The notes under the pieces: generated by a model
What the model was told of the DNA's origin: nothing
The model's input: the letters and a program-made list of their open reading frames with translations, nothing else
The model's database searches: none
Position numbers and translations under genes: made by a program
In this document: one piece after another, positions 1 through 64,000 of the stretch
Layout: each line of letters begins with the position of its first letter
Numbering within the stretch: the stretch's first letter is position 1
Assembly: GCA_903877165.1 (NCBI GenBank)
Contig: CAIRCU010000024.1
Span: 4,688 to 68,687 of the forward strand
Length of the DNA stretch: 64,000 bases
Reading direction: 5' to 3'
Origin: Methanobacteriota archaeon
GTDB lineage: Archaea; Thermoplasmatota; E2; DHVEG-1

Positions 1-903
1 CACATGTTCCTGGCCCGCACGCTTGGCGTCAAGCAGATGATCGTCGCGATCAACCAGATAGACGCGACCACCCCGCCCTACGACAAGGCGCGCTACGAGC
101 AGGTCAGGACCGATGTCTATAACCTAGCGAAGAGCGTCGGGTATAAGGACGAGCAGCTGCAGTTCCTGCCGGTCTCCGCGTTCGTCGGCGACAACATCAA
201 GGACAAGGGCAAGATCACCTGGTGGACAGGCCCGACCATCCTTGCTGCGATTGACAACTTCACCGTCCCTGAGAAGCCCGTGAACCTCCCGCTCCGCTGG
301 CCCATCCAGGATGTCTACTCCATCAAGGGAGTCGGCACCGTCCCGGTCGGCAAGATCGAGTGCGGCATCATGAAACCCGGGCAGCAGATCATCTTCAAGC
401 CCAGTATGAAGCCCGGCGGGGTCACCGGCGAGGTCAAGACCATCGAGATGCACCACGAGCAGATCGCCCAGGGGATGCCTGGGGACAACGTCGGGGTGAA
501 CGTCCGCGGTGTCGACAAGAACCAGATCCGCCGTGGCGACGTCGCAGGCCCGACCAACGATCCGCCGACGGTTGCGAAGTCCTTCACCGCGCAGATCATG
601 GTCCTCAACCACCCATCCGTCATTACCAAGGGGTACACGCCTGTCTTCCACTGTTACACCGCGCAGGTCGCGTGCCGCTTCGAAGAGATCCTAAAGAAAC
701 TTGATCCCAAGACCGGACAAGTCAAAGAGGAGAACCCTGACTTCATCAAGACTGGAGACGCCGCGATCGTTAAGGTCGTTCCGACCCGGCCCATGGTCAT
801 CGAGCCGTCCAAGAAGATTCCGCAGCTTGGCCGGTTCGCTATCCGTGACATGGGTCAGACCGTCGCCGCGGGCGTCTGTCTTGAAGTCGAAGCAGTGAAG
901 TAA
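1..903 (+). CDS. tuf: Elongation factor 1-alpha (aEF-1alpha), C-terminal ~300 aa; the 5' end lies upstream of the window
   Basis: Open frame from nt 1. Translation matches EF-Tu/EF-1alpha domains II/III ([32 protein letters not shown]). rps10 follows directly, as in the archaeal str-like operon. Confidence 0.95.
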
Positions 904-953
904 CCACTACTTCACTTCCTTCTCCCTTTCTTTCATTTCAGAGGTACCGGACC

Positions 954-1268
954 ATGCCAGCACAAAAAGCGCGTATTTCACTGACCAGCACAGAAGCAAC
1001 GAAACTTGACGAAGTCTGTTCGCAGATCAAGATGATTGCAGAGAAGACCGGCGTCGCCTTGAAAGGACCGGTGCCGCTGCCGACGAAACGGCTGCGCGTC
1101 CCCTGCCGCAAGTCACCCGATGGCGAGGGCACGGAGACGATCGACCACTGGGAGATGCGAATTCACAAACGGCTCATCGATCTTGATGCCAGCGACCGGG
1201 CGCTCCGCCAGCTGATGCGGATTTCAGTCCCGGATGGCGTACACATCGAAATCGTCCTTAAATCATAG
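954..1268 (+). CDS. rps10: 30S ribosomal protein S10 (uS10)
   Basis: ATG at 954 preceded by GAGGT. The 104-aa product has an S10 signature (…[15 protein letters not shown]…). Positioned downstream of tuf. Confidence 0.95.
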
Positions 1269-1375
1269 ACCCACGAGCCGATCCTTGTTTCTTTTTTCCT
1301 TTCTCTTGTTTGGTAAGTACTCTTTTTATACCGTTTTGGGTTTAACCTACGAATGAAAAGGATTGGGAGACGACT

Positions 1376-1463
1376 GCTGAGGTAGCAAAGTTCGGCCCAC
1401 TGCGCCGGCCTTGAGAGCCGGTCCTCCGCAAGGGGGGCAGGAGTTCAAATCTCCTCCTCAGCG
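1376..1463 (+). tRNA. tRNA-Ser (anticodon TGA), class II with long variable arm
   Basis: Cloverleaf folds by eye. Acceptor GCTGAGG/CCTCAGC, anticodon stem CCGGC/GCCGG with loop CTTGAGA, T arm AGGAG-TTCAAAT-CTCCT, and a 5-bp variable stem. No encoded CCA. Confidence 0.85.
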
Positions 1464-1476
1464 CTTCCTCTTCTCT

Positions 1477-1551
<75 letters not shown>

Positions 1552-1661
1552 TTCTAGATGAACACTGTATAATACGACAAGGCATACTAGATTCTTATTG
1601 TAAACACCCAAGGAAATGTTTCTGCTGCCGGGATTCACTATTGATACCTATGAAGAACAGC

Positions 1662-3563
1662 CTAGAGCAGCTTCCAGAGGGCGATCTCAGAGTTCGAACA
1701 GTACGTTCCTCCATCCATAGTATAGTAGGCGGCCACCTTGAGGGTATGCCGGAAGATTGACGGGGAACTCCACAGCCATGTGAATGGAGCTTGGGTATCT
1801 GTGTACCGCAATTGACCGTCGATGTAGAAATCGATTTTCTCCACAGACGTGACCTCGCCGTTCACCTGAGCTTCCACGGTGAATTTCCCTAAGATAAAGG
1901 TGAAGGGGAACGGGGCCTTTTCTTTGCCTAAGGCATAGGCGTGATGCTCCAGCGGCAGTGTGATGACCACGGCGGGCCCAGCCTGGCCGTCGACCACCGG
2001 CTGGTAATCGATTCCTCCCAGCGCTGGACCGCTGTACCGGTCAGGAGAGAAGATACTGACATTCGGATCACAATGTTCATGTACACCGAGACTCTGCGTC
2101 AGGAACGTCCCGTCGTTCTCCGGGTCGTACACGTTTGCGGGCGGTACGGCAGCTTGATGCAGATAGTTCTGGGATCCTTCACAGGGGTCGGTTCCTTCAT
2201 TGTATAAAAAATCGTACATGACGGAGTCCATGGCGATGGGGTCTTGGGAGAAGAAGAGGCTGTTCGTCCAATCGTTGTTGAACGGATACATCAGGAACTT
2301 TGCAATCGTCTTATGATCGACCTTGGTCGCAAACGTCCCATCCCCGATGTACAGCAGCATTTTGCCGCCGAGGTCTCGGTCCGCGAGAAGCGCGGTCGCC
2401 GGCGCAGGGTTCCCCATGATGAAAGAATTCAGATGATCAGGATGGATGTCCGAGACCGGTTCGATGAATGAACCGTAGAGGTTTTTACCGGAGAGCGTCA
2501 CCCCCATGTTGATCGGATGGCGCTTCAGCAGCGGCATGTCGAACAGATATTTCGCCTCAGCGACGCACGTCGGCAGCGTACGGCTCAACCCGGTGCCGTT
2601 GAAGATATAGACGAGGTCTGTGCTGGGCACGACCTTTTCACGGCCTGCAGCCCCGCCCGACATATCCGCGAAGTGCACCGTGGGGAACTCGACTTCAGGG
2701 TGCAGTACCGGGTACTCCTTGTAGTAGACGCGGTCGTAGAAGCAGTTCGGCATCTCCCGCGAGGCGTCGAACACCGTGATGTCCTCCTGGGGGACGCCGA
2801 CGATATTCACCAGCTGCCGAAGCAGCGCCTTGACCACGTACGGGCTGGCATCCCGGTCGTTATCCTCATGTGTATACGCATTTCCACCAAGATACATGAT
2901 TGCGTTGTTCAGGTTGATTTTAAGTGCGATTTTCTCCCCGGGCTGATATCCGGCATCGCCGTTTCCATGATGCTGATTGAAGTCATGGAAGAGGGCATCC
3001 CAAGCGGATGAGATGTTCGTGGTGCCGGTGATTTCGCAGACGCCTTGGCTGAACATAGCGTCGATGACGGTCTGGTTGTCGTTCTGTTTCTCCCACCAGT
3101 ACCCGGTGAGGTTCTGGGCGGTGGCATTGGGATTCCACACCCAGGCGACACGCCCGGGATAGATGCCCACAGGGGTCCCCATGGGTTGTTTGGGAATGGG
3201 CGTCCACGAGCCCGTATATATCGAGGTGTCGTCGGTGGGGAGTGTGGCGAAGACCGCGCTGGAAATGGTGGAGACCATGAGGCCTGCGGCGAGAATGGCC
3301 GGCAGGGTTTTCGCTACCCGGGTTTTAGCGGAGCGGACCCAGACGAAGAGGCCGGCGAGCATGCAACTCCAGAAGGTAATGTAGCCGATGGCAATAGCGA
3401 AGGAGATCTGTTGACAGGGGTAGCGGGCGCGTTGCGGTCCAGTGCCGGTGCGCAGTAGGAACCACAGGATTGCGGCGATGCCAGCGAGATGAAACCCGAT
3501 GCCTTTCCATGAAAGCATGTACTTCCAGAGCCGGGAGTGATTCTGATGAGGATGCTGCTCCAT
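1662..3563 (-). CDS. Membrane-anchored extracellular protein (two N-terminal TM helices) with a C-terminal Ig-like domain; function unknown
   Basis: ATG at 3563. Hydrophobic N-terminus (GIAAILWFLL…, ITFWSCMLAGLFVWV). Many N-x-S/T sequons. C-terminal 'KIDFYIDGQLRYTDTQAPFTWLW' is homologous to the Ig-like domain of the 35634..37028 protein. Confidence 0.6.
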   Translation of the reverse strand: MEQHPHQNHSRLWKYMLSWKGIGFHLAGIAAILWFLLRTGTGPQRARYPCQQISFAIAIGYITFWSCMLAGLFVWVRSAKTRVAKTLPAILAAGLMVSTISSAVFATLPTDDTSIYTGSWTPIPKQPMGTPVGIYPGRVAWVWNPNATAQNLTGYWWEKQNDNQTVIDAMFSQGVCEITGTTNISSAWDALFHDFNQHHGNGDAGYQPGEKIALKINLNNAIMYLGGNAYTHEDNDRDASPYVVKALLRQLVNIVGVPQEDITVFDASREMPNCFYDRVYYKEYPVLHPEVEFPTVHFADMSGGAAGREKVVPSTDLVYIFNGTGLSRTLPTCVAEAKYLFDMPLLKRHPINMGVTLSGKNLYGSFIEPVSDIHPDHLNSFIMGNPAPATALLADRDLGGKMLLYIGDGTFATKVDHKTIAKFLMYPFNNDWTNSLFFSQDPIAMDSVMYDFLYNEGTDPCEGSQNYLHQAAVPPANVYDPENDGTFLTQSLGVHEHCDPNVSIFSPDRYSGPALGGIDYQPVVDGQAGPAVVITLPLEHHAYALGKEKAPFPFTFILGKFTVEAQVNGEVTSVEKIDFYIDGQLRYTDTQAPFTWLWSSPSIFRHTLKVAAYYTMDGGTYCSNSEIALWKLL

Positions 3564-3635
3564 TGTACCCCTTTGATTATAATAGGCCCCTCGTTATTAA
3601 TATTTTGCTTCAGGGAGAATAAAAGGGGTGCCGGG

Positions 3636-4922
3636 TTAGTACATCCTTCTCTTCCGTTTCGAAAAGACTTTCGCCCATTTGCTAGTGCTGCCGGTGAGGA
3701 GTCGGTCGGTCTTGAAGATCCAGACAACGATGCTGATGGTGATCATGGCGAAGACCGTGACGTAGATAAGGCCGGCGGCGACGAGGGTGTAGTCGTGGAA
3801 CATGAGTGCTTTTGGTGCCATCATGGGGTGGGAGAACGGGATGGCGAAGGTCAGGACCTGCAGTGCCGGCGGCAGGGTGTCGAAATCCGTGAACATCGTC
3901 AGGAACATCGGGATGAGCGCTAGCATCGTTATGGGGAACGTCAGGGTCTGTGCGCTCTTGTAGTTCTTCGCGAACGTCCCCATGAGCATGCAGAGGGAGA
4001 GTCCTGCGATGAGGGTGACGAACAGGGAGAGGCCGATGAGGATGAAGTCGGTCGGGGTGAGTGCGAGCCCGTACGTGGCGAGGCTCACGCCGCCTGACAC
4101 CCCCAATCCGGCGAGGTAGTAGCTCATGCCGATCATGTAGATGACTGCAAGCATCAGCCCGATGATGGCGGCGGCCGCTATCTTCCCGGTGACGATGCTG
4201 GTGCGTTTCACCGGCAGCGTCAGGAGCGTCTCCAGTGTCTTGTTCTCTTTTTCCAGTGCCATGGAGGTGATGACGATGCTGCCGGCCATGATGATGATCA
4301 TCATCATGACGATGGGGATGAGGGTGGACTGGGAGGACAGCAAGCTGGTGATGGTGGTTGGCGATAGCCCGTCGAACTCCCTGTTCTTGAACTGCGTGCT
4401 GTCGATGCGGATGGTCGGGGTGAGCACGACGGTCGCGTTCACGGAGGCGTTCGAGGCGATCAGGTGCCGTGAGATGTTGGCGTTCATGGTTGAGATGAGG
4501 TACTCCACGGCGGCGCTGGGGATGGCATCCAGGAGACCGGCGCCTTTCATGATCCAGAAGACCTCGATGCTCCCGGGATGGTTATGCTGGATGTTGAAGG
4601 TGAAATTCTGTGGGATGATGATGAGGGCGGCCCCATTCTTCCCTGCGACGGTGGCGAGTCCTTCGGTTTTTTCGGTGATGGATGTCCCGTTGTAGACGAC
4701 TGTGGAGTGGGTGTGGAAGACGGTGGAGGCCATGGTGGCGAGCGTGCCGTTGTCTTCGTTGATGACGCCAATGATGGGCGGTGTCGAAGCTTGTTTTTGG
4801 ATGCCTGAGATACTGTTGCCCATGGAGCCGAAGATGAGCGCGATGAGGATGATGGGCAGGAAGGTCTGTACGGTGAGGAGTTCTTTGATTTCTTTTTTGA
4901 TGATGTTGCTCAGTCCGCTCAT
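3636..4922 (-). CDS. ABC-2 family exporter permease
   Basis: 428 aa with an N-terminal TM helix, a large extracytoplasmic loop and a C-terminal multi-TM bundle. Its ATG overlaps the stop of the upstream ATPase (ATGA). Confidence 0.8.
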   Translation of the reverse strand: MSGLSNIIKKEIKELLTVQTFLPIILIALIFGSMGNSISGIQKQASTPPIIGVINEDNGTLATMASTVFHTHSTVVYNGTSITEKTEGLATVAGKNGAALIIIPQNFTFNIQHNHPGSIEVFWIMKGAGLLDAIPSAAVEYLISTMNANISRHLIASNASVNATVVLTPTIRIDSTQFKNREFDGLSPTTITSLLSSQSTLIPIVMMMIIIMAGSIVITSMALEKENKTLETLLTLPVKRTSIVTGKIAAAAIIGLMLAVIYMIGMSYYLAGLGVSGGVSLATYGLALTPTDFILIGLSLFVTLIAGLSLCMLMGTFAKNYKSAQTLTFPITMLALIPMFLTMFTDFDTLPPALQVLTFAIPFSHPMMAPKALMFHDYTLVAAGLIYVTVFAMITISIVVWIFKTDRLLTGSTSKWAKVFSKRKRRMY

Positions 4923-5638
4923 GCGTGTACCACCTTGGTGAAGACTTCTTCGATGTTTCTGACATGGTGTTTTTCGATGAGTGCCGCGGGTTTGCCTTCT
5001 TCGACGATGCGGCCGTCCGCGATGAGCGCGATGCGGTCGCAGAGGTATTCGACTTCGAGCATGTTGTGTGAGGAGAGCAGGATGGTGGTGCCTTGTTGTG
5101 CCGTGGTTTTGATGAGTTTGCGGATCTCCTGGGCGTTGAGGACGTCGAGGCCTGTGGTCGGTTCATCTAAGATTGCGAGTCGGGGGTTGGTCATGAGGGC
5201 GCGAGCGACGAGCAGGCGGCGCATCATGCCTTTGCTGTAGGTGTCGACGCGGTCGTCGATGCGGGCGCCGAGGTTGGCGATGGTGACGCCTTTCTTGACC
5301 ATGTCGGAGTGGTGTCTGTCTTCGAAGAAGTTCGCGATGAACTGCAGGTAAGCCCGGCCGGTGAGGTTCTTGTATGCGCCTGCGTCCTCGGGTAGGTAGC
5401 TGATGAACTTGCGGATGTCCCCTGCTTGTTTTGCGAGGTCGTAGCCGAGGAGCGTCACCTGTCCTTGGGTGATGGTGAGGAGGGTGGCGAGGACGCGCAG
5501 CGTCGTGGTCTTGCCTGCGCCGTTGGGGCCGATGAGCCCGAAGATCTCGCCTTCGTTGATGGAGAACGTGATTCCTTTTACGGCCTCAAACGAGCCGTAG
5601 TGTTTCACAAAGTTGGTGACTTCGACGGCGGCGGTCAT
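4919..5638 (-). CDS. ABC transporter ATP-binding protein
   Basis: Walker A GPNGAGKTT, signature LSGGMMRRLLVARAL-like and Walker B ILDEPTTGLD. 4-nt overlap with the permease gene. Confidence 0.9.
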   Translation of the reverse strand: MTAAVEVTNFVKHYGSFEAVKGITFSINEGEIFGLIGPNGAGKTTTLRVLATLLTITQGQVTLLGYDLAKQAGDIRKFISYLPEDAGAYKNLTGRAYLQFIANFFEDRHHSDMVKKGVTIANLGARIDDRVDTYSKGMMRRLLVARALMTNPRLAILDEPTTGLDVLNAQEIRKLIKTTAQQGTTILLSSHNMLEVEYLCDRIALIADGRIVEEGKPAALIEKHHVRNIEEVFTKVVHA

Positions 5639-5904
5639 GATGTGTCCCGGCTTCTGGAATTGAGGTCCGCTTTATAAGATGTTTGCCTCCTCCCGGGAGT
5701 CGTCCTTAGACGTTGAAGAAGACGAGGAAGAGTCAGCCGGAGATCGAGAAGGTTTTCTCGTCGAAGATGAGTATCGTGGTGAGGTTCGTGATGCCGGTGG
5801 TGCCGGTGTTGATGACGGTGAAAAACTCAGGAGGTATAGGCCATAATTACGCATACGTTTAAATCAGTCTGAGGGGATTGCGGGCGCGGGTTTGGGTCGC
5901 GTCT

Positions 5905-7071
5905 ATGGCTGAGAAGGAAGACAAGCGGACGGTGTGGACGTTTGCATCCGCCTCGTTTCTGAATGATTTCGGCTCTGACATGATCTATCCAGTGTGGCCG
6001 TTGTTTGTGCTTGCGCTTGGCGCGAACATGGAGATCCTTGGGTTCATCGACGGCCTGGGGGATGCGTTGGTCTCGCTGTCGCAGGCTGCCTCGGGGTACG
6101 TCTCGGACCGGATCCGTCGTCGGAAGGTGTTCGTCTGGACTGGGTACGTCTTCGGGTCCGCCTCGCGGGTCGGGTACGCCTTATCCAGCGTCTGGCAGCA
6201 GCTGGTCCCCTTCAGGATCCTGGACCGGGCGGGGAAGATGCGGGGGGCGCCGCGTGATGCGATGATCGCGGATGCGTCGACCGATGAGAACCGTGGGAAG
6301 CATTTCGGGCTGTTGCACGCGATGGATAACCTTGGTGCGGTCTGCGGCATTATCCTGTGCATCGCGCTGCTGTATTTCTTCGGCTGGTCGTATAACAGTA
6401 TTTTTCTCCTGGCGGCTGTCCCGTCCGTGGTCGCGGTCATCCTCGTGTTGGTCGTCATCAAGGAGAAGCGGGAGACGGGCCGGCGGATCTTCAAAGGGCT
6501 CTCCCTGAAGGATATCGACAATAACTTCCGGCTCTTCCTGGTGCTCAGCGCCCTGTTCGCCTTGGCGTCGTTCAGCTACTCGTTCCTCCTCATCTTTGCG
6601 AAAGGATCCGGATTCCCGATATATACGGTCCCGATTCTGTACCTGATTTTCACGGTGTTCGCCGCATTGTTTTCGTATCCGTTCGGCAGGCTCGCGGACC
6701 GTATTGGGCGCAAGAACGTGCTTTTCATTTCCTATGGGTTCTGGGGTCTCCTCTGTCTGATCTTCATCTTCCTGCAAGCCTACTGGTGGGCGATTCTGTT
6801 CACGTTTGTGCTCTACGGGCTGCATCGGGCGGCGATTGATCCGGTGCAGCGAACAATCGTCTCGGAGATCGCGCCGGTACAGTACCGTGCCAGCAGTTTG
6901 GGCGCCTTCCAGCTGGTCATCGGGTTGTTCGCTCTGCCTGCGTCCCTCGCAGCAGGCATCCTGTGGCAAACCGTCGGGCCGGTTGTCCCGTTTATTTTCT
7001 CCCTGGCGCTGACGGTCGCCTCCGGCATCCTGCTGCTCTGGGTAAAAGAGAAGCGTCCCGAATCTATATGA
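5905..7071 (+). CDS. MFS transporter
   Basis: About 12 predicted TM segments with an MFS-type loop (DRIRRRKV). The ORF-track start at 5878 is TTG; the first ATG is at 5905. Confidence 0.8.
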   Translation: MAEKEDKRTVWTFASASFLNDFGSDMIYPVWPLFVLALGANMEILGFIDGLGDALVSLSQAASGYVSDRIRRRKVFVWTGYVFGSASRVGYALSSVWQQLVPFRILDRAGKMRGAPRDAMIADASTDENRGKHFGLLHAMDNLGAVCGIILCIALLYFFGWSYNSIFLLAAVPSVVAVILVLVVIKEKRETGRRIFKGLSLKDIDNNFRLFLVLSALFALASFSYSFLLIFAKGSGFPIYTVPILYLIFTVFAALFSYPFGRLADRIGRKNVLFISYGFWGLLCLIFIFLQAYWWAILFTFVLYGLHRAAIDPVQRTIVSEIAPVQYRASSLGAFQLVIGLFALPASLAAGILWQTVGPVVPFIFSLALTVASGILLLWVKEKRPESI

Positions 7072-7236
7072 AACACCACGGATTGGCATCCTTCAGGAGT
7101 AGACGATGAACAAGTATCCGAAACTCATGGGATTCGGAGTAGCGATATTGCTTGTCACGTTCTTGATGACGTTTTTAATAACGTCGATTCGCAGAGGTGA
7201 ACAATCTTTAAGTAAAATGAACGGGTTCACTACATA

Positions 7237-7971
7237 GTGAGGGAGACCGTGCAAGACCACGAGATGGAGGAAATCAGCCACTATATTGCCGCACTGAAGT
7301 CCGTCGACTCCGACGCGTTCTACGACAAGGAAGAATCTGAAGTCTGGCCGCTGGTCCATACCGCGGTGGACGCCTTGTTGCATTTAGGACCGACGGTGAC
7401 ACCGCAACTCTGTTCGCTCCTCGGCACCGACTTCACCTGGAGCTGCTTTTATGCGCTGAAAATCCTTCGGCAGACCAAGGACCCCCAAGCAGTCCCCGCA
7501 CTCATCACGCTCCTGGGCCGCGAGTCTGACGACACGCTCGCCTGCGAGGAGACGATGCTGGCTCTCCAGGACATCGGACAGCCCGCAGTGGAGCCGTTAC
7601 TCCAGGAGTTAGCTATACAATTCCACGGGCAGCATTACAACTCGTACCTCGTCGGCGCCCTCACCGGAATCGTCGGACAGACACCCTATGAGTACATGGT
7701 CAATATCGTGCAGGACTACCTGCAGAACCCCGGGAAGTACCACGGCTGGTTCCATCCCGGCGACTTCACGTTCAATTTCGCGAAACAGCAGCGGACCTCA
7801 GCTCTACCCCTGCTGCATCGGCTCCTGGCCGTCAAGAACCTTGACAGCCATGAGCGTCAGGAGATCGCCGAGACGATCGAAGTCCTGGAACACCCCGACC
7901 TCTACGACGAGAGGCTGCGGCAGACCATCAGCGACGTCTCCGGGCCCCTGCCGACCGACGTGCCTCGCTGA
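7237..7971 (+). CDS. Alpha-helical (HEAT/ARM-like) repeat protein, function unknown
   Basis: GTG at 7237 with an alternative ATG at 7264. Repeated helical 'ALLHLG / ALKILRQTKDPQAVPALITLLG' units suggest HEAT-like repeats. No catalytic motif recognised. Confidence 0.5.
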   Translation: MRETVQDHEMEEISHYIAALKSVDSDAFYDKEESEVWPLVHTAVDALLHLGPTVTPQLCSLLGTDFTWSCFYALKILRQTKDPQAVPALITLLGRESDDTLACEETMLALQDIGQPAVEPLLQELAIQFHGQHYNSYLVGALTGIVGQTPYEYMVNIVQDYLQNPGKYHGWFHPGDFTFNFAKQQRTSALPLLHRLLAVKNLDSHERQEIAETIEVLEHPDLYDERLRQTISDVSGPLPTDVPR

Positions 7972-8194
7972 TCTTCATCTACCCGTGATTTTCATTAGGC
8001 GTACAAACCCGATAGATAAGCCAGATTTTTATCCTGTTATAAAGGGGGGGGATAGGTGGAATCTATTTAAACGGGGGATGCGTTGAGTTCATGGGTGCAG
8101 TGTTATTCCGAGGCGTTCTTCTCTGAAGTCCTTTGCGGATAAGAAGTTCGATGAATTCGAGCGGTACGCACTTGAGAGCACGACAGGCCGTCGG

Positions 8195-8992
8195 ATGCTC
8201 TCCGCGGTGTACCGCTCCTCGTTATACTCGTTCTTCCATCGGAAGATCGAGCAGTTCCGTGACGCCCAGCTGATACACGACATCAAACAAGACCCCTTGC
8301 CCACCCATGTGGCGGTCATCATGGATGGGAACCGGCGGTTCGCCCAGGAGCTCGGTCTGTCGTCTGAAGCAGGCCATATCATGGGAAGCAAGAAGATCGA
8401 AGACATCCTCGACTGGTGCTTCCTCCTCGGCATCCCGGTCTTGACGATTTATGCGTTCTCCACGGAGAACTTCAAGCGCAGCACGGAGGAAGTCGAAACC
8501 CTCATGCGGTTGTTCCGCCAGGAGCTGAACAAGGCGAAGGAGGATTCCCGGATTCATCAGTACCAGGTCCGCATCCGGATCTTCGGGCGGCTTGAATCGC
8601 TCCCTGAGGATCTCCAGGAGGCCGCGCGCTCCATCATGGATATGACGAAGGACTATTCGAAGTACTCGTTCAACATCGCCTTGGCGTATGGAGGCCGTGA
8701 GGAGATCATCAACGCCATCAAGCTCATCGCAAGCGACGTCAAAGACGGGAAACTCGACATCCCGGAGATCTCGCAGGATACTGTCTCCTCTCACCTGTAT
8801 ACCAACGGCATCCCGGACCCGGACCTCATCTTGAGGACCTCGGGGGAGGAGCGGGTGTCGAACTTCCTGCTCTGGCAGCTGGCGTACTCGGAGCTCTATT
8901 TCTCAGACGTGTACTGGCCGGCGCTCCAGAAACGTGATTTCCTCGAAGCAATCAAGACGTATCAGACGAGGAAACGGCGGTTCGGCAGTTGA
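8195..8992 (+). CDS. uppS: Undecaprenyl/dolichyl diphosphate synthase family (cis-prenyltransferase, UppS)
   Basis: HVAVIMDGNRRFA and the FSTENFKR motif typical of UPP synthases. Confidence 0.9.
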   Translation: MLSAVYRSSLYSFFHRKIEQFRDAQLIHDIKQDPLPTHVAVIMDGNRRFAQELGLSSEAGHIMGSKKIEDILDWCFLLGIPVLTIYAFSTENFKRSTEEVETLMRLFRQELNKAKEDSRIHQYQVRIRIFGRLESLPEDLQEAARSIMDMTKDYSKYSFNIALAYGGREEIINAIKLIASDVKDGKLDIPEISQDTVSSHLYTNGIPDPDLILRTSGEERVSNFLLWQLAYSELYFSDVYWPALQKRDFLEAIKTYQTRKRRFGS

Positions 8993-8997
8993 AGTCG

Positions 8998-9309
8998 TTA
9001 CGAATTGCCCTTGGAGGAATCCTCCTCCGTGGAATCATCCCGCAGCGACTCATCGTTCTCAACCTCGGAGGCGATCTCCGCAAGCTTCCCGAACATCCGG
9101 GAGAAAAAATACAGGATCGCGCAGGCGCCGAAACACAGCATCGTCAGCGCCGTCAGGATCCCGGCGAGGTCGCCTTTCGCTGAGAAGATATTGAACGCGT
9201 ACTGCAGCAGCGTCAACACAAGAAGAATGAGTCCGAGGATCAGGAAGAATAGTGAGCTCTTCCGCGTCCGCAGGTCGCTGTAGACCGAAAAGACCTTGCC
9301 GTGGCGCAT
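8998..9309 (-). CDS. Small membrane protein (2 TM) with an acidic C-terminus
   Basis: ATG at 9309 abuts the pfdB stop, implying an operon. Hydrophobic FFLILGLILLVLTLL and LTMLCFGACAILYFF segments. Confidence 0.5.
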   Translation of the reverse strand: MRHGKVFSVYSDLRTRKSSLFFLILGLILLVLTLLQYAFNIFSAKGDLAGILTALTMLCFGACAILYFFSRMFGKLAEIASEVENDESLRDDSTEEDSSKGNS

Positions 9310-9675
9310 TTATCCGCCTTGGCCGGCGAGCTTCAGGCCCTGCTCGACCTTGCTTTGCAGCTCGGTGAGCTTCTCCCGGCTCCGCCCCTCTTGTTTCTCC
9401 AGCGTCGTCTTCCGCAGCTGCAGCGACTCCTTAGTAGTCTCCAGTTCCTTCTTCACATCCGCTTTCCCCTTCGTCTTCACAAGGATCGCGCCGATGCTCT
9501 TGAAAATCGGTGTTTTTTCCCCGGCAGCGTCGACTTCCTTGATAGCTTCGTCTATCTCATGGAGCTGGAGCTCGACTTGCTGCCGCTGCTGTGCAAGCAT
9601 CTGCACCTGAGATCGGGTCTGCTGGAGGCGAGAAATCTGATCCTGCAACTGTGGAGAAAGCTGTTCTTCGGTCAT
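9310..9675 (-). CDS. pfdB: Prefoldin beta subunit
   Basis: Coiled coil - beta hairpin - coiled coil pattern (QLQDQISRLQQ…IFKSIGAILVKTKGKADVKKELE…LEKQ). The track start at 9708 is TTG; the ATG at 9675 is preceded by GAGGA. Confidence 0.75.
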   Translation of the reverse strand: MTEEQLSPQLQDQISRLQQTRSQVQMLAQQRQQVELQLHEIDEAIKEVDAAGEKTPIFKSIGAILVKTKGKADVKKELETTKESLQLRKTTLEKQEGRSREKLTELQSKVEQGLKLAGQGG

Positions 9676-9838
9676 TCTGTTGTCCTCGGTCCGGGGTAAT
9701 GGAGTCAACCGTTATAAAACATTCCCCAAACCACCAAAGCCAACAGAGACAGTGCCAATAATATATAATAGAAAATATTATATAGAAAGATAGGAATATG
9801 TTTTTAAGCAAAAAATTTCATCTCTTGTGGCGATAAAA

Positions 9839-12763
9839 ATGAAGAAACAAGACAAGCTCATTGTGATAGCTGGCGTCATAATTCTCATCATCGCATCCAT
9901 TGGGATTTACACATACGTACCCATGAAGGCATCCGGGGAGTCCGCCACCATCCAAAACTTCTTTGCAGTCAACGGCCAACTCATCAGCGGCACACCCACC
10001 GCCATCTCCGTCTCCAACGAAAACGCGTTCCTCCCGCTCATCGGGACGCCGCTCGCCGTCCATTACGACGTCACCGGATCCCAAGAGATCGTCCCCCTCT
10101 ACGTCGAGAACTTCACCTCGCCGTCCACCGCCGTCACCCGGGCGATAAGCGAACAGATCCCAATCCCGGTCACCTTGGTTATCGATAACTCAAAAACCGC
10201 TGAGCAATGGTCCCTGGACCTCGCAAGCACTTTTTGGGTGAGGTCCCAGGCCGCGCTCCTCATCGAGGACTCGGAGCAGGGCTACGACCTCGGCGTCCTC
10301 GCCGCACCCATCGCCTCCTACCTCAGCATCCCCGTCATCGTCGTCGAACCTAACACCACGACTGTTAATTCTGTCCTGGCCACCCTCGGGGTCGAAAAAA
10401 CCATCGTCTGCGGTGAGCATATCCCCGGGGTCGGCTCTATCCTGCGGCTTCATACCGTTGACGATGTCGTCAACGCCGTCACCACCGTACTCAAAGACCG
10501 ATTCGGTTCCACCGACTACCTCGTCCTCACCAACCCGCTCGATGCCTGGCCGCCAAAAGTCCTCGCCTCAGTCAACTTCACACTCGGCCCCACGACATTG
10601 CATAGCGGCGCGACCACCTTACTCATCCCCACCATCACCCATAGCAATCCGCCCCTTGGGACGTTCACCATCCCTAAAGACTACAAGTACGCACTCGTCA
10701 AGTTCAAGGGCATCAACATGAACCCCGAACATGTTGATGACCTCGGGGACAACGTGGCATTCCTCGTCGGCCCCAATATCCCCGGTGCTCCCTCTGGGAT
10801 GCAGAGTGAGGAGTTCTATGTCGGCGGCACCAACACCGGAGGCATCGGCGTGCGAGATGCCAGCGGCAAACTAATTGAAGACAGTACCTACACCGAGGCC
10901 GTCTACTATGACCGCGGTGGCGTTGAATACACCGTGAAAGCCGCGCCCTCATGGCTTGTGACGAAGCAAGGCCAAGTCAAGGCAGAGGTGACAATTGAGA
11001 AGCTCAGCAGCTCCCTCTACCCGATGATGCCCAAACTGTCGTCACTCGCGCCGTACCTCGCTGCGTACCACAAGGGCCTCGTCTATGGTAAACCCGAGTT
11101 CGCCTTCGCCGCTAACGATGATACTTTGTTCAACGGGCAGACCTGCCCCGGGTACTCTTTACCGCGGAAAAACCCTCATCTCGCGGAAGCCTCCAACGAG
11201 CATGTCTTTGAGATCCATAATCAGATCAACGTCCTGCTCGCCAAACTCGCCAACAATCTCGACGGCATGGGCTTTAACGTGAGCTATCAGCCGGACCTCA
11301 AACCGCTCCGGGACTATTACTACGATCATCCCATGTATATCGCCCTTATGGGCGACGGCACGATGCTACCGCAGTACCTCTACAACAGCACGATCGAGCC
11401 GATCTCCGTTCAGGATATGGAGTACTTCTGGGGATGCGGCATCCCCAGCGATTTCATCTACTCAGACATCGACCCGAATCCGGGGAGTTGGGTGGAACAG
11501 GCGCCGGATGTACGGGATATCTACAGCCCAGGTGCGTACCCCGTCCAGGAGAACATCATCGGGCGGATCACCGGGTGGGATACCCAGGATGTCTCTGCGC
11601 TCATCGCTCGCACCATCTACTATAACACCATCATCAACGGACTAGGGGATTGGAAAGATACGGCGGCTGTGATGCTGGGCGGTGGCAACGATTTCCAGGA
11701 GCCCCTTGTGCGATTTACGCTCTTCGGGCAGATCCTCCATATCACAGCCTTGGGTGAACCGTTGAAGTTGACGACCGGGGCGTCGTTAATCAACGGAATG
11801 GCCCTCTCAAGCATCGTGAAAGGTTTAGGCTACAATACGACGTATATCCGGGAGAACAAAGCCTCGTTTGCGGGCTACAGCGACCAGGCGATACGGCTCC
11901 TCAAGAAAGCCGATGTCCTGAACAAGCTCATGCTGTCGCCCCGACAGCTGCGGACGCAGCTGGGCGCAGAAATTGTCCAAGGCAAAGAAGTCCAGGAGAA
12001 CTCGAACCTTATCTTCGCGAACGCGCATGGGAACCAGCATCTGTTCGCCATGGGCGACGTCGGCGTCACCAGCCTGGGACTGGGGCTGCCGAATGGGCCG
12101 TTGCATAAGCTCCTCGTTCAGGTCGCGTCGATCATCGGGTTCGGACCGGGGACGTCGCTTGGTGCGCACACGTGTTACAGCCCGCGGCAGGTCGAGACGA
12201 TGAAGCTCGGGCCGTCGTACCTGTGGATAGAAAGCTGCGTCTGCGGGAAGCTGGACGGTATGTACCCCACGCAGAGCATCACCCAGGCGTACCTCCACTC
12301 CGGGGTCAACACGGTTATTGCGGCGACGACGTGTTCGAACATCGCCGGCGGGTACATGAATCCGAAGAACACGAAGTATGATTTCCCTGGTCAGACCGCG
12401 TACCGGTTCATCGTGAACCGGATCAAGGCGGCAGAGGGCGTGTACCCGGATCTGCATTTCGGCTTTTTACTATACACGGACATGCTTGCGAATCTGCAGA
12501 AGGGCAACGTCAGCCTTGGGATGGCGTTCCGTGACGCACGCAACGCCTACCTCCCCGAGGATGCGACCTGGGAGGTCTGGTGGTCCCCACCCCTGTTCAC
12601 CAGCGGGATGAGTACTGCGTTGGATAACTCCATCTATAAGTCGATGGCGCACTCCTCGGCGTTGAACCCCCAGTTGGACAACAAGTACACGACGTTCCTT
12701 GAATACCACATGTATGGGGATCCGGCCTTCATCCCGTACGTCCCGATGACGACCGCAAGCTAA
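9839..12763 (+). CDS. Large (~975 aa) membrane-anchored surface protein; C-terminal region carries a His-Gly … Cys dyad reminiscent of clan CD (gingipain/C25-, clostripain-like) cysteine peptidases
   Basis: Track start at 9827 is GTG; ATG at 9839 (MKKQDKLIVIAGVIILII, a signal anchor). 'LIFANAHGNQH' and 'YLWIESCVCG' lie about 70 aa apart, each preceded by hydrophobic strands. Many N-x-S/T sequons. Confidence 0.55.
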   Translation: MKKQDKLIVIAGVIILIIASIGIYTYVPMKASGESATIQNFFAVNGQLISGTPTAISVSNENAFLPLIGTPLAVHYDVTGSQEIVPLYVENFTSPSTAVTRAISEQIPIPVTLVIDNSKTAEQWSLDLASTFWVRSQAALLIEDSEQGYDLGVLAAPIASYLSIPVIVVEPNTTTVNSVLATLGVEKTIVCGEHIPGVGSILRLHTVDDVVNAVTTVLKDRFGSTDYLVLTNPLDAWPPKVLASVNFTLGPTTLHSGATTLLIPTITHSNPPLGTFTIPKDYKYALVKFKGINMNPEHVDDLGDNVAFLVGPNIPGAPSGMQSEEFYVGGTNTGGIGVRDASGKLIEDSTYTEAVYYDRGGVEYTVKAAPSWLVTKQGQVKAEVTIEKLSSSLYPMMPKLSSLAPYLAAYHKGLVYGKPEFAFAANDDTLFNGQTCPGYSLPRKNPHLAEASNEHVFEIHNQINVLLAKLANNLDGMGFNVSYQPDLKPLRDYYYDHPMYIALMGDGTMLPQYLYNSTIEPISVQDMEYFWGCGIPSDFIYSDIDPNPGSWVEQAPDVRDIYSPGAYPVQENIIGRITGWDTQDVSALIARTIYYNTIINGLGDWKDTAAVMLGGGNDFQEPLVRFTLFGQILHITALGEPLKLTTGASLINGMALSSIVKGLGYNTTYIRENKASFAGYSDQAIRLLKKADVLNKLMLSPRQLRTQLGAEIVQGKEVQENSNLIFANAHGNQHLFAMGDVGVTSLGLGLPNGPLHKLLVQVASIIGFGPGTSLGAHTCYSPRQVETMKLGPSYLWIESCVCGKLDGMYPTQSITQAYLHSGVNTVIAATTCSNIAGGYMNPKNTKYDFPGQTAYRFIVNRIKAAEGVYPDLHFGFLLYTDMLANLQKGNVSLGMAFRDARNAYLPEDATWEVWWSPPLFTSGMSTALDNSIYKSMAHSSALNPQLDNKYTTFLEYHMYGDPAFIPYVPMTTAS

Positions 12764-12788
12764 ACCTTCCCCTTTTTTTCTTTTCTCT

Positions 12789-13832
12789 TTATTTTTGGAT
12801 GATGTCTAGCGCCCGCATCTTCTCCAGGTTCTCCGGGTGGTTGGTGAAGTACGTATGGATCGGCTCCAGTATCGTGTTGATGGAGGCTGCGGTCGCGTTC
12901 TTCAAGTCCAGCGGGTGCAGCCCCGTCGTGTATGCCGCCTCGAGTGCCGTGTAGTCGGGGAAGCTGAGGTCGCCTCCGAATTTCTCAGGACGGTGAATGA
13001 AAAACAACTCGCCGTGCAGTTCGGGGAAAACGACGTATTTGCACAGTTCCAGGACGGGGTTGCCCTCCGTCTGTTTCTCCGGGCAGAAGGCTTTCGCAAG
13101 CTTGCGTTGCACGGTCTGTGGGTCGTCATGGATCGAGATCATCGACTCGGGTTTGCTCTTGCTCATCTTGGATTCGATGGGGTTCATGCGGCCGCCGGCC
13201 TGCAGGCCCGTGAGCAACGGCGTGTGCAAGGCGACGGGTAGCTTGCGTCCCAGCTTCTTGGCCACATCCCTGCAGAGCATGTGCGCGTGCCGTTGGTCCA
13301 TCCCGCCGTACGCCACATCCACGTCGAGGTAGAAGATGTCCGCGACCTGCATCGCTGGGTAGAAGAGCTTGGAGAGGTCTTTCTCTGCCTCGTCCTCGCC
13401 GCGGCCCATGATGTCCATGGCGCGTTTCACCCGGGCCACGGAGGTCGCCTTCGCGGTCTTCAGCACCAGTTCCCAGTACGCCGCGTCGTTGACGTAGTCG
13501 CTGGCGTACACGAACCGAACTTTTTCACGCTCTACGCCCATGGCTGCGAAGCAGTCCTCCATGTACTTGCCGCAGAGCTTGATTTTTTGTAGGTCTCCGT
13601 CGAGCTTGTCGTTGATGTACGCGTGCCAGTCCGCAAGCAGCACGGTGAACTCAAAGCCAAGCGAGAGGAAATCCTTGATCTTGTTGGTGCAGATCTTCCA
13701 GCCGAGGTGCACGGAGCCCGAGGGCTCAAACCCGATGTAGGCCTTCGGCCGTTCCTTCTGCAGCACCATTTCCAGTTCTTGGACGGTGACGATCTCCTCA
13801 GCGTTGCGTGACAGGCACTCCAGAGCATCCAT
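12789..13832 (-). CDS. tyrS: Tyrosyl-tRNA synthetase (archaeal type)
   Basis: YIGFEPSGSVHLG (HIGH-class motif), KMSKS, and RPEKFGGDL / LHPLDLKNA near the C-terminus. ATG at 13832 (MDALECL…) chosen by alignment logic over 13853. Confidence 0.95.
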   Translation of the reverse strand: MDALECLSRNAEEIVTVQELEMVLQKERPKAYIGFEPSGSVHLGWKICTNKIKDFLSLGFEFTVLLADWHAYINDKLDGDLQKIKLCGKYMEDCFAAMGVEREKVRFVYASDYVNDAAYWELVLKTAKATSVARVKRAMDIMGRGEDEAEKDLSKLFYPAMQVADIFYLDVDVAYGGMDQRHAHMLCRDVAKKLGRKLPVALHTPLLTGLQAGGRMNPIESKMSKSKPESMISIHDDPQTVQRKLAKAFCPEKQTEGNPVLELCKYVVFPELHGELFFIHRPEKFGGDLSFPDYTALEAAYTTGLHPLDLKNATAASINTILEPIHTYFTNHPENLEKMRALDIIQK

Positions 13833-14068
13833 ACGGAGAAGGGAATCCACCATGGGCTTTATGGCGATTTCGATTCCCCGGGAGAAAGATTCTCCTCTGT
13901 GAAGACGTGATAATTCCTATACCTATTGGGTAGAGATGCATAAATGCACAGGAAATAGGGTGGCTGATATCAGTGTGAATATGAATTCAAATCGAAAAAA
14001 GGAATAGTCGCTGCCCTTCTTAGAAGGATTAGAAAACCATTCAGGAGAGAGGCTTATTTTCTAGGTTT

Positions 14069-15403
14069 CTAATTCATGGTCGGGATATCATAGGGTTTTT
14101 TTGCTGGATGCCAGTCGCAATACACACCAGGAATGTAAATCAGAATAGAATAATACCAAAATGGGATGGCAAAGATGACTGTACGACCCCATAATACCTT
14201 AGGTCCAACCCTTATCCAATCATCATAGTAGTTCTTATCGAAAACTGGGTTTTTTATTGTTTGACGTCGGATGGGAAGGACTTGCACAAAAGTAATAGGT
14301 CGTGAATTATCAATAAAATTGTTGCACGTTATTTTTTCCGTTCCTTTCACCATTTCTGTGTCCAAGCCAACATGGTTATTTCTGAACTCATTGTTGAAAA
14401 TGACATTCGATTTTCCAGGGGAGCGAATCACTATTCCATAACTACAGTTTCTGATTTTATTGCAGGTGATATTGACAAATGATACATTTTCAGAATAGAT
14501 GCCAGAGGAATCATTCTCGAAGATGTTATTAATAACCGTCGAATACGAGCAACCCCAAATAACCAGCCCCCCATCCCCGACACCGTTGTGAATAAAGTTA
14601 CCGTCGATACGAATATGACTTCCCGAGACTTCCATTCCTACTGAATCGGTATTGAAGATTTCATTTCCTGTGACGGTGATATTTTTACATCGAACGATAT
14701 ATATTCCACTTCTTGTGCTCAGATGATTATTGGAAATCACCCAGTCACGCGGTTCCTCCCAAAGGTTGATGTTACACGCATTGTGTGAGATGTTGTTACG
14801 AAGTATGGTGTCGTTTCGGCAGTATCCTCGTCCCCATATCCCACCTTGCATTTTGGAAATAGTGTTTTCAGCGATATAATTATGCGAAGCGTCTTTGAGG
14901 AAGACACCGTACCAATTATTCAAAATGGTATTCCCTACGATATTGTTATAGTCTCCACCAAGAATATCAATTCCGTTGACCGTGTTGTTTGAAATGGTAT
15001 TGCCACTGGACAGAAGTCCTATCCCAGAATAATTCCAAATATTGTGAGAATTTTGGATTGTAAAACCAGTCATGTTTATTTTGTTTGCATTGACCGTGAG
15101 TACATACCTATCCATTTTTCCAATGATAATCGTAGTATCTCTATTTTCACCAATCAAATTGAGTGTTTTATCGATGACTACATTTTCATGATAGGTGCCT
15201 TGGAAAACAAAGATAGTTTCTCCATCACTTGCATTATCAATTGCAGCCTGAATAGTGCTATAGTTCCCTGGTCCTGAACCACCGACATAAAGAGTTTTTC
15301 CATCAGATAAAGGAATGAGGTTGCTCTTGTCAGACTGTGCCAATATTGGAATGCTTGAACCAAAAAACAGCAGGATGACCCCAACTACAAGCAACTTATT
15401 CAT
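14069..15403 (-). CDS. Secreted right-handed parallel beta-helix repeat protein (NosD/PbH1-like), AT-rich gene
   Basis: ATG at 15403 (the track start 15421 is TTG). Signal peptide MNKLLVVGVILLFFGSSIPILA. 'LYVGGSGPGNYSTIQAAIDNASDGETIFVFQGTY' and repeated N-x-I-x-x-N coils. Paralogous to 51196..53253 and 37664..39712. Hydrophobic C-terminal segment. Confidence 0.75.
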   Translation of the reverse strand: MNKLLVVGVILLFFGSSIPILAQSDKSNLIPLSDGKTLYVGGSGPGNYSTIQAAIDNASDGETIFVFQGTYHENVVIDKTLNLIGENRDTTIIIGKMDRYVLTVNANKINMTGFTIQNSHNIWNYSGIGLLSSGNTISNNTVNGIDILGGDYNNIVGNTILNNWYGVFLKDASHNYIAENTISKMQGGIWGRGYCRNDTILRNNISHNACNINLWEEPRDWVISNNHLSTRSGIYIVRCKNITVTGNEIFNTDSVGMEVSGSHIRIDGNFIHNGVGDGGLVIWGCSYSTVINNIFENDSSGIYSENVSFVNITCNKIRNCSYGIVIRSPGKSNVIFNNEFRNNHVGLDTEMVKGTEKITCNNFIDNSRPITFVQVLPIRRQTIKNPVFDKNYYDDWIRVGPKVLWGRTVIFAIPFWYYSILIYIPGVYCDWHPAKKPYDIPTMN

Positions 15404-15549
15404 GGGACTCCCCCCTAACAAGTAATGTTTAAAGAGCCTTTTAAGCCTATTCCTGACCTATATAAGGCGAAGTGAAACCTTCTCTCCATTTCGATAGGTA
15501 AAACGGTTATATTTTTAGCTAGCAAGGGGAGGAGTCGGAACCCCTTCGA

Positions 15550-16899
15550 TTACCGAGAAAGCTTCTTGACGATGTTGTCCACGACCGCGCCCGTGGCCCC
15601 CAGATAATTCGCGGGGTTCATCGCCGCCTCCAGTTCCTTTTGCGACAACATCTTGGTCACTTTCGGCGTCCGCTGCAGCACTGCAAGCAGATGTTTGCCG
15701 GACTCCGATGCCTTCAACGCCGAGACCCTCAGCAGCTCATGTGCATCCCCCCGGCCCATGCCCTTCTCAACAAGCTTGGTCATGACCGCCTCAGACATAG
15801 GCAGACCCTGGGAGTGCTCCAGGTTCTGCAGCATACGCTGCGGGTTCACCTTCAAATGAGCGAACACGTCGTTCATCTGGGTGACGATCCAGTCCGTCAG
15901 AATCAGCGAATGAGGGAGAATGAACCGTTCCGCTGAGGAGTTCGCCAGGTCCCGCTCGTGCCACTGGATCGCATCCTCGTACGTCGGGATGATGTAGCAG
16001 CGGACCACACGGGCCAGCCCGCAGACCTGCTCGCTGGTGATCGGGTTCTTCTTCTGCGGCATCGTCGAGGATCCGACCTGTTTCTTCGCCTCGAACGCCT
16101 CGGAGACCTCCCCGATTTCGCTGCGCTGCAGGTTCCGGATTTCGGTGGCGAACTTCTCCATACTCGTCGCAATGTTCGCGAGCACCGACAGCAGCTCCAC
16201 ATACCGGTCCCGGTCGACGATCTGCGTCGCGCCCTCCTCGATGCCGAGTTTGAGGTCCTGCATGACCAGCTGCTGGATCTTCAACGCCTGCTTGCCGAGA
16301 GCCGCGCCGGTGCCGACCGCACCGGACATCTTGCCGACGAGTGCCCGGGATTTGCATTCATGGAGCCGTTCCAGCTGCCGGTCTACCTCCAAGGCGTACA
16401 CCGCCATCTTCAAGCCAAACGTAATGGGAATCGAGGACTGTCCATGGGTCCGCCCGAGCATCAACGTATCCCGATGCGTCTTCGCCAGAGCCACCAGGGT
16501 CTTCCGCAGCGCCTTCAGCTGCTGGGACAGCAGAGCCGTCGCGGCCGCAAACTGCAGGGCGTTCGCGGTATCCACGATGTCGTAGCTCGTCGCCCCGAGA
16601 TGCACGTACTTGCCGGCGTCCCCTTGACAGACCTCGCTGAGCGCCTTGGTCACGGCCATGATGTCGTGCTTGGTCTCCTTCTCGATCTGCGCGACCCGAC
16701 GCGCCGTGACGTACTTCGTGGAGGCTTTCTTAGAGATCTCCTCCGCGTCGCGCTTTGGAATAGTGCCGACGGCAGCATGGGCACGCGCCAGCGCCGCCTC
16801 GACATCGAGGAGGTACTGCAGCTTGCTTGATTCACCGAAAATGTCTTTGACAACAGGACGGCCGTAGCGGTACTCTAGCGGGCACACAGGGTTCTCCAT
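15550..16899 (-). CDS. purB: Adenylosuccinate lyase
   Basis: Fumarate-lyase signature GSSTMPQKKNP. N-terminal PLEYRYG. Track start 16911 is GTG; ATG at 16899. Confidence 0.95.
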   Translation of the reverse strand: MENPVCPLEYRYGRPVVKDIFGESSKLQYLLDVEAALARAHAAVGTIPKRDAEEISKKASTKYVTARRVAQIEKETKHDIMAVTKALSEVCQGDAGKYVHLGATSYDIVDTANALQFAAATALLSQQLKALRKTLVALAKTHRDTLMLGRTHGQSSIPITFGLKMAVYALEVDRQLERLHECKSRALVGKMSGAVGTGAALGKQALKIQQLVMQDLKLGIEEGATQIVDRDRYVELLSVLANIATSMEKFATEIRNLQRSEIGEVSEAFEAKKQVGSSTMPQKKNPITSEQVCGLARVVRCYIIPTYEDAIQWHERDLANSSAERFILPHSLILTDWIVTQMNDVFAHLKVNPQRMLQNLEHSQGLPMSEAVMTKLVEKGMGRGDAHELLRVSALKASESGKHLLAVLQRTPKVTKMLSQKELEAAMNPANYLGATGAVVDNIVKKLSR

Positions 16900-16949
16900 G
16901 GGTCTCACCACCCTGGAACGGAACCAAGGTTAATGTATTTTTGTTAGCA

Positions 16950-17363
16950 CTACTCGACAGCCGCTAGGAGCATGGACAACTCCTTGGCCACCGCACGGAT
17001 CCGCGGGTAGTGGCGATCCAGCTTCTGCACTAGTCTCGTCAGATGCGCGACCGTGCCGAAGATCAGGATGTCGGCGGATTCCTCAGGTGCCTCGTACGCG
17101 TTCTTCGGGATAGCCACCTCACCGCCCACCGACAGCATATCCTGCTTGATGATCACCGCATCCTGCAGCAGGATGTTGTGGCAGCGGACGACCTTGAGGA
17201 CTGCCTTGGGCGCCATGATCTCAACACTGCGAGGATCGCACCCGATGCCGAAGATCTCCTCGCGGGCCTCGGCGAGCGTCGCAACCTCCACGACCTCAAG
17301 ACGCGGACTAGTCATAGCCATCACTGCACCGTGATTTTCTCCTCCCTTTTTACCCTTTGTCAT
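16950..17363 (-). CDS. Conserved hypothetical protein (137 aa), co-directional with purB
   Basis: ATG at 17363 with alternatives at 17321 and 17315. No motif I can name. 38 nt upstream of purB. Confidence 0.5.
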   Translation of the reverse strand: MTKGKKGGENHGAVMAMTSPRLEVVEVATLAEAREEIFGIGCDPRSVEIMAPKAVLKVVRCHNILLQDAVIIKQDMLSVGGEVAIPKNAYEAPEESADILIFGTVAHLTRLVQKLDRHYPRIRAVAKELSMLLAAVE

Positions 17364-17423
17364 CAGAACCGGCCAGCTAGATTAATCAAGAGCACCCGCC
17401 TTATCCACCGAAGCACGATACCT

Positions 17424-18059
17424 ATGACCTCGCCAAGGCGACCAGGAAGCTACCTCCTCGTCTTCACCCTAGAGAGGGTGCTCTCATGCCGCATCGGGAA
17501 ACGCGGTCAGATGACGTTCCCCCAGGGCACCTACGTGTACGTCGGCTCCGCCCTCAGCGGCCTCGACCAGCGCATCCGCCGCCACCTACGGGCAGACAAG
17601 AAAATCCATTGGCACATCGACTACCTCCTCCCGTACGCTCAGATAACAACAATCTATTATACAATTAGTACGAATAGAGAAGAATGCCGGCTTGCGGCCG
17701 CCTTCGCCCACCGTCACACGCCGCTCCCTGGTTTCGGCTGCAGCGACTGCTTATGCGTTTCCCACCTCTTCGTCGGGTCCCCTGAGGATATGGAAGCAAC
17801 CATCAGAAGCCTCACCCTCACTCAGTACCCGGTCAGCAAATCTTTAAAATCACCGACGCCTTCGAACCCTGCGTATGGCTCAGATCGTCTACTCCACCAT
17901 CGGGTCGCTGCGAGAGGCACGCACCATCGCCGACGCCCTCGTCAGAGAACGGCTCGCAGCCTGCGTGAACCTCATCCCCAAGGTCGAGTCGGTCTACCGC
18001 TGGAAAGGCACAATAGAAAACGCCCAAGAATGCGTCCTGCTCGCAAAAACCAGGGATGA
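17424..18059 (+). CDS. DUF123 / GIY-YIG-like domain protein; the 3' end reads 185 nt into cutA in another frame
   Basis: 'GTYVYVGSALSGLDQRIRRHL…KKIHWHIDYLL' fits the DUF123 core. ATG at 17424. No stop until 18059, and the tail is Arg-rich low-complexity. Confidence 0.5.
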   Translation: MTSPRRPGSYLLVFTLERVLSCRIGKRGQMTFPQGTYVYVGSALSGLDQRIRRHLRADKKIHWHIDYLLPYAQITTIYYTISTNREECRLAAAFAHRHTPLPGFGCSDCLCVSHLFVGSPEDMEATIRSLTLTQYPVSKSLKSPTPSNPAYGSDRLLHHRVAARGTHHRRRPRQRTARSLREPHPQGRVGLPLERHNRKRPRMRPARKNQG

Positions 18060-18186
18060 AAAGGCGCAGGCCGTGATCGACCGCATACGTTCGCTGCACT
18101 CCTACGAGCTGCCGGACATCATCGTGCTGCCCATCACCGGCGGGCTGCCTGAATTCCTGAACTACATCACAGAAGAATCCACATGA
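17875..18186 (+). CDS. cutA: Divalent-cation tolerance protein CutA
   Basis: 103 aa (…VESVYRWKGTIE…SLHSYELPDIIVLPI…) fits CutA1. Confidence 0.9.
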   Translation: MAQIVYSTIGSLREARTIADALVRERLAACVNLIPKVESVYRWKGTIENAQECVLLAKTRDEKAQAVIDRIRSLHSYELPDIIVLPITGGLPEFLNYITEEST

Positions 18187-18815
18187 AACTCGTCTGCCTC
18201 GTCTCCGGCGGGATCGACTCCCCAGTCGCGGTCTACTCTATGCGGCACTGGGCGCAGGAGTATATCTTCGTCCATGTGGACAACCGCCCATTCACCGGGG
18301 ATCAAGGCTACCAGAACTTCCTGGCCGTCGCCACCCGACTCAAGGCGCTGCTCCCCTGTCCAATCCGTGCGTACCGAGTTCCGCACGGTCCTGTCCTCCA
18401 GCGTCACAAACAGGATTGCAACCAGAAACTCACCTGTGTCTTCTGCAAGCGGATGATGATGCGCTACGGCGAAGCGATCGCACAGCAGCATGGCGCCTCT
18501 GCGGTCGTGACCGGCGAGTCCCTCGGGCAGGTCGCCTCCCAGACCTTACAGAACCTCAGAGCAATCGAGGACGCCGTCCATATCCCCATCATGCGGCCGC
18601 TCATCGGTCTGGACAAGGAAGACATCATCCGTGTCGCCAAGGACATCGGCACCTTTGAGCTCTCCACGGTCCGCACCACGGGATGCGCTGCGGTACCGTT
18701 TAAACCCGCAACTAGGGCACGACTCGACCACATCCAGCTCGAAGAAGAAAAGATACCTCTCAAGAAGCTGGTACAAGAAGCGGTCGATGGCGCAGAAGAG
18801 ATAAAGATAAAATAA
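18183..18815 (+). CDS. ThiI-like PP-loop ATPase (probable tRNA sulfurtransferase catalytic domain, no THUMP domain)
   Basis: PP-loop SGGIDSPVA. CVFCKRMMMRYGEAIA…VVTGESLGQVASQTLQNL…MRPLIGLDKEDI matches the ThiI C-terminal domain. ATGA overlap with cutA. Confidence 0.8.
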   Translation: MKLVCLVSGGIDSPVAVYSMRHWAQEYIFVHVDNRPFTGDQGYQNFLAVATRLKALLPCPIRAYRVPHGPVLQRHKQDCNQKLTCVFCKRMMMRYGEAIAQQHGASAVVTGESLGQVASQTLQNLRAIEDAVHIPIMRPLIGLDKEDIIRVAKDIGTFELSTVRTTGCAAVPFKPATRARLDHIQLEEEKIPLKKLVQEAVDGAEEIKIK

Positions 18816-18847
18816 AAAAGAAGAGGGAGAGATTCAAAAATGAATCT

Positions 18848-19417
18848 CTACGGTTGGGTCTGGCGCTGTTTCCAGCTCCAGTAGTCTTTTAACTCGTTCA
18901 AGGCGATGTTGAGGGTAACGGTGTCCTTGACTGCGGTGATGTAGTTCGTGTCGATCGGCATCGTGGTGTTGTATGGCATGTGCCAGGACTCGCAGATGTA
19001 CGGGTCGAGGATCAAGCCGAGGTTGTTGTACGTTCCGTTGCGCTCCACGCCGGTGCAGAAGGTGCCGATTCGGGAGTTGTACTTGTCGAACACGGGCTTC
19101 TCTATGAGCTCCTCAAACGGCAGCGTGAACGGTCCGCAGGTGACGGTCTTGTTCCAGTTGTGGCACAGATCATCCAGGGTCTTGTTCAGGGTGATCGTGT
19201 TGCCGGTGTCGCGGACGTACTCGCTGGGGATTGGGATGAGCTTGTTGTCGCCGCGGAACCAGTTGTTGCGGACGTACTCGTTGGTCTTGATCCCGAAGAA
19301 GTACCCCGGGTACTCTTCGTTCCAACCACGCCAGGTCTTGTCCATCCAGCCGATGCTGCGGCCTGTCGCGTCATATACTTCTTTGCCTATTAACTCGTGC
19401 GGATTTCCAATCTTCAT
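18848..19417 (-). CDS. PRC-barrel domain protein (two PRC-like modules)
   Basis: ATG at 19417 (MKIGNPHELIGKEVYDATGRSIGWMDK). The upstream 43 codons of the track ORF look spurious. Confidence 0.6.
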   Translation of the reverse strand: MKIGNPHELIGKEVYDATGRSIGWMDKTWRGWNEEYPGYFFGIKTNEYVRNNWFRGDNKLIPIPSEYVRDTGNTITLNKTLDDLCHNWNKTVTCGPFTLPFEELIEKPVFDKYNSRIGTFCTGVERNGTYNNLGLILDPYICESWHMPYNTTMPIDTNYITAVKDTVTLNIALNELKDYWSWKQRQTQP

Positions 19418-19761
19418 GGTGCACTTTCCTCCTAGTTGTCTTGATGCTCGAATCGTAACCAAGTATTTCAATATTTCTAATCGCCGAGTTCTTCTCGATG
19501 AACCACGGGATTTTTTCTCTGAGATTCTCCGAGAATCATACTTCAATCGAAACGTTTTTCTTTTATGCGGCCACGTGGCGATGTCTGAGACGGTCCATGG
19601 CTGCGATCTTCTCGTTGAATAGTTTCAACGACCCCCATAGCGAATTAAAAAATGATGCAGTGCTGATGCTCACAAACAATGACGGGGGCAACGCAAAAAT
19701 CCCGGTCTAGACGTTAGCATGTAATTGGAAAACATGCCTCATCGTTTGGAAAAAAACGCAA

Positions 19762-19817
19762 TGTATAAAAAACCGTCACGCATACTACATGCGGTAGAAA
19801 AATAATCGTTTTCTACC
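19762..19817 (+). promoter_or_regulatory. Putative nrdR promoter: TATA-like box (TGTATAAAAAA) followed by two inverted repeats, CGCAT-N5-ATGCG and GGTAGAAAA-N7-TTTTCTACC, over the expected transcription start
   Basis: Seen directly at 19762-19772, 19779-19793 and 19793-19817. Lies 25-80 nt upstream of the nrdR ATG. Confidence 0.35.
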
Positions 19818-19841
19818 ATATCTTGTGGTGAGTGAGGATGG

Positions 19842-20291
19842 ATGAACTGCCCCTACTGTAACGCTCCAGAGACGAAAGTCACGGACTCTCGCGACACCGG
19901 CAAATACATCATCAGACGCCGCCGCGAATGCCTCCACTGCCAACGCCGCTTCACCACCTACGAGTCCATCGAAATGGAACCACTCTACGTCATCAAAAAG
20001 GACGGCAGGAAACAAAAATACGACCGCACCAAGATCAAAACAGGGATGCAAAAAGCCTTGGAAAAACGCCCGGTCACCGCAGAACAGCTCGAAGCAGCCC
20101 TCGACTGCATCGAAGAGAAAATACGGCGCAGCGGCCTCGAAGAGATCCCCAGCTCCACTATCGGCGAATACGTCATGGACTGCCTCAAAGACCTCGATCC
20201 GGTCGCCTACATCCGCTTCGCCTCCGTCTACCGGTCCTTCACGGACATCACCCATTTCGAAAAAGAGGTTAAGAATCTCACCAACCCATAA
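19842..20291 (+). CDS. nrdR: Transcriptional repressor NrdR (Zn-ribbon + ATP-cone)
   Basis: MNCPYCNAPETKVTDSRD…CLHCQRRFTTYE, followed by an ATP-cone. Confidence 0.9.
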   Translation: MNCPYCNAPETKVTDSRDTGKYIIRRRRECLHCQRRFTTYESIEMEPLYVIKKDGRKQKYDRTKIKTGMQKALEKRPVTAEQLEAALDCIEEKIRRSGLEEIPSSTIGEYVMDCLKDLDPVAYIRFASVYRSFTDITHFEKEVKNLTNP

Positions 20292-20314
20292 AAAATGGAG
20301 GAGATGGAACACCC

Positions 20315-22459
20315 ATGATCCGAAAAATTCGCAAACGAGACGGCACCGTCGTCGACTTCAACCCCGTCAAGATTACCGAAGCCATCTGGAAAGCAGCCCA
20401 GGCTGTCGGCGGTAAAGACTACAAGAGAGCAGCGGAACTCACCGACACCGTCATCCAGATACTGGAAAAAGAACTCAAACGCGGCGAGATCCCCACCATC
20501 GAACAGGTCCAAGACAACGTCGAGAAAGTACTCATCGAAGACGGCCACGCCAAGACCGCCAAAGCCTACATCCTCTACCGCAAACAGCACCAGGACATGC
20601 GCGAGATCGGCGGCCTGCTCAAAGACATCGACGTCGTCGACGACTACCTCGGGATGCTTGACTGGAAGGTCAACGAAAACAGCAACATGAGCTACTCACT
20701 CCAGGGCCTCAACGTCTACGCCACCGAAAGCATCATCTCACATTACTGGCTGAACAAGATTTATCCGCCAGAGATAGGCGATGCGCACACCAAAGGGGAC
20801 TACCACATCCATGATCTCGGCACCCTCGGGGCGTACTGTGTCGGTTGGGATTTGAAGGATCTATTGCTGCTAGGTTTCCGTGGAGTGTCCGGAAAGATTG
20901 AAAGCAAACCCGCCAAGCACTTCAGCACCGCACTCATGCATATCGTCAACTACCTCTACACCTTGCAAGGCGAGGCCGCCGGCGCACAGGCGCTGTCGAA
21001 CTTCGATTCGCTGCTCGCCCCCTTCGTCGCCAAAGACCAACTCAACTACGACAGCATCAAACAGGAGATGCAGAAGTTCATGTTCAACATGAACGTCCCC
21101 ACCAGGGTCGGGTTCCAAAGCCCGTTCACCAACATCACCATGGACCTCACCACCCCTGAATATCTTGTCGAAGAACCGGCGATCGTCGGCGGACTGCTGA
21201 CTGATAATAACTACAGCGAATACACCGGCGAAATGGACATGATTAACCGCGCCTTCGCCGAGATCATGTACGAGGGCGACGCGAAAGGACGCCCCTTCAC
21301 CTTCCCGATTCCCACCTATAACATCACCAAGGATTTCAACTGGGAAAACGACGGCCTCTCATCGCTGTGGGACATGACGGCGAAGTACGGAATCCCGTAC
21401 TTCAGCAACTTCATCAACAGCGACATGAAACCTGATGATGCGCGGAGTATGTGCTGCAGGCTACGCTTAGACAACCGGGAGCTTCGGAAGCGCGGCGGCG
21501 GCCTGTTCGGTGCGAATCCCAAGACCGGCTCCATCGGCGTCGTGACGTTGAACATGCCACGGATCGGGCACCTGGCAAAGAACGAGGCCGACTTCTTCGA
21601 ACGCCTCGACAAGATAATGATGCTGGCGCGGCAAAGCCTGGAGATCAAACGCGACCTCATCGAGAACCTGACGGACAGCGGGCTGCATCCGTACTCGCGG
21701 TTCTACCTCTCCGACGTCAAGAAGACGTTCGGGGAATATTGGAAGAACCACTTTTCCACCATCGGCCTCATTGGCATGAACGATGCCCTGCTGAACTTCA
21801 TGAACACGAGTATCGCCACCAAGGAAGGAAAGGCGTTCGCGGAGAAGGTTCTGGATCACATGCGGAAGCGGATTGCGGATTACCAGGAGGAAACGGGGAA
21901 TATCTACAACCTCGAGGCGACACCCGGCGAGGGAACGAGCTACCGTCTCTCCAGAATCGACCGTAAGACCTACCCGGATATGCGCATCTACAACCAGGAG
22001 GTCTACACGCAGAACCGCGGCCGTGACGTCGAGCCGTACTATACGAACTCGACGCAGCTGCCGGTCGGGTACACGACCGACGTCTTCGAGGCCCTGGAAC
22101 TCCAGGACACGTTGCAGACGAAGTACACCGGCGGTACCGTCCTGCACATCTTCGTCGGCGAGGAAGATCCCTCCCCGACCGCGGTCAAGAAACTGGTCCG
22201 TACCGTCGCAGAGAACTACACACTGCCGTACTATACGATTACGCCGACGTTCAGCGTCTGCCCGGATCACGGCTACATCTCAGGGGAGCATCAGCAGTGC
22301 CCTCGGTGTCAGGCGGAGCAGAAGACGACGCAGTGCGAGGTCTACTCGCGTGTCGTCGGCTACATCCGGCCGGTGAACCAATGGAACAAAGGCAAGCAGC
22401 AGGAGTTCAAGGACCGTCGGACCTTCACCCTCCGGGAGAAGGTCCTTGTCCCGGCATGA
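20315..22459 (+). CDS. nrdD: Anaerobic ribonucleoside-triphosphate reductase (class III)
   Basis: 714 aa. C-terminal Zn site CPDHGY…CPRCQ and glycyl-radical region SRVVGYIRP. ATP-cone-like N-terminus. GGAGG RBS. Confidence 0.95.
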   Translation: MIRKIRKRDGTVVDFNPVKITEAIWKAAQAVGGKDYKRAAELTDTVIQILEKELKRGEIPTIEQVQDNVEKVLIEDGHAKTAKAYILYRKQHQDMREIGGLLKDIDVVDDYLGMLDWKVNENSNMSYSLQGLNVYATESIISHYWLNKIYPPEIGDAHTKGDYHIHDLGTLGAYCVGWDLKDLLLLGFRGVSGKIESKPAKHFSTALMHIVNYLYTLQGEAAGAQALSNFDSLLAPFVAKDQLNYDSIKQEMQKFMFNMNVPTRVGFQSPFTNITMDLTTPEYLVEEPAIVGGLLTDNNYSEYTGEMDMINRAFAEIMYEGDAKGRPFTFPIPTYNITKDFNWENDGLSSLWDMTAKYGIPYFSNFINSDMKPDDARSMCCRLRLDNRELRKRGGGLFGANPKTGSIGVVTLNMPRIGHLAKNEADFFERLDKIMMLARQSLEIKRDLIENLTDSGLHPYSRFYLSDVKKTFGEYWKNHFSTIGLIGMNDALLNFMNTSIATKEGKAFAEKVLDHMRKRIADYQEETGNIYNLEATPGEGTSYRLSRIDRKTYPDMRIYNQEVYTQNRGRDVEPYYTNSTQLPVGYTTDVFEALELQDTLQTKYTGGTVLHIFVGEEDPSPTAVKKLVRTVAENYTLPYYTITPTFSVCPDHGYISGEHQQCPRCQAEQKTTQCEVYSRVVGYIRPVNQWNKGKQQEFKDRRTFTLREKVLVPA

Positions 22460-23151
22460 TGCAGATCGCTGGGTTCCAAGAGACGTCGCTTCTGGATTAC
22501 CCTGACCATATCAGCGCCATCGTCTGGACGCAAGGCTGTCCCTTCCGCTGTCCGTACTGCTACAACAAGGACATCGTTCTTGAGACTCGGGCGTTGATCC
22601 CCGCGGAGGATATCCTATCGTTCCTTCAGCGACGGTGCGGTCGTCTCGAGGCGGTCGTGGTGAGCGGCGGTGAGCCGCTCATGCAGGACGGTCTCGGAGG
22701 GTTCCTTCGTGCGGTGAAGGCGCTGGGGTTTCTGGTGAAGGTGGATACGAACGGGATGTTCCCGGAGCGGCTTGAGGCGTTGTTGGATGAGGATGTAGTG
22801 GATTACGTAGCGATGGATGTGAAGGCGCCGCGTGAGAAGTACGGGGTGGCGGCGGGCGTCCAGGTCCCGATTGAACGCATTGAGCGGTCGGTTCGGCTGA
22901 TTCGTGAGCGTGCGCCTGCGTATGAGTTTCGCACGACCGTGGTCCCCGGGGTGTTGTCCAAGGAGGATGTCGTAGCGATCGGTCGGTGGCTGCAGGGGTC
23001 TGCGTGTTTCTATCTGCAGCAGTTCAAGCCGATGAGCTCGCTAATGGATGCGTCGTTTGGGCAGGTGACTCCCTATACGAAGGAGCTTCTTTTGGAGATG
23101 GTGGCTGCGGTCCGGCCATTTTTCGTGAAGTGTGGACTGCGAGGCGTATGA
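22456..23151 (+). CDS. nrdG: Anaerobic RNR activating protein (radical SAM)
   Basis: CPFRCPYCYN radical-SAM cluster motif. Start overlaps the nrdD stop (ATGATGA). Confidence 0.9.
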   Translation: MMQIAGFQETSLLDYPDHISAIVWTQGCPFRCPYCYNKDIVLETRALIPAEDILSFLQRRCGRLEAVVVSGGEPLMQDGLGGFLRAVKALGFLVKVDTNGMFPERLEALLDEDVVDYVAMDVKAPREKYGVAAGVQVPIERIERSVRLIRERAPAYEFRTTVVPGVLSKEDVVAIGRWLQGSACFYLQQFKPMSSLMDASFGQVTPYTKELLLEMVAAVRPFFVKCGLRGV

Positions 23152-23218
23152 GTGGTGTGGCCTGTTTTCACCGTCGTGGATGAGAAGTTATAAGAAAAGT
23201 CTGGGTATTGGGTGGGGT

Positions 23219-24139
23219 ATGGACTACGAGTTGGCGATTGTCGGGGCTGGTCCCGCAGGATATTCCGCTGCGATTTATGCGGTGCGTTCTGGGTTGAAGG
23301 CCGCGTTGTTCGACCGTGGTGACGGCGGTGGCCGTGCGGTGCTGTCGCCGAGTGTGGAGAACTATGCGGGTTTTGAGTCGATCCCCGGTGCGGAATTGAT
23401 GGAGAAAATCAAGCATCATGCGGGGCGGTACATCCAGCCGCATCTCTACGAGGAGGTGACTGGAGTCGCGAAGTCTGGGTCCGGGTTTTCGCTGTCGACG
23501 TCGAAGGGGAAGTACTCGGTTGGTGCGGTGCTGTTCTGTACGGGGACGGAGCATAAGACCATGGACATCCCTGGCGAGAAGGAGTTCCTTGGGAAGGGGG
23601 TGTCGTATTGTGCGACCTGCGATGGATTCTTCTTCCGAGGCAAGACGGTCGCTGTGGTCGGTGGCGGCAGTACCGCGGTGATGGAGGCTGTGTTCCTCAA
23701 GCAGATCGGGTGCAAGGATGTTTTTTTAGTGCATCGTCGCAGTCAGTTGCGGGCGGAGAAGGTGTATGAGGTGGAGGCGCGGGAGCGGCAGGTCAAGGTC
23801 CTGTTGAATAAGGAGGTGGATCGGATTTCCGGTGATACGGTCGTGCGTGCGCTTGAGCTGCGTGATGCGCAGACCCGGCAGGCGTCGCGGCTCGCGGTCG
23901 ACGGCGTGTTCATCTCGATCGGGTGGGTCCCGCAGAACGATCTGTTGAAAAAATTGGGTGTCGAGCTGGATGCGGAGGGGTACGTGGTCGTGAACCGGTT
24001 CGGCTGTACGAGCATCCCGGGTGTGTACGCGGCTGGGGATCTGACTGGTGGCGTGCGGCAGATTGTGACTGCGTGTGCGTCAGGTGCTGTGGCGGCGGTG
24101 TCGTCGCTTGAGGCGCTGGGGAAGAAGTACCCGTTCTAG
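23219..24139 (+). CDS. trxB: Thioredoxin-disulfide reductase
   Basis: FAD site AIVGAGPAGYSAAIYA. Redox-active CATCDG. NAD(P) site VVGGGSTAV. ATG at 23219 after GGGTGGGG. Confidence 0.9.
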   Translation: MDYELAIVGAGPAGYSAAIYAVRSGLKAALFDRGDGGGRAVLSPSVENYAGFESIPGAELMEKIKHHAGRYIQPHLYEEVTGVAKSGSGFSLSTSKGKYSVGAVLFCTGTEHKTMDIPGEKEFLGKGVSYCATCDGFFFRGKTVAVVGGGSTAVMEAVFLKQIGCKDVFLVHRRSQLRAEKVYEVEARERQVKVLLNKEVDRISGDTVVRALELRDAQTRQASRLAVDGVFISIGWVPQNDLLKKLGVELDAEGYVVVNRFGCTSIPGVYAAGDLTGGVRQIVTACASGAVAAVSSLEALGKKYPF

Positions 24140-24573
24140 AGTTGTGGGATATCGTCGATTGTGTTGTTTCTCAGGAGCCGTAGGAGGGTGTCTGCCGCGG
24201 CTTTTGCCTCCTGGCTGAGTGGTCCATGCAGGGTTTTAGGCTGGATGCCGATCATGGTGATGTCCGGGATGGTGGGGATGAGGTAGTCGATGAGCAGGCT
24301 GAGAGGCAGGCCGTGGGTGCTGACGCTGAAGCTCTGGATATTGCCTGGAGGGATGCGTCTGAGCGTCCCTGGGGGAAGGTCCATGGCGGCCGCGTCAATA
24401 AGGATGAGGCGGGTGGGGTTGTGGCGTTTGATTGCAGCGGTGCTGTTTTCCGGAGTGACTCCGGCGTCGAGGAACACGGTGTCCGGGATAGGTGGTGCGT
24501 GGTCCGCGATCCAGGGGCCGATGCCGTCGTCGCCGTTGCCGCGGTTGCCGATGCATAACACAAGCGTGGTCAT
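24136..24573 (-). CDS. hycI: Hydrogenase maturation endopeptidase (HycI/HyaD family)
   Basis: LVLCIGNRGNGDDGIG motif typical of hydrogenase maturation proteases. Confidence 0.8.
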   Translation of the reverse strand: MTTLVLCIGNRGNGDDGIGPWIADHAPPIPDTVFLDAGVTPENSTAAIKRHNPTRLILIDAAAMDLPPGTLRRIPPGNIQSFSVSTHGLPLSLLIDYLIPTIPDITMIGIQPKTLHGPLSQEAKAAADTLLRLLRNNTIDDIPQL

Positions 24574-24842
24574 GGTCGCTGCCCTGGTGTGCTGTTGTAG
24601 ATGAGGCGCTGTATGGTGAGGATGGACCAGACGACTGCGTTGCCCAGGGTGGAGACCATGCTCCAGAACAGGCCGAGGGTGTAGAAGACCGCGGCCATGA
24701 GGATGAGGAGGAGGGCGGTGCTGAGGTACATGATGAGGGATTGTCCCGTGGTGTTCTTAGTCCTGTGATTGAGGATGAGGGCGGGAAGTACCGTTGCGAT
24801 GAAGACGAAGTTGATGAGGGTAAGCGCGGTGTCTTGCCACAT
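24570..24842 (-). CDS. Small membrane protein (3 TM), co-transcribed with hycI
   Basis: 90 aa, hydrophobic. 4-nt overlap with hycI. Confidence 0.45.
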   Translation of the reverse strand: MWQDTALTLINFVFIATVLPALILNHRTKNTTGQSLIMYLSTALLLILMAAVFYTLGLFWSMVSTLGNAVVWSILTIQRLIYNSTPGQRP

Positions 24843-24967
24843 GGTCGGGGGAGGTATAACATGGGATACTTAAAGAGGTCTTCCCGGTGGTGGACCAGAG
24901 GGTATAAATAAATTCAGTGTATGGCGTACTGAAGTTTTCCGTCTTGGTTTGCGGGGAGCGTTGGTGT

Positions 24968-26020
24968 ATGCCGAAGACGATTTCCTTGGCGCATGGCGCG
25001 GGCGGATCCATGATGGATGCGCTGATTAAAGAGCATATCATGAGGCATTTTTCGTTTCAGGGTCGTGCCGAGGTGCCGCTGCAGATGCTGGATGACGCCG
25101 CGGTGATCGATGACGTCGTGTTGTCGACAGACTCGCATACGGTCTCTCCATTGATTTTCCCCGGTGGGGATATCGGGTCGCTTGCGGTCTGCGGGACGAT
25201 CAACGATGTGTCCATGGTGGGTGCCCGGCCGCTGGCGCTCTCCGCGGGGTTCATCCTTGAGGAAGGGTTCTCGGTGGATACTATGGAGGTGATCGTGCGG
25301 TCTATGGCCCGGGTCGCGAAATCCGCTGGCGTACCGATCATCACAGGCGATACGAAGGTCGTTGAGCGTGGCGCGGTGCAGCAGTTCATGGTGAACACGA
25401 GCGGGGTGGGGAAGCGGCGTCCTGAGCTGGACCGAAACCTCAAGGAGGTGGAGCGGTATCGGCCGGTGAAGTACCGGTGGCTGTTGGATGCGAATCTGAA
25501 GCCCGGGGATGTGCTGATCGCATCCGGTCTGCTCGGTGAGCATGGGATTGCTCTGTTGTCGTTTCGTGAGGGATACGGGTTTGAGACCCGGGTGAAGTCC
25601 GATGTCGCGGCGTTGAACGGACTGATGGGCAGCGTGCTTGCCGCGGGCGGCGTCGTGACCGCGAAGGACCCGACACGCGGGGGCCTGGCGAACACGGTCA
25701 ACGAGTTCGCGGAGAAATCCCGGGTTGGAGTCCTGCTCGATGAGGCATCGATCCCGATCTCTGAGGGAGTGCGGGCTGCATGTGAGCTGCTGGGGATTGA
25801 CCCGCTGGAGATTGGCAACGAAGGCAAGGTAATCCTCGGAGTGGTGAAGGAGAAGGCGGATGAGGTGCTGGGAGTATTGCATCGGCATCCATTGGGCCGG
25901 CGTGCGGCGATCATCGGGGAGATCACGAGCCAGGTGAAGGGCGTGGTGTTGGAGACGGAGGTTGGGGGTCGTCGAATCCTGCAGAAACCGCTGGGTGATC
26001 CGATCCCGAGGATCTGTTAG
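24968..26020 (+). CDS. hypE: Hydrogenase maturation factor HypE
   Basis: AIR-synthase-related fold (ISLAHGAGG…). Track start 24917 is GTG; ATG at 24968 after GGGGAG. Confidence 0.9.
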   Translation: MPKTISLAHGAGGSMMDALIKEHIMRHFSFQGRAEVPLQMLDDAAVIDDVVLSTDSHTVSPLIFPGGDIGSLAVCGTINDVSMVGARPLALSAGFILEEGFSVDTMEVIVRSMARVAKSAGVPIITGDTKVVERGAVQQFMVNTSGVGKRRPELDRNLKEVERYRPVKYRWLLDANLKPGDVLIASGLLGEHGIALLSFREGYGFETRVKSDVAALNGLMGSVLAAGGVVTAKDPTRGGLANTVNEFAEKSRVGVLLDEASIPISEGVRAACELLGIDPLEIGNEGKVILGVVKEKADEVLGVLHRHPLGRRAAIIGEITSQVKGVVLETEVGGRRILQKPLGDPIPRIC

Positions 26021-26037
26021 GTTTTTTAGGTTCGCGT

Positions 26038-28248
26038 ATGGTGAAGAAGACTGCGGAGAAGCTGATCCTGAAGGGCGTCGTGCAGGGAGTCGGGTTCCGG
26101 CCGACAGTGTACCGCGTGGCTTCCATGCTTGGACTGCACGGGTATGTGGTGAACACGGGCTCGGAGGTCGAAGTGGTCGTCGACCGGGATGCAGACCGGT
26201 TCCTCTCTGAGCTGCGCCGCGAGCTTCCATCGATTGCGGTGATCCTTGAGGTTCGCCGGCAGCCGGATACGCGATCGTTTACGGATTTCCGGATTCTTCA
26301 TAGCAAGTCCGGGGAGAAGGACTCGTTGATCCCGGCGGATACCGCTATCTGCCCGGATTGTCTGCGGGACCTAGGCGATGCGTCGAACCGGCGGTTCGGG
26401 TACCCGTTCACGAATTGCACAGTCTGCGGCGCACGCTACAGCATCGTGACGGGCGTGCCGTACGACCGGGAGCGGACGTCCATGGATCAGTTCCCGTTAT
26501 GTGTCGACTGCCGGCGGGAGTACACGGATGTTTCGGACCGGCGGTATCATGCGCAGACGATCTCCTGCCCACGATGCGGACCACGGTACACCCTCTATGA
26601 TTCCAAGAGACGAAGTCTTGGTTCACAGAAGACGGTGGAGCGGTTCACCCAGGCCCTTGAGGACGGCAGGATCGGCGTGGTGAAATCATGGGGCGGGATG
26701 CACCTGTGCTGCACGCTTGATGAGCTGCGTCGGTTCCGCACGTGGTACGGTCGCCCGCAGAAGCCGTTCGCAATCATGGTCAAAGATGCGGATGCCGCTG
26801 GGCGTTATGCCGAGATGTCCGAGGAGGAGCGTCGGCTCTTGTCCCGTGGTGCTCGACCGATCGTGGTGATGAAGAAGAAGCGAGGCGACTTGGTGGCCCC
26901 TGGTCTGGATTCGATCGGTGTGTTCCTGCCGTATACCGGTCTGCAGGTGCTGTTGTTTGCGTCGTTGAAGACGGATGTGTTGGTGATGACGTCCGCGAAC
27001 TTCCCCGGTGAGCCGATGATTGTTGAGAACGAGAAGGCGTTCTCTCTTGGGGCGGATGTGTATCTGCTGCATAACCGTCGGATTCCGAATCGGGTTGATG
27101 ATTCCGTGGTGCGGCTCTGGAAGGGCCATCGGTTCTTCTTACGCAAGTCACGGGGATTCGTCCCGGATGTGCTCCCGGTGCCGTACTCAAAGAAAATCGT
27201 GAGTGTGGGTGCTGGGGAGAACTGCACGGGTGCGTTGTCCGTGGACGGGCGGCTCATCAGCACACAGTTCATCGGCAACATGGAGTACTATGAGGCCGCA
27301 GCGTTTCTGGAGGAGAGCCTGCGGCATCTCATGAGCCTGTTCCTCAGGCAGCCTCGGCTGGATGGCGTGGCGTTGGACCTGCATCCGGGGTACGCGTCGC
27401 GGGGTGTCGCGCAGCGGTTCGCAGACGAGTGTCATGTGCCGATGGTTGAGGTGCAGCATCATTGGGCGCATGCGGCGTCGCTGCTGATGGATTGCAGCGT
27501 CGAGCGCAGCGTCGTGCTCACCTTGGATGGTCTGGGGTATGGTGCGGATGGCACGTTCTGGGGTGGTGAGGTGCTTGACGCCGAGATGGGGAGGTACGTC
27601 CGTGTCGGTCATCTGCGTGCCTTCCCGTTGATTGGGGGTGATCAGGCGACGAAGGATCCGCGTCGGCTCGTGTTCGGCATCTTCCAGCAGTGTAACGAAG
27701 AGCGGGAGTTCTCCGGTGAGCAGGCGGCGGTGCTTCGAAAGGTCATGGAAAAATCACCGTCGACGTGCAGCCTGGGTCGGTACCTGGATGCCCTCTCGTG
27801 TTACCTGAGAATCTGTCGGACGCGGACGTACAGCGGTGAGCCGGCGATGAAGCTGGAGCCGTTCCTTGCCCAGGGAAGGCTGCGCTATGAGTTCAGCGCT
27901 CCGGTCTCCGGTGGCGTGGTGGATGCAATCGAGGTGTTTCGTCAGCTGGATGAAGCGGTCGCGGGCAAGACGCTGACTATTCGTAAGAAAGCGGATGTCG
28001 CGTACTCAGCCGTCCATGCTATTCTCATGGAGCTTGTTGGTCTGGGCGTGGAACGGGCACAGCAGGAGGGAGTCTCAACTATTGGATTGACGGGCGGCGT
28101 CTCCTATGACCTCCCCATCGTGTCGATGGTTGAACAATTTGTAAGAGAGGCAGGATTGTCGTTGCTGGTGCATGACCGGGTGCCGAACGGCGACGGCGGG
28201 ATTGCGGTCGGGCAGAACGCGGTGGCTGGCGCGAAGCTATCGGCATAA
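26038..28248 (+). CDS. hypF: Carbamoyltransferase HypF
   Basis: Acylphosphatase domain (VQGVGFRP), two CxxC…CxxC zinc fingers, and YrdC and Kae1-like domains. Confidence 0.95.
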   Translation: MVKKTAEKLILKGVVQGVGFRPTVYRVASMLGLHGYVVNTGSEVEVVVDRDADRFLSELRRELPSIAVILEVRRQPDTRSFTDFRILHSKSGEKDSLIPADTAICPDCLRDLGDASNRRFGYPFTNCTVCGARYSIVTGVPYDRERTSMDQFPLCVDCRREYTDVSDRRYHAQTISCPRCGPRYTLYDSKRRSLGSQKTVERFTQALEDGRIGVVKSWGGMHLCCTLDELRRFRTWYGRPQKPFAIMVKDADAAGRYAEMSEEERRLLSRGARPIVVMKKKRGDLVAPGLDSIGVFLPYTGLQVLLFASLKTDVLVMTSANFPGEPMIVENEKAFSLGADVYLLHNRRIPNRVDDSVVRLWKGHRFFLRKSRGFVPDVLPVPYSKKIVSVGAGENCTGALSVDGRLISTQFIGNMEYYEAAAFLEESLRHLMSLFLRQPRLDGVALDLHPGYASRGVAQRFADECHVPMVEVQHHWAHAASLLMDCSVERSVVLTLDGLGYGADGTFWGGEVLDAEMGRYVRVGHLRAFPLIGGDQATKDPRRLVFGIFQQCNEEREFSGEQAAVLRKVMEKSPSTCSLGRYLDALSCYLRICRTRTYSGEPAMKLEPFLAQGRLRYEFSAPVSGGVVDAIEVFRQLDEAVAGKTLTIRKKADVAYSAVHAILMELVGLGVERAQQEGVSTIGLTGGVSYDLPIVSMVEQFVREAGLSLLVHDRVPNGDGGIAVGQNAVAGAKLSA

Positions 28249-28275
28249 AACGGCAGTAGTTTTATCAGGGTGCAG

Positions 28276-28527
28276 ATGTTCCCAGGGGGTATGGGCCGTT
28301 ATCGGGATATCGCGGGTATCCTTGGTCTCGTCATCCTGGGGATGTTCATCCCTTTCTGCGCGTCGATTATTGTCGTGTATGGCATCTCCATCGGTCGTTT
28401 GCTGCTCGCCTTCCTCGTGTTCTTGATTGTGTTCGGACTTGAGTTAGGCACGGTGTATGTGTACTTCAAGATGAGTGGGAAGCGGTCGGCCGCTGAGGTA
28501 GAACGGCTGCGGCCGAAAAACGATTAG
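28276..28527 (+). CDS. Small membrane protein (2-3 TM), hypothetical
   Basis: Hydrophobic 84 aa. ATG at 28276 (track start is GTG). Confidence 0.35.
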   Translation: MFPGGMGRYRDIAGILGLVILGMFIPFCASIIVVYGISIGRLLLAFLVFLIVFGLELGTVYVYFKMSGKRSAAEVERLRPKND

Positions 28528-29684
28528 TCCGAGATCTTGATTTTTCGTGTGGTGCGGACGAAGGCCGCGTAGGTGACGAGCATCGCTATTGGGAAGATGA
28601 AGAGTGCGGTGAAGACGTTGAAGCCAAGTGCTACCATGACTACGGGGACGTACGCACCAAGGATCGTGGCGAGGTCGTAGCTCCATCCTAGGGTGCCGAC
28701 GATGACGCCTTTTTCTGCTGGTTCGTAGTGTTCGCTGATGCGAGTGTAGATCCAGATGTCGATGAAGCCGCCGGCGATGCCGATGAAGATGGCGACGAGG
28801 AAGTAGAGGGGGTAGAGGTTCGTGGTAACGGCGAACAGCATCGTGACTGCGGCAAGGAGGTGGAAAGTGATGCAGAGGGGCACCCAGTAGCGTCGAAGCA
28901 GCGGGGTGGAGAGCCTGCCGACGATGTAGATGGAGACCGCGAACAGCAGGGTTTCTACAATGACGACGAGGGTGGTTTTCGGTAGGGATAGCGTGGTATT
29001 CGAGGCGTTGTAGATGAGGTAGAAGATGAATGCTGAGAACATGGCGAGGTCCATGCTTTTGAACACGATGAGCGCGGGGATTTTCTTGAGATGGGAGAAG
29101 GAGAGTTTGGCGGAGATCGGGCTTTCGTAGTGTTTGGCGAACCGGAACATGAGCAGGATCCAGATGATGCCGACGCCAAGGATGAGGTAGAAGGCGGCTT
29201 TGACCGGGTACACGGTGTAGAGGATGCCAATGAGGAACAGTCCGCTGAGTCCGACGACCCATCCGAGGTTGTAGACGCCGCCGAAGGCGCCGATTTTGCG
29301 TTCTGGTTTGTCTTTGACGAGGCGCAGCGAGTAGATGAGGATGAGGATGAAGACGATGGCGCTGGCGACGCCAGAAATGATCTTGAGGATAGCGATGGTG
29401 AGGAGGTCCGTGGTCTGTCCGATGAGGAAGAGGCAGACGACGAAGACAATGCCGCCCAGCATCATGAATTTGCGTTCGCCATGGCGGTCGGTGAGCCATC
29501 CGAGGGTGGGCTTCATGATGAAGGAGGCGACATCACCGATGGACAGGAGCGTCGCGTACGTCGCGAGGGATAGCCCTAGGGATCTGAAGTAGAAGGTGGG
29601 GATGAGCATGGCGAAGGCCATCATGAGGGTCTGGAAAAATCCAAAGAGTGTTCCTGAGTAGATGCGTGCCTTGACCTCTTCCAT
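28524..29684 (-). CDS. MFS transporter
   Basis: 386 aa with about 12 TM segments and an MFS-like loop (TDRHGERK). Confidence 0.8.
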   Translation of the reverse strand: MEEVKARIYSGTLFGFFQTLMMAFAMLIPTFYFRSLGLSLATYATLLSIGDVASFIMKPTLGWLTDRHGERKFMMLGGIVFVVCLFLIGQTTDLLTIAILKIISGVASAIVFILILIYSLRLVKDKPERKIGAFGGVYNLGWVVGLSGLFLIGILYTVYPVKAAFYLILGVGIIWILLMFRFAKHYESPISAKLSFSHLKKIPALIVFKSMDLAMFSAFIFYLIYNASNTTLSLPKTTLVVIVETLLFAVSIYIVGRLSTPLLRRYWVPLCITFHLLAAVTMLFAVTTNLYPLYFLVAIFIGIAGGFIDIWIYTRISEHYEPAEKGVIVGTLGWSYDLATILGAYVPVVMVALGFNVFTALFIFPIAMLVTYAAFVRTTRKIKISD

Positions 29685-30015
29685 AAATGTCCTTCCCGAA
29701 GGTACCGAAGACCGTAACCGCCACTACCATACAAAGATTTCTATCCGCTTTGGTCGGGTTACGTTGGTGTGAATGGTGTTTGAGATAGTAGGGTGGTTCG
29801 GTACGGTGACGAGTTTCGCCTAAAAATTCTGTTTTAACTAAAAACTCCTGAACTTGACTTAAAACTCAACCAGGGAAGGAGAAAGGGGACCCGATGGAAT
29901 TATGAACCAGACCCAACATAAAAAAGGGCAATAATCCTGTCGTATTTCGATAATATTATAATATCTTGATGTTTTACTGGCTTTAAATACAGAAAAAAGG
30001 AGATTAAAAACAACC

Positions 30016-30468
30016 ATGGATTTTATAAGAAAAAATAAATGGTGGATGATTATAGGTTTTTTCGGAACTATACTTTTTAGCTTTGTCAATAATTTAATCT
30101 GGTCGAATGAATCACTTGGTGGTTGGTTTGCATTTATCGGATTTTCTTTTCCAATAATTTTTTCAATAGCAATTCTCTCAGAATTTTTTAACAAATCAAA
30201 CGGAATTATTTCTGCGGGGAAGAAAGCCCTCCTTCTTTCACTCTGGGAATTTATTTTGAACTTACTAATTTTTTGGGTAGGTTACAAAATTATCATACAG
30301 AAAGAGTGGGAAAACGAGATGTTCAAATTCAATTGGGGATTCTTCGTTATGTATCCATTGATGTTCCTGATATTATCTTTTATCCCCATGACTCTTGCAG
30401 GCGGATTTCTTGTTTATGGGATACGGAAAATTCGTGAGGGAAAAAAACAAAAAATTAATCTATTTTAG
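30016..30468 (+). CDS. AT-rich gene encoding a 4-TM membrane protein, hypothetical
   Basis: AAGGAG RBS. Strongly AT-biased codons inside a GC-rich genome. Confidence 0.5.
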   Translation: MDFIRKNKWWMIIGFFGTILFSFVNNLIWSNESLGGWFAFIGFSFPIIFSIAILSEFFNKSNGIISAGKKALLLSLWEFILNLLIFWVGYKIIIQKEWENEMFKFNWGFFVMYPLMFLILSFIPMTLAGGFLVYGIRKIREGKKQKINLF

Positions 30469-30592
30469 ATAACATGTTTTAATGTCTGGCCTATAACCCT
30501 AGCTTTGGAGAGTCTTTTAGGATTAAATTCAGGTGACGGTAAAGGCTATATAGGGTAACCGGTATCAGGAAAAACCGGAGGTTCGTTACTCT

Positions 30593-30760
30593 ATGGCAGC
30601 AGTCGTCAACAAAGAGTTGTGTACCGCTTGCGGTTCGTGCGCGTCCGTCTGCCCAGTGGACGCCATCGCAGTGAACGAGAAGGCTGAGGTGGACGCCGAC
30701 ACCTGCATCGATTGTGGCACCTGTGTGGATGAGTGCCCAGTGAAAGCGATCACCGTCTAA
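30593..30760 (+). CDS. 2x[4Fe-4S] ferredoxin (55 aa), below the ORF-track size cutoff
   Basis: Two cluster motifs, CTACGSCASVCP and CIDCGTCVDECP. GGAGGT RBS 8 nt upstream. Confidence 0.7.
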   Translation: MAAVVNKELCTACGSCASVCPVDAIAVNEKAEVDADTCIDCGTCVDECPVKAITV

Positions 30761-30801
30761 GTCTGATGTTTTTTTCTGTGACGGATGCGTGAGCGCATCC
30801 T

Positions 30802-31428
30802 TTATTTTATTATTTTTCCTGTCTGGAGGTACCAGAGGTAGAGGTCGAGCTGGGCGAGGGTGAGGCCTGCCTGGTCCGCGATGTCTCGTAGTGTTGTTTC
30901 GATGTCGAGGTAGCGTCGTGGGGTGAGACTGCGTGGTGGGTGGATGATGTGGTATTTGGTGAGGAGGTCGAGGATGTGGGTGTCGATGATTGCGTAGTCG
31001 TCGTAGCCGATGTTCCGAAGGAAGTGGCTTGCTTCTTTGTAGCCGAGGCCTGGGATGGTGTCGACGAGCCAGCGGCGGCGGTCTTCTCCGTGGAGGCGTT
31101 GGAGGGTGGGGAGGAGACTTTCTGTGTGTTGGCGGGCGGCGATGATGTGGGAGGCTCTGGGTGGGAAGCGGTAGTGGTGGGCTCGGAGCCCGTCTTCGAT
31201 GTCCTGGTGCGATCCCTGTGAGAAGAGAGTGCTAAGTCTTTGTTGGAGTGTGAGGCAGTGGTCTGCCTTGCAGTTGGCGGTAAGCAGGCAGTAGCAGAGT
31301 TCATGGAAGACGGCGTCTGGGGTTTCATGTTGGTTGGCGTGGAAGCTTGCGATGCGGTCGTCGACAATGGTGCGGACGTCGGTGTGCGTAAGTTGGGATA
31401 GTTGGGCGAGGAGGTCTGCTGCTGTCAT
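30802..31428 (-). CDS. ogg: N-glycosylase/DNA lyase, HhH-GPD superfamily (Ogg2-like, 8-oxoguanine)
   Basis: 208 aa. HhH motif IPGLGYKEASHFLRNIG followed by a conserved D (AIIDTH). Size fits archaeal Ogg2. Confidence 0.7.
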   Translation of the reverse strand: MTAADLLAQLSQLTHTDVRTIVDDRIASFHANQHETPDAVFHELCYCLLTANCKADHCLTLQQRLSTLFSQGSHQDIEDGLRAHHYRFPPRASHIIAARQHTESLLPTLQRLHGEDRRRWLVDTIPGLGYKEASHFLRNIGYDDYAIIDTHILDLLTKYHIIHPPRSLTPRRYLDIETTLRDIADQAGLTLAQLDLYLWYLQTGKIIK

Positions 31429-31700
31429 GGGTACGCCTGATGGGAAAAATGGTAAGAGGATGTAGGGCCAAATGAGGGGGGTTCTTTAAACTATAGGTGA
31501 GGAGAGGAGGAAAGGATGGGACGCAAAACATGCTCCCTCATTTGGGTGTACATCTCCAATCGTAATTGTCAGGTTGGTCGGTCGACATGCCCGACAATTA
31601 ACAATTGTTAAATACGGCACCCTATATAAGGATATCCCTTCTCTGGTTCCGACCTGAAAAAGGGAAAGAACGCAAGAACAACAGGAGGGACGACCCCAAG

Positions 31701-32228
31701 TTACTGCTTCGCCGACACGTGCTTCTTGACCTTTGCTAGCTTCGGGGCAATGACGACCTGGCAGTACGACTCCTCTGGATGCTGCTTGAAGTACTGGCGA
31801 TGGTACTCCTCAGCCGGGAAAAACGCCTCAAGCCTCCTCACCTCGGTGACGATCGGGCGACGGTACTCTCGCTGCGCCTTCGCGAGGTATGCCTTGATTT
31901 GCGGCTTGTCCTCCTCGTTTGAATAGAGGAGTATGGATCGGTACTGCGTGCCAACGTCGCCACCCTGCCGGTTCAGCGACGTCGGATCATGGATCGTCAG
32001 GAACACATCCAGCAGCGCCTCAAGCGAAATCCGGTCCGGGTCGTACTCGAGCCGCACCACCTCGGCGTGTCCGGTTGACCCGGTGCAGACCTGCTCGTAC
32101 GAAGGCTTCGGCGTCGTCCCACCCGCGTACCCAGGAAGCGTCGACACGACCCCGGGGAGTAGCGAGTAGGCGGCCTCCGTGCACCAGAAGCACCCGGCGC
32201 CCACCACCAGTTCACGCGTCGTGGCCAT
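31701..32228 (-). CDS. msrA: Peptide methionine sulfoxide reductase MsrA
   Basis: GCFWCTEA active-site motif. Confidence 0.95.
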   Translation of the reverse strand: MATTRELVVGAGCFWCTEAAYSLLPGVVSTLPGYAGGTTPKPSYEQVCTGSTGHAEVVRLEYDPDRISLEALLDVFLTIHDPTSLNRQGGDVGTQYRSILLYSNEEDKPQIKAYLAKAQREYRRPIVTEVRRLEAFFPAEEYHRQYFKQHPEESYCQVVIAPKLAKVKKHVSAKQ

Positions 32229-32622
32229 GCTCCGGGATGAACTTCATCGATAAAGAATTTACGCAATGCCGCGTGTTCTTCTCCGTGTACCGCTCGCCGG
32301 AAAAGACGTGTCCGAGGTGCGCGCCACAATTTGCGCACAGGATCTCGACGCGCTCACCGTCCCGGTCCGACTGCCGCTTCACAGCACCCGGTATCTCCTC
32401 ATCGAAGCTCGGCCACCCGCAGTTGCTGTGGAACTTCGCGGTCGACTTATACAATGGCGCGCCGCACCGCTTACAAACGTAGGTCCCCGATTCGAAGAAC
32501 TCTGTGTACTCCCCGCTGAACGGCGCTTCCGTACCCTTGCCGACGATGATCCGCTTCTCCTCCGGCGTCAAAGGATTATTCTCATGAACCTTCTTCGCGT
32601 CACCCTTCATGCGTCCCACCAT
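32212..32622 (-). CDS. msrB: Peptide methionine sulfoxide reductase MsrB
   Basis: Zn-binding CxxC pairs plus CGWPSF and RHCVNS. Possibly leaderless; alternative ATG at 32610. Confidence 0.9.
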   Translation of the reverse strand: MVGRMKGDAKKVHENNPLTPEEKRIIVGKGTEAPFSGEYTEFFESGTYVCKRCGAPLYKSTAKFHSNCGWPSFDEEIPGAVKRQSDRDGERVEILCANCGAHLGHVFSGERYTEKNTRHCVNSLSMKFIPEHGHDA

Positions 32623-32637
32623 CCGAAGAACATCAAA

Positions 32638-32650
32638 CTATATAATAAAA
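32638..32650. promoter_or_regulatory. TATA-like element (CTATATAATAAAA) in the divergent msrB / methyltransferase intergenic region
   Basis: AT-rich box about 15-25 nt upstream of the msrB ATG (minus strand) and upstream of the MTase gene (plus strand). Confidence 0.3.
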
Positions 32651-32796
32651 TCACCACAGCACACCTCCATAATCAGACATCACCATCGACCCTATTATAC
32701 ACCGAGACGATACCGAGATACACGAAGAAACCCCCTCAGAACCGAGCCAGGATTAAGGGCACCGTCACCACCCTGCAGCCCAACGCCATCTACCTC

Positions 32797-33582
32797 ATGG
32801 ACTGCATAGCCGGCATGCGCGCCATGGCCAGACAGAAGATGCACGCGGACGTCATCGTCACCTCACCGCCGTACAACATCGGCAAGCCGTACCACACCCA
32901 CAACGACAACCTCCCACCAAGCGAGTACCTCGACTGGATGGAGCAGGTCGCTGCCACCTGCCGCACCGTCATGACCGACCAGGGCTCCTTCTTCCTCAAC
33001 ATCGGCAGCAAACCCACAGACCAGTGGACTCCGCTGGAGCTTGCGCTGCGCTGCAAACCCTATTTTACCCTGCAGAACGTCATCCATTGGGTCAAATCTA
33101 TCGCGATCCCCAAAGCAGACGTCGGTCAGTATCCCCACATGCAGCAGGACATCGCGGTCGGTCACTACCAGCCGGTGAACAGCACGAAGTTCCTCAGCTC
33201 CTGCCACGAGTACATCTTCCACTTCACTAAAACCGGGGACGTCCCATTGTACAAACACGCAGTCGGCGTCCCATACCAAGACAAAAGCAACATCGGTCGA
33301 TGGAAAACCGCGACGTCGGACCTGCGCGAACGGGGCAACACCTGGTTCATCCCCTACGAGACCATCCAGTCCGCCCGACCGCACCCGACAGTATTCCCCG
33401 ACAAACTGCCGGAGATGTGCCTGCGGCTCCACGGACTCTCCCGCATCTCCCTCGTCCTCGACCCGTTCATGGGCAGCGGGTCGACCGCCGTCGCCTGCAA
33501 ACGCCTACGACTCAAGTACATCGGCTTCGATATCGACCCAGTGTACATCGCCGAGGCTCACCGTCGGCTCCAAAGACCCTAG
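32797..33582 (+). CDS. DNA methyltransferase, beta-class N4-C/N6-A (SPPY motif); start uncertain
   Basis: DVIVTSPPY (motif IV) and FLDPFMGSGSTAVAC (motif I). No in-frame ATG/GTG/TTG between the intergenic TATA box and 32797. The track ORF extends into msrB with an ATG at 32584. Confidence 0.75.
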   Translation: MDCIAGMRAMARQKMHADVIVTSPPYNIGKPYHTHNDNLPPSEYLDWMEQVAATCRTVMTDQGSFFLNIGSKPTDQWTPLELALRCKPYFTLQNVIHWVKSIAIPKADVGQYPHMQQDIAVGHYQPVNSTKFLSSCHEYIFHFTKTGDVPLYKHAVGVPYQDKSNIGRWKTATSDLRERGNTWFIPYETIQSARPHPTVFPDKLPEMCLRLHGLSRISLVLDPFMGSGSTAVACKRLRLKYIGFDIDPVYIAEAHRRLQRP

Positions 33583-33646
33583 ACACCCATGTTTTTCTCC
33601 AAGAACAGCCATAGATATAAGAAGAGCACATGACATTGCAGGTCCG

Positions 33647-33982
33647 ATGAAAAAGACGCCCTGCGAAGTCATGCTGTGGGATGGGCTGCCGGTCATCCGA
33701 AAGGAGCTTGCGACAAGCCTAATCCAGCAGTTCGATATTAATCAGCGGGGCGTGGCGGAGAAGCTCGGCGTCACCCCGGCCGCCGTCTGCCAATACCTGT
33801 CGAACAAGCGGGGACGGGCCGTCATCGCTGACAACGACGTGCGCCTCGAGATCGCTATCGCCGCGCAACGGATCCAAGAGGATGACGAGGTGGTGGTCAC
33901 CGAGACCTGCCGCATCTGCCGGTTGTGCGCGGTGAAGAAGGTCTTCTCAGAGGACGGCACACCCTGCCCTGGCGACGATTGA
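33647..33982 (+). CDS. HTH transcriptional regulator with a C-terminal Cys4 cluster (COG2522-like)
   Basis: HTH 'GVAEKLGVTPAAVCQYLSNKRG'. C-terminal CRICRLC…C…C. Confidence 0.6.
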   Translation: MKKTPCEVMLWDGLPVIRKELATSLIQQFDINQRGVAEKLGVTPAAVCQYLSNKRGRAVIADNDVRLEIAIAAQRIQEDDEVVVTETCRICRLCAVKKVFSEDGTPCPGDD

Positions 33983-34041
33983 GGGAATCGTTTATTAAGG
34001 CCAGGTTCTTTGTTCGTTAGTCGATTGATGGAGGTGTTTCC

Positions 34042-34479
34042 ATGAAATCTACTGCGATTCTTGAGCTCATGGTTGCGGACCACGCGAAGCTTCTGAAGCT
34101 GCTGGGCGACGTCGAACGCAGCCTCGACAAAGAGGTGACAAAGACCCTTCAGGTGTTCAACACCTTCGCCTGGGAGCTGGAGAAGCATATATTCACGGAG
34201 GAAAAAGCGATCTTCACCTCCTGCGCTCCGCTCAACATCTACCAAGGCTATCCGATCGTCCCTGAACTGATGAAGCAGCACACCCAGCTCGCCGAGTACC
34301 TCGGAGCAATGCGCAAGGCGGTGATGTGGCAGAAGCCACCCCCGTTCAGGGAACTCAAGGAGCTGCTCCTCAGCCACAAGACGTTCGAAGAGGTGTCGCT
34401 GTACCCGCGCCTCGACCAGGACCTTGACGAGAAACAGAAAACCGAGATCGTCAGCCGCATCCGTCAGATGGTCTCATAG
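34042..34479 (+). CDS. Hemerythrin-like (HHE cation-binding) domain protein
   Basis: H/E ligand pattern (MVADHAKL…LEKHIFTEE…KQHTQL…FEE). Confidence 0.65.
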   Translation: MKSTAILELMVADHAKLLKLLGDVERSLDKEVTKTLQVFNTFAWELEKHIFTEEKAIFTSCAPLNIYQGYPIVPELMKQHTQLAEYLGAMRKAVMWQKPPPFRELKELLLSHKTFEEVSLYPRLDQDLDEKQKTEIVSRIRQMVS

Positions 34480-34512
34480 ACGGAGCCTCGCGACTCGTGT
34501 TCTTGTGATGGC

Positions 34513-35106
34513 ATGACCCTGCATCCTGTGGCGCTGCTATTCGACATGGACGGCGTGCTCGTCGACTCCCTAGAATCCTGGTGGCGTGCGCTCAACACAT
34601 CCCTGCTGGCGTACGACCAGCCCGGCATCACCCGTGACGAGTTCGTGCGGCGGTTCTGGGGCCATGACTTGTACGACAACCTCCGCAGGCTTGGTCTTCC
34701 CTCGGAGATCGGGGCGTTCTGCAACCAGATCTTCGCCCAGTACATCGACTGCACCATAGTCTATCCTGAGAACCGGTCGACGCTCGAACGTCTCCAGCGG
34801 TTCCGCAAAGCCGTGATCACGAACTCCCCGCGTCAGTGCGTCGAGCACATCCTCTCCCGTTTTCACCTCACATCCTTCTTCGAGGTCGTGGTGACGAGCG
34901 ATGAGGTAGCGAAGGGAAAACCCGATCCCGAGCTGGTGTTCGCCGCCTGCCGGCAATTACAGGTCTCCCCGTCTGAGGCGGTTCTCATCGGAGATACGGT
35001 CAACGACGTCCTGGCCGGCCACGCCGCCGGCTGCCGGGTCGTGGGACTGAACGTGGAGGCGGATGAGACGATTCACTCCCTTGCAGAACTCCTGGCACTA
35101 TTGTGA
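34513..35106 (+). CDS. HAD-superfamily hydrolase, subfamily IA
   Basis: Motif I ALLFDMDGVLVDS, motif II ITNS, motif III K…GDTVND. Confidence 0.85.
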   Translation: MTLHPVALLFDMDGVLVDSLESWWRALNTSLLAYDQPGITRDEFVRRFWGHDLYDNLRRLGLPSEIGAFCNQIFAQYIDCTIVYPENRSTLERLQRFRKAVITNSPRQCVEHILSRFHLTSFFEVVVTSDEVAKGKPDPELVFAACRQLQVSPSEAVLIGDTVNDVLAGHAAGCRVVGLNVEADETIHSLAELLALL

Positions 35107-35221
35107 GCAATGGAAGAGGATTACGCTCTGAAACTGCGTCCTGCGTCGCTGCAGCAAGAGGCGTTGGACCTCGTGTTTTCCTCCCGCGTGTTGGCAGGAA
35201 ACTTTTTTATCAGGCAGCCGG

Positions 35222-35476
35222 ATGCTAGGTCGTATGGCAACAGGATTCGCTTTACTGAGCATCAGCCCCTTGCATGAGAAAGCGGTGTACGAGCAACTCA
35301 CCAGGATACCGGAGGTCGTCGAGGTGCATCCCCTCTTCGGGGAGTACGATATCCTCGTCAAGATTCAAGCCAGTGATATCGACACCATCGGCAACATCGT
35401 AATCAACAAGATCCGGTCGACTAAGGGCGTCGTGGACACAAAGACGTTGATAGGGACGAAAAGCCTGGAAGGATAA
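35222..35476 (+). CDS. Stand-alone Lrp/AsnC ligand-binding (RAM) domain protein
   Basis: 84 aa. …EVVEVHPLFGEYDILVKIQA…TKGVVDTKT… matches the RAM domain fold. Confidence 0.6.
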   Translation: MLGRMATGFALLSISPLHEKAVYEQLTRIPEVVEVHPLFGEYDILVKIQASDIDTIGNIVINKIRSTKGVVDTKTLIGTKSLEG

Positions 35477-35633
35477 CCAGGTTTTTTATCAATATCGTCC
35501 GTATAAACTGTGCGCTGATACCTACTTTCTCCCGATAAATTGAATTTAATGCCAACACTATTTTCATGAAAAATATTATATATTACCTATAGTTTTCTTT
35601 TTTGTCTCTTAATCTTTAGAGGAGGAAAAAATT

Positions 35634-37028
35634 ATGCGGAGTAAAGAATACAAGTATAGAACAGCATCATTAATGCATATCGGCAGTACTCTTTTTTTTA
35701 CGGCAGTACTCATGATTTCATCTCTTACGTATTCAATTGGGACTTCTGCGTCTGGAACTCGAAATGATCCACCTAACAAACCAAATACTCCAGACCCGGC
35801 GAATGCATCAACGAACGTCTCCATCACTGCACAGCTCAGCTGGATCGGTGGTGATCCAGACCCCGAGGATGTGGTAACGTACGATGTGTATTTCGATACG
35901 GTGTCTCCGCCCGCTCTCATGGTGAATAATCAGTCTGCAACCTCATACGATCCCGGCCTCATGGAGTACCTAACGACGTATTATTGGCAGGTTGTTGCTT
36001 GGGATGGCCAGGGCAATTCTACAGCAGGCGAAGTATGGGAATTTACTACGGTGCCAAATCATCCGCCAAATATGCCAGCCAACCCAGATCCAGCAAATGA
36101 GTCAACAGACGTCTCCATACAGACGAATCTTTCATGGATTGGAGGCGACCCCGATAATGATTCGGTGATCTATGATGTTTATTTTGGGGATACGACCACA
36201 CCTCCGCAAATCGCAAGCAACCTCACCGATACGACCTGTGCGCTTCCAACACTCGCCTACAGCACGACGTACTATTGGCGAATCATCGCCACAGATAATC
36301 ATTCCGCGAACACAACTGGGCCACTATGGATGTTTACTACCGAAATCAGAACCGGGATTTGGATCACCATAACGAAACCGGTGAACAACTCGTTCTATTT
36401 CCAGGATCAGCGACATAACCTCTCTGGCAGGACGATAATATACGGTTCGATAAATATCACAGCCGATGCATCCGCAGACGCAGGAATCGCAAGGGTCGAA
36501 TTTTATATCGATGGGAAACTCAAAGGGAACGATACCACGGCACCATATAGCTGTATTTGGAAACCGCTTCTCCAGTTCAACGGTCTTTCCCTGAGGCATA
36601 CAATCAAGGTGGTCGCTATTGACACGAAAGGGAAGAACGCCTCCGCTGAGATCAACGTCACCAAATGGAGGTTCCACGTGCTTCCCTGGCTCGTCATCGG
36701 AGCCGTTGCGCTTTCATCCATGGTGCCGCATACCAAGATGAAGGGATTTGTCTTTAACCTCCGGGCTAAAGGCACGGGGTATACCTTTTTTGTCCTGCGC
36801 ATGTCCTACCATACCGTCGGCCCGTTAAAGAACGAACGGGGAATCATCAAGATGAAACGCTGCGTCGCCAGCATCCTCGTCGGACCAATGATGATCTTGA
36901 AGCTCGGGCCGGGCCACATGTTCTCCTATGTCTCCATCACATTCCTTGGGGGCGTCCAACTTGCGACACACTCCCTAGGAAACCTATTCGACCGTTCTCC
37001 ACAGCCCCTCCGTAAGAACGGTCGATAA
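35634..37028 (+). CDS. Secreted/anchored protein with two tandem FN3-like repeats, an Ig-like domain and a C-terminal TM segment
   Basis: GGAGGA RBS. N-terminal signal/TM. Two ~99-aa repeats (…PDPANxSTxVSI…LSWIGGDPD…YDVYF…TYYW…). 'VEFYIDGKLKGNDTTAPYSCIWKP' Ig-like domain. Many N-x-S/T sequons. Confidence 0.7.
   Translation: MRSKEYKYRTASLMHIGSTLFFTAVLMISSLTYSIGTSASGTRNDPPNKPNTPDPANASTNVSITAQLSWIGGDPDPEDVVTYDVYFDTVSPPALMVNNQSATSYDPGLMEYLTTYYWQVVAWDGQGNSTAGEVWEFTTVPNHPPNMPANPDPANESTDVSIQTNLSWIGGDPDNDSVIYDVYFGDTTTPPQIASNLTDTTCALPTLAYSTTYYWRIIATDNHSANTTGPLWMFTTEIRTGIWITITKPVNNSFYFQDQRHNLSGRTIIYGSINITADASADAGIARVEFYIDGKLKGNDTTAPYSCIWKPLLQFNGLSLRHTIKVVAIDTKGKNASAEINVTKWRFHVLPWLVIGAVALSSMVPHTKMKGFVFNLRAKGTGYTFFVLRMSYHTVGPLKNERGIIKMKRCVASILVGPMMILKLGPGHMFSYVSITFLGGVQLATHSLGNLFDRSPQPLRKNGR
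35763..36353 (+). repeat. Two tandem ~297-nt intragenic repeats encoding FN3-like modules
   Basis: Protein repeats beginning NDPPNKPNTPDPANAST… and NHPPNMPANPDPANEST…. Confidence 0.6.
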
Positions 37029-37663
37029 AATCACAATGAAAGGCTCCGCGTTGCTCCCCAGAGTTCGCAGCCAGATGACCGACAGCGGCTCAATCCAAGG
37101 ATAGAATTCACAGGGTATTTCGTGGACGCATGCTTCCAATGCTCATCGAGTATTGAACATTACGCACACGTTGTCCCTCCTGCAGCCGTCTTCTTACCAA
37201 CAGATTCTGGAGCGAATGCGAACACCACAGGTCCACTGGACTGACTGACCACGACCGATCCTCATCCTACTACCAAGACCAACAAGGACATCGCCATGTG
37301 ACCCTCATCGACATCCCACGGTATGAGAACCGACAAGATCAAAAGGCTTGCTGAAAAAACAAGACGCAACAAGGTAACAGAAACGAAGCCCTATCTCATC
37401 GTTTATTCTGCTCGTGTGTAAGGCTACGGAAGCGCACTCCGAGGAGGAAGACCTCGGCGATGAAGCGCAGTTCACGATGTTCCTCATCATTGGACACGGT
37501 GCCGACGACGATCATTCTAGACATCTCCTTGCTGCCGTTTGCTAGCAAGTAGCAATAAATATATTAAACTCGTAAATATAAATAAGTTCCGGTGAAACCA
37601 CCCTAAAAACCAACCAAAAAAACAATTATATAAAAACCGCTATATACACCCATACGTGAAACC

Positions 37664-39712
37664 ATGGCCTCCAGACCTATCGTGATCATCGCCATCGCCC
37701 TCCTCCTCATCCTTCCCATCATCCCTCCGCACGCAAGCGCACACGCGCCCACCGCAGTCCTTTACGTCGACGACGATAACACCCAAGGACCCTGGGACGG
37801 CACCCCAGACCATCCCTACCAGCACATCACAGACGCTGTCGCCAACGCCACCGACAACGACACCATCTACATCGAAAACGGCACGTACCACGAACAAATC
37901 ACCCTCACCAAACCCCTCACCATCCAAGGCCAAGAAAAAAACACCACACTCGTCACCGCGGACGGCAAAGGCAGCATCCTGACCATTGGAGCAGACCATG
38001 TCTGCGTCACTGACCTCACCTTCCTCAACTCCGCAGGCAGACCAGACACCGCGGCCGTCGACATCCACGCGGACCACACCATCATCTCCCGCTGCATCAT
38101 CTACCGGCACCGACTCGGCATCGCCATCACCGGCCATACCGACCTCACCGTTACCGACTGCATGATCCACGTCACCCAACAAGGCATCCATATCGTGAAC
38201 AGCAGTCGCATCACCATCACCGACACGTACCTCTACCACAACGCCATCAGCATCCTCCTCAAAGGATCCTCAGCCGCCACCATCAACGCATGTTTCATGC
38301 ATACCAATGGCGTCGGCTGCTACGCCCAACACGACACCGCCCTCACTATCACCCACTGCGCATTCTGCGACAACAACGACAACCAAGGCGGCGTCTTCCT
38401 CCGGAACACTACATCCACAACCATCACCGACTCCTACTTCAAGAACAACGGCGTCGGCGTCGGCATCAAAAGTAGCAACGACACCACTATCGCCCACAGC
38501 ACGTTTATCAAAAACACGCACTTCGCCGTGAAACTCTGGAACGCCACAGCCACCACTCTACAAAATAACAGCTTCGACAGTAACCTCCGCAACGCAGTCT
38601 ACGCGGAATACAGCACCCTCACTTACACCCGCAACCTGCTGCACAACGACACCAATTACGGACTCTACGCAGCACATACCACCGCGAACGCCACCCGCAA
38701 CTGGTGGGGATCAGCGCTCGGGCCAGCCCGCACCAGCTACTCCACACGCGCCGACCGAGGCTCACGAGGACAAGGAACACTGCAGTACTACCCCTGGCTC
38801 TTCACAGCACCAAACGACACCGGCATCACCTGGGACCCCTTAACTCAGTTCACCGCCCCGCAGCACCCGGACACCTGGAAACCCACTCTCACCCTGCCTG
38901 GCAGCGACACGGACGGCGACGGCGCCCCGGACTGGTGGGAGATCAAATGGGGATACGACCCGACCGTCCCCGATGACCATGCCCATCTCGACCCGGACGG
39001 CGACGGCCTCACCAACCTTCAGGAATGCTTCACCGACGCCATGGGCTCAAACCCCTTCCACAAAGACATCTTCCTCGAAATCGACTGGCTCACCTCACTC
39101 ACCCCCAACGTCACCAACCAGCCGCCACAAAAATACCTCGACCAGATGATCGCCCCCTACGCCCAGCACAACATCACCCTTCACGTCGACACCGGGAACT
39201 TCGGCGGCGGCGAGGAGCTCCCTAGCAAAGCGGACCTCACGTACGAGGACATCGGCAACGACTACTGGGATCACTTCCTGAACGACGATCTAAACAACCC
39301 TAGAAAGGGCGTGTTCCACTACGGACTGCTGTGCGACGACAGCGAAGGCGGCGGCTTCGTGGTCATCGGCTGGGACGACCTCGACAGCTTCACCATTGCC
39401 TGCCAGCGGCTCCAGGAGAAATACACGCACTTCGCCAGAGGGCGGCTCTCGGTCGGCGGCTCCATGCACGAGCTAGGGCATCTGGAAGGACTCATCGCTG
39501 CCCGTTTCGGCGGTATCGACAACATGGCCGCAACCCACCTCCAGGAGAAAGGCTTCTGGGAGTACCGCCACTACCACAGCTGTCTGAACTACTGTTACAC
39601 GTATTTCCTGATGAACTACTCCGACGGGTCCCACGGGACCAACGACTTTAACGACTGGGCGCACCTCAACTTCACGTTCTTCAAGGCAACGGAGTTCGCG
39701 CTCCCCTCTTAA
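37664..39712 (+). CDS. Secreted chimeric protein: parallel beta-helix (NosD-like) + Ca-binding D-x-D-G-D repeats + C-terminal HExxH zinc-metallopeptidase-like domain
   Basis: Signal peptide MASRPIVIIAIALLLILPI. 'LYVDDDNTQGPWDGTPDHPYQHITDAVANATDNDTIYIENGTY' and beta-helix coils. 'DTDGDGAPDWWE…DPDGDGLTNLQE'. 'GGSMHELGHLEGL'. More than 25 N-x-S/T sequons. Confidence 0.7.
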   Translation: MASRPIVIIAIALLLILPIIPPHASAHAPTAVLYVDDDNTQGPWDGTPDHPYQHITDAVANATDNDTIYIENGTYHEQITLTKPLTIQGQEKNTTLVTADGKGSILTIGADHVCVTDLTFLNSAGRPDTAAVDIHADHTIISRCIIYRHRLGIAITGHTDLTVTDCMIHVTQQGIHIVNSSRITITDTYLYHNAISILLKGSSAATINACFMHTNGVGCYAQHDTALTITHCAFCDNNDNQGGVFLRNTTSTTITDSYFKNNGVGVGIKSSNDTTIAHSTFIKNTHFAVKLWNATATTLQNNSFDSNLRNAVYAEYSTLTYTRNLLHNDTNYGLYAAHTTANATRNWWGSALGPARTSYSTRADRGSRGQGTLQYYPWLFTAPNDTGITWDPLTQFTAPQHPDTWKPTLTLPGSDTDGDGAPDWWEIKWGYDPTVPDDHAHLDPDGDGLTNLQECFTDAMGSNPFHKDIFLEIDWLTSLTPNVTNQPPQKYLDQMIAPYAQHNITLHVDTGNFGGGEELPSKADLTYEDIGNDYWDHFLNDDLNNPRKGVFHYGLLCDDSEGGGFVVIGWDDLDSFTIACQRLQEKYTHFARGRLSVGGSMHELGHLEGLIAARFGGIDNMAATHLQEKGFWEYRHYHSCLNYCYTYFLMNYSDGSHGTNDFNDWAHLNFTFFKATEFALPS

Positions 39713-40818
39713 TCCTCGCGCCATTTCGTCAACAGGACGCCTGCAACAAAGAAGATCACAGCGAAGACCAAGACGATCGCCGCATTGGTGATCGCAAGGG
39801 ACTGGTTCATGTAGATCATGGAGTTGCGCAACGCCTCGTTCACGTAATACAATGGGAGCACCTGGGCGATCGTTTGCAAAAACGACGGCATCTGTGCTAG
39901 CGGGAAGAACGTACCGGCCAGGAACATCATCGGGAAGCTGATAGCCCCCGCCGCCATATCCGCAGTCTCCTCTTCTTTAACGAACCGGCCGATGATCATG
40001 CCGATGCCGGAGAACAGGAAGCTTGAGGAGACAATCGTCAGGATCATCAACGGCGTGATGTTCACCTTGACGCCCCATACCAGGACGCCGACAGCCAACG
40101 CGATCGTCGTCGTCAGGAACGACAGGAACAGCATGAACGTCATCTTCGCCAGGATCCACTCAGAACGAGTGATAGGCGTCGTGAGCAGCTTGCGCAGAAT
40201 CCCGTCCTTACGGTACTTCGTATTCCGTTCGATGCTGCCGTAGATCGCCTGCTGCATGATTGTGAACCCGATCATCCCCGGGATGAAGAAATCGATGTAG
40301 TTGAACTTCTCCGTAATCGTACTCTGGGTCGACAGTCCGACGATATTACGCCCATTCGACAAGCCCATGTTCATGGTCTGAATGATGTTGGAAATCACGC
40401 TGCGGATAATCTCCGTGGATGAGGTCTCCGTTGGATCGTAATAGAACGTCAAATTCACTTTCGAGTTGGGATCAACGAATGATTGATTGATATGCTGGGC
40501 GTACCCATTCGGGATCACAAGGAAGGCTTTGATGTCATGGTCTTTAATGTACTTCGTCACATTCTCCGATTCGTTGACCATGGTGATCTTCAGCACCCCG
40601 GTCTTGTTCATGATGTCCATGAGTTGCGACGACATCGCGGAATGGTCATGGTCCTGCACGTATACCGAGAAATTAGTGCTGCCGGTGCCGGAGAAAATCG
40701 CACCGAAAATCAAGATCAGCATAATAGGGAATAACAGCGACCAGAACACGGTACCGCGGCTGCGCCACCAGCTCTTGATGCTGAAGAGCACATCCATGCC
40801 GATGATGCGCGGGTTCAT
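39709..40818 (-). CDS. ABC-2 family exporter permease
   Basis: 369 aa. N-terminal TM, extracytoplasmic loop, C-terminal TM bundle. ATGA overlap with the ATPase gene. Confidence 0.8.
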   Translation of the reverse strand: MNPRIIGMDVLFSIKSWWRSRGTVFWSLLFPIMLILIFGAIFSGTGSTNFSVYVQDHDHSAMSSQLMDIMNKTGVLKITMVNESENVTKYIKDHDIKAFLVIPNGYAQHINQSFVDPNSKVNLTFYYDPTETSSTEIIRSVISNIIQTMNMGLSNGRNIVGLSTQSTITEKFNYIDFFIPGMIGFTIMQQAIYGSIERNTKYRKDGILRKLLTTPITRSEWILAKMTFMLFLSFLTTTIALAVGVLVWGVKVNITPLMILTIVSSSFLFSGIGMIIGRFVKEEETADMAAGAISFPMMFLAGTFFPLAQMPSFLQTIAQVLPLYYVNEALRNSMIYMNQSLAITNAAIVLVFAVIFFVAGVLLTKWRED

Positions 40819-41873
40819 GCTTCAGCCTCCTGGAGTTTCGACCCCGTCAGTTCAAGGAAGACTTCCTCGAGGTTCGACCGGCGGATCTCGATGCTTTCGT
40901 AATCGATCGCCTCATGACGCAGTGTGGACAGGACGTCAAGGACACGATCCTTATAGGTGATGGTGACAGCTATGGTGCCGTTCCCCTCGGAGCGCGCGTC
41001 GTATCCCTCATCTTTGAGAATCACCAGTGCTTCTGATGAGGTGCAGCCTTGGATGTGCAGTACGCTGCCGCGCCCGTACGTGGTAATGAGATCATCAAGC
41101 GACCCCTCCGCGATGATGCGTCCTTTGTAGATGATGGCGATGTGGTCGGCGAGGAACTCGGCCTCTTCCATGTAATGCGTCGTGAGGAACACGGTCTTGC
41201 CTTGCTGTCGAAGGTTCGCGACCACCTGCCAGACCTCCCGGCGCGCCTTCGGGTCCAGCCCTGTGGTCGGCTCATCCAGGAACACGATGTCCGGCTCGTT
41301 GACCAAGGACAAGGCGACACCGACCCGCTGCTTCAAACCGCCGGAAAGATTCCGGTACAGCATCTTCTCATACGACTGCAGATTCAGGGCAGTGATGATC
41401 CCATCAATATCCGCTTGCTTCTTGTACAGTTTGGAGAAATACTCGAGGGTCTCCCGGACGGTGAGGCGTTCGAAGGAATGGAACTCCTGCGGCAGGATGC
41501 TGATTTGTTCTTTGATTTTATCGAAGCTGGTCTTCGTATCCTCACCGAGGAGCTTGACGGTGCCCGCGGTCGGCTCACGGATCGACTCGATCATCTCGAC
41601 TGTGGTCGTTTTCCCTGCGCCGTTTGGCCCAAGGAACGCGAAGATCTCCCCTTTCTTGACGTTAAAGGAGATGTCGTTGACGGCGACGAGATTCCCGTAC
41701 ACCTTCTTTAGATGCGAGACCTCAATCGCATAGGACGCGGTGTCCTCAGCTGGGAACACTATCTTGCCTTGGTGCAGGCAGGAGGGACAGGTGACGATGA
41801 CCTGTTCCCCGGCGGACCCGGAGAAGGAAGCGATTTCCCGGCATGAAGGGCATTGAAAACGCTTAGTGACCAT
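40815..41873 (-). CDS. ABC transporter ATP-binding protein with an N-terminal C4 zinc-ribbon extension
   Basis: MVTKRFQCPSCREIASF…VIVTCPSCLHQGKIVFP, then Walker A GPNGAGKTT, LSGGLKQRVGVALSL and Walker B FLDEPTTGLD. Confidence 0.9.
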   Translation of the reverse strand: MVTKRFQCPSCREIASFSGSAGEQVIVTCPSCLHQGKIVFPAEDTASYAIEVSHLKKVYGNLVAVNDISFNVKKGEIFAFLGPNGAGKTTTVEMIESIREPTAGTVKLLGEDTKTSFDKIKEQISILPQEFHSFERLTVRETLEYFSKLYKKQADIDGIITALNLQSYEKMLYRNLSGGLKQRVGVALSLVNEPDIVFLDEPTTGLDPKARREVWQVVANLRQQGKTVFLTTHYMEEAEFLADHIAIIYKGRIIAEGSLDDLITTYGRGSVLHIQGCTSSEALVILKDEGYDARSEGNGTIAVTITYKDRVLDVLSTLRHEAIDYESIEIRRSNLEEVFLELTGSKLQEAEA

Positions 41874-41939
41874 AATCCTCTCTATCCAGACGCGTAATTA
41901 ATTTGATACCCACATAAAAAACAGGTATTTATGTTTTCC

Positions 41940-42617
41940 CTATAGAGTCCTCTTGTCGATGAACGTACCGTCGGTCTTAAAGGTATATAAAAGCGGGACT
42001 CCAGTTGGGATCTCTAGAGAGGGAATCGTCTCATCCGGGATGTTCTCCACGTATTTGACGATGGAACGCAGGCTGTTGCCGTGGGCGACAACCAGCAGGG
42101 TTTTGCCCTTGCGGAGCTCAGGCTCAATGAATGATTGATAGTACGGGATGGTTCGTTCGCAGGTGTCTTTCAGCGATTCTCCACCTGGCGGTCGGACGTC
42201 GTAGCTGCGGCGCCAGAGATGGACCTGCGCCTCGCCGTACTTCTTGCGCGTCTCGTCTTTGTTCAGGCCTTGGAGGTCACCGTAGTAGCGCTCCGCGAGC
42301 TCCACGGACTGGTAAATCGGCAGCTCGGTGTCCATTTTGCCGGAATGGCGCTCCCAGTCGCGGATGCGTGCCTCTTCATGGTGTATGATGAGCGTGCGCG
42401 GATCCGTAAGTTCACCGAGGACATAGTACAGGGTTTGGATCGCGCGAAGCATGTGGGATACGTACCCGGCGTCCAACCGTATTCCCTGGAGTTTTTTGCC
42501 TGCGGAGATCGCCTCTTGGATGCCTTTGGGTGAGAGTGGGACGTCCACCCAGCCGGTGAACCGGTTCTCAAGGTTCCATTGGGATTGTCCATGGCGGATG
42601 AGGATAAGCTGGGACAT
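41940..42617 (-). CDS. gpmA: 2,3-bisphosphoglycerate-dependent phosphoglycerate mutase (histidine-phosphatase family)
   Basis: LILIRHGQSQWNLENRFTGWVDVPLS catalytic His motif. C-terminal 'VAHGNSLR'. Confidence 0.85.
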   Translation of the reverse strand: MSQLILIRHGQSQWNLENRFTGWVDVPLSPKGIQEAISAGKKLQGIRLDAGYVSHMLRAIQTLYYVLGELTDPRTLIIHHEEARIRDWERHSGKMDTELPIYQSVELAERYYGDLQGLNKDETRKKYGEAQVHLWRRSYDVRPPGGESLKDTCERTIPYYQSFIEPELRKGKTLLVVAHGNSLRSIVKYVENIPDETIPSLEIPTGVPLLYTFKTDGTFIDKRTL

Positions 42618-42631
42618 AGGGCTCTCCTTCG

Positions 42632-44140
42632 TTATACGTCATACACGTCATAGTACTTGTTTTTTAAATAATGCACGTACGTCTGAGAATGCAGTCCATG
42701 GCCGCAGGCACGTGTGATGGTCTCGTCGGCGGTGAGCAGCCGGCCGTGTCGGTGGACGTGCTCTCGGAGCCACAGCAGGATTGGTGCGAGGTTCCCCGTA
42801 GCGAGGTCGTCGGTGACGGTCGGGTGGTCTTTGGTGAGCGCCTCGTAGAGTTGGGCGGCGTAGATGCTGCCGATGGCGTAGGTCGGGAAGTAGCCGAAGT
42901 CGCCGCCGCTCCAGTGCATGTCCTGCAGCACACCGTCGCGGTCGGATGTCGGCGTGACTCCTAGCAGCTCCTGCATCGTCTCGTTCCATGCGTTTGGGAG
43001 TTCTTTGACGGTCAGTGTTTGGTCGATGAGGGCGCATTCGAGTTCGAACCGCAGGATGACATGCAGACAGTAGGTGAGTTCATCCGCCTCGATTCTGATT
43101 AGCGAGGGGCGTACTTGGTTGATCGTCTGGTACCATGCTTCGAGGCCGATGTTTTGAAGCTGTGCTGGTGCCGTGGATTGGAAGACCGGGTAGAAGTACT
43201 GCCAGAATGCCTTGTTCCTCGCGATCATGTTTTCCCAGAAGCGGGATTGTGATTCGTGGAGTCCTAGCGAGGGGGCGTCGGAGATGACGGTGTCCCGGTA
43301 TGGGCCTTTGGGCAGTCCGAGTTCGTAGAGGGCATGTCCCGCTTCATGGACGGTGGAGAAGAAGGCGAACAGGGGTCCGTCTCGTTCGTAATTCGTAGTA
43401 ATGCGGACGTCCTCGTCGCCGAGGGTCGTAGTAAACGGGTGGGTTGAGACGTCAAGGCGTGTCTCGTCGGGCGGCAGGGCCATGAGGCGGAGGATCTGTG
43501 TGCTGAGCGCTTTCTGCTGGTCGACGGTGAGGGTCGTTTGGATGGGCTGTTGTGTGGTATATCGTTTGGTGGCGGTGATGGCCTCTAGCATCGAGGTGAG
43601 TTGGGTGCGTAGGGTGTGGAATTCGCGTTTGAGGATGTCGACGGTCATGCCCTCTTCGTAGTCGTCGAGGAGGCTGTTGTAGAGCGGTCCTGGCTGTCTG
43701 ACGTAGTCGCAGTATTCTCGCTCGAGGGCGATGATATGGTCGAGGTGGGGGGCGAATTCTGTGTAGGTGTTTTGGGCGCGTGCGTGTTCCCAGGTTTGGT
43801 ACGCGAGTGCCGTGGCCTTGGAGATTTTTTCGGTGAAGGCCGGGGGTACTTTCCTGGCTTTGTCTATGTCTTTGTGGAGGCGGCTGACGACATGTTGGTC
43901 GTGGTCCGCGAGCGTCTTGAAGGTGGTGTCGCTGGTGAGGGTCTGGATGTGGTGGTAGAAGGTGTCGGAGATGAGGCGTTCGTGGGAGAGGCGGGCGAGG
44001 AGTGCGAGTTGGTCGGATCGTTCCTGGATGCCTTTGGGCGGCATGTAGGTCATCTGGTCCCAGCCGAGGAGGGCGCCGATGCCGCCGAGCAGGGAGAGTT
44101 CTTTTTGTTCGGTGTAGATGTAGGATAGTGACGTGTTCAT
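42632..44140 (-). CDS. Carboxypeptidase Taq (M32) family metallopeptidase
   Basis: HEAGHALYE zinc site. M32 hallmarks HPF, DVRITT, GLHESQSRFWEN, IRIEADELTY and GYFPTYAIGS. Confidence 0.9.
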   Translation of the reverse strand: MNTSLSYIYTEQKELSLLGGIGALLGWDQMTYMPPKGIQERSDQLALLARLSHERLISDTFYHHIQTLTSDTTFKTLADHDQHVVSRLHKDIDKARKVPPAFTEKISKATALAYQTWEHARAQNTYTEFAPHLDHIIALEREYCDYVRQPGPLYNSLLDDYEEGMTVDILKREFHTLRTQLTSMLEAITATKRYTTQQPIQTTLTVDQQKALSTQILRLMALPPDETRLDVSTHPFTTTLGDEDVRITTNYERDGPLFAFFSTVHEAGHALYELGLPKGPYRDTVISDAPSLGLHESQSRFWENMIARNKAFWQYFYPVFQSTAPAQLQNIGLEAWYQTINQVRPSLIRIEADELTYCLHVILRFELECALIDQTLTVKELPNAWNETMQELLGVTPTSDRDGVLQDMHWSGGDFGYFPTYAIGSIYAAQLYEALTKDHPTVTDDLATGNLAPILLWLREHVHRHGRLLTADETITRACGHGLHSQTYVHYLKNKYYDVYDV

Positions 44141-44157
44141 ACGGTCCGGTTCCTCCG

Positions 44158-44925
44158 TTATTTCAGGGTGAGTTCAAGGCCGATGGGGCAGTGGTCTGAG
44201 CCTGTGACAGCGGGCATGATGTACGCGTTCTTAACGTTTGGCAGGAAGGCGGTGTCGACGAAGAAGTAGTCGATGCGCCAGCCGATGTTGCGTTCCCGTG
44301 CCCGGGTGCGTTGGTCCCAGTAGGTGTACTGGTCTGATTTTTTGTTGAATGCGCGGAAGGTGTCGGTGTATCCGTGCTTGATGAAGGTGGAGATCCAGGC
44401 GCGCTCCTCTGGGAGGAACCCGGAGACGGTGGCGTTCGGCTTGGGTCTGGCGAGGTCGATTTCCTCGTGTGCGGTGTTGAAGTCGCCGCCGATGACGACG
44501 TGGCCGTGCTCATTTCGCCAGGCGTCGATGTACCCGAGGAAGGCATCGTAGAACCTCATCTTGTAGGTGAGGCGCTCCTTATTTTTCTTGCCGTTGGGAA
44601 AGTAGATGTTAAACAGGGTGAACCCAGGGTGCTCGGTGATGAGAATGCGGCCTTCCGTGTCGAACTCGTCGATGCCGAAGCCGGTTTGGACGGCGAGCGG
44701 TTCGTGTGTGCAGAGGGTGGCGACGCCGCTGTAGCCTTTGCGTTCCGCTGGGCTTAAGAAGCTGTGGTAGCCGGGGAGGTCCCGCAGTGATGTCGGGAGG
44801 TGCTCTTGGTCGGTCTTGGTTTCTTGCAGGCAGAGGATGTCGGGTGATGTGCGCTGGATCCATGGCCCAAGTCCTTTCTTTTCGGCGGCCCGGATTCCGT
44901 TGATGTTCCAACTCAGGATGTGCAT
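44158..44925 (-). CDS. xth: Exodeoxyribonuclease III / AP endonuclease
   Basis: MHILSWNINGIRA. C-terminal GSDHCPI. Track start 44949 is TTG; ATG at 44925 after GAGGAGG. Confidence 0.9.
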   Translation of the reverse strand: MHILSWNINGIRAAEKKGLGPWIQRTSPDILCLQETKTDQEHLPTSLRDLPGYHSFLSPAERKGYSGVATLCTHEPLAVQTGFGIDEFDTEGRILITEHPGFTLFNIYFPNGKKNKERLTYKMRFYDAFLGYIDAWRNEHGHVVIGGDFNTAHEEIDLARPKPNATVSGFLPEERAWISTFIKHGYTDTFRAFNKKSDQYTYWDQRTRARERNIGWRIDYFFVDTAFLPNVKNAYIMPAVTGSDHCPIGLELTLK

Positions 44926-44977
44926 TGGCTCGATGCCTCCTCGTCGCAATTCTTTTTGGTAAGGCCGTCGCCCCTAT

Positions 44978-46219
44978 TTATTCAGTTCGTTGGAGGAGCG
45001 CCATGTAGAAACCGTCCGTGCCGTCCGCATCCGGCCAGTACCGCTGTTCCCGGATGCACTGGAAGGCCGGGTGCTCTGAAAGGAAATCGGCTGTGAGCTG
45101 TTCTCCTTCGGAGGGCAGGATGCTGCAGACCGCGTAGACGAAGCGGCCTGTGGGTTTGACGAGCGGCGTGTACGTCTCGAGCAGCTGGCGCTGCAGGGTG
45201 CGCAGCCGGTCGAGGGATTCCGGCGTGAGCTTCCATTTGATGTCCGGGTTTCGCTGCAGCGTGCCGAGGCCTGAGCAGGGGGCGTCGATGAGGAGGCGGT
45301 CGATGGTTCCGGTGAGTCGTTTGGTGGCCTTCGCTGAGGAGAGGACCCGCGTTTCGATGGTATCTGCTCCTGCGCGGGTGGCGCGTCTGCGCAGCTCGTG
45401 AAGGTGGGCCGGTGAGGGGTCGAGGGCGATGATGCGGCCGGTGTTCTTCATGAGGGCGGCGAGGTGCAAGGTCTTGCCGCCTTCGCCAGCGCATGCATCC
45501 AAGACGCGCATGCCGGGTTTCGGGTCAAGAAAATGTGAGACCATCTGGGATGCGGTGTCCTGGGTTTCGAAGAAACCTTGGTGGAAGCTTTGGAGGTGGA
45601 AGACGTTGGTGTTGGTGGTGACACGGAGGGCGTCGGGTGCCCAGGTGATCGGGGTGGTAGGGACTCCTTCTGCGTTGAGGGTCGTGATGAGGTGTGCCCG
45701 GGTGGTTTTGAGGGTGTTGGCTCTTAGGATCTGTAGGGCAGGGGTGTTGAGTGCGTGCAGGATGCTATCCCATCGGGGGCCGAGTTCGGCGAGGCAGGCT
45801 ACGTCGAGCCAGTCTGGGATGGATTCTCTGATGGCGCGGGTGCGGTCGACCTCGGTGAGTCGTGGGCGGAGCGGTGAGGGGAGTGTTGGGTCCGTGATGG
45901 TTTTTTTGTAGAGGTGGTAGGTGGTGAGGAGTCGGGTGATGTCGTGGTCGTGGAAGCTTGGTGGTTGGTCTTGTAGGAACCACAACAGCCTCCAGTGGCG
46001 GACAAGGTCGTAGATGGTCGTGGAGAAGGTCGCGCGGTCTGTTTCTATCCATTCGCTATGGGTTTGAAGTGTCGTTGTGATGGCCTTTGAGGCGGGCGTG
46101 TTGTGTAAAAAGATGTCGGAGAGGGTGATGGTGATGGGGCTGGTGGGGGCGGGTGGGTGTGGCGTGTTTGGGTGCTGGCTGGGCTGTGGCATGGGTGGGT
46201 GGCTATCGGGTTTTGTCAT
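44978..46219 (-). CDS. RNA cytosine-C5 methyltransferase, NOL1/NOP2/Sun (RsmB) family, with a Pro-rich N-terminal extension
   Basis: SAM motif VLDACAGEGGKT. Catalytic region LLIDAPCSGLGTLQRNPD. Confidence 0.85.
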   Translation of the reverse strand: MTKPDSHPPMPQPSQHPNTPHPPAPTSPITITLSDIFLHNTPASKAITTTLQTHSEWIETDRATFSTTIYDLVRHWRLLWFLQDQPPSFHDHDITRLLTTYHLYKKTITDPTLPSPLRPRLTEVDRTRAIRESIPDWLDVACLAELGPRWDSILHALNTPALQILRANTLKTTRAHLITTLNAEGVPTTPITWAPDALRVTTNTNVFHLQSFHQGFFETQDTASQMVSHFLDPKPGMRVLDACAGEGGKTLHLAALMKNTGRIIALDPSPAHLHELRRRATRAGADTIETRVLSSAKATKRLTGTIDRLLIDAPCSGLGTLQRNPDIKWKLTPESLDRLRTLQRQLLETYTPLVKPTGRFVYAVCSILPSEGEQLTADFLSEHPAFQCIREQRYWPDADGTDGFYMALLQRTE

Positions 46220-46422
46220 CTAATACTTTCTCCGGGGTTTATGTGCAGAGTCCGTGCTGTTGTTCAGAAGGAGGTGGGTATTGTTGGGACAATGGAAGTG
46301 AATAGTTTCGGTGAACTCCCCTGGAGGTATTTAAGGAGGGGTGGTGATGTCTTGTCTAAGATGACTTAAGTTGCGGAGGACATGCCAGCCGCGTGTGCTG
46401 GCATTTCTGCCACATTTTTTTC

Positions 46423-47079
46423 TTAGAATTCGTCGAGTTTCTTGGTCTTGTATTCTTGGTAGAGGGTTCGTGCGCTCTCCCAGCTGCGGCGGACGTCGGC
46501 GGGGAAGTCACCGTATTTCCGGAGCCACTGTCGGAGGAACTCCATGGTGACAGGGTCGGCTTGGTAGCCGCTGCCCAGCGGGAGCGAAAGTTTCTTTTGG
46601 AGTTCCTGTTCGATGAGTCTGACGTGGTGGTCTCTGGTGACTTTGGCGATGATGGAGGCGGCGCTGACGACGGGGAAGAGGCTGTCACCTTTGTGTTTGG
46701 AGACGATCGTTGGTTTGTAGGTGAGGTTCTTGAGGATGTCTGTGCCGAAGCGCTCTTCGTTGACGTCCGCGGCGTCGACGTAGCAGACGTCGGGGTGGAG
46801 GGTGGCAACGATCTTGCTGAAGGCGTCCGACTCGATTTCGTTGAGGGTCATGACCTTGCGGAGGTCGTCGATGTCCGCGGCCGGGATGACGATGATCTCG
46901 GTGCGTGTGGCGAGCTTGTTGATTTGTACTGCGAGCTGTTCGCGGCGTTTCGGGGTGCATTGTTTGGAGTCGCGTACGCCGATGTCTTTGAGGGGCTCGT
47001 CCGTGGGGATGAGGACGCCGGCGACGACGAGGGGGCCGAGGAGTGGGCCGCGTCCGCTTTCGTCGATGCCGCCGATCAT
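46423..47079 (-). CDS. rnhB: Ribonuclease HII
   Basis: MIGGIDESGRGPLLGPLVVAGV catalytic DE motif. Track start 47139 is TTG; ATG at 47079. Confidence 0.9.
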   Translation of the reverse strand: MIGGIDESGRGPLLGPLVVAGVLIPTDEPLKDIGVRDSKQCTPKRREQLAVQINKLATRTEIIVIPAADIDDLRKVMTLNEIESDAFSKIVATLHPDVCYVDAADVNEERFGTDILKNLTYKPTIVSKHKGDSLFPVVSAASIIAKVTRDHHVRLIEQELQKKLSLPLGSGYQADPVTMEFLRQWLRKYGDFPADVRRSWESARTLYQEYKTKKLDEF

Positions 47080-47175
47080 AGAGTCACGGGGAAGGTAGCT
47101 TGGTGGTGGTAGAAAGAGGTTTGGGGGCGGGGAGGCCAATTTTTTTATGGTACTTCCGTATTAGGGGCGTTGGTT

Positions 47176-47249
47176 GCCGCCGTAGCTTAGCCCGGTTGAG
47201 CGGCTGATTCGTAATCAGCAGGTCAGGGGTCCAAATCCCTTCGGCGGCT
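47176..47249 (+). tRNA. tRNA-Thr (anticodon CGT)
   Basis: 74-nt cloverleaf. Acceptor GCCGCCG/CGGCGGC, anticodon stem GCTGA/TCAGC with loop TTCGTAA, T arm AGGGG-TCCAAAT-CCCTT. No encoded CCA. Confidence 0.85.
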
Positions 47250-47403
47250 TACCAATTTTCTAGCACGGTGAATTATTTAGCGAATCAATTTAACATTTGT
47301 CTTTTCATAAAGACCACTGAAAGAATTACTTGTTGTGTTTCCATAAAGAAAATATAGCTCAAATTGGTTTTCTTCTCTGTGCTATATTGCGGGGTTCAAA
47401 CCA

Positions 47404-48765
47404 ATGGTTGAACTGAAAATTCAGTGTCCCACCTGTAAACATCAGATACTTGTTCGCGGGAAGCCTTCAGAAAAAATCATTATTACCTGCCCACAATGCA
47501 ATACACGCGGTGAATTCACTTTTCCTCTTGATGCTTCCACAGCTCCCGTCCAAAACGAACCGGACACACAGAGACCATTAGGAGTAACCATATTAGCAAT
47601 ACTGGCGATTTTTTATGCATCGACGAATATTTTCAAACTACTATTTTCTGCATCTCTACTGAACTTAGCAAGCCCTTTGAATTCTTTAAATCTGATTCCA
47701 CCCCTTCTACTGCTGCTTGATATTGTAGTGAGTGCAGTGTTCTTCGTTATCGCATACGCATTCTGGAAAGGATTGCAATGGTCTTGGTTTGTCGCAATTA
47801 TTCTCCTCGTTATCGAAATTGTACTCCAGATCAGTGTTCCTTTATCACTTGCTATTTTTTTAAAGACCCCTTTCTCAGGCTTTTTTTATTACCTCCTAAT
47901 AATATACGCCGTTGTTTTCGTAGTGATATTTAGTCTGATTTTATTTTATCTCACAAGACCCCATGTGAAAACGTACTTTCATGTTGGTCATCGCGGTGAT
48001 TTCAAATCAATCATCAGAGCGAAGAGAAAAATCGTGTATGGTCTTGTGATCATCCTCATCATGACAAGTATAATTGTAGTGTTAGGTTTTCAATCAACAG
48101 GTACTATTTCTTTGAAAAGTGTTCAGACGCAAGAAAATCCTCGGGAACCTGGTGACATGACCATTACCGCAGAACTCACTGGGGGTTCACCCTTTGGGAG
48201 AGTCAACGCGTCTCTCTTCTATGCAACATATTTTGGCGAGGGCAGTGAAAGCGGTTCTGAAACCATGCAACCTATGGGGATGAATAGATATTCAGCGATA
48301 CTCCACGGATCAAATGGATCGGAGATCTGGTGCGTAATAGAATCAGGAAATATTGTGTTAGGGGAACGTACTTTTCAGGAGGGGCACGTCGAGAGAAGCA
48401 GCAGAACCTCTCTCGCAATTACCAATATCACACAAACCCCGGAGACACCAACAACACAGACAATGTCCATCACCATCACAGTACATGTCACAAGCAATGC
48501 GACAATCACTGACGTCATGTTCATAAAAGAATTCATCGCTCCTTCCGGCTATAACGGCAGCAGCGATTCAGACATGCAGAAAATAAACAATGACACCTAT
48601 TCTGAGACCATCTATGCGTCTGGCGCTGAAGGATTCGATACAGGTTTCTCAGGTGAAAATCCGCAGGGAACTTTTGTCTCCGGCACGACAATATATTACC
48701 GAATTGCTGCTAAAGATGCATCAGGGAATACCGCGGTACAAACCAAACACATCACCATAAAATAA
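47404..48765 (+). CDS. AT-rich gene: N-terminal C4 zinc ribbon + 4-5 TM + large C-terminal extracytoplasmic domain, hypothetical
   Basis: MVELKIQCPTCKHQILV…IIITCPQCNTRGEFTFP, then hydrophobic helices. C-terminal Thr/Ser-rich beta-rich region with sequons. Confidence 0.55.
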   Translation: MVELKIQCPTCKHQILVRGKPSEKIIITCPQCNTRGEFTFPLDASTAPVQNEPDTQRPLGVTILAILAIFYASTNIFKLLFSASLLNLASPLNSLNLIPPLLLLLDIVVSAVFFVIAYAFWKGLQWSWFVAIILLVIEIVLQISVPLSLAIFLKTPFSGFFYYLLIIYAVVFVVIFSLILFYLTRPHVKTYFHVGHRGDFKSIIRAKRKIVYGLVIILIMTSIIVVLGFQSTGTISLKSVQTQENPREPGDMTITAELTGGSPFGRVNASLFYATYFGEGSESGSETMQPMGMNRYSAILHGSNGSEIWCVIESGNIVLGERTFQEGHVERSSRTSLAITNITQTPETPTTQTMSITITVHVTSNATITDVMFIKEFIAPSGYNGSSDSDMQKINNDTYSETIYASGAEGFDTGFSGENPQGTFVSGTTIYYRIAAKDASGNTAVQTKHITIK

Positions 48766-48930
48766 GATGCCTTTTTTAGCAAGCCCCTCGGCGACACTCA
48801 TTTCATGGAACTCTTCCCCTGTGTCTTGACACGACGCGAGAACGATTCCATCGTTGGATTTATGATTCCACATCAAATAATATGATTTTTTACAAGGCAC
48901 ATTGTTTCAGGAGAAAACAGGTCTGTTTTC

Positions 48931-50733
48931 ATGAAAAACTATATAGCCGACGCCCTCCATATTCCACTGGGGGATTCCATGAAGACCAGTAGAGCCTCGC
49001 GCGTGCTCGTCTGTTACGTCCTATTACTCTTGATCGCAACCAGTCTGTATGCCAACATCGGGGCGCAAAGCCCACTTGGGGGCGGCAAACCCGCGGGCCC
49101 CTTCCCCAGCGGCATGCTCTTGTTTGCTCCAGTCTCAGGGTCAACCACGTATCTCATGGATAGCAACGGCACGATTAATCACACCTGGCCCTGCACGTAC
49201 ACGCCGCAGCTCGCCCCGTACTGGATAGGGAACGGCTCCATCGTCTATCCAATCAATAATGGCGGCGGCCTGGAAAAAATCGCATGGAACGGAACCGTGA
49301 CTTGGGTATACCAATTCAACCGACCGGGAAGCTACTGTCACCACGATATCGTACCGCTCCCCAACGGCGACGTCCTGATGATCGTCCAGGAAGTGAAGAC
49401 ACACGCTGAGGCAGTCGCCGCGGGACGCAACCCCGCGACCGTCGGCGACACGTTCCTCCCAGACTACCTCATCGAAGTCAAACCAACGGGACCGACGAGC
49501 GGGACGATCGTCTGGGAATGGCACCAATGGGATCATCTCATCCAGGACTATGACTCCTCGAAGCAGAACTACGGTGTCGTCGGAGACCACCCCGAGTTAA
49601 TCGACATCAATTTCGGCGAATACTTCACCGGCGATTGGATCCATACGAATTCCGTGGACTACAACCCCGCGTTTGACCAAATCCTGATCAGCGCCCATGA
49701 CTTCGACGAAGTCTGGATCATCGACCACAGCACCACCACCCAAGAGGCAGCGGGCCACACCGGTGGCCGGTACGGCCATGGTGGCGACCTTTTGTACCGC
49801 TGGGGGAACCCGAAGGCCTACCGCCGCGGGGATGCAAGTGATGAGAAAATGTACTTCGAGCACCAGTGCACGTGGATCAAACCCGGGCTTCCCGGTGCTG
49901 GCGACATCCTTATCTACGACAACGGCAACAACCGTCCCGGAGGCCCCTATTCGACGGTGGATGAGTTTACACCAACGGTGTCCGCGGATGGTTACTATTA
50001 CATCAACCCGGGTGAAGCATACGGTCCTGATAATTTCACATGGAGCTATGTCGCCACTCCCCCGCAGAGCATGTACTCGAGCATCTACAGCGGCGCGCAA
50101 CGCCTCCTGGACGGGAACACGATGATCTGCGTCGGGGTCCCTGGGCAGTTCATCGAAGTCTCACCAGACGATCAGGTCGTATGGCAGTATACGAACCCGT
50201 TCCCTGACTCCGGCGATAACTCCGTATTCAAAGTCGAGTATATCCCCCCGACACCGCCAGAAAAACCGAATCTCGATGCCATTGGTAGACTGGTATGGAC
50301 GGACGTCAAACCTGGGGCCGTCGTCAACGGGAGCTTTCAGGTGGTGAACATTGGGGATTCCAATTCCAGATTGAATTGGAAGGTAGACAAGATCTCTCTC
50401 GGTTGGGGGAACTGGACGATTGCGCCTGAGTCCGGCGTGAACCTCACTCCCGAGGAGGGGCCGGTGACGGTTCACGTGCAGGGATTCATTCCCGACAAAA
50501 CGAATAAAGCGTTCCAAGGAAGCCTTCTGGTTTTGAACCAGGACAACACATCGGATAACGATACGGTCCCGGTGATCATACAGACCTCCTTGAGTACACC
50601 GTTTTCACCTGCGCATCCCTTCTTTGATCTTCTGAGGTATTGGCTTTCTTATATGAAGAATTATGTGTGGAGGCATGAGTACGGATCGCTTCCTTGTTTC
50701 CACACGAGAGTGGCCGGTGGGACGATTGGTTAG
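48931..50733 (+). CDS. Secreted beta-propeller protein, arylsulfotransferase (ASST; PF05935/PF14269)-like; GC-rich copy
   Basis: Signal peptide. Conserved core TIVWEWHQWDHLIQD…GDWIHTNSVDYNPAFDQILISAH…WIIDHSTTT. Paralog of 53320..55050. Confidence 0.55.
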   Translation: MKNYIADALHIPLGDSMKTSRASRVLVCYVLLLLIATSLYANIGAQSPLGGGKPAGPFPSGMLLFAPVSGSTTYLMDSNGTINHTWPCTYTPQLAPYWIGNGSIVYPINNGGGLEKIAWNGTVTWVYQFNRPGSYCHHDIVPLPNGDVLMIVQEVKTHAEAVAAGRNPATVGDTFLPDYLIEVKPTGPTSGTIVWEWHQWDHLIQDYDSSKQNYGVVGDHPELIDINFGEYFTGDWIHTNSVDYNPAFDQILISAHDFDEVWIIDHSTTTQEAAGHTGGRYGHGGDLLYRWGNPKAYRRGDASDEKMYFEHQCTWIKPGLPGAGDILIYDNGNNRPGGPYSTVDEFTPTVSADGYYYINPGEAYGPDNFTWSYVATPPQSMYSSIYSGAQRLLDGNTMICVGVPGQFIEVSPDDQVVWQYTNPFPDSGDNSVFKVEYIPPTPPEKPNLDAIGRLVWTDVKPGAVVNGSFQVVNIGDSNSRLNWKVDKISLGWGNWTIAPESGVNLTPEEGPVTVHVQGFIPDKTNKAFQGSLLVLNQDNTSDNDTVPVIIQTSLSTPFSPAHPFFDLLRYWLSYMKNYVWRHEYGSLPCFHTRVAGGTIG

Positions 50734-50734
50734 A

Positions 50735-50940
50735 AGCCATCTGGGAATAACGTCCTGGATGAGTTGACGTAACTGCCGCCTCGTCTCGACCGTCAGGGGG
50801 AACTCCTGGTGGCCTGGGCAGGTGTCGTCAAGGATCGCTTCGCCGGTGGTTTTATTGTAGACGACGGGGTAGAGGATGCATCCCTGGAGCCGATGCTCGT
50901 AGATGGAACATTGGCTGGCGTTTCTATCAAGTTTATCAAT
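50735..50940 (-). pseudogene. Decayed 3' fragment of a CxxCxxCC (YkgJ-like) gene; homologous to the intact gene at 55063..55428
   Basis: The minus-strand translation '…LDRNASQCSIYEHRLQGCILYPVVYNKTTGEAILDDTCPGHQ' aligns to '…CSIYDHRPQGCTLYPVIFNKTTGEANLDDACPRH'. No start codon. Frame broken near the 3' end. About 80% nucleotide similarity to the region after ASST2. Confidence 0.5.
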
Positions 50941-51195
50941 ATTATCGAAACATACAAAAAAGAAGTACCTGATACAGGATCGTTAGAAAGGAAAGGATTG
51001 GAACGACTGAAGGAAAGAGATAAGAGAACTGTAGCGAAGCGGAAGAAGCGGAAATAATGCGCCGGGATTGAAAATTACGCATTCTGGCGCATTATCCCCG
51101 GTTCTACGGAGTCCTTTCTGCGCCATCATGGGCCTTTTTACGGGTATGTTTTTATAGGGAGAGATAGTTAAAAAATTGTCGTAGCGGAGAAACTC

Positions 51196-53253
51196 ATGGA
51201 TTCAGGTCTGCTGATGAGAAAGTGTTCTGCTGTCGGAATCATCCTCTTGTTCCTAGGAATGTGCGTCATTCCAGCAGCTGCACAGGACATTGAGAAATCA
51301 TCGTTTCCGGCATCACGAGGGAATTGGTTGTATGTCGGTGGTTCAGGCCCAGGGAACTATACGAAGATTCAGGATGCGATTGACAACGCAAGTGACGGGG
51401 ATACGGTGTACGTGTATAGCGGAACGTATGCTGGATCTGTCGTCATTACAAAATCAATTAACCTCATTGGTGAGGATAAGAATACAACGGTCATCAGTGG
51501 ATATTTTGCCTACACGGTGTACATACTGTCTGATTGGGTCAATTTGAGTGGGTTTACCATTTATACGAACGGGCGTCTCGGTGAGGGTATTCGAATAGAT
51601 TCATGCCACAACACCTTTGTAGGCAACATCATCGACGCCCCCCGTGATAGAATTCGGGTTGCTGGTGACAGCAACATCGTCTCCGGGAACACCATCAGAA
51701 ACTGCTATCTCTTTCTTGTTGGTGATGGCAACACTATCTCAGGAAACGTCATCTCAAACACCTATTATGGCATATACTTAACAGATTATGCTTCTAACAA
51801 CATTATTTCAAATAATTCTCTTTTCGACTCAGGTCTATTTATCGCCGATGCTGCTGTTTGGCATAACACCGTTACGAACAACACGGTGAATGGCAAACCG
51901 CTTGTCTATCTTGCTGATGAATCCGACTTGGTACTCGATGGTGATGCAGGGCAAATACTTCTTGTGAATTGCACCAATATCACTGTACAACACCAAGAAA
52001 TATCCAACACTACTGTCGGTATCCAACTTTGGGGATCCACTTCCTGCGTCATCTCCGGAAACACTATCGCTGGGAATCATTTTGGCATGTACCTCTGCGG
52101 TTCGAACAACACCATAATTGACAACACCATCACCCATAACTATAACGGCATCTTTCTTACAGGGGACAACAATACCATCTCTGGTAACACCTTCACAAAC
52201 AACGATGACGGCATATACCTCTCATATAGCGATCACAACGGCATCATCAATAACACTATCACAAACAACTATTATGGCATGCTGCTGAACGACGGTGGCG
52301 ATGTCAATACTCTTACTAATAACATCATAACAAACAACTATTACGGTATTTTTCTTTCAGCCAACAGCAACATCATCTCCGGTAACACTATCTCGAACAA
52401 CGATGACGGCATCTACCTGTCGTATAGCGATCGCAACACTATGATTAGGAACACCATTACAGACAACTCTTATGGCATACTGCTGAATTATAGTAGCGAT
52501 TTCAGTAGTATTATCAATAACACTCTTTCAAACAACAGCCATGCTGTCATAGGTCTTTCTGGCAACAGGAACACTATGATCTCTGGTAACACCATCTCGA
52601 ACAACGGCGATGGGGTATACCTCTCGTTTAGCGATCACAACGGCATCTTCAATAACACCATCACAAACAACGACGACAATGGCGTGCGTCTGTTTGGCGA
52701 CAGCAACATCATCTCTGGCAACACCCTCACACACAACAATGGTAGTGGCATCTACATAGATGACAGCGATTACAACACCATTATCAGTAACACCATTTCA
52801 AACAACAGCGATGACGGCATACGTCTTTTCGGTGACGACAATGCGGTCTCTACCAACATCATCACAAATAACAGCAACGGCATATACGTCTTGAGCCACA
52901 AGAACAACACAATCTCAGGTAATACTATTGCTTGGAACAATTGGTCTGGTGTATACCTGAGTGGTTCCAGGGGCAATACCATTTCTGGGAACTGCATCTC
53001 AACAAATAGACAAGGCATCTTTTTCGTTTTATCAACCAACAATACCGTCCTTAAGAACAACTTTCTGGGAAACAAACGGCATGCTCTTTTTGAAAACTGC
53101 ACAAACCTTTGGAACAGGAATTATTGGGGTAGACCACGGATACTTCCCAAACTCGTTTTTGGTATAAGAATGGTACAGAATAAATGGCCGTTGCCACTAA
53201 TCGATATCGACCGGCATCCCTCATTTCTACCTTATAACATCCCCCAGGACTGA
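51196..53253 (+). CDS. Secreted parallel beta-helix repeat protein (NosD/PbH1-like) with ~22-aa coils; AT-rich gene
   Basis: Signal peptide. 'WLYVGGSGPGNYTKIQDAIDNASDGDTVYVYSGTY' N-terminal module is paralogous to 14069..15403. More than 20 'ISGNTI(S/T)NN…GIYL' coils. Confidence 0.75.
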   Translation: MDSGLLMRKCSAVGIILLFLGMCVIPAAAQDIEKSSFPASRGNWLYVGGSGPGNYTKIQDAIDNASDGDTVYVYSGTYAGSVVITKSINLIGEDKNTTVISGYFAYTVYILSDWVNLSGFTIYTNGRLGEGIRIDSCHNTFVGNIIDAPRDRIRVAGDSNIVSGNTIRNCYLFLVGDGNTISGNVISNTYYGIYLTDYASNNIISNNSLFDSGLFIADAAVWHNTVTNNTVNGKPLVYLADESDLVLDGDAGQILLVNCTNITVQHQEISNTTVGIQLWGSTSCVISGNTIAGNHFGMYLCGSNNTIIDNTITHNYNGIFLTGDNNTISGNTFTNNDDGIYLSYSDHNGIINNTITNNYYGMLLNDGGDVNTLTNNIITNNYYGIFLSANSNIISGNTISNNDDGIYLSYSDRNTMIRNTITDNSYGILLNYSSDFSSIINNTLSNNSHAVIGLSGNRNTMISGNTISNNGDGVYLSFSDHNGIFNNTITNNDDNGVRLFGDSNIISGNTLTHNNGSGIYIDDSDYNTIISNTISNNSDDGIRLFGDDNAVSTNIITNNSNGIYVLSHKNNTISGNTIAWNNWSGVYLSGSRGNTISGNCISTNRQGIFFVLSTNNTVLKNNFLGNKRHALFENCTNLWNRNYWGRPRILPKLVFGIRMVQNKWPLPLIDIDRHPSFLPYNIPQD
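52180..52671 (+). repeat. Three ~90-nt near-identical segments spaced ~200 nt apart inside the beta-helix gene
   Basis: 52180-52269, 52378-52467 and 52582-52671 each encode (I)SGNT(F/I)(T/S)NNDDGIYLSYSD(H/R)N…. Confidence 0.6.
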
Positions 53254-53319
53254 GAAAAAAAGGTTATCTGATGAGATAACTATTTAACCAATAAAATTTA
53301 TTATTATACAGGGGCCTTT

Positions 53320-55050
53320 ATGGAGAAAGACGGAAAATGTCGGATCTTCGTTTTTTGTTTCATACTCGTACTTGTTGGACCTTGTCTGTCCTCGGTACTT
53401 GAAGCGAAGAACATGCCTCTCGATATGAAAACATCGGGAAGATTTCCAGATGGCCAGATTTTGTTTACTCCGTTTTATTCAACAACAACCTATTTAATCA
53501 ATGGCACGGGCGCGGTAAATCATACGTGGTCAAGTGCGTATGCACCCAGGTACGCTTCGTATTGGTTAGGGAACGGTACCATTCTCCTTCCAATCGATAC
53601 GGGCTCCGGTGGTTTCCAAGAAATTGCATGGAATGGAACGGTGATCTGGGACTACCGATTTTCTCGATCTGGATGCTGCTGCCATCATGATGTGAAGCCG
53701 TTACCAAATGGAAATGTGTTGATGATCGTTCAGGAAATAAAAACACCCGCTCAAGCGATTGCCGCGGGACGCGACCCAGCAACCATCGAGAACTCATTTT
53801 TCCCAGATTTCCTCATCGAAGTCCACCAAACAGGTCCGTCCAGTGGTACAATCGTCTGGGAATGGCACCAATGGGATCATCTCATCCAGGATTTCGATTC
53901 AACAAAAAACAACTATGGTGTCGTCGGAGATCACCCGGAATTAATTGACATCAATTTCGGTGAATATTTTTATGGAGACTGGATTCACACGAATTCAGTG
54001 GATTACAACCCAGCGTTTGACCAAATACTCATCAGCGCCCATAATTTCGACGAAGTCTGGATCATCGATCACAGCACAACCACTGAGGAGGCCGCTGGCC
54101 ACACCGGTGGGCACTATGGGCACGGCGGCGATCTGCTGTACCGCTGGGGAAACCCACAGGCCTACCAACGCGGAAACGCAAGTGATAAAAAATTGTTCTT
54201 CCAACACCAATGCATCTGGATAAAACCCAGGTATCCTGGTGAAGGAGACATACTTATTTTCGACAACGGCAACAACCGTCCTGGTGGACCCTATTCGACA
54301 GCCGATGAATTTACACCGCCAGTGGACTCCAACGGATCGTATTATCTCGAACCGGGTTCAGTATATGGTCCTGAGAACTATACTTGGAGTTATACGGCGG
54401 TTCCACCGGGGAGTCTGTATTCAGACATTTTCGGTGGTGTACAGCGCCTTCCGGACGGGGATACGCTAATTTGCGATGGAGTCCCCGGAAAATTTATTGA
54501 AGTGACGCCGGAGAAAACAGTCGTCTGGGAGTATGTCAATCCATATCCTTGGCCAACCATGAGTCCGGTGTTTAAAATTGAATACATCTGCCCTATGCCA
54601 CCTTTGCCACCGCCAAAGCCTGATTTATATTGCATAGGGCGTCTCGTATGGGTGGGCATTCAGCCAGGGGTAAACGTCACGGGGAGCTTTCAGGTGCAGA
54701 ACTTCGGAGATCCTGGCTCACGATTGAACTGGACGGTGAATTTGTCCTCCCTGATGTGGGGGAAATGGACGATTACTCCCTCGTCCGGCGTAGACCTCAC
54801 CCCCGAGGAGGGGCCCGTAAGCGTGCAGGTGAATGTGATTGCGCCTGGCGAGAAAAACGCGGAGTTCCATGGGGCCCTCATGGTACAGAACAAGGAGAAT
54901 GCGTCGGATTTCGGTACAATCCCAATAACTCTGACAACCCCGTTGATCAACTCTCTTCCACCAGCTCACCCCTTCATGAATATGGTGCGGCAGTGGCTTT
55001 CATTTTTGAAAGATGTGTTGAAAAGAGCCGTTGCTTTAGTGGAACATTGA
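53320..55050 (+). CDS. Secreted beta-propeller protein, ASST-like; AT-rich paralog
   Basis: Signal peptide MEKDGKCRIFVFCFILVLVGPCLSS. Core nearly identical to the 48931 gene over about 150 aa; termini divergent. Confidence 0.55.
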   Translation: MEKDGKCRIFVFCFILVLVGPCLSSVLEAKNMPLDMKTSGRFPDGQILFTPFYSTTTYLINGTGAVNHTWSSAYAPRYASYWLGNGTILLPIDTGSGGFQEIAWNGTVIWDYRFSRSGCCCHHDVKPLPNGNVLMIVQEIKTPAQAIAAGRDPATIENSFFPDFLIEVHQTGPSSGTIVWEWHQWDHLIQDFDSTKNNYGVVGDHPELIDINFGEYFYGDWIHTNSVDYNPAFDQILISAHNFDEVWIIDHSTTTEEAAGHTGGHYGHGGDLLYRWGNPQAYQRGNASDKKLFFQHQCIWIKPRYPGEGDILIFDNGNNRPGGPYSTADEFTPPVDSNGSYYLEPGSVYGPENYTWSYTAVPPGSLYSDIFGGVQRLPDGDTLICDGVPGKFIEVTPEKTVVWEYVNPYPWPTMSPVFKIEYICPMPPLPPPKPDLYCIGRLVWVGIQPGVNVTGSFQVQNFGDPGSRLNWTVNLSSLMWGKWTITPSSGVDLTPEEGPVSVQVNVIAPGEKNAEFHGALMVQNKENASDFGTIPITLTTPLINSLPPAHPFMNMVRQWLSFLKDVLKRAVALVEH

Positions 55051-55062
55051 GGAGTAGGCAGG

Positions 55063-55428
55063 TTAGAGGCCATCTGGAAATAAGGTCTGGATGAGTCTGC
55101 GCAGCTGTCGTCTCGTCTCCAGTGTCAGCGGGAAGTCCCGATGACGTGGGCAGGCGTCGTCGAGATTCGCTTCGCCGGTGGTTTTGTTGAAGATGACGGG
55201 ATAGAGGGTGCAGCCTTGGGGTCGGTGATCATAGATGGAGCACTGACCAGCTTTGAGGAAGACGCAGTGCCCGTTCGTGTTCTTTAATTGTTGGCCAAGT
55301 GATCCTTGCTTCGTAAAGGATGTCTTGGGGAGTCCGAGCGTTTCGATGCGGGCGATGTCTGCCAATGTAAGCAGCATGTTGGTCTGCTGGCAGCAGGCGG
55401 TGCAACGGATGGCCCGGCATGAGTTCAT
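55063..55428 (-). CDS. YkgJ/UPF0153-like putative Zn/Fe-chelating protein (CxxCxxCC family)
   Basis: N-terminal CRAIRCTACC plus further Cys (HCVFLKAGQCSIY…GC…DDACPRH). 121 aa. Confidence 0.65.
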   Translation of the reverse strand: MNSCRAIRCTACCQQTNMLLTLADIARIETLGLPKTSFTKQGSLGQQLKNTNGHCVFLKAGQCSIYDHRPQGCTLYPVIFNKTTGEANLDDACPRHRDFPLTLETRRQLRRLIQTLFPDGL

Positions 55429-55754
55429 GGTTAGCGGGTATCACGGGAGGTGTTATTAAAGACACGGTTATAATCACGATTCAGCAAGAGTTTTGGTATT
55501 GGCGTAAAATGAGGACCGAAATTTATAAAAAGGGAACGGGCGTTGTGAAATGTAGGCCCTCATTGGCGGGAAAATTTCTCATAATATAAACGTTATTCAA
55601 AAACATTATAAAGGGCATTTGAATTGCCTGTTACAATACAAAAATAACATTAAAAAAAGAAAAAACAGGTGTGATTTATTTCCCCGGTCCGGCACCGGAT
55701 GTTTCCACCCCCGGCAAGGAAAGGAGAATAAATCACCAGGGGGCATCGAATACT

Positions 55755-56288
55755 ATGGCCAAAAGTAGCAAAAAACAAATAGATCAAGACGAAAAGAAGG
55801 TCATCGAACAACTCCAGCGCAACTCCAACGAAAGCATCGATAAAATAGCGAAACAGTGCGGATTCTCGCGGCAGAAGGTCTGGAGAATCATAAAACGGCT
55901 GGAAAGCAACAAAACGATCTGGGGATACACCGCGGTCCCGGACAAGGAAAAGCAAGGCGTCCGCCACTACTTCCTCCTCATCAGACGGTCCAACGAACCG
56001 ATTAGCGGCTCCATCGACGAACTCATCAGCGGCTTCAAGAAAGGCTCGGCGAAGACCCTCGGGATCTACGTCAGAACCGCCTGCATCCTCCACGGACAGT
56101 ACGACGTCCTCCTCTGCTTCACCGCCAAAGACATCTCCGTCGCCAAGAAATTCATCGAGTTCATCAACAAGCGGTACTCTGTCGTCATCAAAGACACCCT
56201 GCTGCTCGAGGACATCTTCTCCATCAAGATCTGCGGGATGCTCAACCCCAAGCTCGACGACCTCAAAGAGTTCTACGCCTCAATCTAA
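55755..56288 (+). CDS. Lrp/AsnC family transcriptional regulator
   Basis: N-terminal HTH (IDKIAKQCGFSRQKVWRIIKRLE) and C-terminal RAM domain. ATG at 55755. Confidence 0.85.
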   Translation: MAKSSKKQIDQDEKKVIEQLQRNSNESIDKIAKQCGFSRQKVWRIIKRLESNKTIWGYTAVPDKEKQGVRHYFLLIRRSNEPISGSIDELISGFKKGSAKTLGIYVRTACILHGQYDVLLCFTAKDISVAKKFIEFINKRYSVVIKDTLLLEDIFSIKICGMLNPKLDDLKEFYASI

Positions 56289-56309
56289 ACCAGGCGTCGC
56301 TCTTCTCTC

Positions 56310-56328
56310 TTTTTTTCCATTTTTTTTC
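56310..56328 (+). terminator. Oligo-T tract about 25 nt after the Lrp stop (archaeal-type terminator candidate)
   Basis: TTTTTTCCATTTTTTTTCC, in a convergent intergenic region. Confidence 0.35.
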
Positions 56329-56590
56329 CTTCCCATCACGACGTCATAGCAGTAAAAAAAACAGGAGGGGTGAAAGGAAAAGGGGTCTAACTTGTCTGGG
56401 AGGAAAAGAATGAAAAAGAAACAGATCTTTAATATTCTTTCATTAGACCCCTCTGAGGCAGGATATATCGTGATAGTACATAAAGCTAACTCTCGCCCAA
56501 TCACCCAAAATTCTTATATAGAAGGAAAAAAACCGTGCGGACCGGGAGCCCGATAGACTGCCGATCCATCAGGGGACGACCCACGAACCA

Positions 56591-57142
56591 TTAATGGTGA
56601 ATCAGCCCAAGCGACGTCAATTCCTGCGATAACTTCTCCACGGCAAGCGACACATCCGCGATCTTTCGCGCGCCGGTGCAGACGATCTTCCCGGAGCCAA
56701 ACAGCAGCATCGCCACTTTCGGTTCCTTAATGCGGTACACTAGACCAGGGAACTGCTCGGGCTCATACTCCACGTTCTCCAGCCCCAGCGCCATCGCGAC
56801 CTCGTTGAGATTCAACTCACCGCCCAAATCCGAGATCGCCACGATGTTCTGGATCACAATCTCCGGGTTCTTGTAGACATCGACGTTGAGTTTCTTCAAC
56901 TTCTCCGCAATGATATTGATCGTGGTCCGAACGTCCTCGATGTTCTTCGCCCCGGTACAGTTCGCTTTGCCGCTGCGGAACAGCAGGGTCGCGGTCTTCG
57001 GGTTACTCAACCGGTAGACAAGCCCAGGGAACTGCTCAGGCTCATACTCGGCTTCTTCCAGCGACTGGGCGATCACGTCCAAATCCAACTTATCTGAAAA
57101 CGACGTCGATGCCACGATGTTTTCAACGATTACTTCCGGCAT
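56591..57142 (-). CDS. tbp: TATA-box binding protein
   Basis: Two canonical repeats (ENIVAS…EYEPEQFPGLVYR…LLF(R/G)SGK…CTGA(K/R)) and an acidic tail. Confidence 0.95.
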   Translation of the reverse strand: MPEVIVENIVASTSFSDKLDLDVIAQSLEEAEYEPEQFPGLVYRLSNPKTATLLFRSGKANCTGAKNIEDVRTTINIIAEKLKKLNVDVYKNPEIVIQNIVAISDLGGELNLNEVAMALGLENVEYEPEQFPGLVYRIKEPKVAMLLFGSGKIVCTGARKIADVSLAVEKLSQELTSLGLIHH

Positions 57143-57164
57143 AGCTCTTTCTTTCCTCCTTCTC

Positions 57165-57701
57165 TTACGTTTTCATTCCTGATGCAAGACGCGATGAAAG
57201 CACAGTCAACGCGTCCGTGACAGCCTCAACCGATGGTCCGTCAGCGACCATCTTCCCCGAATCAAACAGGAGTATAACTGTATTTGGGTCTTCGGTCTTC
57301 ACCATCAACCCTGGGAAGTCCGGCTGCTCCGCCGGCACAACCTGCAGAGTCTTCCGCAGCTCATCCAGCGGCAGCGGCATCCCCAAATGAAGTGAAGCTA
57401 CCGCATGCTCAACGGTCAGCATCGCTCGTTTGTTCTTCGAAACCCCAAGCAGGGACAGCCGCTGATCCATCAGCGAGACCACTTCTTCCGCCTCGGAAAG
57501 CGACGTGACCCCAGTAACCTTCATCTCGCCAGAGTCAAACAGGAACACCGCAGCGCGAGGCTGGGGAACCTGTACCATCAGCACCGGGGTCTCCTCCGGT
57601 TTATATGTCGCATGGGTAAGCGCGGAAGCGAGAGTAGCGAGATCAAGATGCTGCGCAATAGGGCAGGAAATAACAATGTTTTCCACCTGGACCTCGGGCA
57701 T
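57165..57701 (-). CDS. Divergent TBP paralog (TBP-like), 22 nt upstream of tbp
   Basis: Same two-repeat architecture (MPEVQVENIVIS…LFDSGEMKVTG / …PDFPGLMV…LLFDSGKMVADG). First-repeat 'EQFPGL' is replaced by 'EETPVL'. Confidence 0.7.
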   Translation of the reverse strand: MPEVQVENIVISCPIAQHLDLATLASALTHATYKPEETPVLMVQVPQPRAAVFLFDSGEMKVTGVTSLSEAEEVVSLMDQRLSLLGVSKNKRAMLTVEHAVASLHLGMPLPLDELRKTLQVVPAEQPDFPGLMVKTEDPNTVILLFDSGKMVADGPSVEAVTDALTVLSSRLASGMKT

Positions 57702-57781
57702 TATTGATATTTCCCCTCCTTATAGTATATAAAGGGTATTTATAAAGATTTCTTTAAAAACTAGGAATCGGAGATGATTGT

Positions 57782-58486
57782 TCACCACACCTTATCGACA
57801 TCAAGATCTGATTCCTCTTCTGTTGCAGGCCGCTTGCGCGCACCCTTCTTCGCCCCAGCGTTCTCCAATAACCCATGAATCTCCCGGGACCGGTCCTCCA
57901 TACGGTGCTCGGAGGAAACGACGACCAGCTCACCCCGGGTCTTCTCGATAAGACTGCGAATGACATCCTGTTTTTTCTTGATAGGAACAAGACCCGAAGG
58001 GTAATCAAAACTCATGACCGCATCATAAATCTGGTCCATGAGCTTGAGGTACTCAGTCGCCTTCTTCGTCTCACTCTCCAACATAAGGTCCAACGCCGCT
58101 CGGCGCAACTCACCGACGACGTCACACAACCCCATGAGATATGAACTCGACGTCGTCTGTAGTGCCTCCGGGCTGGGGAGATCCTTTCCCTGCATGATAC
58201 ACAGCAGACAGGAGGCTTCTACGAACTCCTGCTCCGCATTCTCCACGTACCCCGCAAAGAAGATATCCTGATGCTGCTTCGTCAGCGTCCTCATCTGAGA
58301 CAACAACGACGCCGCCTGCCCGATGAACTCCTCCGCCGCAGGCGTCAAGTCCCGATGCAGATGCTGAATCGCTCTCCGGCAGTAAATAATGATATCCCGG
58401 GAGAAACGGAGTGCCCCCTCACGGACTTTCTCCTTCTCAGAAATCTCCTGGTCTATCTTCGCCATGATCGCATCAAGGTTCTTCAT
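57782..58486 (-). CDS. Translin-family protein
   Basis: 234 aa. 'YLMGLCDVVGELRRAALD' resembles the translin GELxR signature. All-helical. Assignment from memory of the motif. Confidence 0.55.
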   Translation of the reverse strand: MKNLDAIMAKIDQEISEKEKVREGALRFSRDIIIYCRRAIQHLHRDLTPAAEEFIGQAASLLSQMRTLTKQHQDIFFAGYVENAEQEFVEASCLLCIMQGKDLPSPEALQTTSSSYLMGLCDVVGELRRAALDLMLESETKKATEYLKLMDQIYDAVMSFDYPSGLVPIKKKQDVIRSLIEKTRGELVVVSSEHRMEDRSREIHGLLENAGAKKGARKRPATEEESDLDVDKVW

Positions 58487-58514
58487 AGAGCAGAGAAGAC
58501 AACGCCCCTTTTTC

Positions 58515-59456
58515 TTACTTTGGTCGATTCACCCAGAACTCCGGCGTCTTCCCCGCCAACACCAGAAGCACCTGCTCCGCGCAAATCGAACCTGCCCGCA
58601 GCTGCCCTTCTTTCGTCGACGCCCCGATATGCGGCGTGCACACCACGCCGGGATGGTTCACGATGTCTTTGAACACTGGCGGCTCAGCCTCGTACACATC
58701 CAACGCGGCAGCCCGGACCTTCCCAGCCTGCAGCGCCTTGAGCAGCGCCTTCTCATCGACGGTGCCGCCACGCGCGCAGTTCACCAGGATGACGCCGTTC
58801 TTCATCTTTCCGAACTCTGCATCCTTGAGCACCGCGCCCTCCTGCTTGTTGAACGGGATATGCAAAGAGATATAATCCGCAGACCCTAGCAACGCATCCA
58901 AGGAGACAAGGGTGATGCCTTTCATCGGCGATTTCGTCACATACTTATCGTACGCAACCACCTTCATGTTGCAGGCCATCGCACGTTTCGCCAGCTCCGC
59001 CCCGATCCGGCCAATGCCGATGATCCCCAGGGTTTTCTCGGAGAGCTCCACACCTTTAAACGCTTTCTTCTCCCACAGACCCTGCTTCATGGAACGGTCC
59101 GCCTGAGGAATCGAACGAGACGTGGCAAGCATCAGACCCAACGCGAGCTCCGCGACGCTGACCGTCGACCCGGTTGGCGCATTCACAACTTTGATGTTAT
59201 ACTTACTTGCGGTCGGCAGGTCGATGTTGTCCACACCGATGCCCGCACGGCCGATGACCTTGAGGTTCCCTTTAGCGCCTTTCTCAATGACCTCCGCGGT
59301 GACCTTCGTCCGGCTGCGCACCATGAGCGCATCGTACTTCGAGATCTCGGCAAGGAGTGTCGCCGGGTCCATCTCATTGAACACGACCTCGTGGCCTGCG
59401 GTCTTCATCTGCTGAAGGACTTCCTGCTCAGTCTTATCGGTAACAAGGATCTTCAT
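58515..59456 (-). CDS. D-isomer-specific 2-hydroxyacid dehydrogenase (phosphoglycerate dehydrogenase-like, no ACT domain)
   Basis: NAD site GIIGIGRIGAELAKRA. Catalytic R/E/H framework (…CARG…HIGAST). Confidence 0.85.
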   Translation of the reverse strand: MKILVTDKTEQEVLQQMKTAGHEVVFNEMDPATLLAEISKYDALMVRSRTKVTAEVIEKGAKGNLKVIGRAGIGVDNIDLPTASKYNIKVVNAPTGSTVSVAELALGLMLATSRSIPQADRSMKQGLWEKKAFKGVELSEKTLGIIGIGRIGAELAKRAMACNMKVVAYDKYVTKSPMKGITLVSLDALLGSADYISLHIPFNKQEGAVLKDAEFGKMKNGVILVNCARGGTVDEKALLKALQAGKVRAAALDVYEAEPPVFKDIVNHPGVVCTPHIGASTKEGQLRAGSICAEQVLLVLAGKTPEFWVNRPK

Positions 59457-59537
59457 AAGGTATCGCCTCGCCCAAGGGTAACCGGTCCACCATCAAATAT
59501 TTTATGGCAGAATCAGGCCAAAAAACACCCAAACACT

Positions 59538-60827
<1,290 letters not shown>

Positions 60828-60931
60828 TTAGCTCCCCAAGTAGCCTCTGCGAACACCTCGGGGCTTTAAAAAAATTGCGTTAGGCGAAACTCTTAAGAAT
60901 CAAGAGGAGTTGAGTCACCCGAGGTGAAGTT

Positions 60932-61699
60932 ATGGTAGATCTCGTCATTGTCGGAATTGTCATATTGGTTTTTATCATCATCCTGCTTGCCTCCGCGATT
61001 CGTATCATGGCGGAGTATCAGCGGATCGTCGTCTTCCGTCTGGGGCGACTAGCGGGCATCAAGGGCCCCGGCCTCGTGTTCATCATCCCGATGGTCGATC
61101 GGATCATTAAGCTTGATTTGCGTACCCGCGTCATCGACGTACCCAAACAACGGGTGATCACCCGAGACAATGTCACGGTTGATGTGGATGCAGTCGTCTA
61201 CTTCCGGATTACAGATGCACAGAAGGCGATTGTTGAAGTCCAGCGGTATGATGTGGCAACCAGTCTGCTTGCACAAACGACCCTTCGTGATATCCTGGGC
61301 CAGAAGAGTCTAGATGATCTCCTCGCTCAGCGGGAAGAATTGAATAAAAGCCTGCAGGCTATCCTGGACATCGGGACCGACCCCTGGGGCATCAAGATCT
61401 CGGCGGTGACCCTCAAGGACGTCTCGCTTCCCGAGGAGATGCTGCGGGCGATCGCCAAACAGGCTGAGGCAGAGCGGGAGAAACGCTCACGGATCATCAT
61501 GGCCGAAGGAGAGTTCCTCGCATCACAGAAAATGGCGGATGCGGCGAAACTCTACGAGCAAACGCCGGTCGCGTTGAGGCTACGTGAACTACAGACGCTG
61601 ACGGAGATCGCGCGAGAAAAGAACCTCATCGTCGTCCCCGGTAGCGAAATGGGATACATCGCGGGCATCGCACGGGCAGTGACCCAAAAGAAAGAATGA
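60932..61699 (+). CDS. Stomatin/prohibitin (SPFH, band-7) family protein
   Basis: N-terminal TM. 'EYQRIVVFRLGR…PMVDRI' SPFH domain. Coiled-coil tail. Confidence 0.9.
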   Translation: MVDLVIVGIVILVFIIILLASAIRIMAEYQRIVVFRLGRLAGIKGPGLVFIIPMVDRIIKLDLRTRVIDVPKQRVITRDNVTVDVDAVVYFRITDAQKAIVEVQRYDVATSLLAQTTLRDILGQKSLDDLLAQREELNKSLQAILDIGTDPWGIKISAVTLKDVSLPEEMLRAIAKQAEAEREKRSRIIMAEGEFLASQKMADAAKLYEQTPVALRLRELQTLTEIAREKNLIVVPGSEMGYIAGIARAVTQKKE

Positions 61700-63021
61700 G
61701 CAGACGTCTCTCCTTTTTCTTTCTCTATGCCGGAATCATCCTCCTGGTGATTCCTCCAGTCCTTGCTCAAGGGCATGGCCCTGTGGTGTTCGTGAGCATT
61801 ACCGATGAGATTGATCAGACGGCTGCGGATACCTTCGCCAACGCGATGGCGTTTGCGCGTCAGCATCAAGCCCAAGCCGTCGTCATGCTGTTGAATACTC
61901 CGGGGGGAGGGCTGCAGCAGACATTTGCCATGGATGCGTTGATTCAGAACAGTTCTATTCCTGTGGTCGGCTTCGTCTACCCCTCCGGGGCGACCGCCTG
62001 GTCCGCTGGGACGTTCCTCTTACTCAGTTCCCACGTGGCGGCCATGGCGAACCACACCATCATCGGGTCCTGTCAGCCTGTGGAGATCGGTCTCACCGGC
62101 ACCCGGCTCATCAACGATTCGAAGACAATCAACGCGCTCGTGCAATGGCTGCAGGAGCGCGCTCGGATGTACGGCCGCAACGAGACGCTCGCCGCGGAGT
62201 TCATCACGCAGAACCGCAACGTCGATGCGACCGTCGCGTATCAGCTGGGTGAGATTGATGTGCAGGCGGATAGCATCCCACAGTTGTTGGATGCTCTCGA
62301 CGGACGTAACGTTACCGTCGCTACCGGGCAGGTGACCTTGCATACGAAAGGAGCGGAGCAGTTAACCTATGAAAAGCCGCTGTCCTTGGAGTTCTACGGA
62401 TTATTAACAAACCCGATTCTCGCCGGCCTGCTCTTGATGCTCGGGGTGTTTTCGCTGATCGTCGGCCTGGCGACGCCAGGGTACGGCGCTGAGGTCTTCG
62501 GCGGTATCGCGATCCTCTTAGGTCTCGTAGGCATCGGGTTCAACATCTCGATCCTGAGCATAATGTTTATAATTCTCGGCGTGGTTCTCCTCCTGGTCGA
62601 AATCTATGTCACTCCAGGGTTTACCGTGGTGGGGATCGGAGGTATCTTCTGTCTCGTCATCGGCGGAGTGTTTCTCATCCCAAGCTACCCGACCCGAGAG
62701 TGGCTGATCTCAGGTGATTACATGACTACAGCGTTCCTCATCCTCCTAATCGTCATCCTCATCTTCGCGGTCTTCTTCGGCTTTGTCCTCTACAAGGTAA
62801 TCCAGGTCCGGCGTAAGCGGCCGTCGATAGGGCTGTTTGCCGGGGAGACAGCGGTGACGATTGACCGACTGGCACCTGAGAAACCCGGGTACGTGCGGTA
62901 CAAAGGAGAGTATTGGCTGGCCAATTCGACAGTGGCCATTGAGCCGAACACAAAGGTTCTGATTTTACAAAAAGAGGACACCGTTCTCCACGTCCAACCC
63001 TATAAATCACCAAAGAATTAA
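61696..63021 (+). CDS. NfeD-family membrane-bound ClpP-class protease (stomatin operon partner)
   Basis: Signal peptide, serine-protease domain, multi-TM region and a C-terminal OB-fold. ATGA overlap with the stomatin gene. Confidence 0.85.
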   Translation: MSRRLSFFFLYAGIILLVIPPVLAQGHGPVVFVSITDEIDQTAADTFANAMAFARQHQAQAVVMLLNTPGGGLQQTFAMDALIQNSSIPVVGFVYPSGATAWSAGTFLLLSSHVAAMANHTIIGSCQPVEIGLTGTRLINDSKTINALVQWLQERARMYGRNETLAAEFITQNRNVDATVAYQLGEIDVQADSIPQLLDALDGRNVTVATGQVTLHTKGAEQLTYEKPLSLEFYGLLTNPILAGLLLMLGVFSLIVGLATPGYGAEVFGGIAILLGLVGIGFNISILSIMFIILGVVLLLVEIYVTPGFTVVGIGGIFCLVIGGVFLIPSYPTREWLISGDYMTTAFLILLIVILIFAVFFGFVLYKVIQVRRKRPSIGLFAGETAVTIDRLAPEKPGYVRYKGEYWLANSTVAIEPNTKVLILQKEDTVLHVQPYKSPKN

Positions 63022-63083
63022 TAACTCCCTCTTCTTTTCGGTGCCGAAAAGCAAATCAGCTCATCAACCGGAATTGAACAAGT

Positions 63084-64000
63084 ATGTCTTCTCCACTTGA
63101 CTGTCAGTTTCTTGGCGGTGGTAACGAAGTCGGCAATGTCGCTATGTTGTTAGAGTACAACAGGCGCCGCTTCCTCTTCGACTACGGGATGGCCCCAGGC
63201 AAACCACCGTCGTTTCCGCTCCCGCCACCGCCCGTGGACCTCACACTGCTGAGTCATGGGCATCTTGACCATACCGGGATGATTCCCTGGCTGTGCGCCC
63301 AGTCCGACCAGACGATTAATGCAACCATGGTTACCGGGGAACTCAGCAACCTGCTACAGAAAGATTCGATTAAGATCGCGTTGATGGACGGCTACTCCAT
63401 CCCTTATTCCAGCAACGACATCCGTGAGGCGGAGCACTGCCTCATACCCGTGGAGCCTGGGACGAGGCGTGAGATCGGGCAGGACACAGAGCTGCTGTTC
63501 CATTCCTCCGGGCATATCCCCGGCGGATTGATGTTCGAGCTACGTGGAGACAAGACCGTGCTGTTCACCGGGGATTTCAACGTCGTCGACACCCACCTCG
63601 TCAAAGGGACATCTCCCGTGAAATGCGACGTGCTGTTCATGGAAGGCACCTATGCCGGCCGGGACCACGTCAACCGCCCAGAGATGGAGAGGGCGTTCGT
63701 CGAAAAGATCAACGAGGTCGTGAACCGCGGCGGCGTCGCCATCGTCCCCGCATTCGCACTCGCCCGTTCCCAGGAGATTCTCATCGCCCTCAAAGATCAA
63801 GGCCTCAATGTCTGGTTCGACGGCATGGGCAGGAAGATTTCAAAAATATTCCTTCAATACCCCAGGTACCTGCGGTCCCCAAAGGATCTGAAGAAGGCGA
63901 TGAAGGAAGTTAACCTGGTGCATTCTGATCATGGCCGTAAACTCGCATTGAAAGCCGACGTCATCGTGACCTCCAGTGGCATGATGGACGGTGGGCCGAT
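63084..64000 (+). CDS. Metallo-beta-lactamase / beta-CASP family ribonuclease (aCPSF/RNase J-like), 3' end beyond the window
   Basis: LSHGHLDHTG motif. Downstream HSSGH and EGTY…D (beta-CASP motifs). No stop before 64000. Confidence 0.75.
   Translation, partial: MSSPLDCQFLGGGNEVGNVAMLLEYNRRRFLFDYGMAPGKPPSFPLPPPPVDLTLLSHGHLDHTGMIPWLCAQSDQTINATMVTGELSNLLQKDSIKIALMDGYSIPYSSNDIREAEHCLIPVEPGTRREIGQDTELLFHSSGHIPGGLMFELRGDKTVLFTGDFNVVDTHLVKGTSPVKCDVLFMEGTYAGRDHVNRPEMERAFVEKINEVVNRGGVAIVPAFALARSQEILIALKDQGLNVWFDGMGRKISKIFLQYPRYLRSPKDLKKAMKEVNLVHSDHGRKLALKADVIVTSSGMMDGGP

Follow-up and report, generated by a model that had tools for sequence, protein, structure and literature searches.

The window analysed here, a stretch of 64,000 nucleotides from an uncultured Thermoplasmatota archaeon, carries on its forward strand a complete coding sequence for a 682-aa protein, followed by a permease gene and an ATPase gene of the ABC type on the opposite strand. 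Elsewhere the window also codes for a gingipain-like Peptidase_C25 protein and an M32 carboxypeptidase, and an Rfam search over its whole length returned three tRNAs only, none of them near the 682-aa gene. In the feature list, A2 denotes a 48-sequence alignment of the C-terminal domain; HExxH and third-ligand counts given in the text refer to 206 relatives.

37600..37663, plus strand: AT-rich upstream stretch containing TATA-like boxes (ttatataaaa, some 30 nt 5' of the ATG), read from the sequence
37664..39712, plus strand: complete CDS, 682 aa, with signal peptide, beta-helix, TSP3 repeats and metzincin-like domain; ORF from ATG, identical to the gene called in ENA
37664..37741, plus strand: predicted Sec signal peptide, residues 1-26, with an A-S-A cleavage motif, read from the sequence
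37790..38692, plus strand: right-handed parallel beta-helix, residues about 43-343 (Pfam Beta_helix 8.8e-24, NosD 4.1e-17)
38693..38899, plus strand: conserved cap/linker, residues 344-412, with an NWWG...GP motif, aligned in homologues P0001-P0003 and P0006
38900..39055, plus strand: two TSP3-type Asp-rich repeats of calcium-binding type, residues 413-464 (TSP3_bac below threshold; thrombospondin-3 region of MtsD)
39056..39709, plus strand: metzincin-like C-terminal domain, residues 465-682 (alignment A2, PDB profile matches, AF2 model, Foldseek)
39467..39490, plus strand: HELGHLEG, putative zinc-binding/catalytic helix motif (H602, E603, H606, G609; conservation in A2)
39509..39523, plus strand: GGIDN motif with D619 (G and D at least 90% conserved in A2; motif alignment)
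39578..39592, plus strand: SCLNY, resembling a Met-turn of the form S-x-M-N-Y, with Leu641 for Met (S639 invariant, N642 and Y643 at least 90% conserved in A2)
39620..39658, plus strand: SDGSHG...DFNDW acidic loop near the C-terminus (S653, G655 and D664 invariant; D654, D661 and W665 at least 90% conserved in A2)
39709..40818, minus strand: neighbouring, convergent ABC-2 permease (Pfam ABC2_membrane_3, 7.5e-42)
40815..41873, minus strand: neighbouring ABC ATPase (ABC_tran, 7.5e-32) with an N-terminal CPSC...CPSC zinc ribbon

The single 682-aa ORF of the original prediction is confirmed, with an ATG start at 37664 and an identical product already called as a gene in the ENA assembly. Records of this product exist for two contigs, of 10-20 kb and 50-200 kb, and the record that was read comes from ENA. 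The AT-rich stretch before the start codon closes an intergenic gap of 635 nt on the 3' side of the preceding plus-strand gene, and is probably the archaeal promoter of the 682-aa gene itself. The protein had also been called chimeric. This label is misleading, given that the order of beta-helix, TSP3 repeats and C-terminal domain recurs uninterrupted in more than 50 Thermoplasmatota genomes, in proteins of about 670-710 aa; in one relative, L001, the gene is divided into two called ORFs. A chimeric ORF produced by a mis-join or frameshift therefore has next to no probability, and an artefact of assembly or annotation is ruled out by the identical called product together with the recurring architecture. 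The locus holds a real, conserved gene, whose four-part product begins with a signal-peptide-like N-terminus and continues with a NosD-type beta-helix, two repeats of TSP3 type and a C-terminal domain of 217 aa. Since its motifs are conserved across a large family, they are not due to chance. Literature searches did not find a published description of an architecture combining a beta-helix, TSP3 repeats and a metzincin-like domain.

The N-terminus, MASRPIVIIAIALLLILPIIPPHASA followed by HAP, resembles a Sec signal peptide when read by eye, in keeping with the original prediction, and a hydrophobic N-terminus is likewise present in 46 of 52 full-length relatives. Export would proceed by Sec, with cleavage of the signal peptide after A26. 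A second claim, that the protein is dense in N-glycosylation sequons, also stands: there are 16 N-x-S/T sites compared with 7.0 +/- 2.4 in composition shuffles, and at least 16 were reached in 1 of 1000 shuffles. Sequon density, at 2.35 per 100 aa, resembles that of the window's other secreted proteins (about 3.4) rather than that of its cytoplasmic ones (0-0.6), with 11 of the 16 sequons in the beta-helix, and the protein is probably N-glycosylated.

The beta-helix scores above threshold with both Pfam models that detect it (Beta_helix, 84 bits; NosD, 63 bits). As had been proposed, it is paralogous to two other beta-helix proteins of the window, encoded at 14069-15421 on the minus strand (E 5e-11) and 51196-53253 on the plus strand (E 2.5e-10), though the relationship is a distant one in each case. 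The beta-helix would serve to direct the putative enzyme onto a surface or a polymeric substrate. After the cap come the two putative calcium-binding repeats of the original prediction, which can be read directly as Asp-rich copies of the D-x-D-x-D-G-x-x-D-x-x-E motif, DTDGDGAPDWWE at residues 415-426 and DPDGDGLTNLQE at residues 443-454. Pfam TSP3_bac (PF18884) scores one stretch here at 17.8 bits against a cutoff of 25, while relatives reach 103 bits, and an NCBIfam match over residues 415-467 corresponds to the thrombospondin-type-3 part of MtsD. Among relatives, 147 of 148 have a D-x-D-x-D motif no more than 90 aa upstream of the C-terminal domain. What lies N-terminal to this module differs, being a NosD beta-helix, a C2 domain or a propeller of the Vgb-lyase type, and one relative instead has PKD domains C-terminal to its metzincin-like domain. 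Comparison of the relatives shows the TSP3 repeats and the predicted metzincin-like domain to form a conserved core module, with a putative N-terminal binding domain that differs by lineage.

For residues 465-682 the original prediction could name no peptidase family, and neither Pfam nor NCBIfam has a match to the region; Pfam is empty even at E <= 1. Used as a single query against the PDB, the region gave nothing significant (best E 0.19, to an unrelated protein). The family itself is large. A word-indexed homologue search yielded just 12 full-domain relatives, and an exhaustive profile search and a genome scan enlarged this set to hundreds; scanning GTDB species representatives with alignment A1 gave 171 loci, often in several copies per genome, the best 80 of which are all in Thermoplasmatota genome bins. 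In the PDB the 58 matches listed for the A2 profile are to metallopeptidases of the metzincin/zincin kind, nearly all of them metzincins; snake-venom adamalysins come first (E 7e-4), then ADAMs, MMPs, myroilysin, archaemetzincin and BMP-1. Sub-threshold Pfam matches of the 48 family members likewise have metzincin-clan models foremost (Reprolysin_3 in 19/48, Reprolysin_5 in 17/48, Peptidase_M10 in 13/48). The Pfam thresholds of Reprolysin_4, _5 and _3 are passed only by the peripheral relatives P0237 and P0242, and several peripheral relatives bear the canonical HELGHNLGLRHGG...SVMNY. With the M12B models (PF01421, PF13574, PF13582, PF13583 and PF13688) the window protein has no match, and A2 members stay below the gathering thresholds. 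A hint of DUF7948 in four members was set aside as uninformative for the window protein: P0063 alone is at threshold (27.5 vs 27 bits, over 57 residues). That stretch of P0063 falls in the N-terminal half of the C-terminal domain.

Structure prediction, which had been suggested as a check, points the same way. An AF2 model built from the 48-sequence domain alignment has a pLDDT of 95.8, an earlier one from a 14-sequence alignment (pLDDT 56.7) having been discarded. Its elements follow the order beta-alpha-beta-alpha-beta-beta-beta-alpha-alpha, the last being the HExxH helix; in domain numbering the strands are E3-12, E40-45, E87-93, E100-104 and E109-115, the helices H25-36 and H63-74, and the active-site helix H128-143. 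[quoted passage not shown] The model has this fold; its C-terminal subdomain has no long terminal helix. In Foldseek searches of the PDB, 18 of the 19 top matches are metzincins (prob 0.75-1.00, TM 0.34-0.46). ADAM-8, snake-venom metalloproteinases and ulilysin are the best (prob 0.99-1.00, TM 0.40-0.46), and archaemetzincin and fragilysin were also matched. The best E is 1.3e-3, with none at E <= 1e-3, and likeness to solved metzincins is moderate. The zincin-like C-terminus of the original prediction is borne out in that profile, Foldseek and peripheral Reprolysin matches are nearly all to metzincins. Both the profile matches and the predicted fold show that the C-terminal domain belongs with the adamalysin/reprolysin-like metzincins, where it falls in a large, divergent and unannotated branch.

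The metzincin clan definition used here is that of Bode et al. 1993, as cited in PMC3427221. Its HEXXHXXG motif is present as HELGHLEG at residues 602-609, where predicted helix 128-143 (domain numbering) ends, and the HExxH already recognized in the original prediction is the HELGH at residues 602-606 (nt 39467-39481). H602 and G609 are invariant in A2, and E603 and H606 are at least 90% conserved. The prediction was to be given up if profiles placed the region in a non-peptidase family and HExxH was not conserved among homologues; the matches are to metallopeptidases, and 172 of 206 relatives retain HExxH.

The third ligand of HEXXHXXGXXH/D is lacking. The window protein reads HELGHLEGLIA, with Ala at +10 from H602, and the conserved Glu or His that was to be looked for has no conserved canonical position: 68 of 206 relatives have no H, D or E at +9..+12, all 68 have HExxH, and most have a G-x-D/E further on. 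Two other candidates were considered and rejected. The Asp at +11, from the V/A-D-D of the closest clade, is not conserved family-wide, and the residue before GG, His in DDHGG, alternates between H, F and Y in a packing-like manner. D619 is therefore preferred as the best-conserved candidate third ligand. Some 35 residues beyond the second His, the family has a strongly conserved Met-turn-like motif, S-x-M-N-Y, which reads SCLNY in the window protein. Most relatives have Met in this motif, and several others that keep HExxH have Leu. Y643 is a possible candidate for a Tyr-switch ligand. Zinc would sit on H602 and H606 of the active-site helix, with D619 of GGIDN and possibly Y643 of S-x-[M/L]-N-Y, and E603 would act as general base, activating water to cleave peptide bonds. 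The acidic loop SDGSHG...DFNDW is probably a structural metal (Ca2+) site; Ca2+ would stiffen this loop and the TSP3 linker.

Comparison with known systems places the domain near the adamalysins/reprolysins (MEROPS M12B), with which it shares a HELGHxxG active-site helix following the same beta/alpha N-terminal subdomain, and which give the family its best profile and Foldseek matches. Conserved acidic residues in strand 1 and near the C-terminus presumably recall the structural Ca2+ site of adamalysin. In contrast to that family, whose extended motif is HEXXHXXGXXHD with a C-I-M turn about 20 residues on, the window protein reads HELGHLEGLIAARFGGIDN, lacks the third His and has its turn, of the S-x-M-N-Y form, 35 residues after H606; about 15 extra residues, including the conserved G-x-D-N, lie between zinc motif and Met-turn. 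It is also archaeal, with TSP3 repeats in front and a fused beta-helix, and the TM scores to adamalysins are just 0.40-0.46. Some relatives (P0242, P0241, P0239 and P0233) keep the canonical third His as GLRHGG. A Met-turn S-x-M-x-Y with a zinc-binding Tyr occurs as SIMHY in astacin and SVMSY in serralysin, and the S-x-M-N-Y of the family has this form. Pfam Astacin is matched below threshold in three members, and BMP-1/tolloid is among the weak PDB matches. However, the family has neither HEXXHXXGFXHE nor HEXXHXXGXXHP, the window protein has Leu for Met, and there is no membership of astacins or serralysins at the sequence level. Also comparable are unannotated prokaryotic proteins composed of TSP3 repeats and a reprolysin-like domain, for example P0237, P0238, Natrinema marinum WP_254761618.1 and the MSBL1 archaeon protein KXB05874.1, the last of which is named "Peptidase M10 metallopeptidase domain-containing protein" in UniRef. 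These share with the window family the TSP3 repeats directly upstream, HELGHxLGL, FGGID(S/N), SVMNY and (F)DDW, and the same profile detects them all, but they are shorter, lack the beta-helix and have a shorter loop from the GxD motif to the Met-turn.

The reading that we favour, with moderate confidence, is that the 682-aa protein is an extracellular, probably N-glycosylated, multidomain zinc metalloprotease. Its active site is non-canonical: no His/Asp stands at the third-ligand position, and the Met of the turn is replaced by Leu. For that reason we infer, rather than take as shown, that this copy is catalytically competent. In the beta-helix-fused Thermoplasmatota clades the domain might instead be a pseudo-protease, a non-catalytic module for binding, stabilised by metal, within a protein of surface or adhesin type; the window copy would then have kept HELGH and lost peptidase activity. 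In 34 of 206 relatives the Glu is replaced by His or Gln; these beta-helix-fused paralogues, with HHxxH, HQxxH or HQxxS and an identical architecture, form a monophyletic sister clade, so that part of the family can do without catalysis. The window copy itself has a long basal branch, AAR at the position of V/A-D-D in its closest clade, no H, D or E at +9..+12, and the Leu noted above. Yet it has lost none of the residues that are invariant, or conserved to at least 90%, across the whole family, among them H602, E603, G605, H606, D619, S639, N642, Y643, SDG, D661, D664 and W665. The absence at +9..+12 is shared with 67 other relatives that keep HExxH, and several HExxH relatives likewise have Leu for Met. 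Moreover, the ulilysin Met-turn mutants M290L and M290C folded and crystallised, their structures being among the Foldseek matches; such mutants keep activity at reduced stability. We regard loss of activity in the window copy as unlikely.

Other readings shift the function to the beta-helix or its neighbours. A NosD-type beta-helix beside an ABC-2 permease and an ATPase recalls NosD (TIGR04247), itself a periplasmic or extracellular right-handed beta-helix, and the beta-helix could dock on the extracellular face of a NosDFY-like permease/ATPase, the exporter supplying metal, cofactor or substrate. The gene order is as the original prediction described: TTAA at 39709-39712 gives TAA stops of the 682-aa gene and the permease that share 4 nt. 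The ATPase zinc ribbon stands as well, as CPSC-x18-CPSC at its start (Pfam Zn_ribbon_8, E 0.09), with CxxC...CxxC in 25 of 25 orthologues; a DrrA-like model scores the ATPase at 256 bits, below cutoff. Whether homologues keep the ABC neighbour is answered in part. Of 78 loci that could be evaluated, 31 have it next to the gene (28 with HExxH-type copies, 3 with HHxxH-type copies), often with the 4-nt overlap and with proteins diverged to about 55-70% identity, but it is missing beside 28 beta-helix-fused paralogues and 19 other relatives. The pair is always convergent with the gene, so the two are not co-transcribed, and this placement, like the count of 31 in 78, is not that of a functional unit. 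The whole block is syntenic, running from an asnC-like gene through the 682-aa gene and the ABC pair to His_Phos_1 and M32, and vertical inheritance therefore explains the adjacency. Two loci, L050 and L023, retain the asnC-like gene upstream with no adjacent ABC pair, L050 also having His_Phos_1 and M32 downstream. With the true NosD model the beta-helix reaches 83 bits where the cutoff is 300, below membership, and the protein differs from NosD in its additional TSP3 and metzincin module. The permease, of ABC2_membrane_3 type, matches DrrB, SagH and RbbA and has a first extracellular loop that is large; with the NosY-type ABC2_membrane_2 model it is only at threshold, and no nos genes were found among the window ORFs examined. 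Such an assembly is very improbable, and we read the ABC adjacency as inherited gene order, and not as operon partnership or evidence of shared function. Very improbable, too, is a catalytic beta-helix acting as polysaccharide lyase/hydrolase or esterase, with the C-terminal domain as an accessory or maturation part. Weak matches to the pectinesterase PemA, Pel9A-like and DUF1565 families exist, but they are far below the family cutoffs and confined to generic beta-helix repeats, and the unit conserved across lineages is the TSP3 and metzincin-like module, with an interchangeable N-terminal partner.

A bolder form of the favoured metalloprotease reading is tentative and somewhat doubtful: the TSP3-linked domain would define a metzincin family of its own, in which the third ligand has moved, with a massive secreted expansion in sediment Thermoplasmatota and, by duplication, a zinc-binding but non-catalytic HHxxH sister clade. 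Zinc would then be held by the two His, the Asp of G-x-D-N about 13 residues past the second His, and the Tyr of S-x-M-N-Y.

The locus opens no new kind of system, and nothing seen here ties it mechanistically to the ABC exporter. Standard annotation gives these proteins just as "beta-helix/NosD" or "hypothetical protein," and surveys of Thermoplasmatota peptidases based on MEROPS or Pfam would therefore miss the family. One sedimentary order of the Thermoplasmatota, the Thermoprofundales, is noted for its extracellular peptidases (PMC9585477). If active, the proteins described here would bring a further class of metalloproteases to the extracellular breakdown of protein that has been discussed for sedimentary archaea. 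With its drifting third ligand and its Glu-to-His sister clade, the family is a natural test case for the plasticity of the metzincin zinc site and for the origin of pseudo-enzymes. Should the new-family reading be true, extracellular proteolysis in benthic archaea would include, in these unannotated proteins, a component that has been overlooked.

The main gene, predicted from sequence as one 682-aa open reading frame, corresponds to a called gene with an identical product and the same neighbors in an ENA assembly. Its coordinates and key motifs are:

37664-39712, + strand: single long open reading frame of 682 aa, ATG start
Residues 413-464, + strand: two Asp-rich repeats, DTDGDGAPDWWE and DPDGDGLTNLQE, from sequence and TSP3 models
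Residues 602-606, + strand: HELGH, from sequence

The 100 nt 5′ of the gene are AT-rich, with TATA-like boxes approximately 30 nt before the ATG, and the 635-nt gap to the preceding + strand gene suggests that the main gene probably has its own promoter. As predicted, its N-terminus (MASRPIVIIAIALLLILPIIPPHASA/HAP) resembles a Sec signal peptide when read by eye, and a NosD-like beta-helix follows at approximately residues 43-343 (Pfam Beta_helix, 84 bits; NosD, 63 bits). The true NosD model, TIGR04247, gives 83 bits and has a 300-bit cutoff, so the domain is a beta-helix of generic NosD type and not NosD. The claimed paralogy to two further beta-helix proteins, at 14069-15421 (-) and 51196-53253 (+), holds but is distant (E ~1e-10). 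The protein is also as dense in N-x-S/T sequons as proposed (16, vs. 7.0 ± 2.4 in shuffles), a density similar to that of the window's other secreted proteins and unlike that of cytoplasmic ones.

Several other window genes were noted. The paralogue at 51196-53253 (685 aa) consists entirely of beta-helix (Beta_helix, 304 bits) and has an arylsulfotransferase (ASST)-like protein on either side (48931-50733 and 53320-55050, both +); each of the three starts with a signal-peptide-like segment and has many sequons. A candidate for a further extracellular protease is the 978-aa product of 9827-12763 (+), with a gingipain-like Peptidase_C25 domain (E 1.3e-11). The C-terminal half of the 438-aa product of 32266-33582 (+) resembles a DNA methyltransferase with N4/N6-methylase-like motifs, while its N-terminal ~150 aa are low-complexity and possibly non-coding.

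The two predicted calcium-binding-type repeats can be read in the sequence; TSP3_bac matches below threshold (17.8 vs. 25 bits), and the thrombospondin-3 portion of the MtsD model matches residues 415-467. Among relatives, a TSP3-like D-x-D-x-D motif lies at most 90 residues upstream of the metzincin-like domain in 147 of 148, and 166 of 189 have that domain at their C-terminus, so the two form a conserved core. The N-terminal partner differs, being a NosD-type beta-helix in the window's clades and a C2 domain or Vgb-lyase-type propeller elsewhere; some relatives have no recognizable partner, and one has PKD domains after the metzincin-like domain. The label "chimeric" in the original prediction does not hold, as the beta-helix fusion (~670-710 aa) recurs in more than 50 genomes. 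In P0063, a metagenomic relative of ~530 aa with an N-terminal C2 domain, residues 363-419 barely reach the DUF7948 threshold (27.5 vs. 27 bits); the matched stretch falls on the N-terminal half of the metzincin-like domain, so the DUF7948 model possibly describes a related family and overlaps this one in part.

For residues 465-682, single-sequence searches (Pfam, NCBIfam, and phmmer against the PDB) returned nothing, consistent with the earlier failure to match the HExxH domain to a named peptidase family. A profile from A2, a 48-sequence alignment of the C-terminal domain alone, behaved differently: snake-venom adamalysins were its top PDB matches (E 7e-4), followed by ADAMs, MMPs, myroilysin, ADAMTS-5, archaemetzincin, and BMP-1, and metzincins made up nearly all of the 58 matches listed. 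Scanned singly, the 48 family members gave only sub-threshold Pfam matches, headed by metzincin-clan models (Reprolysin_3 in 19, Reprolysin_5 in 17, Peptidase_M10 in 13). Two peripheral relatives exceed thresholds, P0237 (three TSP3 repeats) for Reprolysin_4 and P0242 for both Reprolysin_5 and Reprolysin_3, and some, e.g., P0242, P0241, P0239, and P0233, carry a textbook HELGHNLGLRHGG...SVMNY. In the AlphaFold2 model built from A2 (pLDDT 95.8, pTM 0.93), the order of elements is that of the metzincin upper subdomain, closing with the HExxH helix, and a mostly irregular yet confidently predicted lower subdomain follows. Foldseek matched this model to metzincins in 18 of the top 19 PDB matches (ADAM-8, six snake-venom proteinases, ulilysin, archaemetzincin, PAPP-A, fragilysin, and mirolysin among them), with probabilities of 0.75-1.00, a best E of 1.3e-3, and TM scores of only 0.34-0.46. 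Taken together, these profile and model data place the predicted zincin-like domain in the metzincin clan (as defined in PMC3427221), with the reprolysin-like families as its nearest neighbors; it forms a divergent branch that lacks a curated model.

The family is large. A word-indexed search gave only 12 full-domain relatives, none named, while an exhaustive profile search over 1.84 billion cluster representatives found the whole domain in 85 or more of the 150 best matches, the remainder being giant TSP3-repeat proteins aligned through the linker. Scanning the GTDB species genomes confirmed 171 loci, of which the best 80 are all in Thermoplasmatota genome bins, frequently with two to three copies per genome. 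Every named database entry is a "hypothetical protein," from Thermoplasmatales/Thermoplasmatota bins, Natrinema marinum, an MSBL1 archaeon, or Mycolicibacterium malmesburyense.

H602, G605, S639, S653, G655, and D664 are invariant in A2, and E603, H606, G617, D619, Y637, N642, Y643, D654, G658, D661, and W665, together with D468, E472, and D474 of strand 1, are at least 90% conserved. HExxH is kept among homologues: of the 206 relatives in which the motif occurs, 172 have Glu directly following the first His, 28 have His there, and 6 have Gln. In canonical metzincins the third ligand lies at +10 from the first His. In this family that position is unconserved, and 68 of the 206 relatives have no H, D, or E at +9 to +12. 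When motifs are aligned, the third His of the canonical GLRHGG falls on the residue preceding GG, which varies among H, F, and Y (F615 in the window copy); this packing-like alternation led us to reject it as third ligand. D619, the Asp of G-x-D-N, is likely the third zinc ligand, as it is the sole family-wide conserved acidic residue after the active-site helix, and Y643 of S-x-[M/L]-N-Y is a possible fifth.

The His and Gln forms constitute a single monophyletic clade of beta-helix-fused, TSP3-bearing paralogues (loci L018, L019, L021, L024-L026, L028, L031, L034, L037, L042, L047, L049, L052, L054, L056, L057, L061, and L066; domain region ~6001-6790 in most). HHxGH, HQxGH, or HQLGS replaces HExxH there, the remaining conserved residues are kept, and the members are candidate zinc-binding pseudo-proteases; most do not adjoin the ABC pair. 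Tandem duplicates precede the ABC pair in L041 (4726-6810), L044 (6903-8942), and L038 (5038-6798 and ~6982-8900). Gene order is identical in the two genomes of L041 and L044, and the HHxxH copy of L041 occupies the position that in L044 directly precedes the HExxH copy, which suggests that the clade arose via local duplication.

Downstream of the main gene, the predicted 4-nt stop overlap with the convergent ABC-2 permease gene (39709-40818, -) is present as TTAA at 39709-39712, a junction with zero intergenic space for terminators. The predicted zinc ribbon of the adjacent ATPase (40815-41873, -) is also found, as an N-terminal CPSC-x18-CPSC kept in 25 of 25 orthologues. The product of 47404-48765 (+), 453 aa long and with no Pfam match, has an N-terminal module (MVELKIQCPTCKHQILVRGKPSEKIIITCPQCNTRGEFTFP) very similar to this ribbon; blastp-short between the two gave no link. 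The stop overlap recurs in many ABC-adjacent loci (L001, L003, L009, L011, L013, L020, L022, L029, L032, L040, L044, L048, L051, L053, L055, and L062), spanning genomes diverged to ~55-70% protein identity. Retention of the ABC neighbor is only partial, with 31 loci adjacent and 47 not:

Adjacency of the ABC pair, counted only in loci with evaluable downstream sequence
Beta-helix-fused, adjacent: 28 (27 HExxH, 1 HHxxH)
Beta-helix-fused, not adjacent: 28 (10 HExxH, 18 HH/HQ)
Other (no beta-helix detected, or 5′-truncated): 3 adjacent, 19 not adjacent

The block in related loci comprises an asnC-like RAM-domain gene, the main gene, the convergent ABC-2 permease, the ATPase, His_Phos_1, and M32 carboxypeptidase. 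The upstream asnC-like gene is also present in L050 and L023, which lack an adjacent ABC pair, and L050 additionally keeps His_Phos_1 and M32 downstream. In the window, a gene for a 464-aa secreted protein with Big_7 and fn3-like domains (35634-37028, +; 3.45 sequons per 100 aa) separates the asnC-like gene (35222-35476) from the main gene; it looks like an insertion, given that the asnC-like gene is directly upstream in most related genomes.

We consider it fairly probable that the main protein is an active extracellular metalloprotease. It would be exported via Sec and N-glycosylated on the beta-helix, with Ca2+ stabilizing the TSP3 linker and an acidic C-terminal loop; the C-terminal domain would hold one zinc through H602, H606, D619, and possibly Y643, E603 would act as general base in peptide-bond hydrolysis, and the beta-helix may direct the enzyme to a polymer or surface. 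The data show the gene itself, its domain layout, its place at the level of the clan, and the pattern of conserved residues; secretion, metal ligands, activity, and targeting are inferred from these. A non-catalytic derivative is a distinctly less probable reading. Two features set the window copy apart: A-A-R in place of the V/A-D-D of its closest clade, and Leu641 in place of the Met-turn Met found in most relatives. It retains all family-wide conserved residues, Leu occurs at the Met-turn position in several HExxH-keeping relatives as well, and solved structures of the ulilysin mutants M290L and M290C are among the Foldseek matches.

The small remaining probability is shared by two readings centered on the beta-helix, one in which it is itself the catalytic part and one in which it docks on the ABC-2 permease in a NosDFY-like manner. 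The adjacency of the ABC pair could be read in favor of docking, but all membership tests that were run went against it, and the convergent orientation, the near-restriction of adjacency to HExxH-type copies, and the fact that unrelated flanking genes are conserved as well point to a gene order that was inherited, not to functional coupling.

The main protein is of a known kind, a metzincin protease that joins Ca-binding repeats to a binding domain. The novelty lies in its subfamily, which is large, unannotated, and mostly archaeal, has a third-ligand region that departs from the canonical one, carries TSP3 as a fixed prelude, and includes a sister clade lacking the Glu; it is of moderate relevance to protease specialists and to those cataloguing the extracellular peptidases of sediment archaea (background in PMC9585477).

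Follow-up and report, generated by a model that had tools for sequence, protein, structure and literature searches.

A predicted Cys4 zinc ribbon at the N termini of an ABC ATPase and an unrelated membrane protein belongs to a mobile module family of Thermoplasmatota

Results

Two proteins begin with the same ribbon

The stretch of DNA analyzed here, a window of 64,000 nucleotides from contig CAIRCU010000024.1, encodes two proteins that begin with a CPxC-x17-CPxC ribbon: a 352-residue ABC ATPase (ORF 40815..41873, minus strand) and a polytopic membrane protein (ORF 47404..48765, plus strand). The first 50 residues of the ATPase, MVTKRFQCPSCREIASFSGSAGEQVIVTCPSCLHQGKIVFPAEDTASYAI (the translation of 41724..41873 on the minus strand), and the N-terminal sequence of the membrane protein, MVELKIQCPTCKHQILVRGKPSEKIIITCPQCNTRGEFTFPLDASTAPVQ, pair without a gap from Met1, with 16 of 43 positions identical (pair E = 9e-13) and with the four cysteines at the same positions in both ribbons (Cys8, Cys11, Cys29, and Cys32). 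The first-pass annotation of this DNA had proposed just such a shared N-terminal C4 ribbon, with a spacing of QCPxC-x14/15-(I/V)TCPxC. The spacing is indeed the same in the two proteins, but it is x15 in each (equivalent to CxxC-x17-CxxC) and never x14. When the full-length proteins are compared, the alignment is limited to those 43 residues (E = 7e-9), with all other alignments at E > 10; the hosts are otherwise unrelated, as had been supposed. The window contains no further Cys4 motif of this type, and its remaining CxxC...CxxC matches fall in different proteins or spurious frames.

Table 1. Coordinates and supporting details of the features in the window
Feature	Position	Strand	Details
Predicted zinc-ribbon module, ABC ATPase	41751..41873	-	Residues 1-41; loop G19-S-A-G-E23; translation
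Short linker AEDTASY	41730..41750	-	Residues 42-48; between ribbon and first NBD strand
ABC NBD and C-terminal regulatory-type domain	40815..41729	-	Residues 49-352 plus stop; Pfam ABC_tran E = 7.5e-32
ABC-2 permease	39709..40818	-	ABC2_membrane_3 E = 7.5e-42, ABC2_membrane E = 3.9e-30 (Pfam)
Predicted zinc-ribbon module, membrane protein	47404..47526	+	Residues 1-41; loop G19-K-P-S-E23; translation
Flexible linker	47527..47577	+	Residues 42-58; block mean pLDDT 58-68 over 41-60, < 50 at 46-51
Five predicted transmembrane helices	47578..48090	+	Residues 59-229; AF2 helices 59-88, 98-122, 125-152, 159-183, 208-229
Two β-sandwich (FN3/Ig-like) domains, predicted extracellular	48091..48765	+	Residues 230-453 plus stop; AF2 strands 236-325, 338-451

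The start of the permease gene and the stop of the ATPase gene overlap by 4 nt, and the ATPase/permease pair recurs on four other contigs; gpmA and an M32 carboxypeptidase gene adjoin ABC loci of the window type, a host-specific synteny. The combination of an ABC_tran domain and a neighboring ABC-2 permease gene places the ATPase among the DrrA-type/ABC-2 exporters. Its score against the TIGR01188 drrA model, 256.1 bits, lies under the cut-off of 312.45 and leaves it outside that subfamily, and its match to DrrA1-3_C is weak. Membership in a NosDFY system was rejected: although a NosD-like β-helix gene abuts the permease gene, the two lie on opposite strands and converge, and the permease belongs to the ABC2_membrane_3 type.

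The best Foldseek matches of the ATPase are TM_1403 (4yer), NosF (7o0y), and the nucleotide-binding domains (NBDs) of ABCA proteins, with E values of 1e-26 to 1e-29 over ≈300 residues. The window ATPase resembles these proteins and the DrrA subfamily, all of them ABC-2/type V exporter ATPases that end in a regulatory domain, in its host domain and in having an ABC-2 permease partner gene, whereas the solved NosF, TM_1403, and ABCA NBD relatives have nothing ahead of NBD strand 1, where the window ATPase has its ribbon. Solved ABC ATPases align to it only from about residue 48 onward, and structure comparisons revealed no ribbon on any of them. To this extent, the first-pass description of the fusion as unusual is apt; for this transporter in Thermoplasmatota, however, the fusion is standard, with the ribbon, at fixed spacing, in 120 of the 120 best homologues of the ATPase, and it occurs on at least eight ABC-2 ATPase subfamilies. 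Pairwise differences in the ribbon coding sequence amount to 16.6, 11.8, and 25.5 at the first, second, and third codon positions, and TGT and TGC codons are mixed at the invariant cysteines. Along with the complete retention among homologues, these features of the sequence indicate that the ribbon is translated and under selection. In the AF2 model of the ATPase, the ribbon is a pair of hairpins made of four strands (pLDDT about 80-83). The linker, with pLDDT < 50 at model residues 42-44 (the model number being the true residue minus 1), is poorly conserved in the homologue alignment, and the AIEVSHLKKVY motif right after it is conserved.

The membrane protein has no Pfam family, and both host identities given at first pass, an ABC-2 exporter ATPase and a transmembrane protein, are correct. 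Its ribbon is modeled by AF2 with a pLDDT of 90-95 (strands 2-7, 14-19, 24-28, and 35-39), its transmembrane region is conserved over 54 homologues, and its ectodomains match tandem FN3/Ig structures in the PDB by Foldseek (IL-4R and RbmA, E about 1e-6). Among relatives of the protein, the ribbon is confined to the six nearest. Ribbon-less homologues start within the linker region, at the motif SKRPLGVTIL, and more distant relatives, some of them labeled ANME-1 or Methanosarcinales, begin directly at the first transmembrane segment. At 59-66% identity, the membrane-protein ribbon is about as similar to the ribbons of heliorhodopsins and of other ABC subfamilies as it is to most ribbons of its own family (closest 0.93, second-best 0.68 identity), on host domains that are unrelated.

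The ribbon defines a family with many hosts

An exhaustive search of 1.84 billion cluster representatives with a family profile of 41 positions returned 399 clusters at E ≤ 1e-3, of which 44 reached E ≤ 1e-10. The exact x17 spacing occurs in 132 of the 149 matches listed, and in 112 of these 132 the ribbon lies within 45 residues of the N terminus. Besides the cysteines, a G, a P-G-E, and a further G are conserved in all host classes. Against the family profile, the ABC ATPase ORF scores 68.8 bits and the remaining ORFs of the window score no more than 11 bits. A profile built from ABC-ATPase ribbons only still recovers the membrane-protein ribbon at 42.8 bits (E = 3e-6 among 1.84 billion proteins), which, with the gap-free pairing over 43 residues, bears out the proposed shared module. 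The search thus yields a specific family signal and not the generic rubredoxin-like outcome that the first-pass annotation had allowed for.

Two independent CPxC...CPxC ribbons might nevertheless resemble each other by chance or in a generic manner, considering that 8 of the 16 identities fall within the two CPxC motifs and that Pfam matches are diffuse, sub-threshold, and spread over many ribbon families. The exhaustive search and the leave-class-out profile refute this explanation, and the prevailing x17 spacing, the common G-x-P-G-E loop, and the restriction to one phylum speak against it as well, leaving it with virtually no probability. By these profile comparisons, the resemblance is homology, not generic likeness.

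We also took a census at the DNA level, using a degenerate pattern that requires G-x-P-G-E, and found at least 120 loci in at least 74 species genomes. Because the pattern demands this loop, it misses both window copies, and the census counts are lower bounds. Nearly all of the 74 assemblies are labeled Thermoplasmatota, Thermoplasmatales, or Thermoplasmata. In addition to the ABC-2 ATPases and the window 5-TM/FN3 protein, the hosts include heliorhodopsins, MMPL transporters, secretion/pilus-type ATPases, signal peptidase, and PKD/Ig surface proteins, with Pfam confirming ABC_tran, Heliorhodopsin, MMPL, T2SSE with HHH_5, Peptidase_S26, LTD, DUF5305, and PKD/Big_7 domains. Among the heliorhodopsin fusions, L048 and L098 have matches to the Pfam Heliorhodopsin model with E values of 1e-97 and 4e-95, respectively, and score 45-49 bits against the ABC-ribbon-only profile. 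On MMPL hosts the ribbon is found at the N terminus or near the C terminus, PKD proteins also have copies at the C terminus, and four proteins (P0175, P0258, P0304, and P0314) carry tandem ribbons. The host census contains no HTH or other DNA-binding hosts and no histidine kinases. Ribbons from the same genome have a mean identity of 42.5%, compared with 43.2% for ribbons from different genomes, and a ribbon's closest relative always comes from a different genome, providing no signal of concerted evolution or within-genome co-evolution.

We conclude with high confidence that the two window copies belong to a homologous 41-residue Cys4 zinc β-ribbon family that is specific to Thermoplasmatota and mobile, having been fused N-terminally (less often C-terminally) to unrelated proteins that work at the membrane and then inherited vertically within each host lineage. 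Its confinement to the closest branch among the membrane-protein relatives, together with its presence on heliorhodopsin, MMPL, T2SSE, signal peptidase, and PKD/Big_7 hosts, supports the first-pass idea of a portable module that has been put to use on more than one kind of protein.

Fold and nearest curated families

The module comprises two CxxC knuckles, 17 residues apart and each at the turn of a β-hairpin, with the conserved G-x-P-G-E loop between the hairpins. In the AF2 models from two host contexts (pLDDT 80-95), strands flank each CxxC, as expected for a zinc β-ribbon. The window ribbons score under the curated cut-offs of all Pfam and NCBIfam models: against PF13717 (cut-off 30.3) and TIGR02098 (cut-off 20.9), the ABC ribbon scores 14.9 and 11.0 bits and the membrane-protein ribbon 25.4 and 20.4 bits. 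The only proteins to pass a cut-off of the Zn_ribbon_4/Zn_ribbon_5/TIGR02098 type are multi-copy ones, by way of a summed score (P0217, 50.2; P0182, 36.8). Among 50 ribbons, E values below 0.01 were obtained for Zn_ribbon_3 in 37, for Zn_ribbon_4 in 33, and for Ribosomal_S27e in 20, and by these scores Zn_ribbon_3 and Zn_ribbon_4 (MJ0042-like) are the closest curated families. Assignments to rubredoxin, TFIIB, LysW, Brz, and IBR were rejected, being all sub-threshold and mutually inconsistent. A profile search of the PDB with the module gave spurious summed C2H2 matches and a weak match to eS27 (E = 0.013), and no solved structure of the family. Judged on sequence, then, current Pfam and NCBIfam models miss the module at their thresholds, and its length, cysteine spacing, and signature loop define a clean family.

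Many zinc ribbons bind nucleic acids, and the module might accordingly be a nucleic-acid- or ribosome-binding ribbon, for instance an mRNA or ribosome tether for co-translational membrane targeting. The best whole-module match in solved structures is eS27, and the Ribosomal_S27e matches point the same way. Such matches are, however, sub-threshold and common to dozens of ribbon families, and no nucleic-acid enzyme appears among the hosts, with the exception of HHH_5 on T2SSE proteins. The MMPL and PKD copies at the C terminus, moreover, could not act co-translationally, and we consider this role highly improbable.

Cys4 zinc sites serve elsewhere as thiol switches, as in Hsp33 and RsrA, and by analogy the module could be a redox or metal sensor whose site would release Zn2+ (or bind Fe) upon oxidation or metal limitation, switching many envelope proteins together. 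In keeping with this idea, Bulzu et al. suggested possible iron or zinc binding and redox activity for the Cys-rich extensions of heliorhodopsins, and they noted photoprotection genes near the Znf-HeR proteins discussed below (10.1101/2021.02.01.429150). The rubredoxin-type models, on the other hand, score far under their cut-offs (RUBY_RBDX, 15 bits against 26.5; rubredox_RCKP, 8.5 bits against 45), and the top 25 Pfam families listed for the 50 ribbons include no Rubredoxin model. Many of the source MAGs are, judging from their names, derived from sediment, and a constitutive structural zinc site would be the simpler explanation. A sensor function therefore seems to us quite unlikely.

Discussion

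The closest precedent for the module is Znf-HeR ("ntv1"), a CxxC-x17-CxxC extension on six Thermoplasmatales heliorhodopsins (Bulzu et al., 10.1101/2021.02.01.429150, PMC8612252). Those authors read the ribbon as a light-signal transducer, with HHpred pointing to zinc_ribbon_4, and in their model the ribbon is intracellular and the heliorhodopsin N terminus cytoplasmic (10.1101/2021.02.01.429150). The module shares with Znf-HeR its motif, its phylum, and its N-terminal cytoplasmic position, and the membrane-protein ribbon of the window shares as much as 66% identity with a heliorhodopsin ribbon; the hosts differ, being heliorhodopsins there and an ABC ATPase and a 5-TM/FN3 protein here. In the literature searched, we found no description of the ribbon on hosts besides heliorhodopsins. 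Within that literature, what was already known is the six heliorhodopsin extensions, and what is new here is the module as a general family on many hosts. Since the same ribbon occurs on many host families, a rhodopsin-specific reading is too narrow, and its presence on so many ABC ATPase subfamilies and other envelope proteins makes a dedicated light-signal transducer an unlikely role for the Znf-HeR ribbon.

MJ0042-type ribbons offer a second comparison. They too consist of ≈40 residues in two β-hairpins with CxxC knuckles, have promiscuous domain partners, and occur at the extreme N terminus of membrane-anchored proteins, facing the cytoplasm, a placement that the module shares. The spacing in the TIGR02098 (MJ0042_CXXC) model is CxxC-x19-CxxC, in contrast to the x17 of both window proteins and most of the listed matches. 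Unlike the MJ0042-type ribbons, the module has its own G-x-P-G-E loop, is archaeal, and is found in one phylum, and its fusion partners comprise soluble ATPase domains (ABC NBD and T2SSE), joined to it directly, as well as transmembrane proteins. The ribbon of GltJ (residues 1-42, with cysteines C5, C8, C28, and C31) is a regulated docking site that recruits MglB and is structurally similar to the PopZ-binding ribbon of ZitP (PMC11135422). In archaea, FtsZ1 is bound by the C-terminal zinc ribbon of CdpC (10.64898/2026.07.16.738847).

The first-pass annotation had suggested a regulatory or interaction module. By analogy with ZitP and GltJ, we tentatively propose that the module is a zinc-stabilized cytoplasmic handle for protein-protein docking, which we regard as its most likely role while holding it with somewhat less than even confidence. 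Four cysteines would hold one Zn2+ to form a small rigid knob, hanging on a short flexible linker beside the inner face of the membrane. By means of this knob, envelope machines could be recognized, positioned, or regulated by a common soluble or peripheral partner or a small set of such partners. The candidate set would include ABC-2 exporters, heliorhodopsin, MMPL transporters, a secretion/pilus-type ATPase, signal peptidase, and adhesin-like surface proteins. In the window, the predicted ribbons sit ≈7 residues before NBD strand 1 of the ATPase and ≈17 residues before TM1 of the 5-TM/FN3 protein, and both would be presented to the cytoplasm. Wherever the location can be judged, the ribbon-bearing terminus is cytoplasmic: ABC NBDs and T2SSE ATPases are cytoplasmic proteins, and in the AF2 model of the 5-TM protein the ribbon and the FN3 ectodomains lie on different sides of the membrane. 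The occurrence of nearly equal ribbons on unrelated hosts, along with the conservation of the G, P-G-E, and G positions, favors a function intrinsic to the ribbon over contacts tailored to each host.

Several observations run counter to docking. Clustering of 835 ORFs from the 120 loci yielded no small partner gene common to the host classes and only host-specific synteny, permeases included. The ribbons show no genome-specific co-variation, and the conserved non-Cys residues, mostly turn-forming Gly and Pro, may be purely structural. In the ABC ATPase, furthermore, the linker is so short that the ribbon could settle against its own NBD, close to the A-loop, instead of reaching a partner.

The lack of a common partner gene, the turn-forming residues, and the short linker also suit a structural or allosteric element acting in cis, in which the ribbon would pack on its own host or on the ribbon of a second subunit, stabilizing folding or assembly or tuning activity with no outside partner. 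LetA provides the model. Its ribbons bind zinc as determined by ICP-MS, form a ZnR-ZnR unit, are exchangeable with those of PqiA, and were judged structural on the basis of deep mutational scanning, in which the cysteines alone were intolerant of substitution (PMC13017536). The LetA/PqiA ribbons resemble the module in having two stacked hairpins and a CXXC-Xn-CXXC arrangement (n = 11-18) and in lying in the cytoplasm directly before the transporter transmembrane domain (PMC13017536). They differ in that the LetA ribbons form a pair within one polypeptide, are bacterial, belong to a single transporter family, and are seemingly purely structural. We detected no sequence relationship between the module and LetA/PqiA, and PqiA is absent from the top 25 Pfam families listed. 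Every host of the module is an oligomeric machine, and the tandem-ribbon proteins would likewise fit a packing role. Against such a role stands the finding that nearly the same ribbon occurs on unrelated folds (a 7-TM rhodopsin, a 5-TM protein, and an ABC NBD), which is hard to reconcile with host-specific packing. The linkers, moreover, range from ≈7 to ≈20 residues with low pLDDT, and most members of the membrane-protein family do without the ribbon. Judging from general ABC architecture, a wide distance separates the N termini of paired NBDs, and a 7-residue linker would keep their ribbons from meeting. On balance, we view a cis element as rather unlikely, though with an appreciable share of the probability.

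If the module is a docking handle, a bolder version would make it a phylum-specific address tag, read by one factor that positions or co-regulates the whole envelope suite of Thermoplasmatota, although we think this version unlikely. The suite would encompass ABC-2 exporters, heliorhodopsin, MMPL proteins, the pilus/secretion ATPase, signal peptidase, and PKD/FN3 surface proteins. Candidates for the reader are cytoskeletal filaments, FtsZ/CetZ among them, and scaffolds with several ribbons, such as the CdpC-related proteins, which are reported from every class of Thermoplasmatota. Such a tag, if true, would be a previously unrecognized layer of archaeal membrane organization.

Uncultured archaea that are globally abundant in sediment and the water column appear to share a cytoplasmic handle on their membrane machinery, and the binder of the ribbon, once found, could show how these organisms organize or regulate their transport and surface functions. 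On a practical level, the module profile allows better annotation of Thermoplasmatota MAGs and flags contigs that are probably misbinned.

A Cys4 ribbon shared by an ABC ATPase and a membrane protein

The ABC ATPase and the membrane protein encoded in the window begin with a similar Cys4 segment, which reads MVTKRFQCPSCREIASFSGSAGEQVIVTCPSCLHQGKIVFPAEDTASYAI in the former and MVELKIQCPTCKHQILVRGKPSEKIIITCPQCNTRGEFTFPLDASTAPVQ in the latter. The two N termini align without gaps from Met1, with 16 identities over 43 positions (E = 9e-13), and in both proteins cysteines C8, C11, C29, and C32 form a CxxC-x17-CxxC motif. When the full-length proteins are compared, the ribbon is the only segment to align significantly (E = 7e-9), and all segments outside it have E > 10. 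These data bear out the first-pass annotation, which had noted a zinc ribbon common to the two N termini. A regular-expression scan of all six frames revealed no further similar Cys4 motif in a real window gene. Three other Cys-rich motifs, identified by eye only, show no likeness to the ribbon family, all scoring ≤11 bits against its profile.

Table. Features of the window
Feature	Coordinates	Strand	Description
NrdR-like motif	19848..19940	+	N-terminal CxxC...CxxC in a real-looking gene
HypF-like zinc fingers	26350..26577	+	two fingers in a 749-aa open frame (ORF 26038..28248, 736 aa)
Ferredoxin-like pattern	30620..30724	+	2x[4Fe-4S], real-looking gene
Big_7 protein gene	35634..37028	+	upstream of ABC locus
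NosD-like protein	37664..39712	+	682 aa, secreted-looking beta-helix; Beta_helix E = 9e-24, NosD E = 4e-17
ABC-2 permease	39709..40818		4-nt overlap with ATPase gene; ABC2_membrane_3, E = 7.5e-42
ABC ATPase	40815..41873	-	352-aa ORF; start is the translation of 41724..41873
Conserved gene order	40815..44140	-	see text
Ribbon membrane protein	47404..48765	+	453-aa ORF
Surface-protein gene	48931..50733	+	predicted
Surface-protein gene	51196..53253	+	predicted
Surface-protein gene	53320..55050	+	predicted

The ribbon has a family signal of its own

The module is present at identical length in 120 of the 120 best ABC ATPase homologues (67-100% identity), with the consensus xEKxF+CPxCxxIxTFSGxPGExxxVTCPxCxxxG+xTF. 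A profile built only from these ABC ribbons retrieved the window membrane protein at 42.8 bits (E = 3e-6 for a database of 1.84 billion proteins), and the next window ORFs scored ≤11 bits, excluding a chance resemblance of the two ribbons. No curated model reached its cut-off on either one. The best curated scores of the membrane-protein ribbon were 25.4 for Zn_ribbon_4 (cut-off 30.3) and 20.4 for TIGR02098 MJ0042_CXXC (cut-off 20.9), with the ABC ribbon below it on both. Sub-threshold Pfam matches of 50 family ribbons were scattered over Zn_ribbon_3, Zn_ribbon_4, IBR, DUF7560, LysW, S27e, and others, suggesting that Pfam sees merely "some zinc ribbon." Because the family's own profile signal is strong, the module is not a generic ribbon lacking a family signal, and the profile check proposed at first pass thus gave a positive answer. 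We place the module as a lineage-specific relative of MJ0042/ZitP-type N-terminal ribbons.

Among solved structures, the best full-length match of A1, a 41-position profile of the module, was ribosomal protein eS27 (E = 0.013), and 20 of the 50 ribbons matched Pfam Ribosomal_S27e at E < 0.01 (best 3e-6). This likeness probably reflects convergent strand patterns about the two knuckles.

Extent and taxonomic range

An exhaustive HMMER search with A1 against 1.84 billion cluster representatives identified 399 proteins at E ≤ 1e-3, 44 of them at E ≤ 1e-10. Exact CxxC-x17-CxxC spacing occurs in 132 of the 149 matches listed, and in 112 of those listed the motif lies within 45 residues of the N terminus; the 17 listed matches that deviate from this spacing include eukaryotic C2H2 arrays and other multi-copy ribbons that score by summation. 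A degenerate DNA pattern (C-P-x-C-x7-G-x-P-G-E-x5-C-x2-C-x3-G), applied to a single genome of each GTDB species, matched at least 120 loci in at least 74 assemblies, 32 of those 74 with two to four loci. In the 120 loci listed, the pattern is always in frame and nearly always at the ORF start; copies away from the start are C-terminal ones on MMPL and DUF5305 proteins.

All but two of the loci listed are labeled archaeal MAGs, mostly Thermoplasmatota, Thermoplasmatales, or Thermoplasmata, a few bearing only the generic labels Euryarchaeota, Methanobacteriota, or uncultured archaeon. The exceptions, L002 (JAFCGC010000037.1, "Pacearchaeota") and L070 (JAGMEL010000390.1, "WOR-3 bacterium"), lie on short contigs (2.1-2.4 kb). 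In the first 70 residues of the ribbon-ABC gene products, L002 is identical to L057 and L070 ≈94% identical to L045, both Thermoplasmatota genes, and from these sequences the two contigs are probably misbinned. The module could be used as a taxonomic marker.

Five ribbon-ABC ORFs (L024, L087, L120, L012, and L028) stop early, at 53-245 residues (61 aa in L024, 56 aa in L087), while the contig runs on; three come from one long-read-looking assembly, CAWIEM01. These could be frameshift errors or pseudogenes.

Host proteins

The window ATPase matches Pfam ABC_tran (E = 7.5e-32) and scores 256 bits against TIGR01188 drrA, below the cut-off of 312. Its AF2 model (pLDDT 82) matches TM_1403 (4yer), NosF, and ABCA NBDs at E = 1e-26 to 1e-29. 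When solved ABC ATPases are aligned to the window protein by sequence or by structure, every alignment begins at approximately residue 48, indicating that those proteins do not contain the ribbon. The membrane protein belongs to no Pfam family. Its AF2 model (overall pLDDT 80, ribbon 90-95) comprises the ribbon, a disordered linker of ≈17 residues, five TM helices, and two beta-sandwich domains matching tandem FN3/Ig ectodomains; given the five predicted helices, the membrane would separate the ribbon from the ectodomains. Within this family, only the six nearest relatives carry the ribbon. The rest, some labeled ANME-1 or Methanosarcinales, begin at a conserved SKRPLGVTIL right before TM1, a distribution that directly attests to gain or loss of the domain.

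Pfam annotation of full-length matches revealed as further hosts ABC_tran proteins (8 clusters at 50% NBD identity, some fused to their own ABC-2 permease), Heliorhodopsin (E = 1e-97), MMPL (ribbon N-terminal in L091, near the C terminus in L006 and P0319), T2SSE ATPase with HHH_5, Peptidase_S26 signal peptidase with two tandem ribbons, a lamin-tail-domain membrane protein, DUF5305, and PKD/Big_7 surface proteins. Small membrane proteins of ≈160 aa without a Pfam match are also frequent hosts; the hosts in this census included neither HTH proteins nor histidine kinases. This variety of host folds, together with ribbon gain or loss in the membrane-protein family, supports the earlier proposal of a portable module on unrelated proteins.

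Two to four tandem copies occur in the profile-search matches P0175 (315 aa, fused to an S26 signal peptidase), P0258, P0304, P0314, P0182, and P0217. There may be overlap between such proteins and the "multi-zinc-ribbon" CdpC-like proteins of Thermoplasmatota; distant multi-ribbon relatives of CdpC are reported in all classes of that phylum (10.64898/2026.07.16.738847).

An N-terminal CxxC-17x-CxxC extension was described in six Thermoplasmatales heliorhodopsins, named "Znf-HeR," with an HHpred match to zinc_ribbon_4 and a suggested role in downstream signaling (Bulzu et al., 10.1101/2021.02.01.429150). This extension is the same module. Full-text searches of the papers covered found no report of the ribbon on ABC ATPases or other non-heliorhodopsin hosts, and its reach into ABC ATPases and other envelope machinery appears to be new.

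Evolution of the ribbon

Among 25 orthologous ribbons, differences average 25.5 of 41 at third codon positions versus 11.8 at second positions (≈2-fold), and TGT as well as TGC codons encode the invariant cysteines, indicating that the ribbon is a translated segment on which purifying selection acts. The two window ribbons, encoded 5.5 kb apart, share only 37% identity; that of the membrane protein is 59-66% identical to ribbons of heliorhodopsins and of a different ABC subfamily. Identity is 42.5% within genomes versus 43.2% between them, and the nearest relative of each ribbon always comes from another genome. These comparisons indicate old, vertically inherited fusions, at least two ribbon subtypes, and no gene conversion.

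A possible docking role

The ribbon is a homologous, selected, mobile Cys4 module, confidently predicted to fold as two hairpins in two host contexts and followed by flexible linkers. Its hosts are all membrane-embedded or membrane-docked, and wherever topology can be assessed, the ribbon-bearing terminus is on the cytoplasmic side. We infer that the cysteines bind Zn2+. In the reading that we tentatively favor, at somewhat below an even chance, the Zn2+-binding ribbon would act as a docking handle for a partner common to different hosts, since near-identical ribbons on structurally unrelated proteins suggest a host-independent function and the best-characterized analogues, ZitP, GltJ, and CdpC, act by docking. 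The GltJ ribbon (residues 1-42; C5, C8, C28, and C31) alternately binds an internal linker and recruits MglB, and resembles that of ZitP, the PopZ binder (PMC11135422); the C-terminal ribbon of haloarchaeal CdpC binds FtsZ1 (10.64898/2026.07.16.738847). Together with LetA, these proteins are functional precedents for cytoplasmic ribbons on membrane proteins. The zinc-binding ribbons of LetA form pairs and seem to be structural (PMC13017536), and such a cis structural or allosteric role is the main rival, which we regard as unlikely; in its support, conserved residues other than cysteine are of the turn type, only a short linker follows the ABC ribbon, and a search around ribbon loci found no partner gene. 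Redox sensing and nucleic-acid binding have little support. A common partner, if found, would make the module considerably more interesting.

Genomic context

The two ribbon genes lie 5.5 kb apart on opposite strands, separated by housekeeping genes for a gpmA-like phosphatase, an M32 carboxypeptidase, an Exo III-like nuclease, an RsmB-like methyltransferase, and RNase HII, and are not one operon. Other pattern-scan loci (L018, L083, and others) and four further contigs encoding an identical ATPase keep the order phosphatase, carboxypeptidase, ribbon-ABC ATPase, ABC-2 permease, with no evident functional link among these genes; a carboxypeptidase neighbors 20 and a phosphatase 14 of the 120 loci listed. 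The NosD-like gene is convergent with the permease gene and overlaps its 3' end, raising the question of a NosDFY-like association with the NosF-fold ATPase, though the NosD-like gene is on the other strand. The three co-directional surface-protein genes downstream of the ribbon membrane protein encode a pair of arylsulfotransferase-like proteins and a strong NosD/beta-helix protein.

Follow-up and report, generated by a model that had tools for sequence, protein, structure and literature searches.

The window analysed here is a 64,000-nt stretch of DNA from an uncultured Thermoplasmatota archaeon. It contains two genes for aryl-sulfate sulfotransferase (ASST)-like beta-propeller proteins, a NosD-like gene between them, and one intact and one truncated copy of a ykgJ-like gene. 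The features of the locus and its flanks are listed below.

46423..47139, minus strand: RNase HII gene (PF01351), a core gene on the left flank of the island
47176..47249, plus strand: tRNA-Thr (CGU) gene (ARAGORN), left border of the variable island
47404..48765, plus strand: gene for a 453-aa protein: zinc ribbon at the N terminus, TM helices, and an extracellular portion at the C terminus
48931..50733, plus strand: prop1, encoding a secreted ASST-like beta-propeller that also has an Ig-like domain and a helix at the C terminus
50730..50922, minus strand: ykgJ 3' fragment covering codons ~59-121; pseudogene left as a recombination scar
50923..51195, no strand: spacer X, upstream of the NosD-like gene, with a strong hairpin at 51044-51105
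51196..53253, plus strand: NosD-like gene, encoding a secreted parallel beta-helix repeat protein; mosaic
51600..55350 (approximate bounds), no strand: exchanged mosaic block, comprising the distal two-thirds of the NosD-like gene, prop2, and the 3' ~4/5 of ykgJ2
53320..55050, plus strand: prop2, second secreted ASST-like propeller, to which prop1 is not the sister
55063..55428, minus strand: ykgJ2, intact CxxCxxCC-family gene, a syntenic core gene and the right border of the island
55671..56288, plus strand: Lrp/AsnC-type regulator, a core gene on the right flank, followed by two TBP genes

The identification of two ASST-like propeller genes in the preliminary description was supported by Pfam profile searches, in which prop1 and prop2 scored 74.4 and 69.5 bits against PF05935 (cut-off 24.2 bits); prop2 also matches PF14269. 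The start of prop1 is likely M17 (48979). In the AF2 model of prop2 (pLDDT 79), a signal helix is followed by the propeller (46-423), an Ig-like domain (436-539), and a helix (551-575). The top PDB match of the predicted propeller is the sulfotransferase Cpz4 (E 4e-15), and no match between solved ASSTs and these proteins was found at the sequence level. Both proteins have a predicted six-bladed propeller of the ASST type (PAPS-independent sulfotransferase-like), along with an Ig-like domain and an amphipathic helix at the C terminus. The two proteins share 62% aa identity across 569 aa, and their cores are nearly identical, as first described (74 of 80 residues in alignment columns 201-280). 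The synonymous divergence between the two genes is saturated (dS ~1.9). In the NJ tree, prop1 groups with P0011, the ykgJ-adjacent ASST of locus L002 (bootstrap 79), and prop2 is placed elsewhere, its closest relatives being P0012 and P0003 from other loci without ykgJ. The ASST distances are all alike (62-66% identity), and the support for prop1 with P0011 is just 79%. The homolog of prop1 in L008, the closest relative, is P0127 (94% aa identity).

The gene between the propellers does encode a beta-helix protein, matching PF13229 and PF05048 and carrying 11 TIGR03804 repeats; its score of 146.8 is under the NosD subfamily cut-off of 300. Its aa identity to the L008 protein falls from 78% in the N-terminal 151 aa to 59% in the middle and 42% in the C-terminal half. 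The spacer X hairpin is strong (-35.5 kcal/mol, z -3.6); the spacer is confined to the window and L008, and is 92-96% identical between them up to ~51100. The 453-aa protein has no Pfam match, and NCBIfam gives a weak CxxC zinc-ribbon match; its gene is 90-99% identical to L008 per 100-nt bin.

The GC3 values are 0.70 for prop1, 0.54 for NosD, 0.52 for prop2, and 0.68 for ykgJ2, compared with mostly 0.70-0.84 (~0.76) for core genes in the window. The compositional break between the two ASST genes is thus real. The earlier wording of a strongly AT-rich block is fair for NosD, but the shift is mild for prop2. Likewise, prop1 is GC-rich but not simply like its surroundings, because its upstream neighbor at 47404-48765 is AT-rich (GC3 0.41). 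In L008, GC3 is 0.62-0.71 for NosD and 0.62-0.81 for its alleles.

We compared six haplotypes. The order TBP-TBP-Lrp-ykgJ is common to five related Thermoplasmatota haplotypes, and a backbone of eRF1 ... enolase-2HADH-translin-TBP-TBP-Lrp-ykgJ-[island]-tRNA-Thr-RNase HII-NSUN is kept in L002/3/4, L005/6, L007, and L094. RNase HII is syntenic in L002, L005, L007, and L094 (65-86% aa identity to relatives), all of which have the same tRNA-Thr at the same border; nucleotide similarity to these four loci ends at 47249-47253. On the other side, the Lrp/AsnC-type regulator is syntenic in all relatives (92-100% nt identity to L008), and ykgJ2 (PF03692, 49.8 bits; cut-off 23) has orthologs with 68-79% identity in the same slot beside Lrp-TBP-TBP. 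The interval between ykgJ and tRNA-Thr(CGU)/RNase HII is wholly variable, ranging from a single small CARDB-like gene in one relative to NosD and ASST, with or without FG-GAP, in others.

L005: one 173-aa gene
L007: 172-aa CARDB-like gene and 399-aa PKD gene
L094: 194-aa gene, NosD, and ASST
L002: as L094, plus FG-GAP (FG-GAP distinguishes the two, which share 96.8% identity)
L008: 453-aa gene, prop1, ykgJ fragment, and NosD; 857-aa Ig-like and M28 genes lie past an att-like 15-nt tRNA repeat

The repeat in L008 is a 15-nt copy of the tRNA-Thr 3' end (ATCCCTTCGGCGGCT) beside the extra genes. No integrase or att repeat was found in the island of the window itself, so the role of the tRNA as an integration site is shown solely by L008.

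The repeated pairing of a propeller with ykgJ was initially taken as a functional two-gene unit. In three types of haplotype (prop1/fragment, prop2/ykgJ2, and L002/L094), ASST genes do converge on a ykgJ sequence. However, co-occurrence elsewhere, for which a survey had been proposed at the outset, was not observed: among 80 ASST loci in other (GTDB species) genomes, not one has a ykgJ-like ORF in the surrounding sequence (up to 10 kb), and no ykgJ was found in the neighborhoods of the ASST homologs P0003, P0012, and P0013. Conversely, L005, L006, and L007 have ykgJ orthologs in the same syntenic slot without ASST. The neighborhood survey thus rules out a functional gene pair. In addition, convergent genes are not co-transcribed, and the propeller is secreted, whereas the ykgJ product has no signal peptide. 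ykgJ is not the partner of the propeller; it follows the propeller because it is the fixed border on which the last island gene ends up convergent. Given the fixed ykgJ slot, the wholly changing interval, and the lack of pairing elsewhere, we consider it probable that 47250-55062 is a flexible island, extending from tRNA-Thr(CGU) to the core ykgJ and shaped by two recombination events. Its cargo consists only of secreted or surface-type protein genes, and the products are most likely extracellular.

The ykgJ sequence after prop1 is startless and frame-broken, as first described, with a slightly narrower span than the 50735-50940 originally given. It lacks both the N-terminal Cys cluster and an in-frame start, and has a 1-nt insertion ~8 codons ahead of the old stop (+1 frameshift); the stop codons of prop1 (50731-50733) and of the old ykgJ overlap. 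The proposed alignment of 50735..50940 with 55063..55300 is significant and forms part of a single colinear blastn HSP (49142-50913 vs. 53483-55245, 70.6% over 1794 columns, E=0) that crosses both propeller/ykgJ junctions unbroken. The fragment has 78.6% nt identity to ykgJ2, 81.8% to the L008 ykgJ, and 67-72% to outgroups. The 20 substitutions on its stem are distributed as 3/4/13 over the three codon positions, and its dN/dS is about 0.11-0.18. This third-position bias and low dN/dS fit a diverged allele that was once functional and argue against the decay of one ykgJ copy inferred earlier; the fragment was truncated at a recombination joint and is not a decayed gene. In L008, it occurs at the same place with the same truncation point and different indels.

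The remaining segments were also compared with L008. From 47234 to 51100, the window and L008, which shares the 453-aa gene, prop1, the fragment, and the spacer, have 90-98% nt identity. The NosD and ykgJ of L008 are much more divergent from the window than these parts: identity is about 52-70% in distal NosD beyond ~51600 and 74-88% in ykgJ2, and returns to 92-100% from ~55400. Within ykgJ2, the initial 60 nt are 97% identical and the remainder varies from 53 to 93% per 30-nt bin, placing one crossover of the block inside this gene. As prop2 is absent from the L008 locus and the block has a GC3 of 0.52-0.54, ~51600-55350 is a separately exchanged allele. Acquisition of a foreign block at ykgJ, as originally proposed, therefore holds for the distinct history of the block and the crossover in ykgJ2, but not for the origin of the fragment, which L008 carries with the same truncation point despite having no prop2 and a host-like NosD. 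In the L008 NosD-ykgJ spacer, 29 nt match the ASST core (score 29; shuffle maximum 25-28), a hint that L008 may have lost an ASST, rather than the window having gained one. The genes of L008 are split, so that it appears to carry frameshift errors.

These patterns suggest that prop1 and prop2 would be diverged versions of the terminal island gene united by recombination, rather than products of a recent tandem duplication. In the first event, before the split from L008, DNA with spacer X, NosD, and a ykgJ allele may have entered the resident ykgJ near codon 59 through an illegitimate joint, with recombination in homologous flanking DNA at the other end, as in homology-facilitated illegitimate recombination (HFIR). 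The resident prop1 would have been left in place, together with a scar consisting of the 3'-terminal 193 nt of the former ykgJ. In the second event, after the split, one lineage, more probably that of the window, would have exchanged a segment that begins in the proximal third of NosD and ends at nt ~60-90 of ykgJ for an allele with lower GC that included prop2. No donor haplotype (453-prop1-full ykgJ or NosD'-prop2-ykgJ') was found, so we infer the order and direction of these events, as well as the exact mechanism and the recipient lineage. The data directly show the synteny, the variable content of the island, the boundaries of the mosaic, and how old the fragment is in relation to L008.

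An in situ tandem duplication of an ancestral [X-NosD-ASST-ykgJ 3' part] with one end inside ykgJ, in which prop1 and prop2 are true paralogs, the upstream NosD later disappeared or gave way to the 453-aa gene, and L008 later deleted its downstream ASST, appears unlikely. The single HSP across both modules, the NosD-ASST-ykgJ order common to L002 and L094, the closeness of the fragment to the ykgJ of this clade rather than to outgroups, and the possible ASST relic in L008 are all consistent with it. The third-position/four-fold divergence of 0.39-0.42 between the fragment and ykgJ2 is also not significantly below the 0.51-0.53 between prop1 and prop2, given 23 four-fold sites. However, the separate placement of prop1 and prop2 in the tree and their different GC3 values argue against it, a third-position-heavy stem is unexpected for a copy dead from birth, and more steps are needed (duplication, loss of one NosD, the L008 deletion, and allele replacement).

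The recombination model without duplication is also preferred over the original model as a whole, in which one [NosD + prop2] acquisition at ykgJ made the fragment and the propeller and ykgJ form a unit. The AT-shifted block, the crossover inside ykgJ2, and the convergent arrangement in three haplotype types agree with that model, yet we consider it very improbable: its single event is refuted by the fragment in L008, unless the L008 contig is wrong, and its unit by the neighborhood data above. Two diverged gene-pair versions side by side with a compositional step could also look like a chimeric contig or bin that fuses two strains' versions of one locus. This artifact is hardly credible, as identical prop1 and the same order (600-aa, 685-aa, and 576-aa genes, then Lrp, TBP, and TBP) are present in three independent ENA assemblies, prop1-fragment-X-NosD is seen independently in L008, and the copies, just ~70% identical in DNA, are too divergent for repeat-induced misjoins.

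Among known protein families, the propeller proteins resemble aryl-sulfate sulfotransferases (PF05935/PF14269; E. coli AssT and Streptomyces Cpz4) in their above-cut-off Pfam scores, the Cpz4 match, the signal peptide, and a His-rich invariant core. They differ in having the additional Ig-like domain and C-terminal helix, and their enzyme activity is putative. ykgJ2 resembles the YkgJ/CxxCxxCC family (PF03692, UPF0153) in its small size, cytoplasmic location, N-terminal Cys cluster, and additional conserved Cys residues. Its motif, C-x4-C-x2-CC, differs from the one for which the family is named, and its relevance here is positional, as a border gene.

The first event resembles HFIR with retained, displaced "orphan" genes, known from V. 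cholerae T6SS effector-immunity arrays and Rhs/CDI orphan arrays (PMC5361080). In both cases, conserved sequence anchors one end of the incoming allele and the opposite end is joined illegitimately; the older version is displaced but retained, and the joint can be recognized by a partial copy of the anchor gene. Unlike those arrays, this locus has no toxin-immunity logic, and the retained prop1 is intact and apparently still functional. HFIR has been shown experimentally in bacteria, not in these archaea, and its operation here is deduced from structure only.

The island as a whole represents an ordinary kind of genome plasticity that is nicely documented here. Tethered to a tRNA gene, it is comparable to the additive and replacement flexible genomic islands (fGIs) of Alteromonas and other free-living prokaryotes (PMC4898812). 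It differs from described fGIs in its archaeal (Thermoplasmatota) host, in that no integrase was seen, in carrying secreted propeller, beta-helix, FG-GAP, and Ig-like proteins in place of glycosyltransferase clusters, and in its second border, a small Cys-cluster gene that is itself cut and exchanged. As in fGIs, the island occupies the same chromosomal position in relatives with a tRNA gene at one border, and its gene content is entirely different from lineage to lineage, with near-identical genomes (L002/L094) also differing by whole cassettes. The partial tRNA repeat (L008), the cell-surface or secreted products, and the elevated recombination of flanking core genes are likewise shared with fGIs.

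The window is archaeal (TBP, translin, and Lrp), and its best protein matches are in Thermoplasmatota MAGs. The contigs that carry an orthologue of its intact ykgJ gene (ykgJ2) have a common backbone of genes for eRF1, a beta-CASP protein, NfeD, Band_7, enolase, 2-hydroxyacid dehydrogenase, translin, two TBPs, Lrp, and ykgJ. Beyond a variable stretch, this backbone continues with tRNA-Thr(CGU), RNase HII, an NSUN methyltransferase, Exo_endo_phos, and peptidase M32. The six haplotypes compared have unlike gene contents at this one location between tRNA-Thr and ykgJ, and their island products are secreted or surface-type in all cases. Given the shared backbone and the varying stretch, ykgJ is thus a core gene at one border of an island (47250-55062 in the window), with the tRNA at the other.

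Table. Genes between ykgJ and tRNA-Thr, by haplotype.
L005 and L006: one 173-aa gene
L007: 172-aa CARDB-like gene, 399-aa PKD gene
L094: ASST, NosD, 194-aa gene
L002, L003, and L004: the L094 set plus an FG-GAP gene
Window: prop2, NosD, ykgJ fragment, prop1, 453-aa gene

Gene gain or loss is also seen between close relatives: L002 and L094 are 96.8% identical at the DNA level, yet a whole FG-GAP gene (L002 14381-16195) is present in the island of one and absent from the other. Integration at a tRNA gene usually leaves a copy of the tRNA 3' end beside the added genes. In L008, the closest relative of the window, 15 nt of the tRNA-Thr 3' end are repeated (ATCCCTTCGGCGGCT, 8322-8337) and abut a stretch (8403-12258) of extra genes that are absent from the window, which encode an Ig-like protein of 857 aa and an M28 peptidase. 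This copy looks like an att scar left when a further insertion took place at tRNA-Thr. A search of the window for an att-like repeat of this kind was negative.

The genes of the window locus are as follows.
47404-48765, + strand: 453-aa zinc-ribbon/membrane protein; GC3 0.41
48931-50733, + strand: prop1, first ASST-like beta-propeller gene (PF05935); GC3 0.70
51196-53253, + strand: "NosD-like" parallel beta-helix protein; GC3 0.54
53320-55050, + strand: prop2, second ASST-like beta-propeller gene (PF05935); GC3 0.52
55063-55428, - strand: ykgJ2, intact 121-aa CxxCxxCC protein (PF03692); GC3 0.68

The preliminary description of two propeller genes, each trailed by ykgJ sequence, was borne out by Pfam and blastn. 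Against PF05935, prop1 and prop2 score 74.4 and 69.5 bits (curated cut-off 24.2), and ykgJ2 scores 49.8 bits against PF03692 (cut-off 23). A single colinear blastn match pairs 49142-50913 with 53483-55245 (70.6%, E = 0); therefore, the similarity runs on from each propeller gene into the adjoining ykgJ sequence. The near-identical core reported for the two propeller proteins amounts to ~92% identity across 80 columns, compared with 62% overall. The compositional difference was likewise confirmed: most window genes have GC3 values of 0.70-0.84, within which prop1 is not atypical, while the island genes for the 453-aa protein (0.41), NosD (0.54), and prop2 (0.52) are. The "NosD-like" protein scores 146.8 bits, below the cut-off of 300 for the NosD subfamily (TIGR04247), which acts in nitrous-oxide reductase maturation; its 11 matches to TIGR03804 mark it as a generic protein of parallel beta-helix repeats. 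Neither the propellers nor ykgJ received a name from NCBIfam, and none of the four proteins encoded by the window's island showed an integrase domain.

Several other features of the window were observed. Low GC3 values also occur at 14069-15421 (0.41), 30016-30468 (0.34), and 35634-37028 (0.55); two of these genes are secreted-type (NosD/beta-helix and Big_7 Ig-like), and the third belongs to no family. Spacer X (50923-51195, between the ykgJ fragment and the NosD-like gene) contains a strong hairpin at 51044-51105, with arms of 25 nt (-35.5 kcal/mol, z -3.6), which lies ~90 nt before the NosD-like gene. This hairpin is also kept in L008, and a search for it as a repeated element found no further copies. 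The tandem TBP genes (56591-57142 and 57165-57701) are kept in all relatives; across the same genomes, one TBP is 97-100% conserved at the amino acid level and the other just 67-74%.

For the intact ykgJ2, only six close orthologues, P0121-P0126, were found; in these, the cysteines C4, C9, C12, and C13 are invariant. The spacing of these residues in ykgJ2 and its orthologues is C-x4-C-x2-CC, not the CxxCxxCC after which the family is named, and four more cysteines are invariant. A strict C..C..CC regular expression misses ykgJ2, and ykgJ genes in neighbourhoods were sought with a looser cysteine expression and an HMM built from the six orthologues. In the ENA assemblies, the gene caller placed a 48-aa ORF where ykgJ2 lies and predicted an 82-aa ORF on the strand opposite the ykgJ fragment (window 50809-51057, + strand); the latter has no Pfam family and is probably spurious. 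The papers on ykgJ found in a literature search deal with E. coli loci and have no bearing on this locus.

The repeated adjacency of propeller and ykgJ had been taken to suggest a functional two-gene unit, a proposal that our survey of neighbourhoods refutes. Among 80 ASST loci of GTDB species genomes (Thermoplasmatota, Planctomycetota, Bacteroidota, and others; flanks of up to 10 kb searched by HMM and cysteine-motif scan), none has a ykgJ-like ORF. Conversely, ykgJ orthologues with 73-74% identity hold the same slot beside Lrp-TBP-TBP in L005, L006, and L007, whose islands have no ASST. The closest ASSTs to prop2 (P0012, 68%; P0003, 65%; and P0013) come from other loci, in neighbourhoods without any PF03692 gene. 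Furthermore, propeller and ykgJ are convergent, so they have no common transcript. The pairing is positional. NosD-ASST as a general conserved pair was also rejected, with a NosD-like ORF within 1.5 kb in 1 of the 80 loci; within this clade, NosD beside ASST recurs in the window, L002, and L090. A pairing repeated within a genome invites the inference of functional coupling, and the present case shows that it can instead arise from position alone, when recombination acts where an island meets a conserved border.

The startless, frame-broken ykgJ copy behind prop1 was confirmed, with coordinates (50730-50922) slightly different from the 50735-50940 first given. It covers codons ~59-121 and aligns with ykgJ2 at 78.6% nucleotide identity. 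The N-terminal cysteine cluster and an in-frame start are missing, a 1-nt insertion lies eight codons ahead of the old stop, and this old stop is overlapped by the stop codon of prop1. At 50922, the fragment ends directly against the unrelated spacer X, which is consistent with an illegitimate joint that cut a resident ykgJ short. Its identity is highest to the ykgJ of L008 (81.8%), followed by those of the window (78.6%), L007 (72%), L005 (71%), and L002 (67%). L008 has a fragment with the same truncation point and different indels, as expected of a pseudogene older than the split between the two lineages. The changes common to both fragment copies relative to both functional genes (20 substitutions) are distributed as 3/4/13 over codon positions 1/2/3, and dN/dS against functional ykgJ genes is 0.11-0.18; therefore, most of the divergence predates truncation and arose in a working gene of a separate lineage. 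A few changes alter residues that are invariant elsewhere (P to L, R to G, and G to S), as expected after truncation.

The comparison with L008 delimits an exchanged block. The core genes for Lrp and TBP have 92-100% DNA identity between the two, and L008 is colinear with window positions 47234-51100 at 90-98%, which includes the 453-aa gene, prop1 (its L008 orthologue is P0127, 94% amino acid identity), the ykgJ fragment, and spacer X. Past ~51100-51600, identity drops. In NosD, amino acid identity declines from 78% in the N-terminal 151 aa to 59% in the middle and 42% in the C-terminal half; prop2 is absent from L008, where NosD directly adjoins ykgJ. Between ykgJ2 and the L008 ykgJ, identity is 86.5% over the 3' 192 nt and ~55% over coding nt 90-150, and reaches 97% in the first 60 nt only. 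This profile identifies ~51600-55350 of the window as an allele that was exchanged in one lineage or the other, with one crossover in NosD and the second inside ykgJ. The L008 alleles are host-like in GC3 (NosD 0.62-0.71; ykgJ 0.81), and the contrast with the AT-shifted NosD and prop2 of the window (0.52-0.54) favours import into the lineage of the window. The earlier idea of a foreign NosD-like plus ASST block recombined at ykgJ is thus right in part, as regards an exchanged, AT-shifted block with a crossover inside ykgJ; its tie to the fragment does not hold, since L008 has the fragment without prop2. The NosD-ykgJ spacer of L008 (2259-2372) contains a 29-nt imperfect match to DNA encoding the ASST core VWEWHQWDH (score 29; shuffle maximum 25-28), which may be a relic of a deleted ASST, i.e., of loss in L008. 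L008 probably holds indel errors.

The simplest account of these patterns is a history of two steps. Here, prop1 would be the last gene of the resident island; another version of the island would have entered and been joined to the resident ykgJ near codon 59, with its other end recombining in homologous DNA, and a later second exchange, also homologous, would have gained or removed prop2. The first step resembles homology-facilitated illegitimate recombination, a process known for leaving behind genes that it has displaced and incomplete copies of the anchor (PMC5361080). In a distance-based neighbour-joining tree, prop1 and its L008 orthologue group with P0011, the ykgJ-adjacent ASST of L002 (bootstrap 79), and prop2 branches elsewhere, closest to proteins of non-syntenic loci; dS between the two genes is ~1.9, which is saturated. 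A tandem duplication followed by losses is a possible alternative, but it needs more steps and conflicts with both the propeller tree and the base composition. Three independent assemblies carry the arrangement with identical prop1, so the contig is not a chimera. The search for a donor haplotype was negative; a metagenome scan for further ykgJ haplotypes gave two loci, one of them already known. A scan of viral contigs found no ASST relatives and so no sign of a viral vector.

Aryl-sulfate sulfotransferases have a catalytic histidine that is transiently sulfurylated. The alignment of the ASST-like family contains many invariant histidines. In the AF2 model of prop2 (pLDDT 79), a signal/TM helix at the N-terminus is followed by a beta-propeller (46-423) and an Ig-like sandwich (436-539), and the C-terminus forms a helix. 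Its top Foldseek matches in the PDB are 9kf6 and 9kf4 (E 4e-15, TM 0.46/0.57), structures of Cpz4, a Streptomyces sulfotransferase. PDB sequence searches with prop2 and with the family profile found no solved structure, and this relative was reached by fold search only. The profile scores of both propellers and the modelled fold of prop2 fit an ASST-type protein. The family is large (>7900 matches below E 1e-10), and its propeller part reaches into many bacterial phyla. A literature search on ASST in Thermoplasmata gave nothing. The locus draws attention to the secreted ASST-like propellers of Thermoplasmatota as a large and uncharacterised family, whose C-terminal module also occurs in other secreted proteins.

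In ASST-like proteins, this module combines an Ig-like domain with a P-x-H-P motif and an amphipathic helix rich in Leu. In prop2 (aa 435-567; window 54622-55020), it shares 44% identity with the C-terminus of the FG-GAP repeat protein of L002 (14482-16110), which is otherwise unrelated to ASST-like proteins, and it may be a lineage-specific module for surface attachment or sorting. The homologue P0002 (986 aa, JGI) is nearly twice the usual length and outscores closer relatives despite an identity of 52-54%, which suggests a duplicated or fused architecture.

The locus offers a clear and datable example of how an island turns over in an archaeal lineage that is uncultured: there is a scar gene, mosaic boundaries fall inside genes, and cassettes have been gained or lost even between genomes that are almost identical. 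Unlike contents at one position and, prop1 apart, an atypical base composition fit a tRNA-linked flexible genomic island. The secreted or surface-type nature of the island products in all haplotypes agrees with what is described for bacterial flexible islands that encode exposed structures (PMC4898812). We offer, as a tentative and on balance doubtful interpretation, that the tRNA-Thr/ykgJ interval might be an archaeal counterpart of the bacterial "replacement" surface islands: a dedicated hotspot of uncultured Thermoplasmatota at which secreted propeller, beta-helix, and FG-GAP proteins with a common, lineage-specific C-terminal module for cell-surface attachment (Ig-like domain and amphipathic helix) would be swapped and stacked, and where old alleles would be kept next to new ones by one-sided illegitimate recombination. 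If true, strains would gain differing surface identities, e.g., against viruses. The feature adds one more instance to a form of genome plasticity that is already known and leaves current concepts unchanged.
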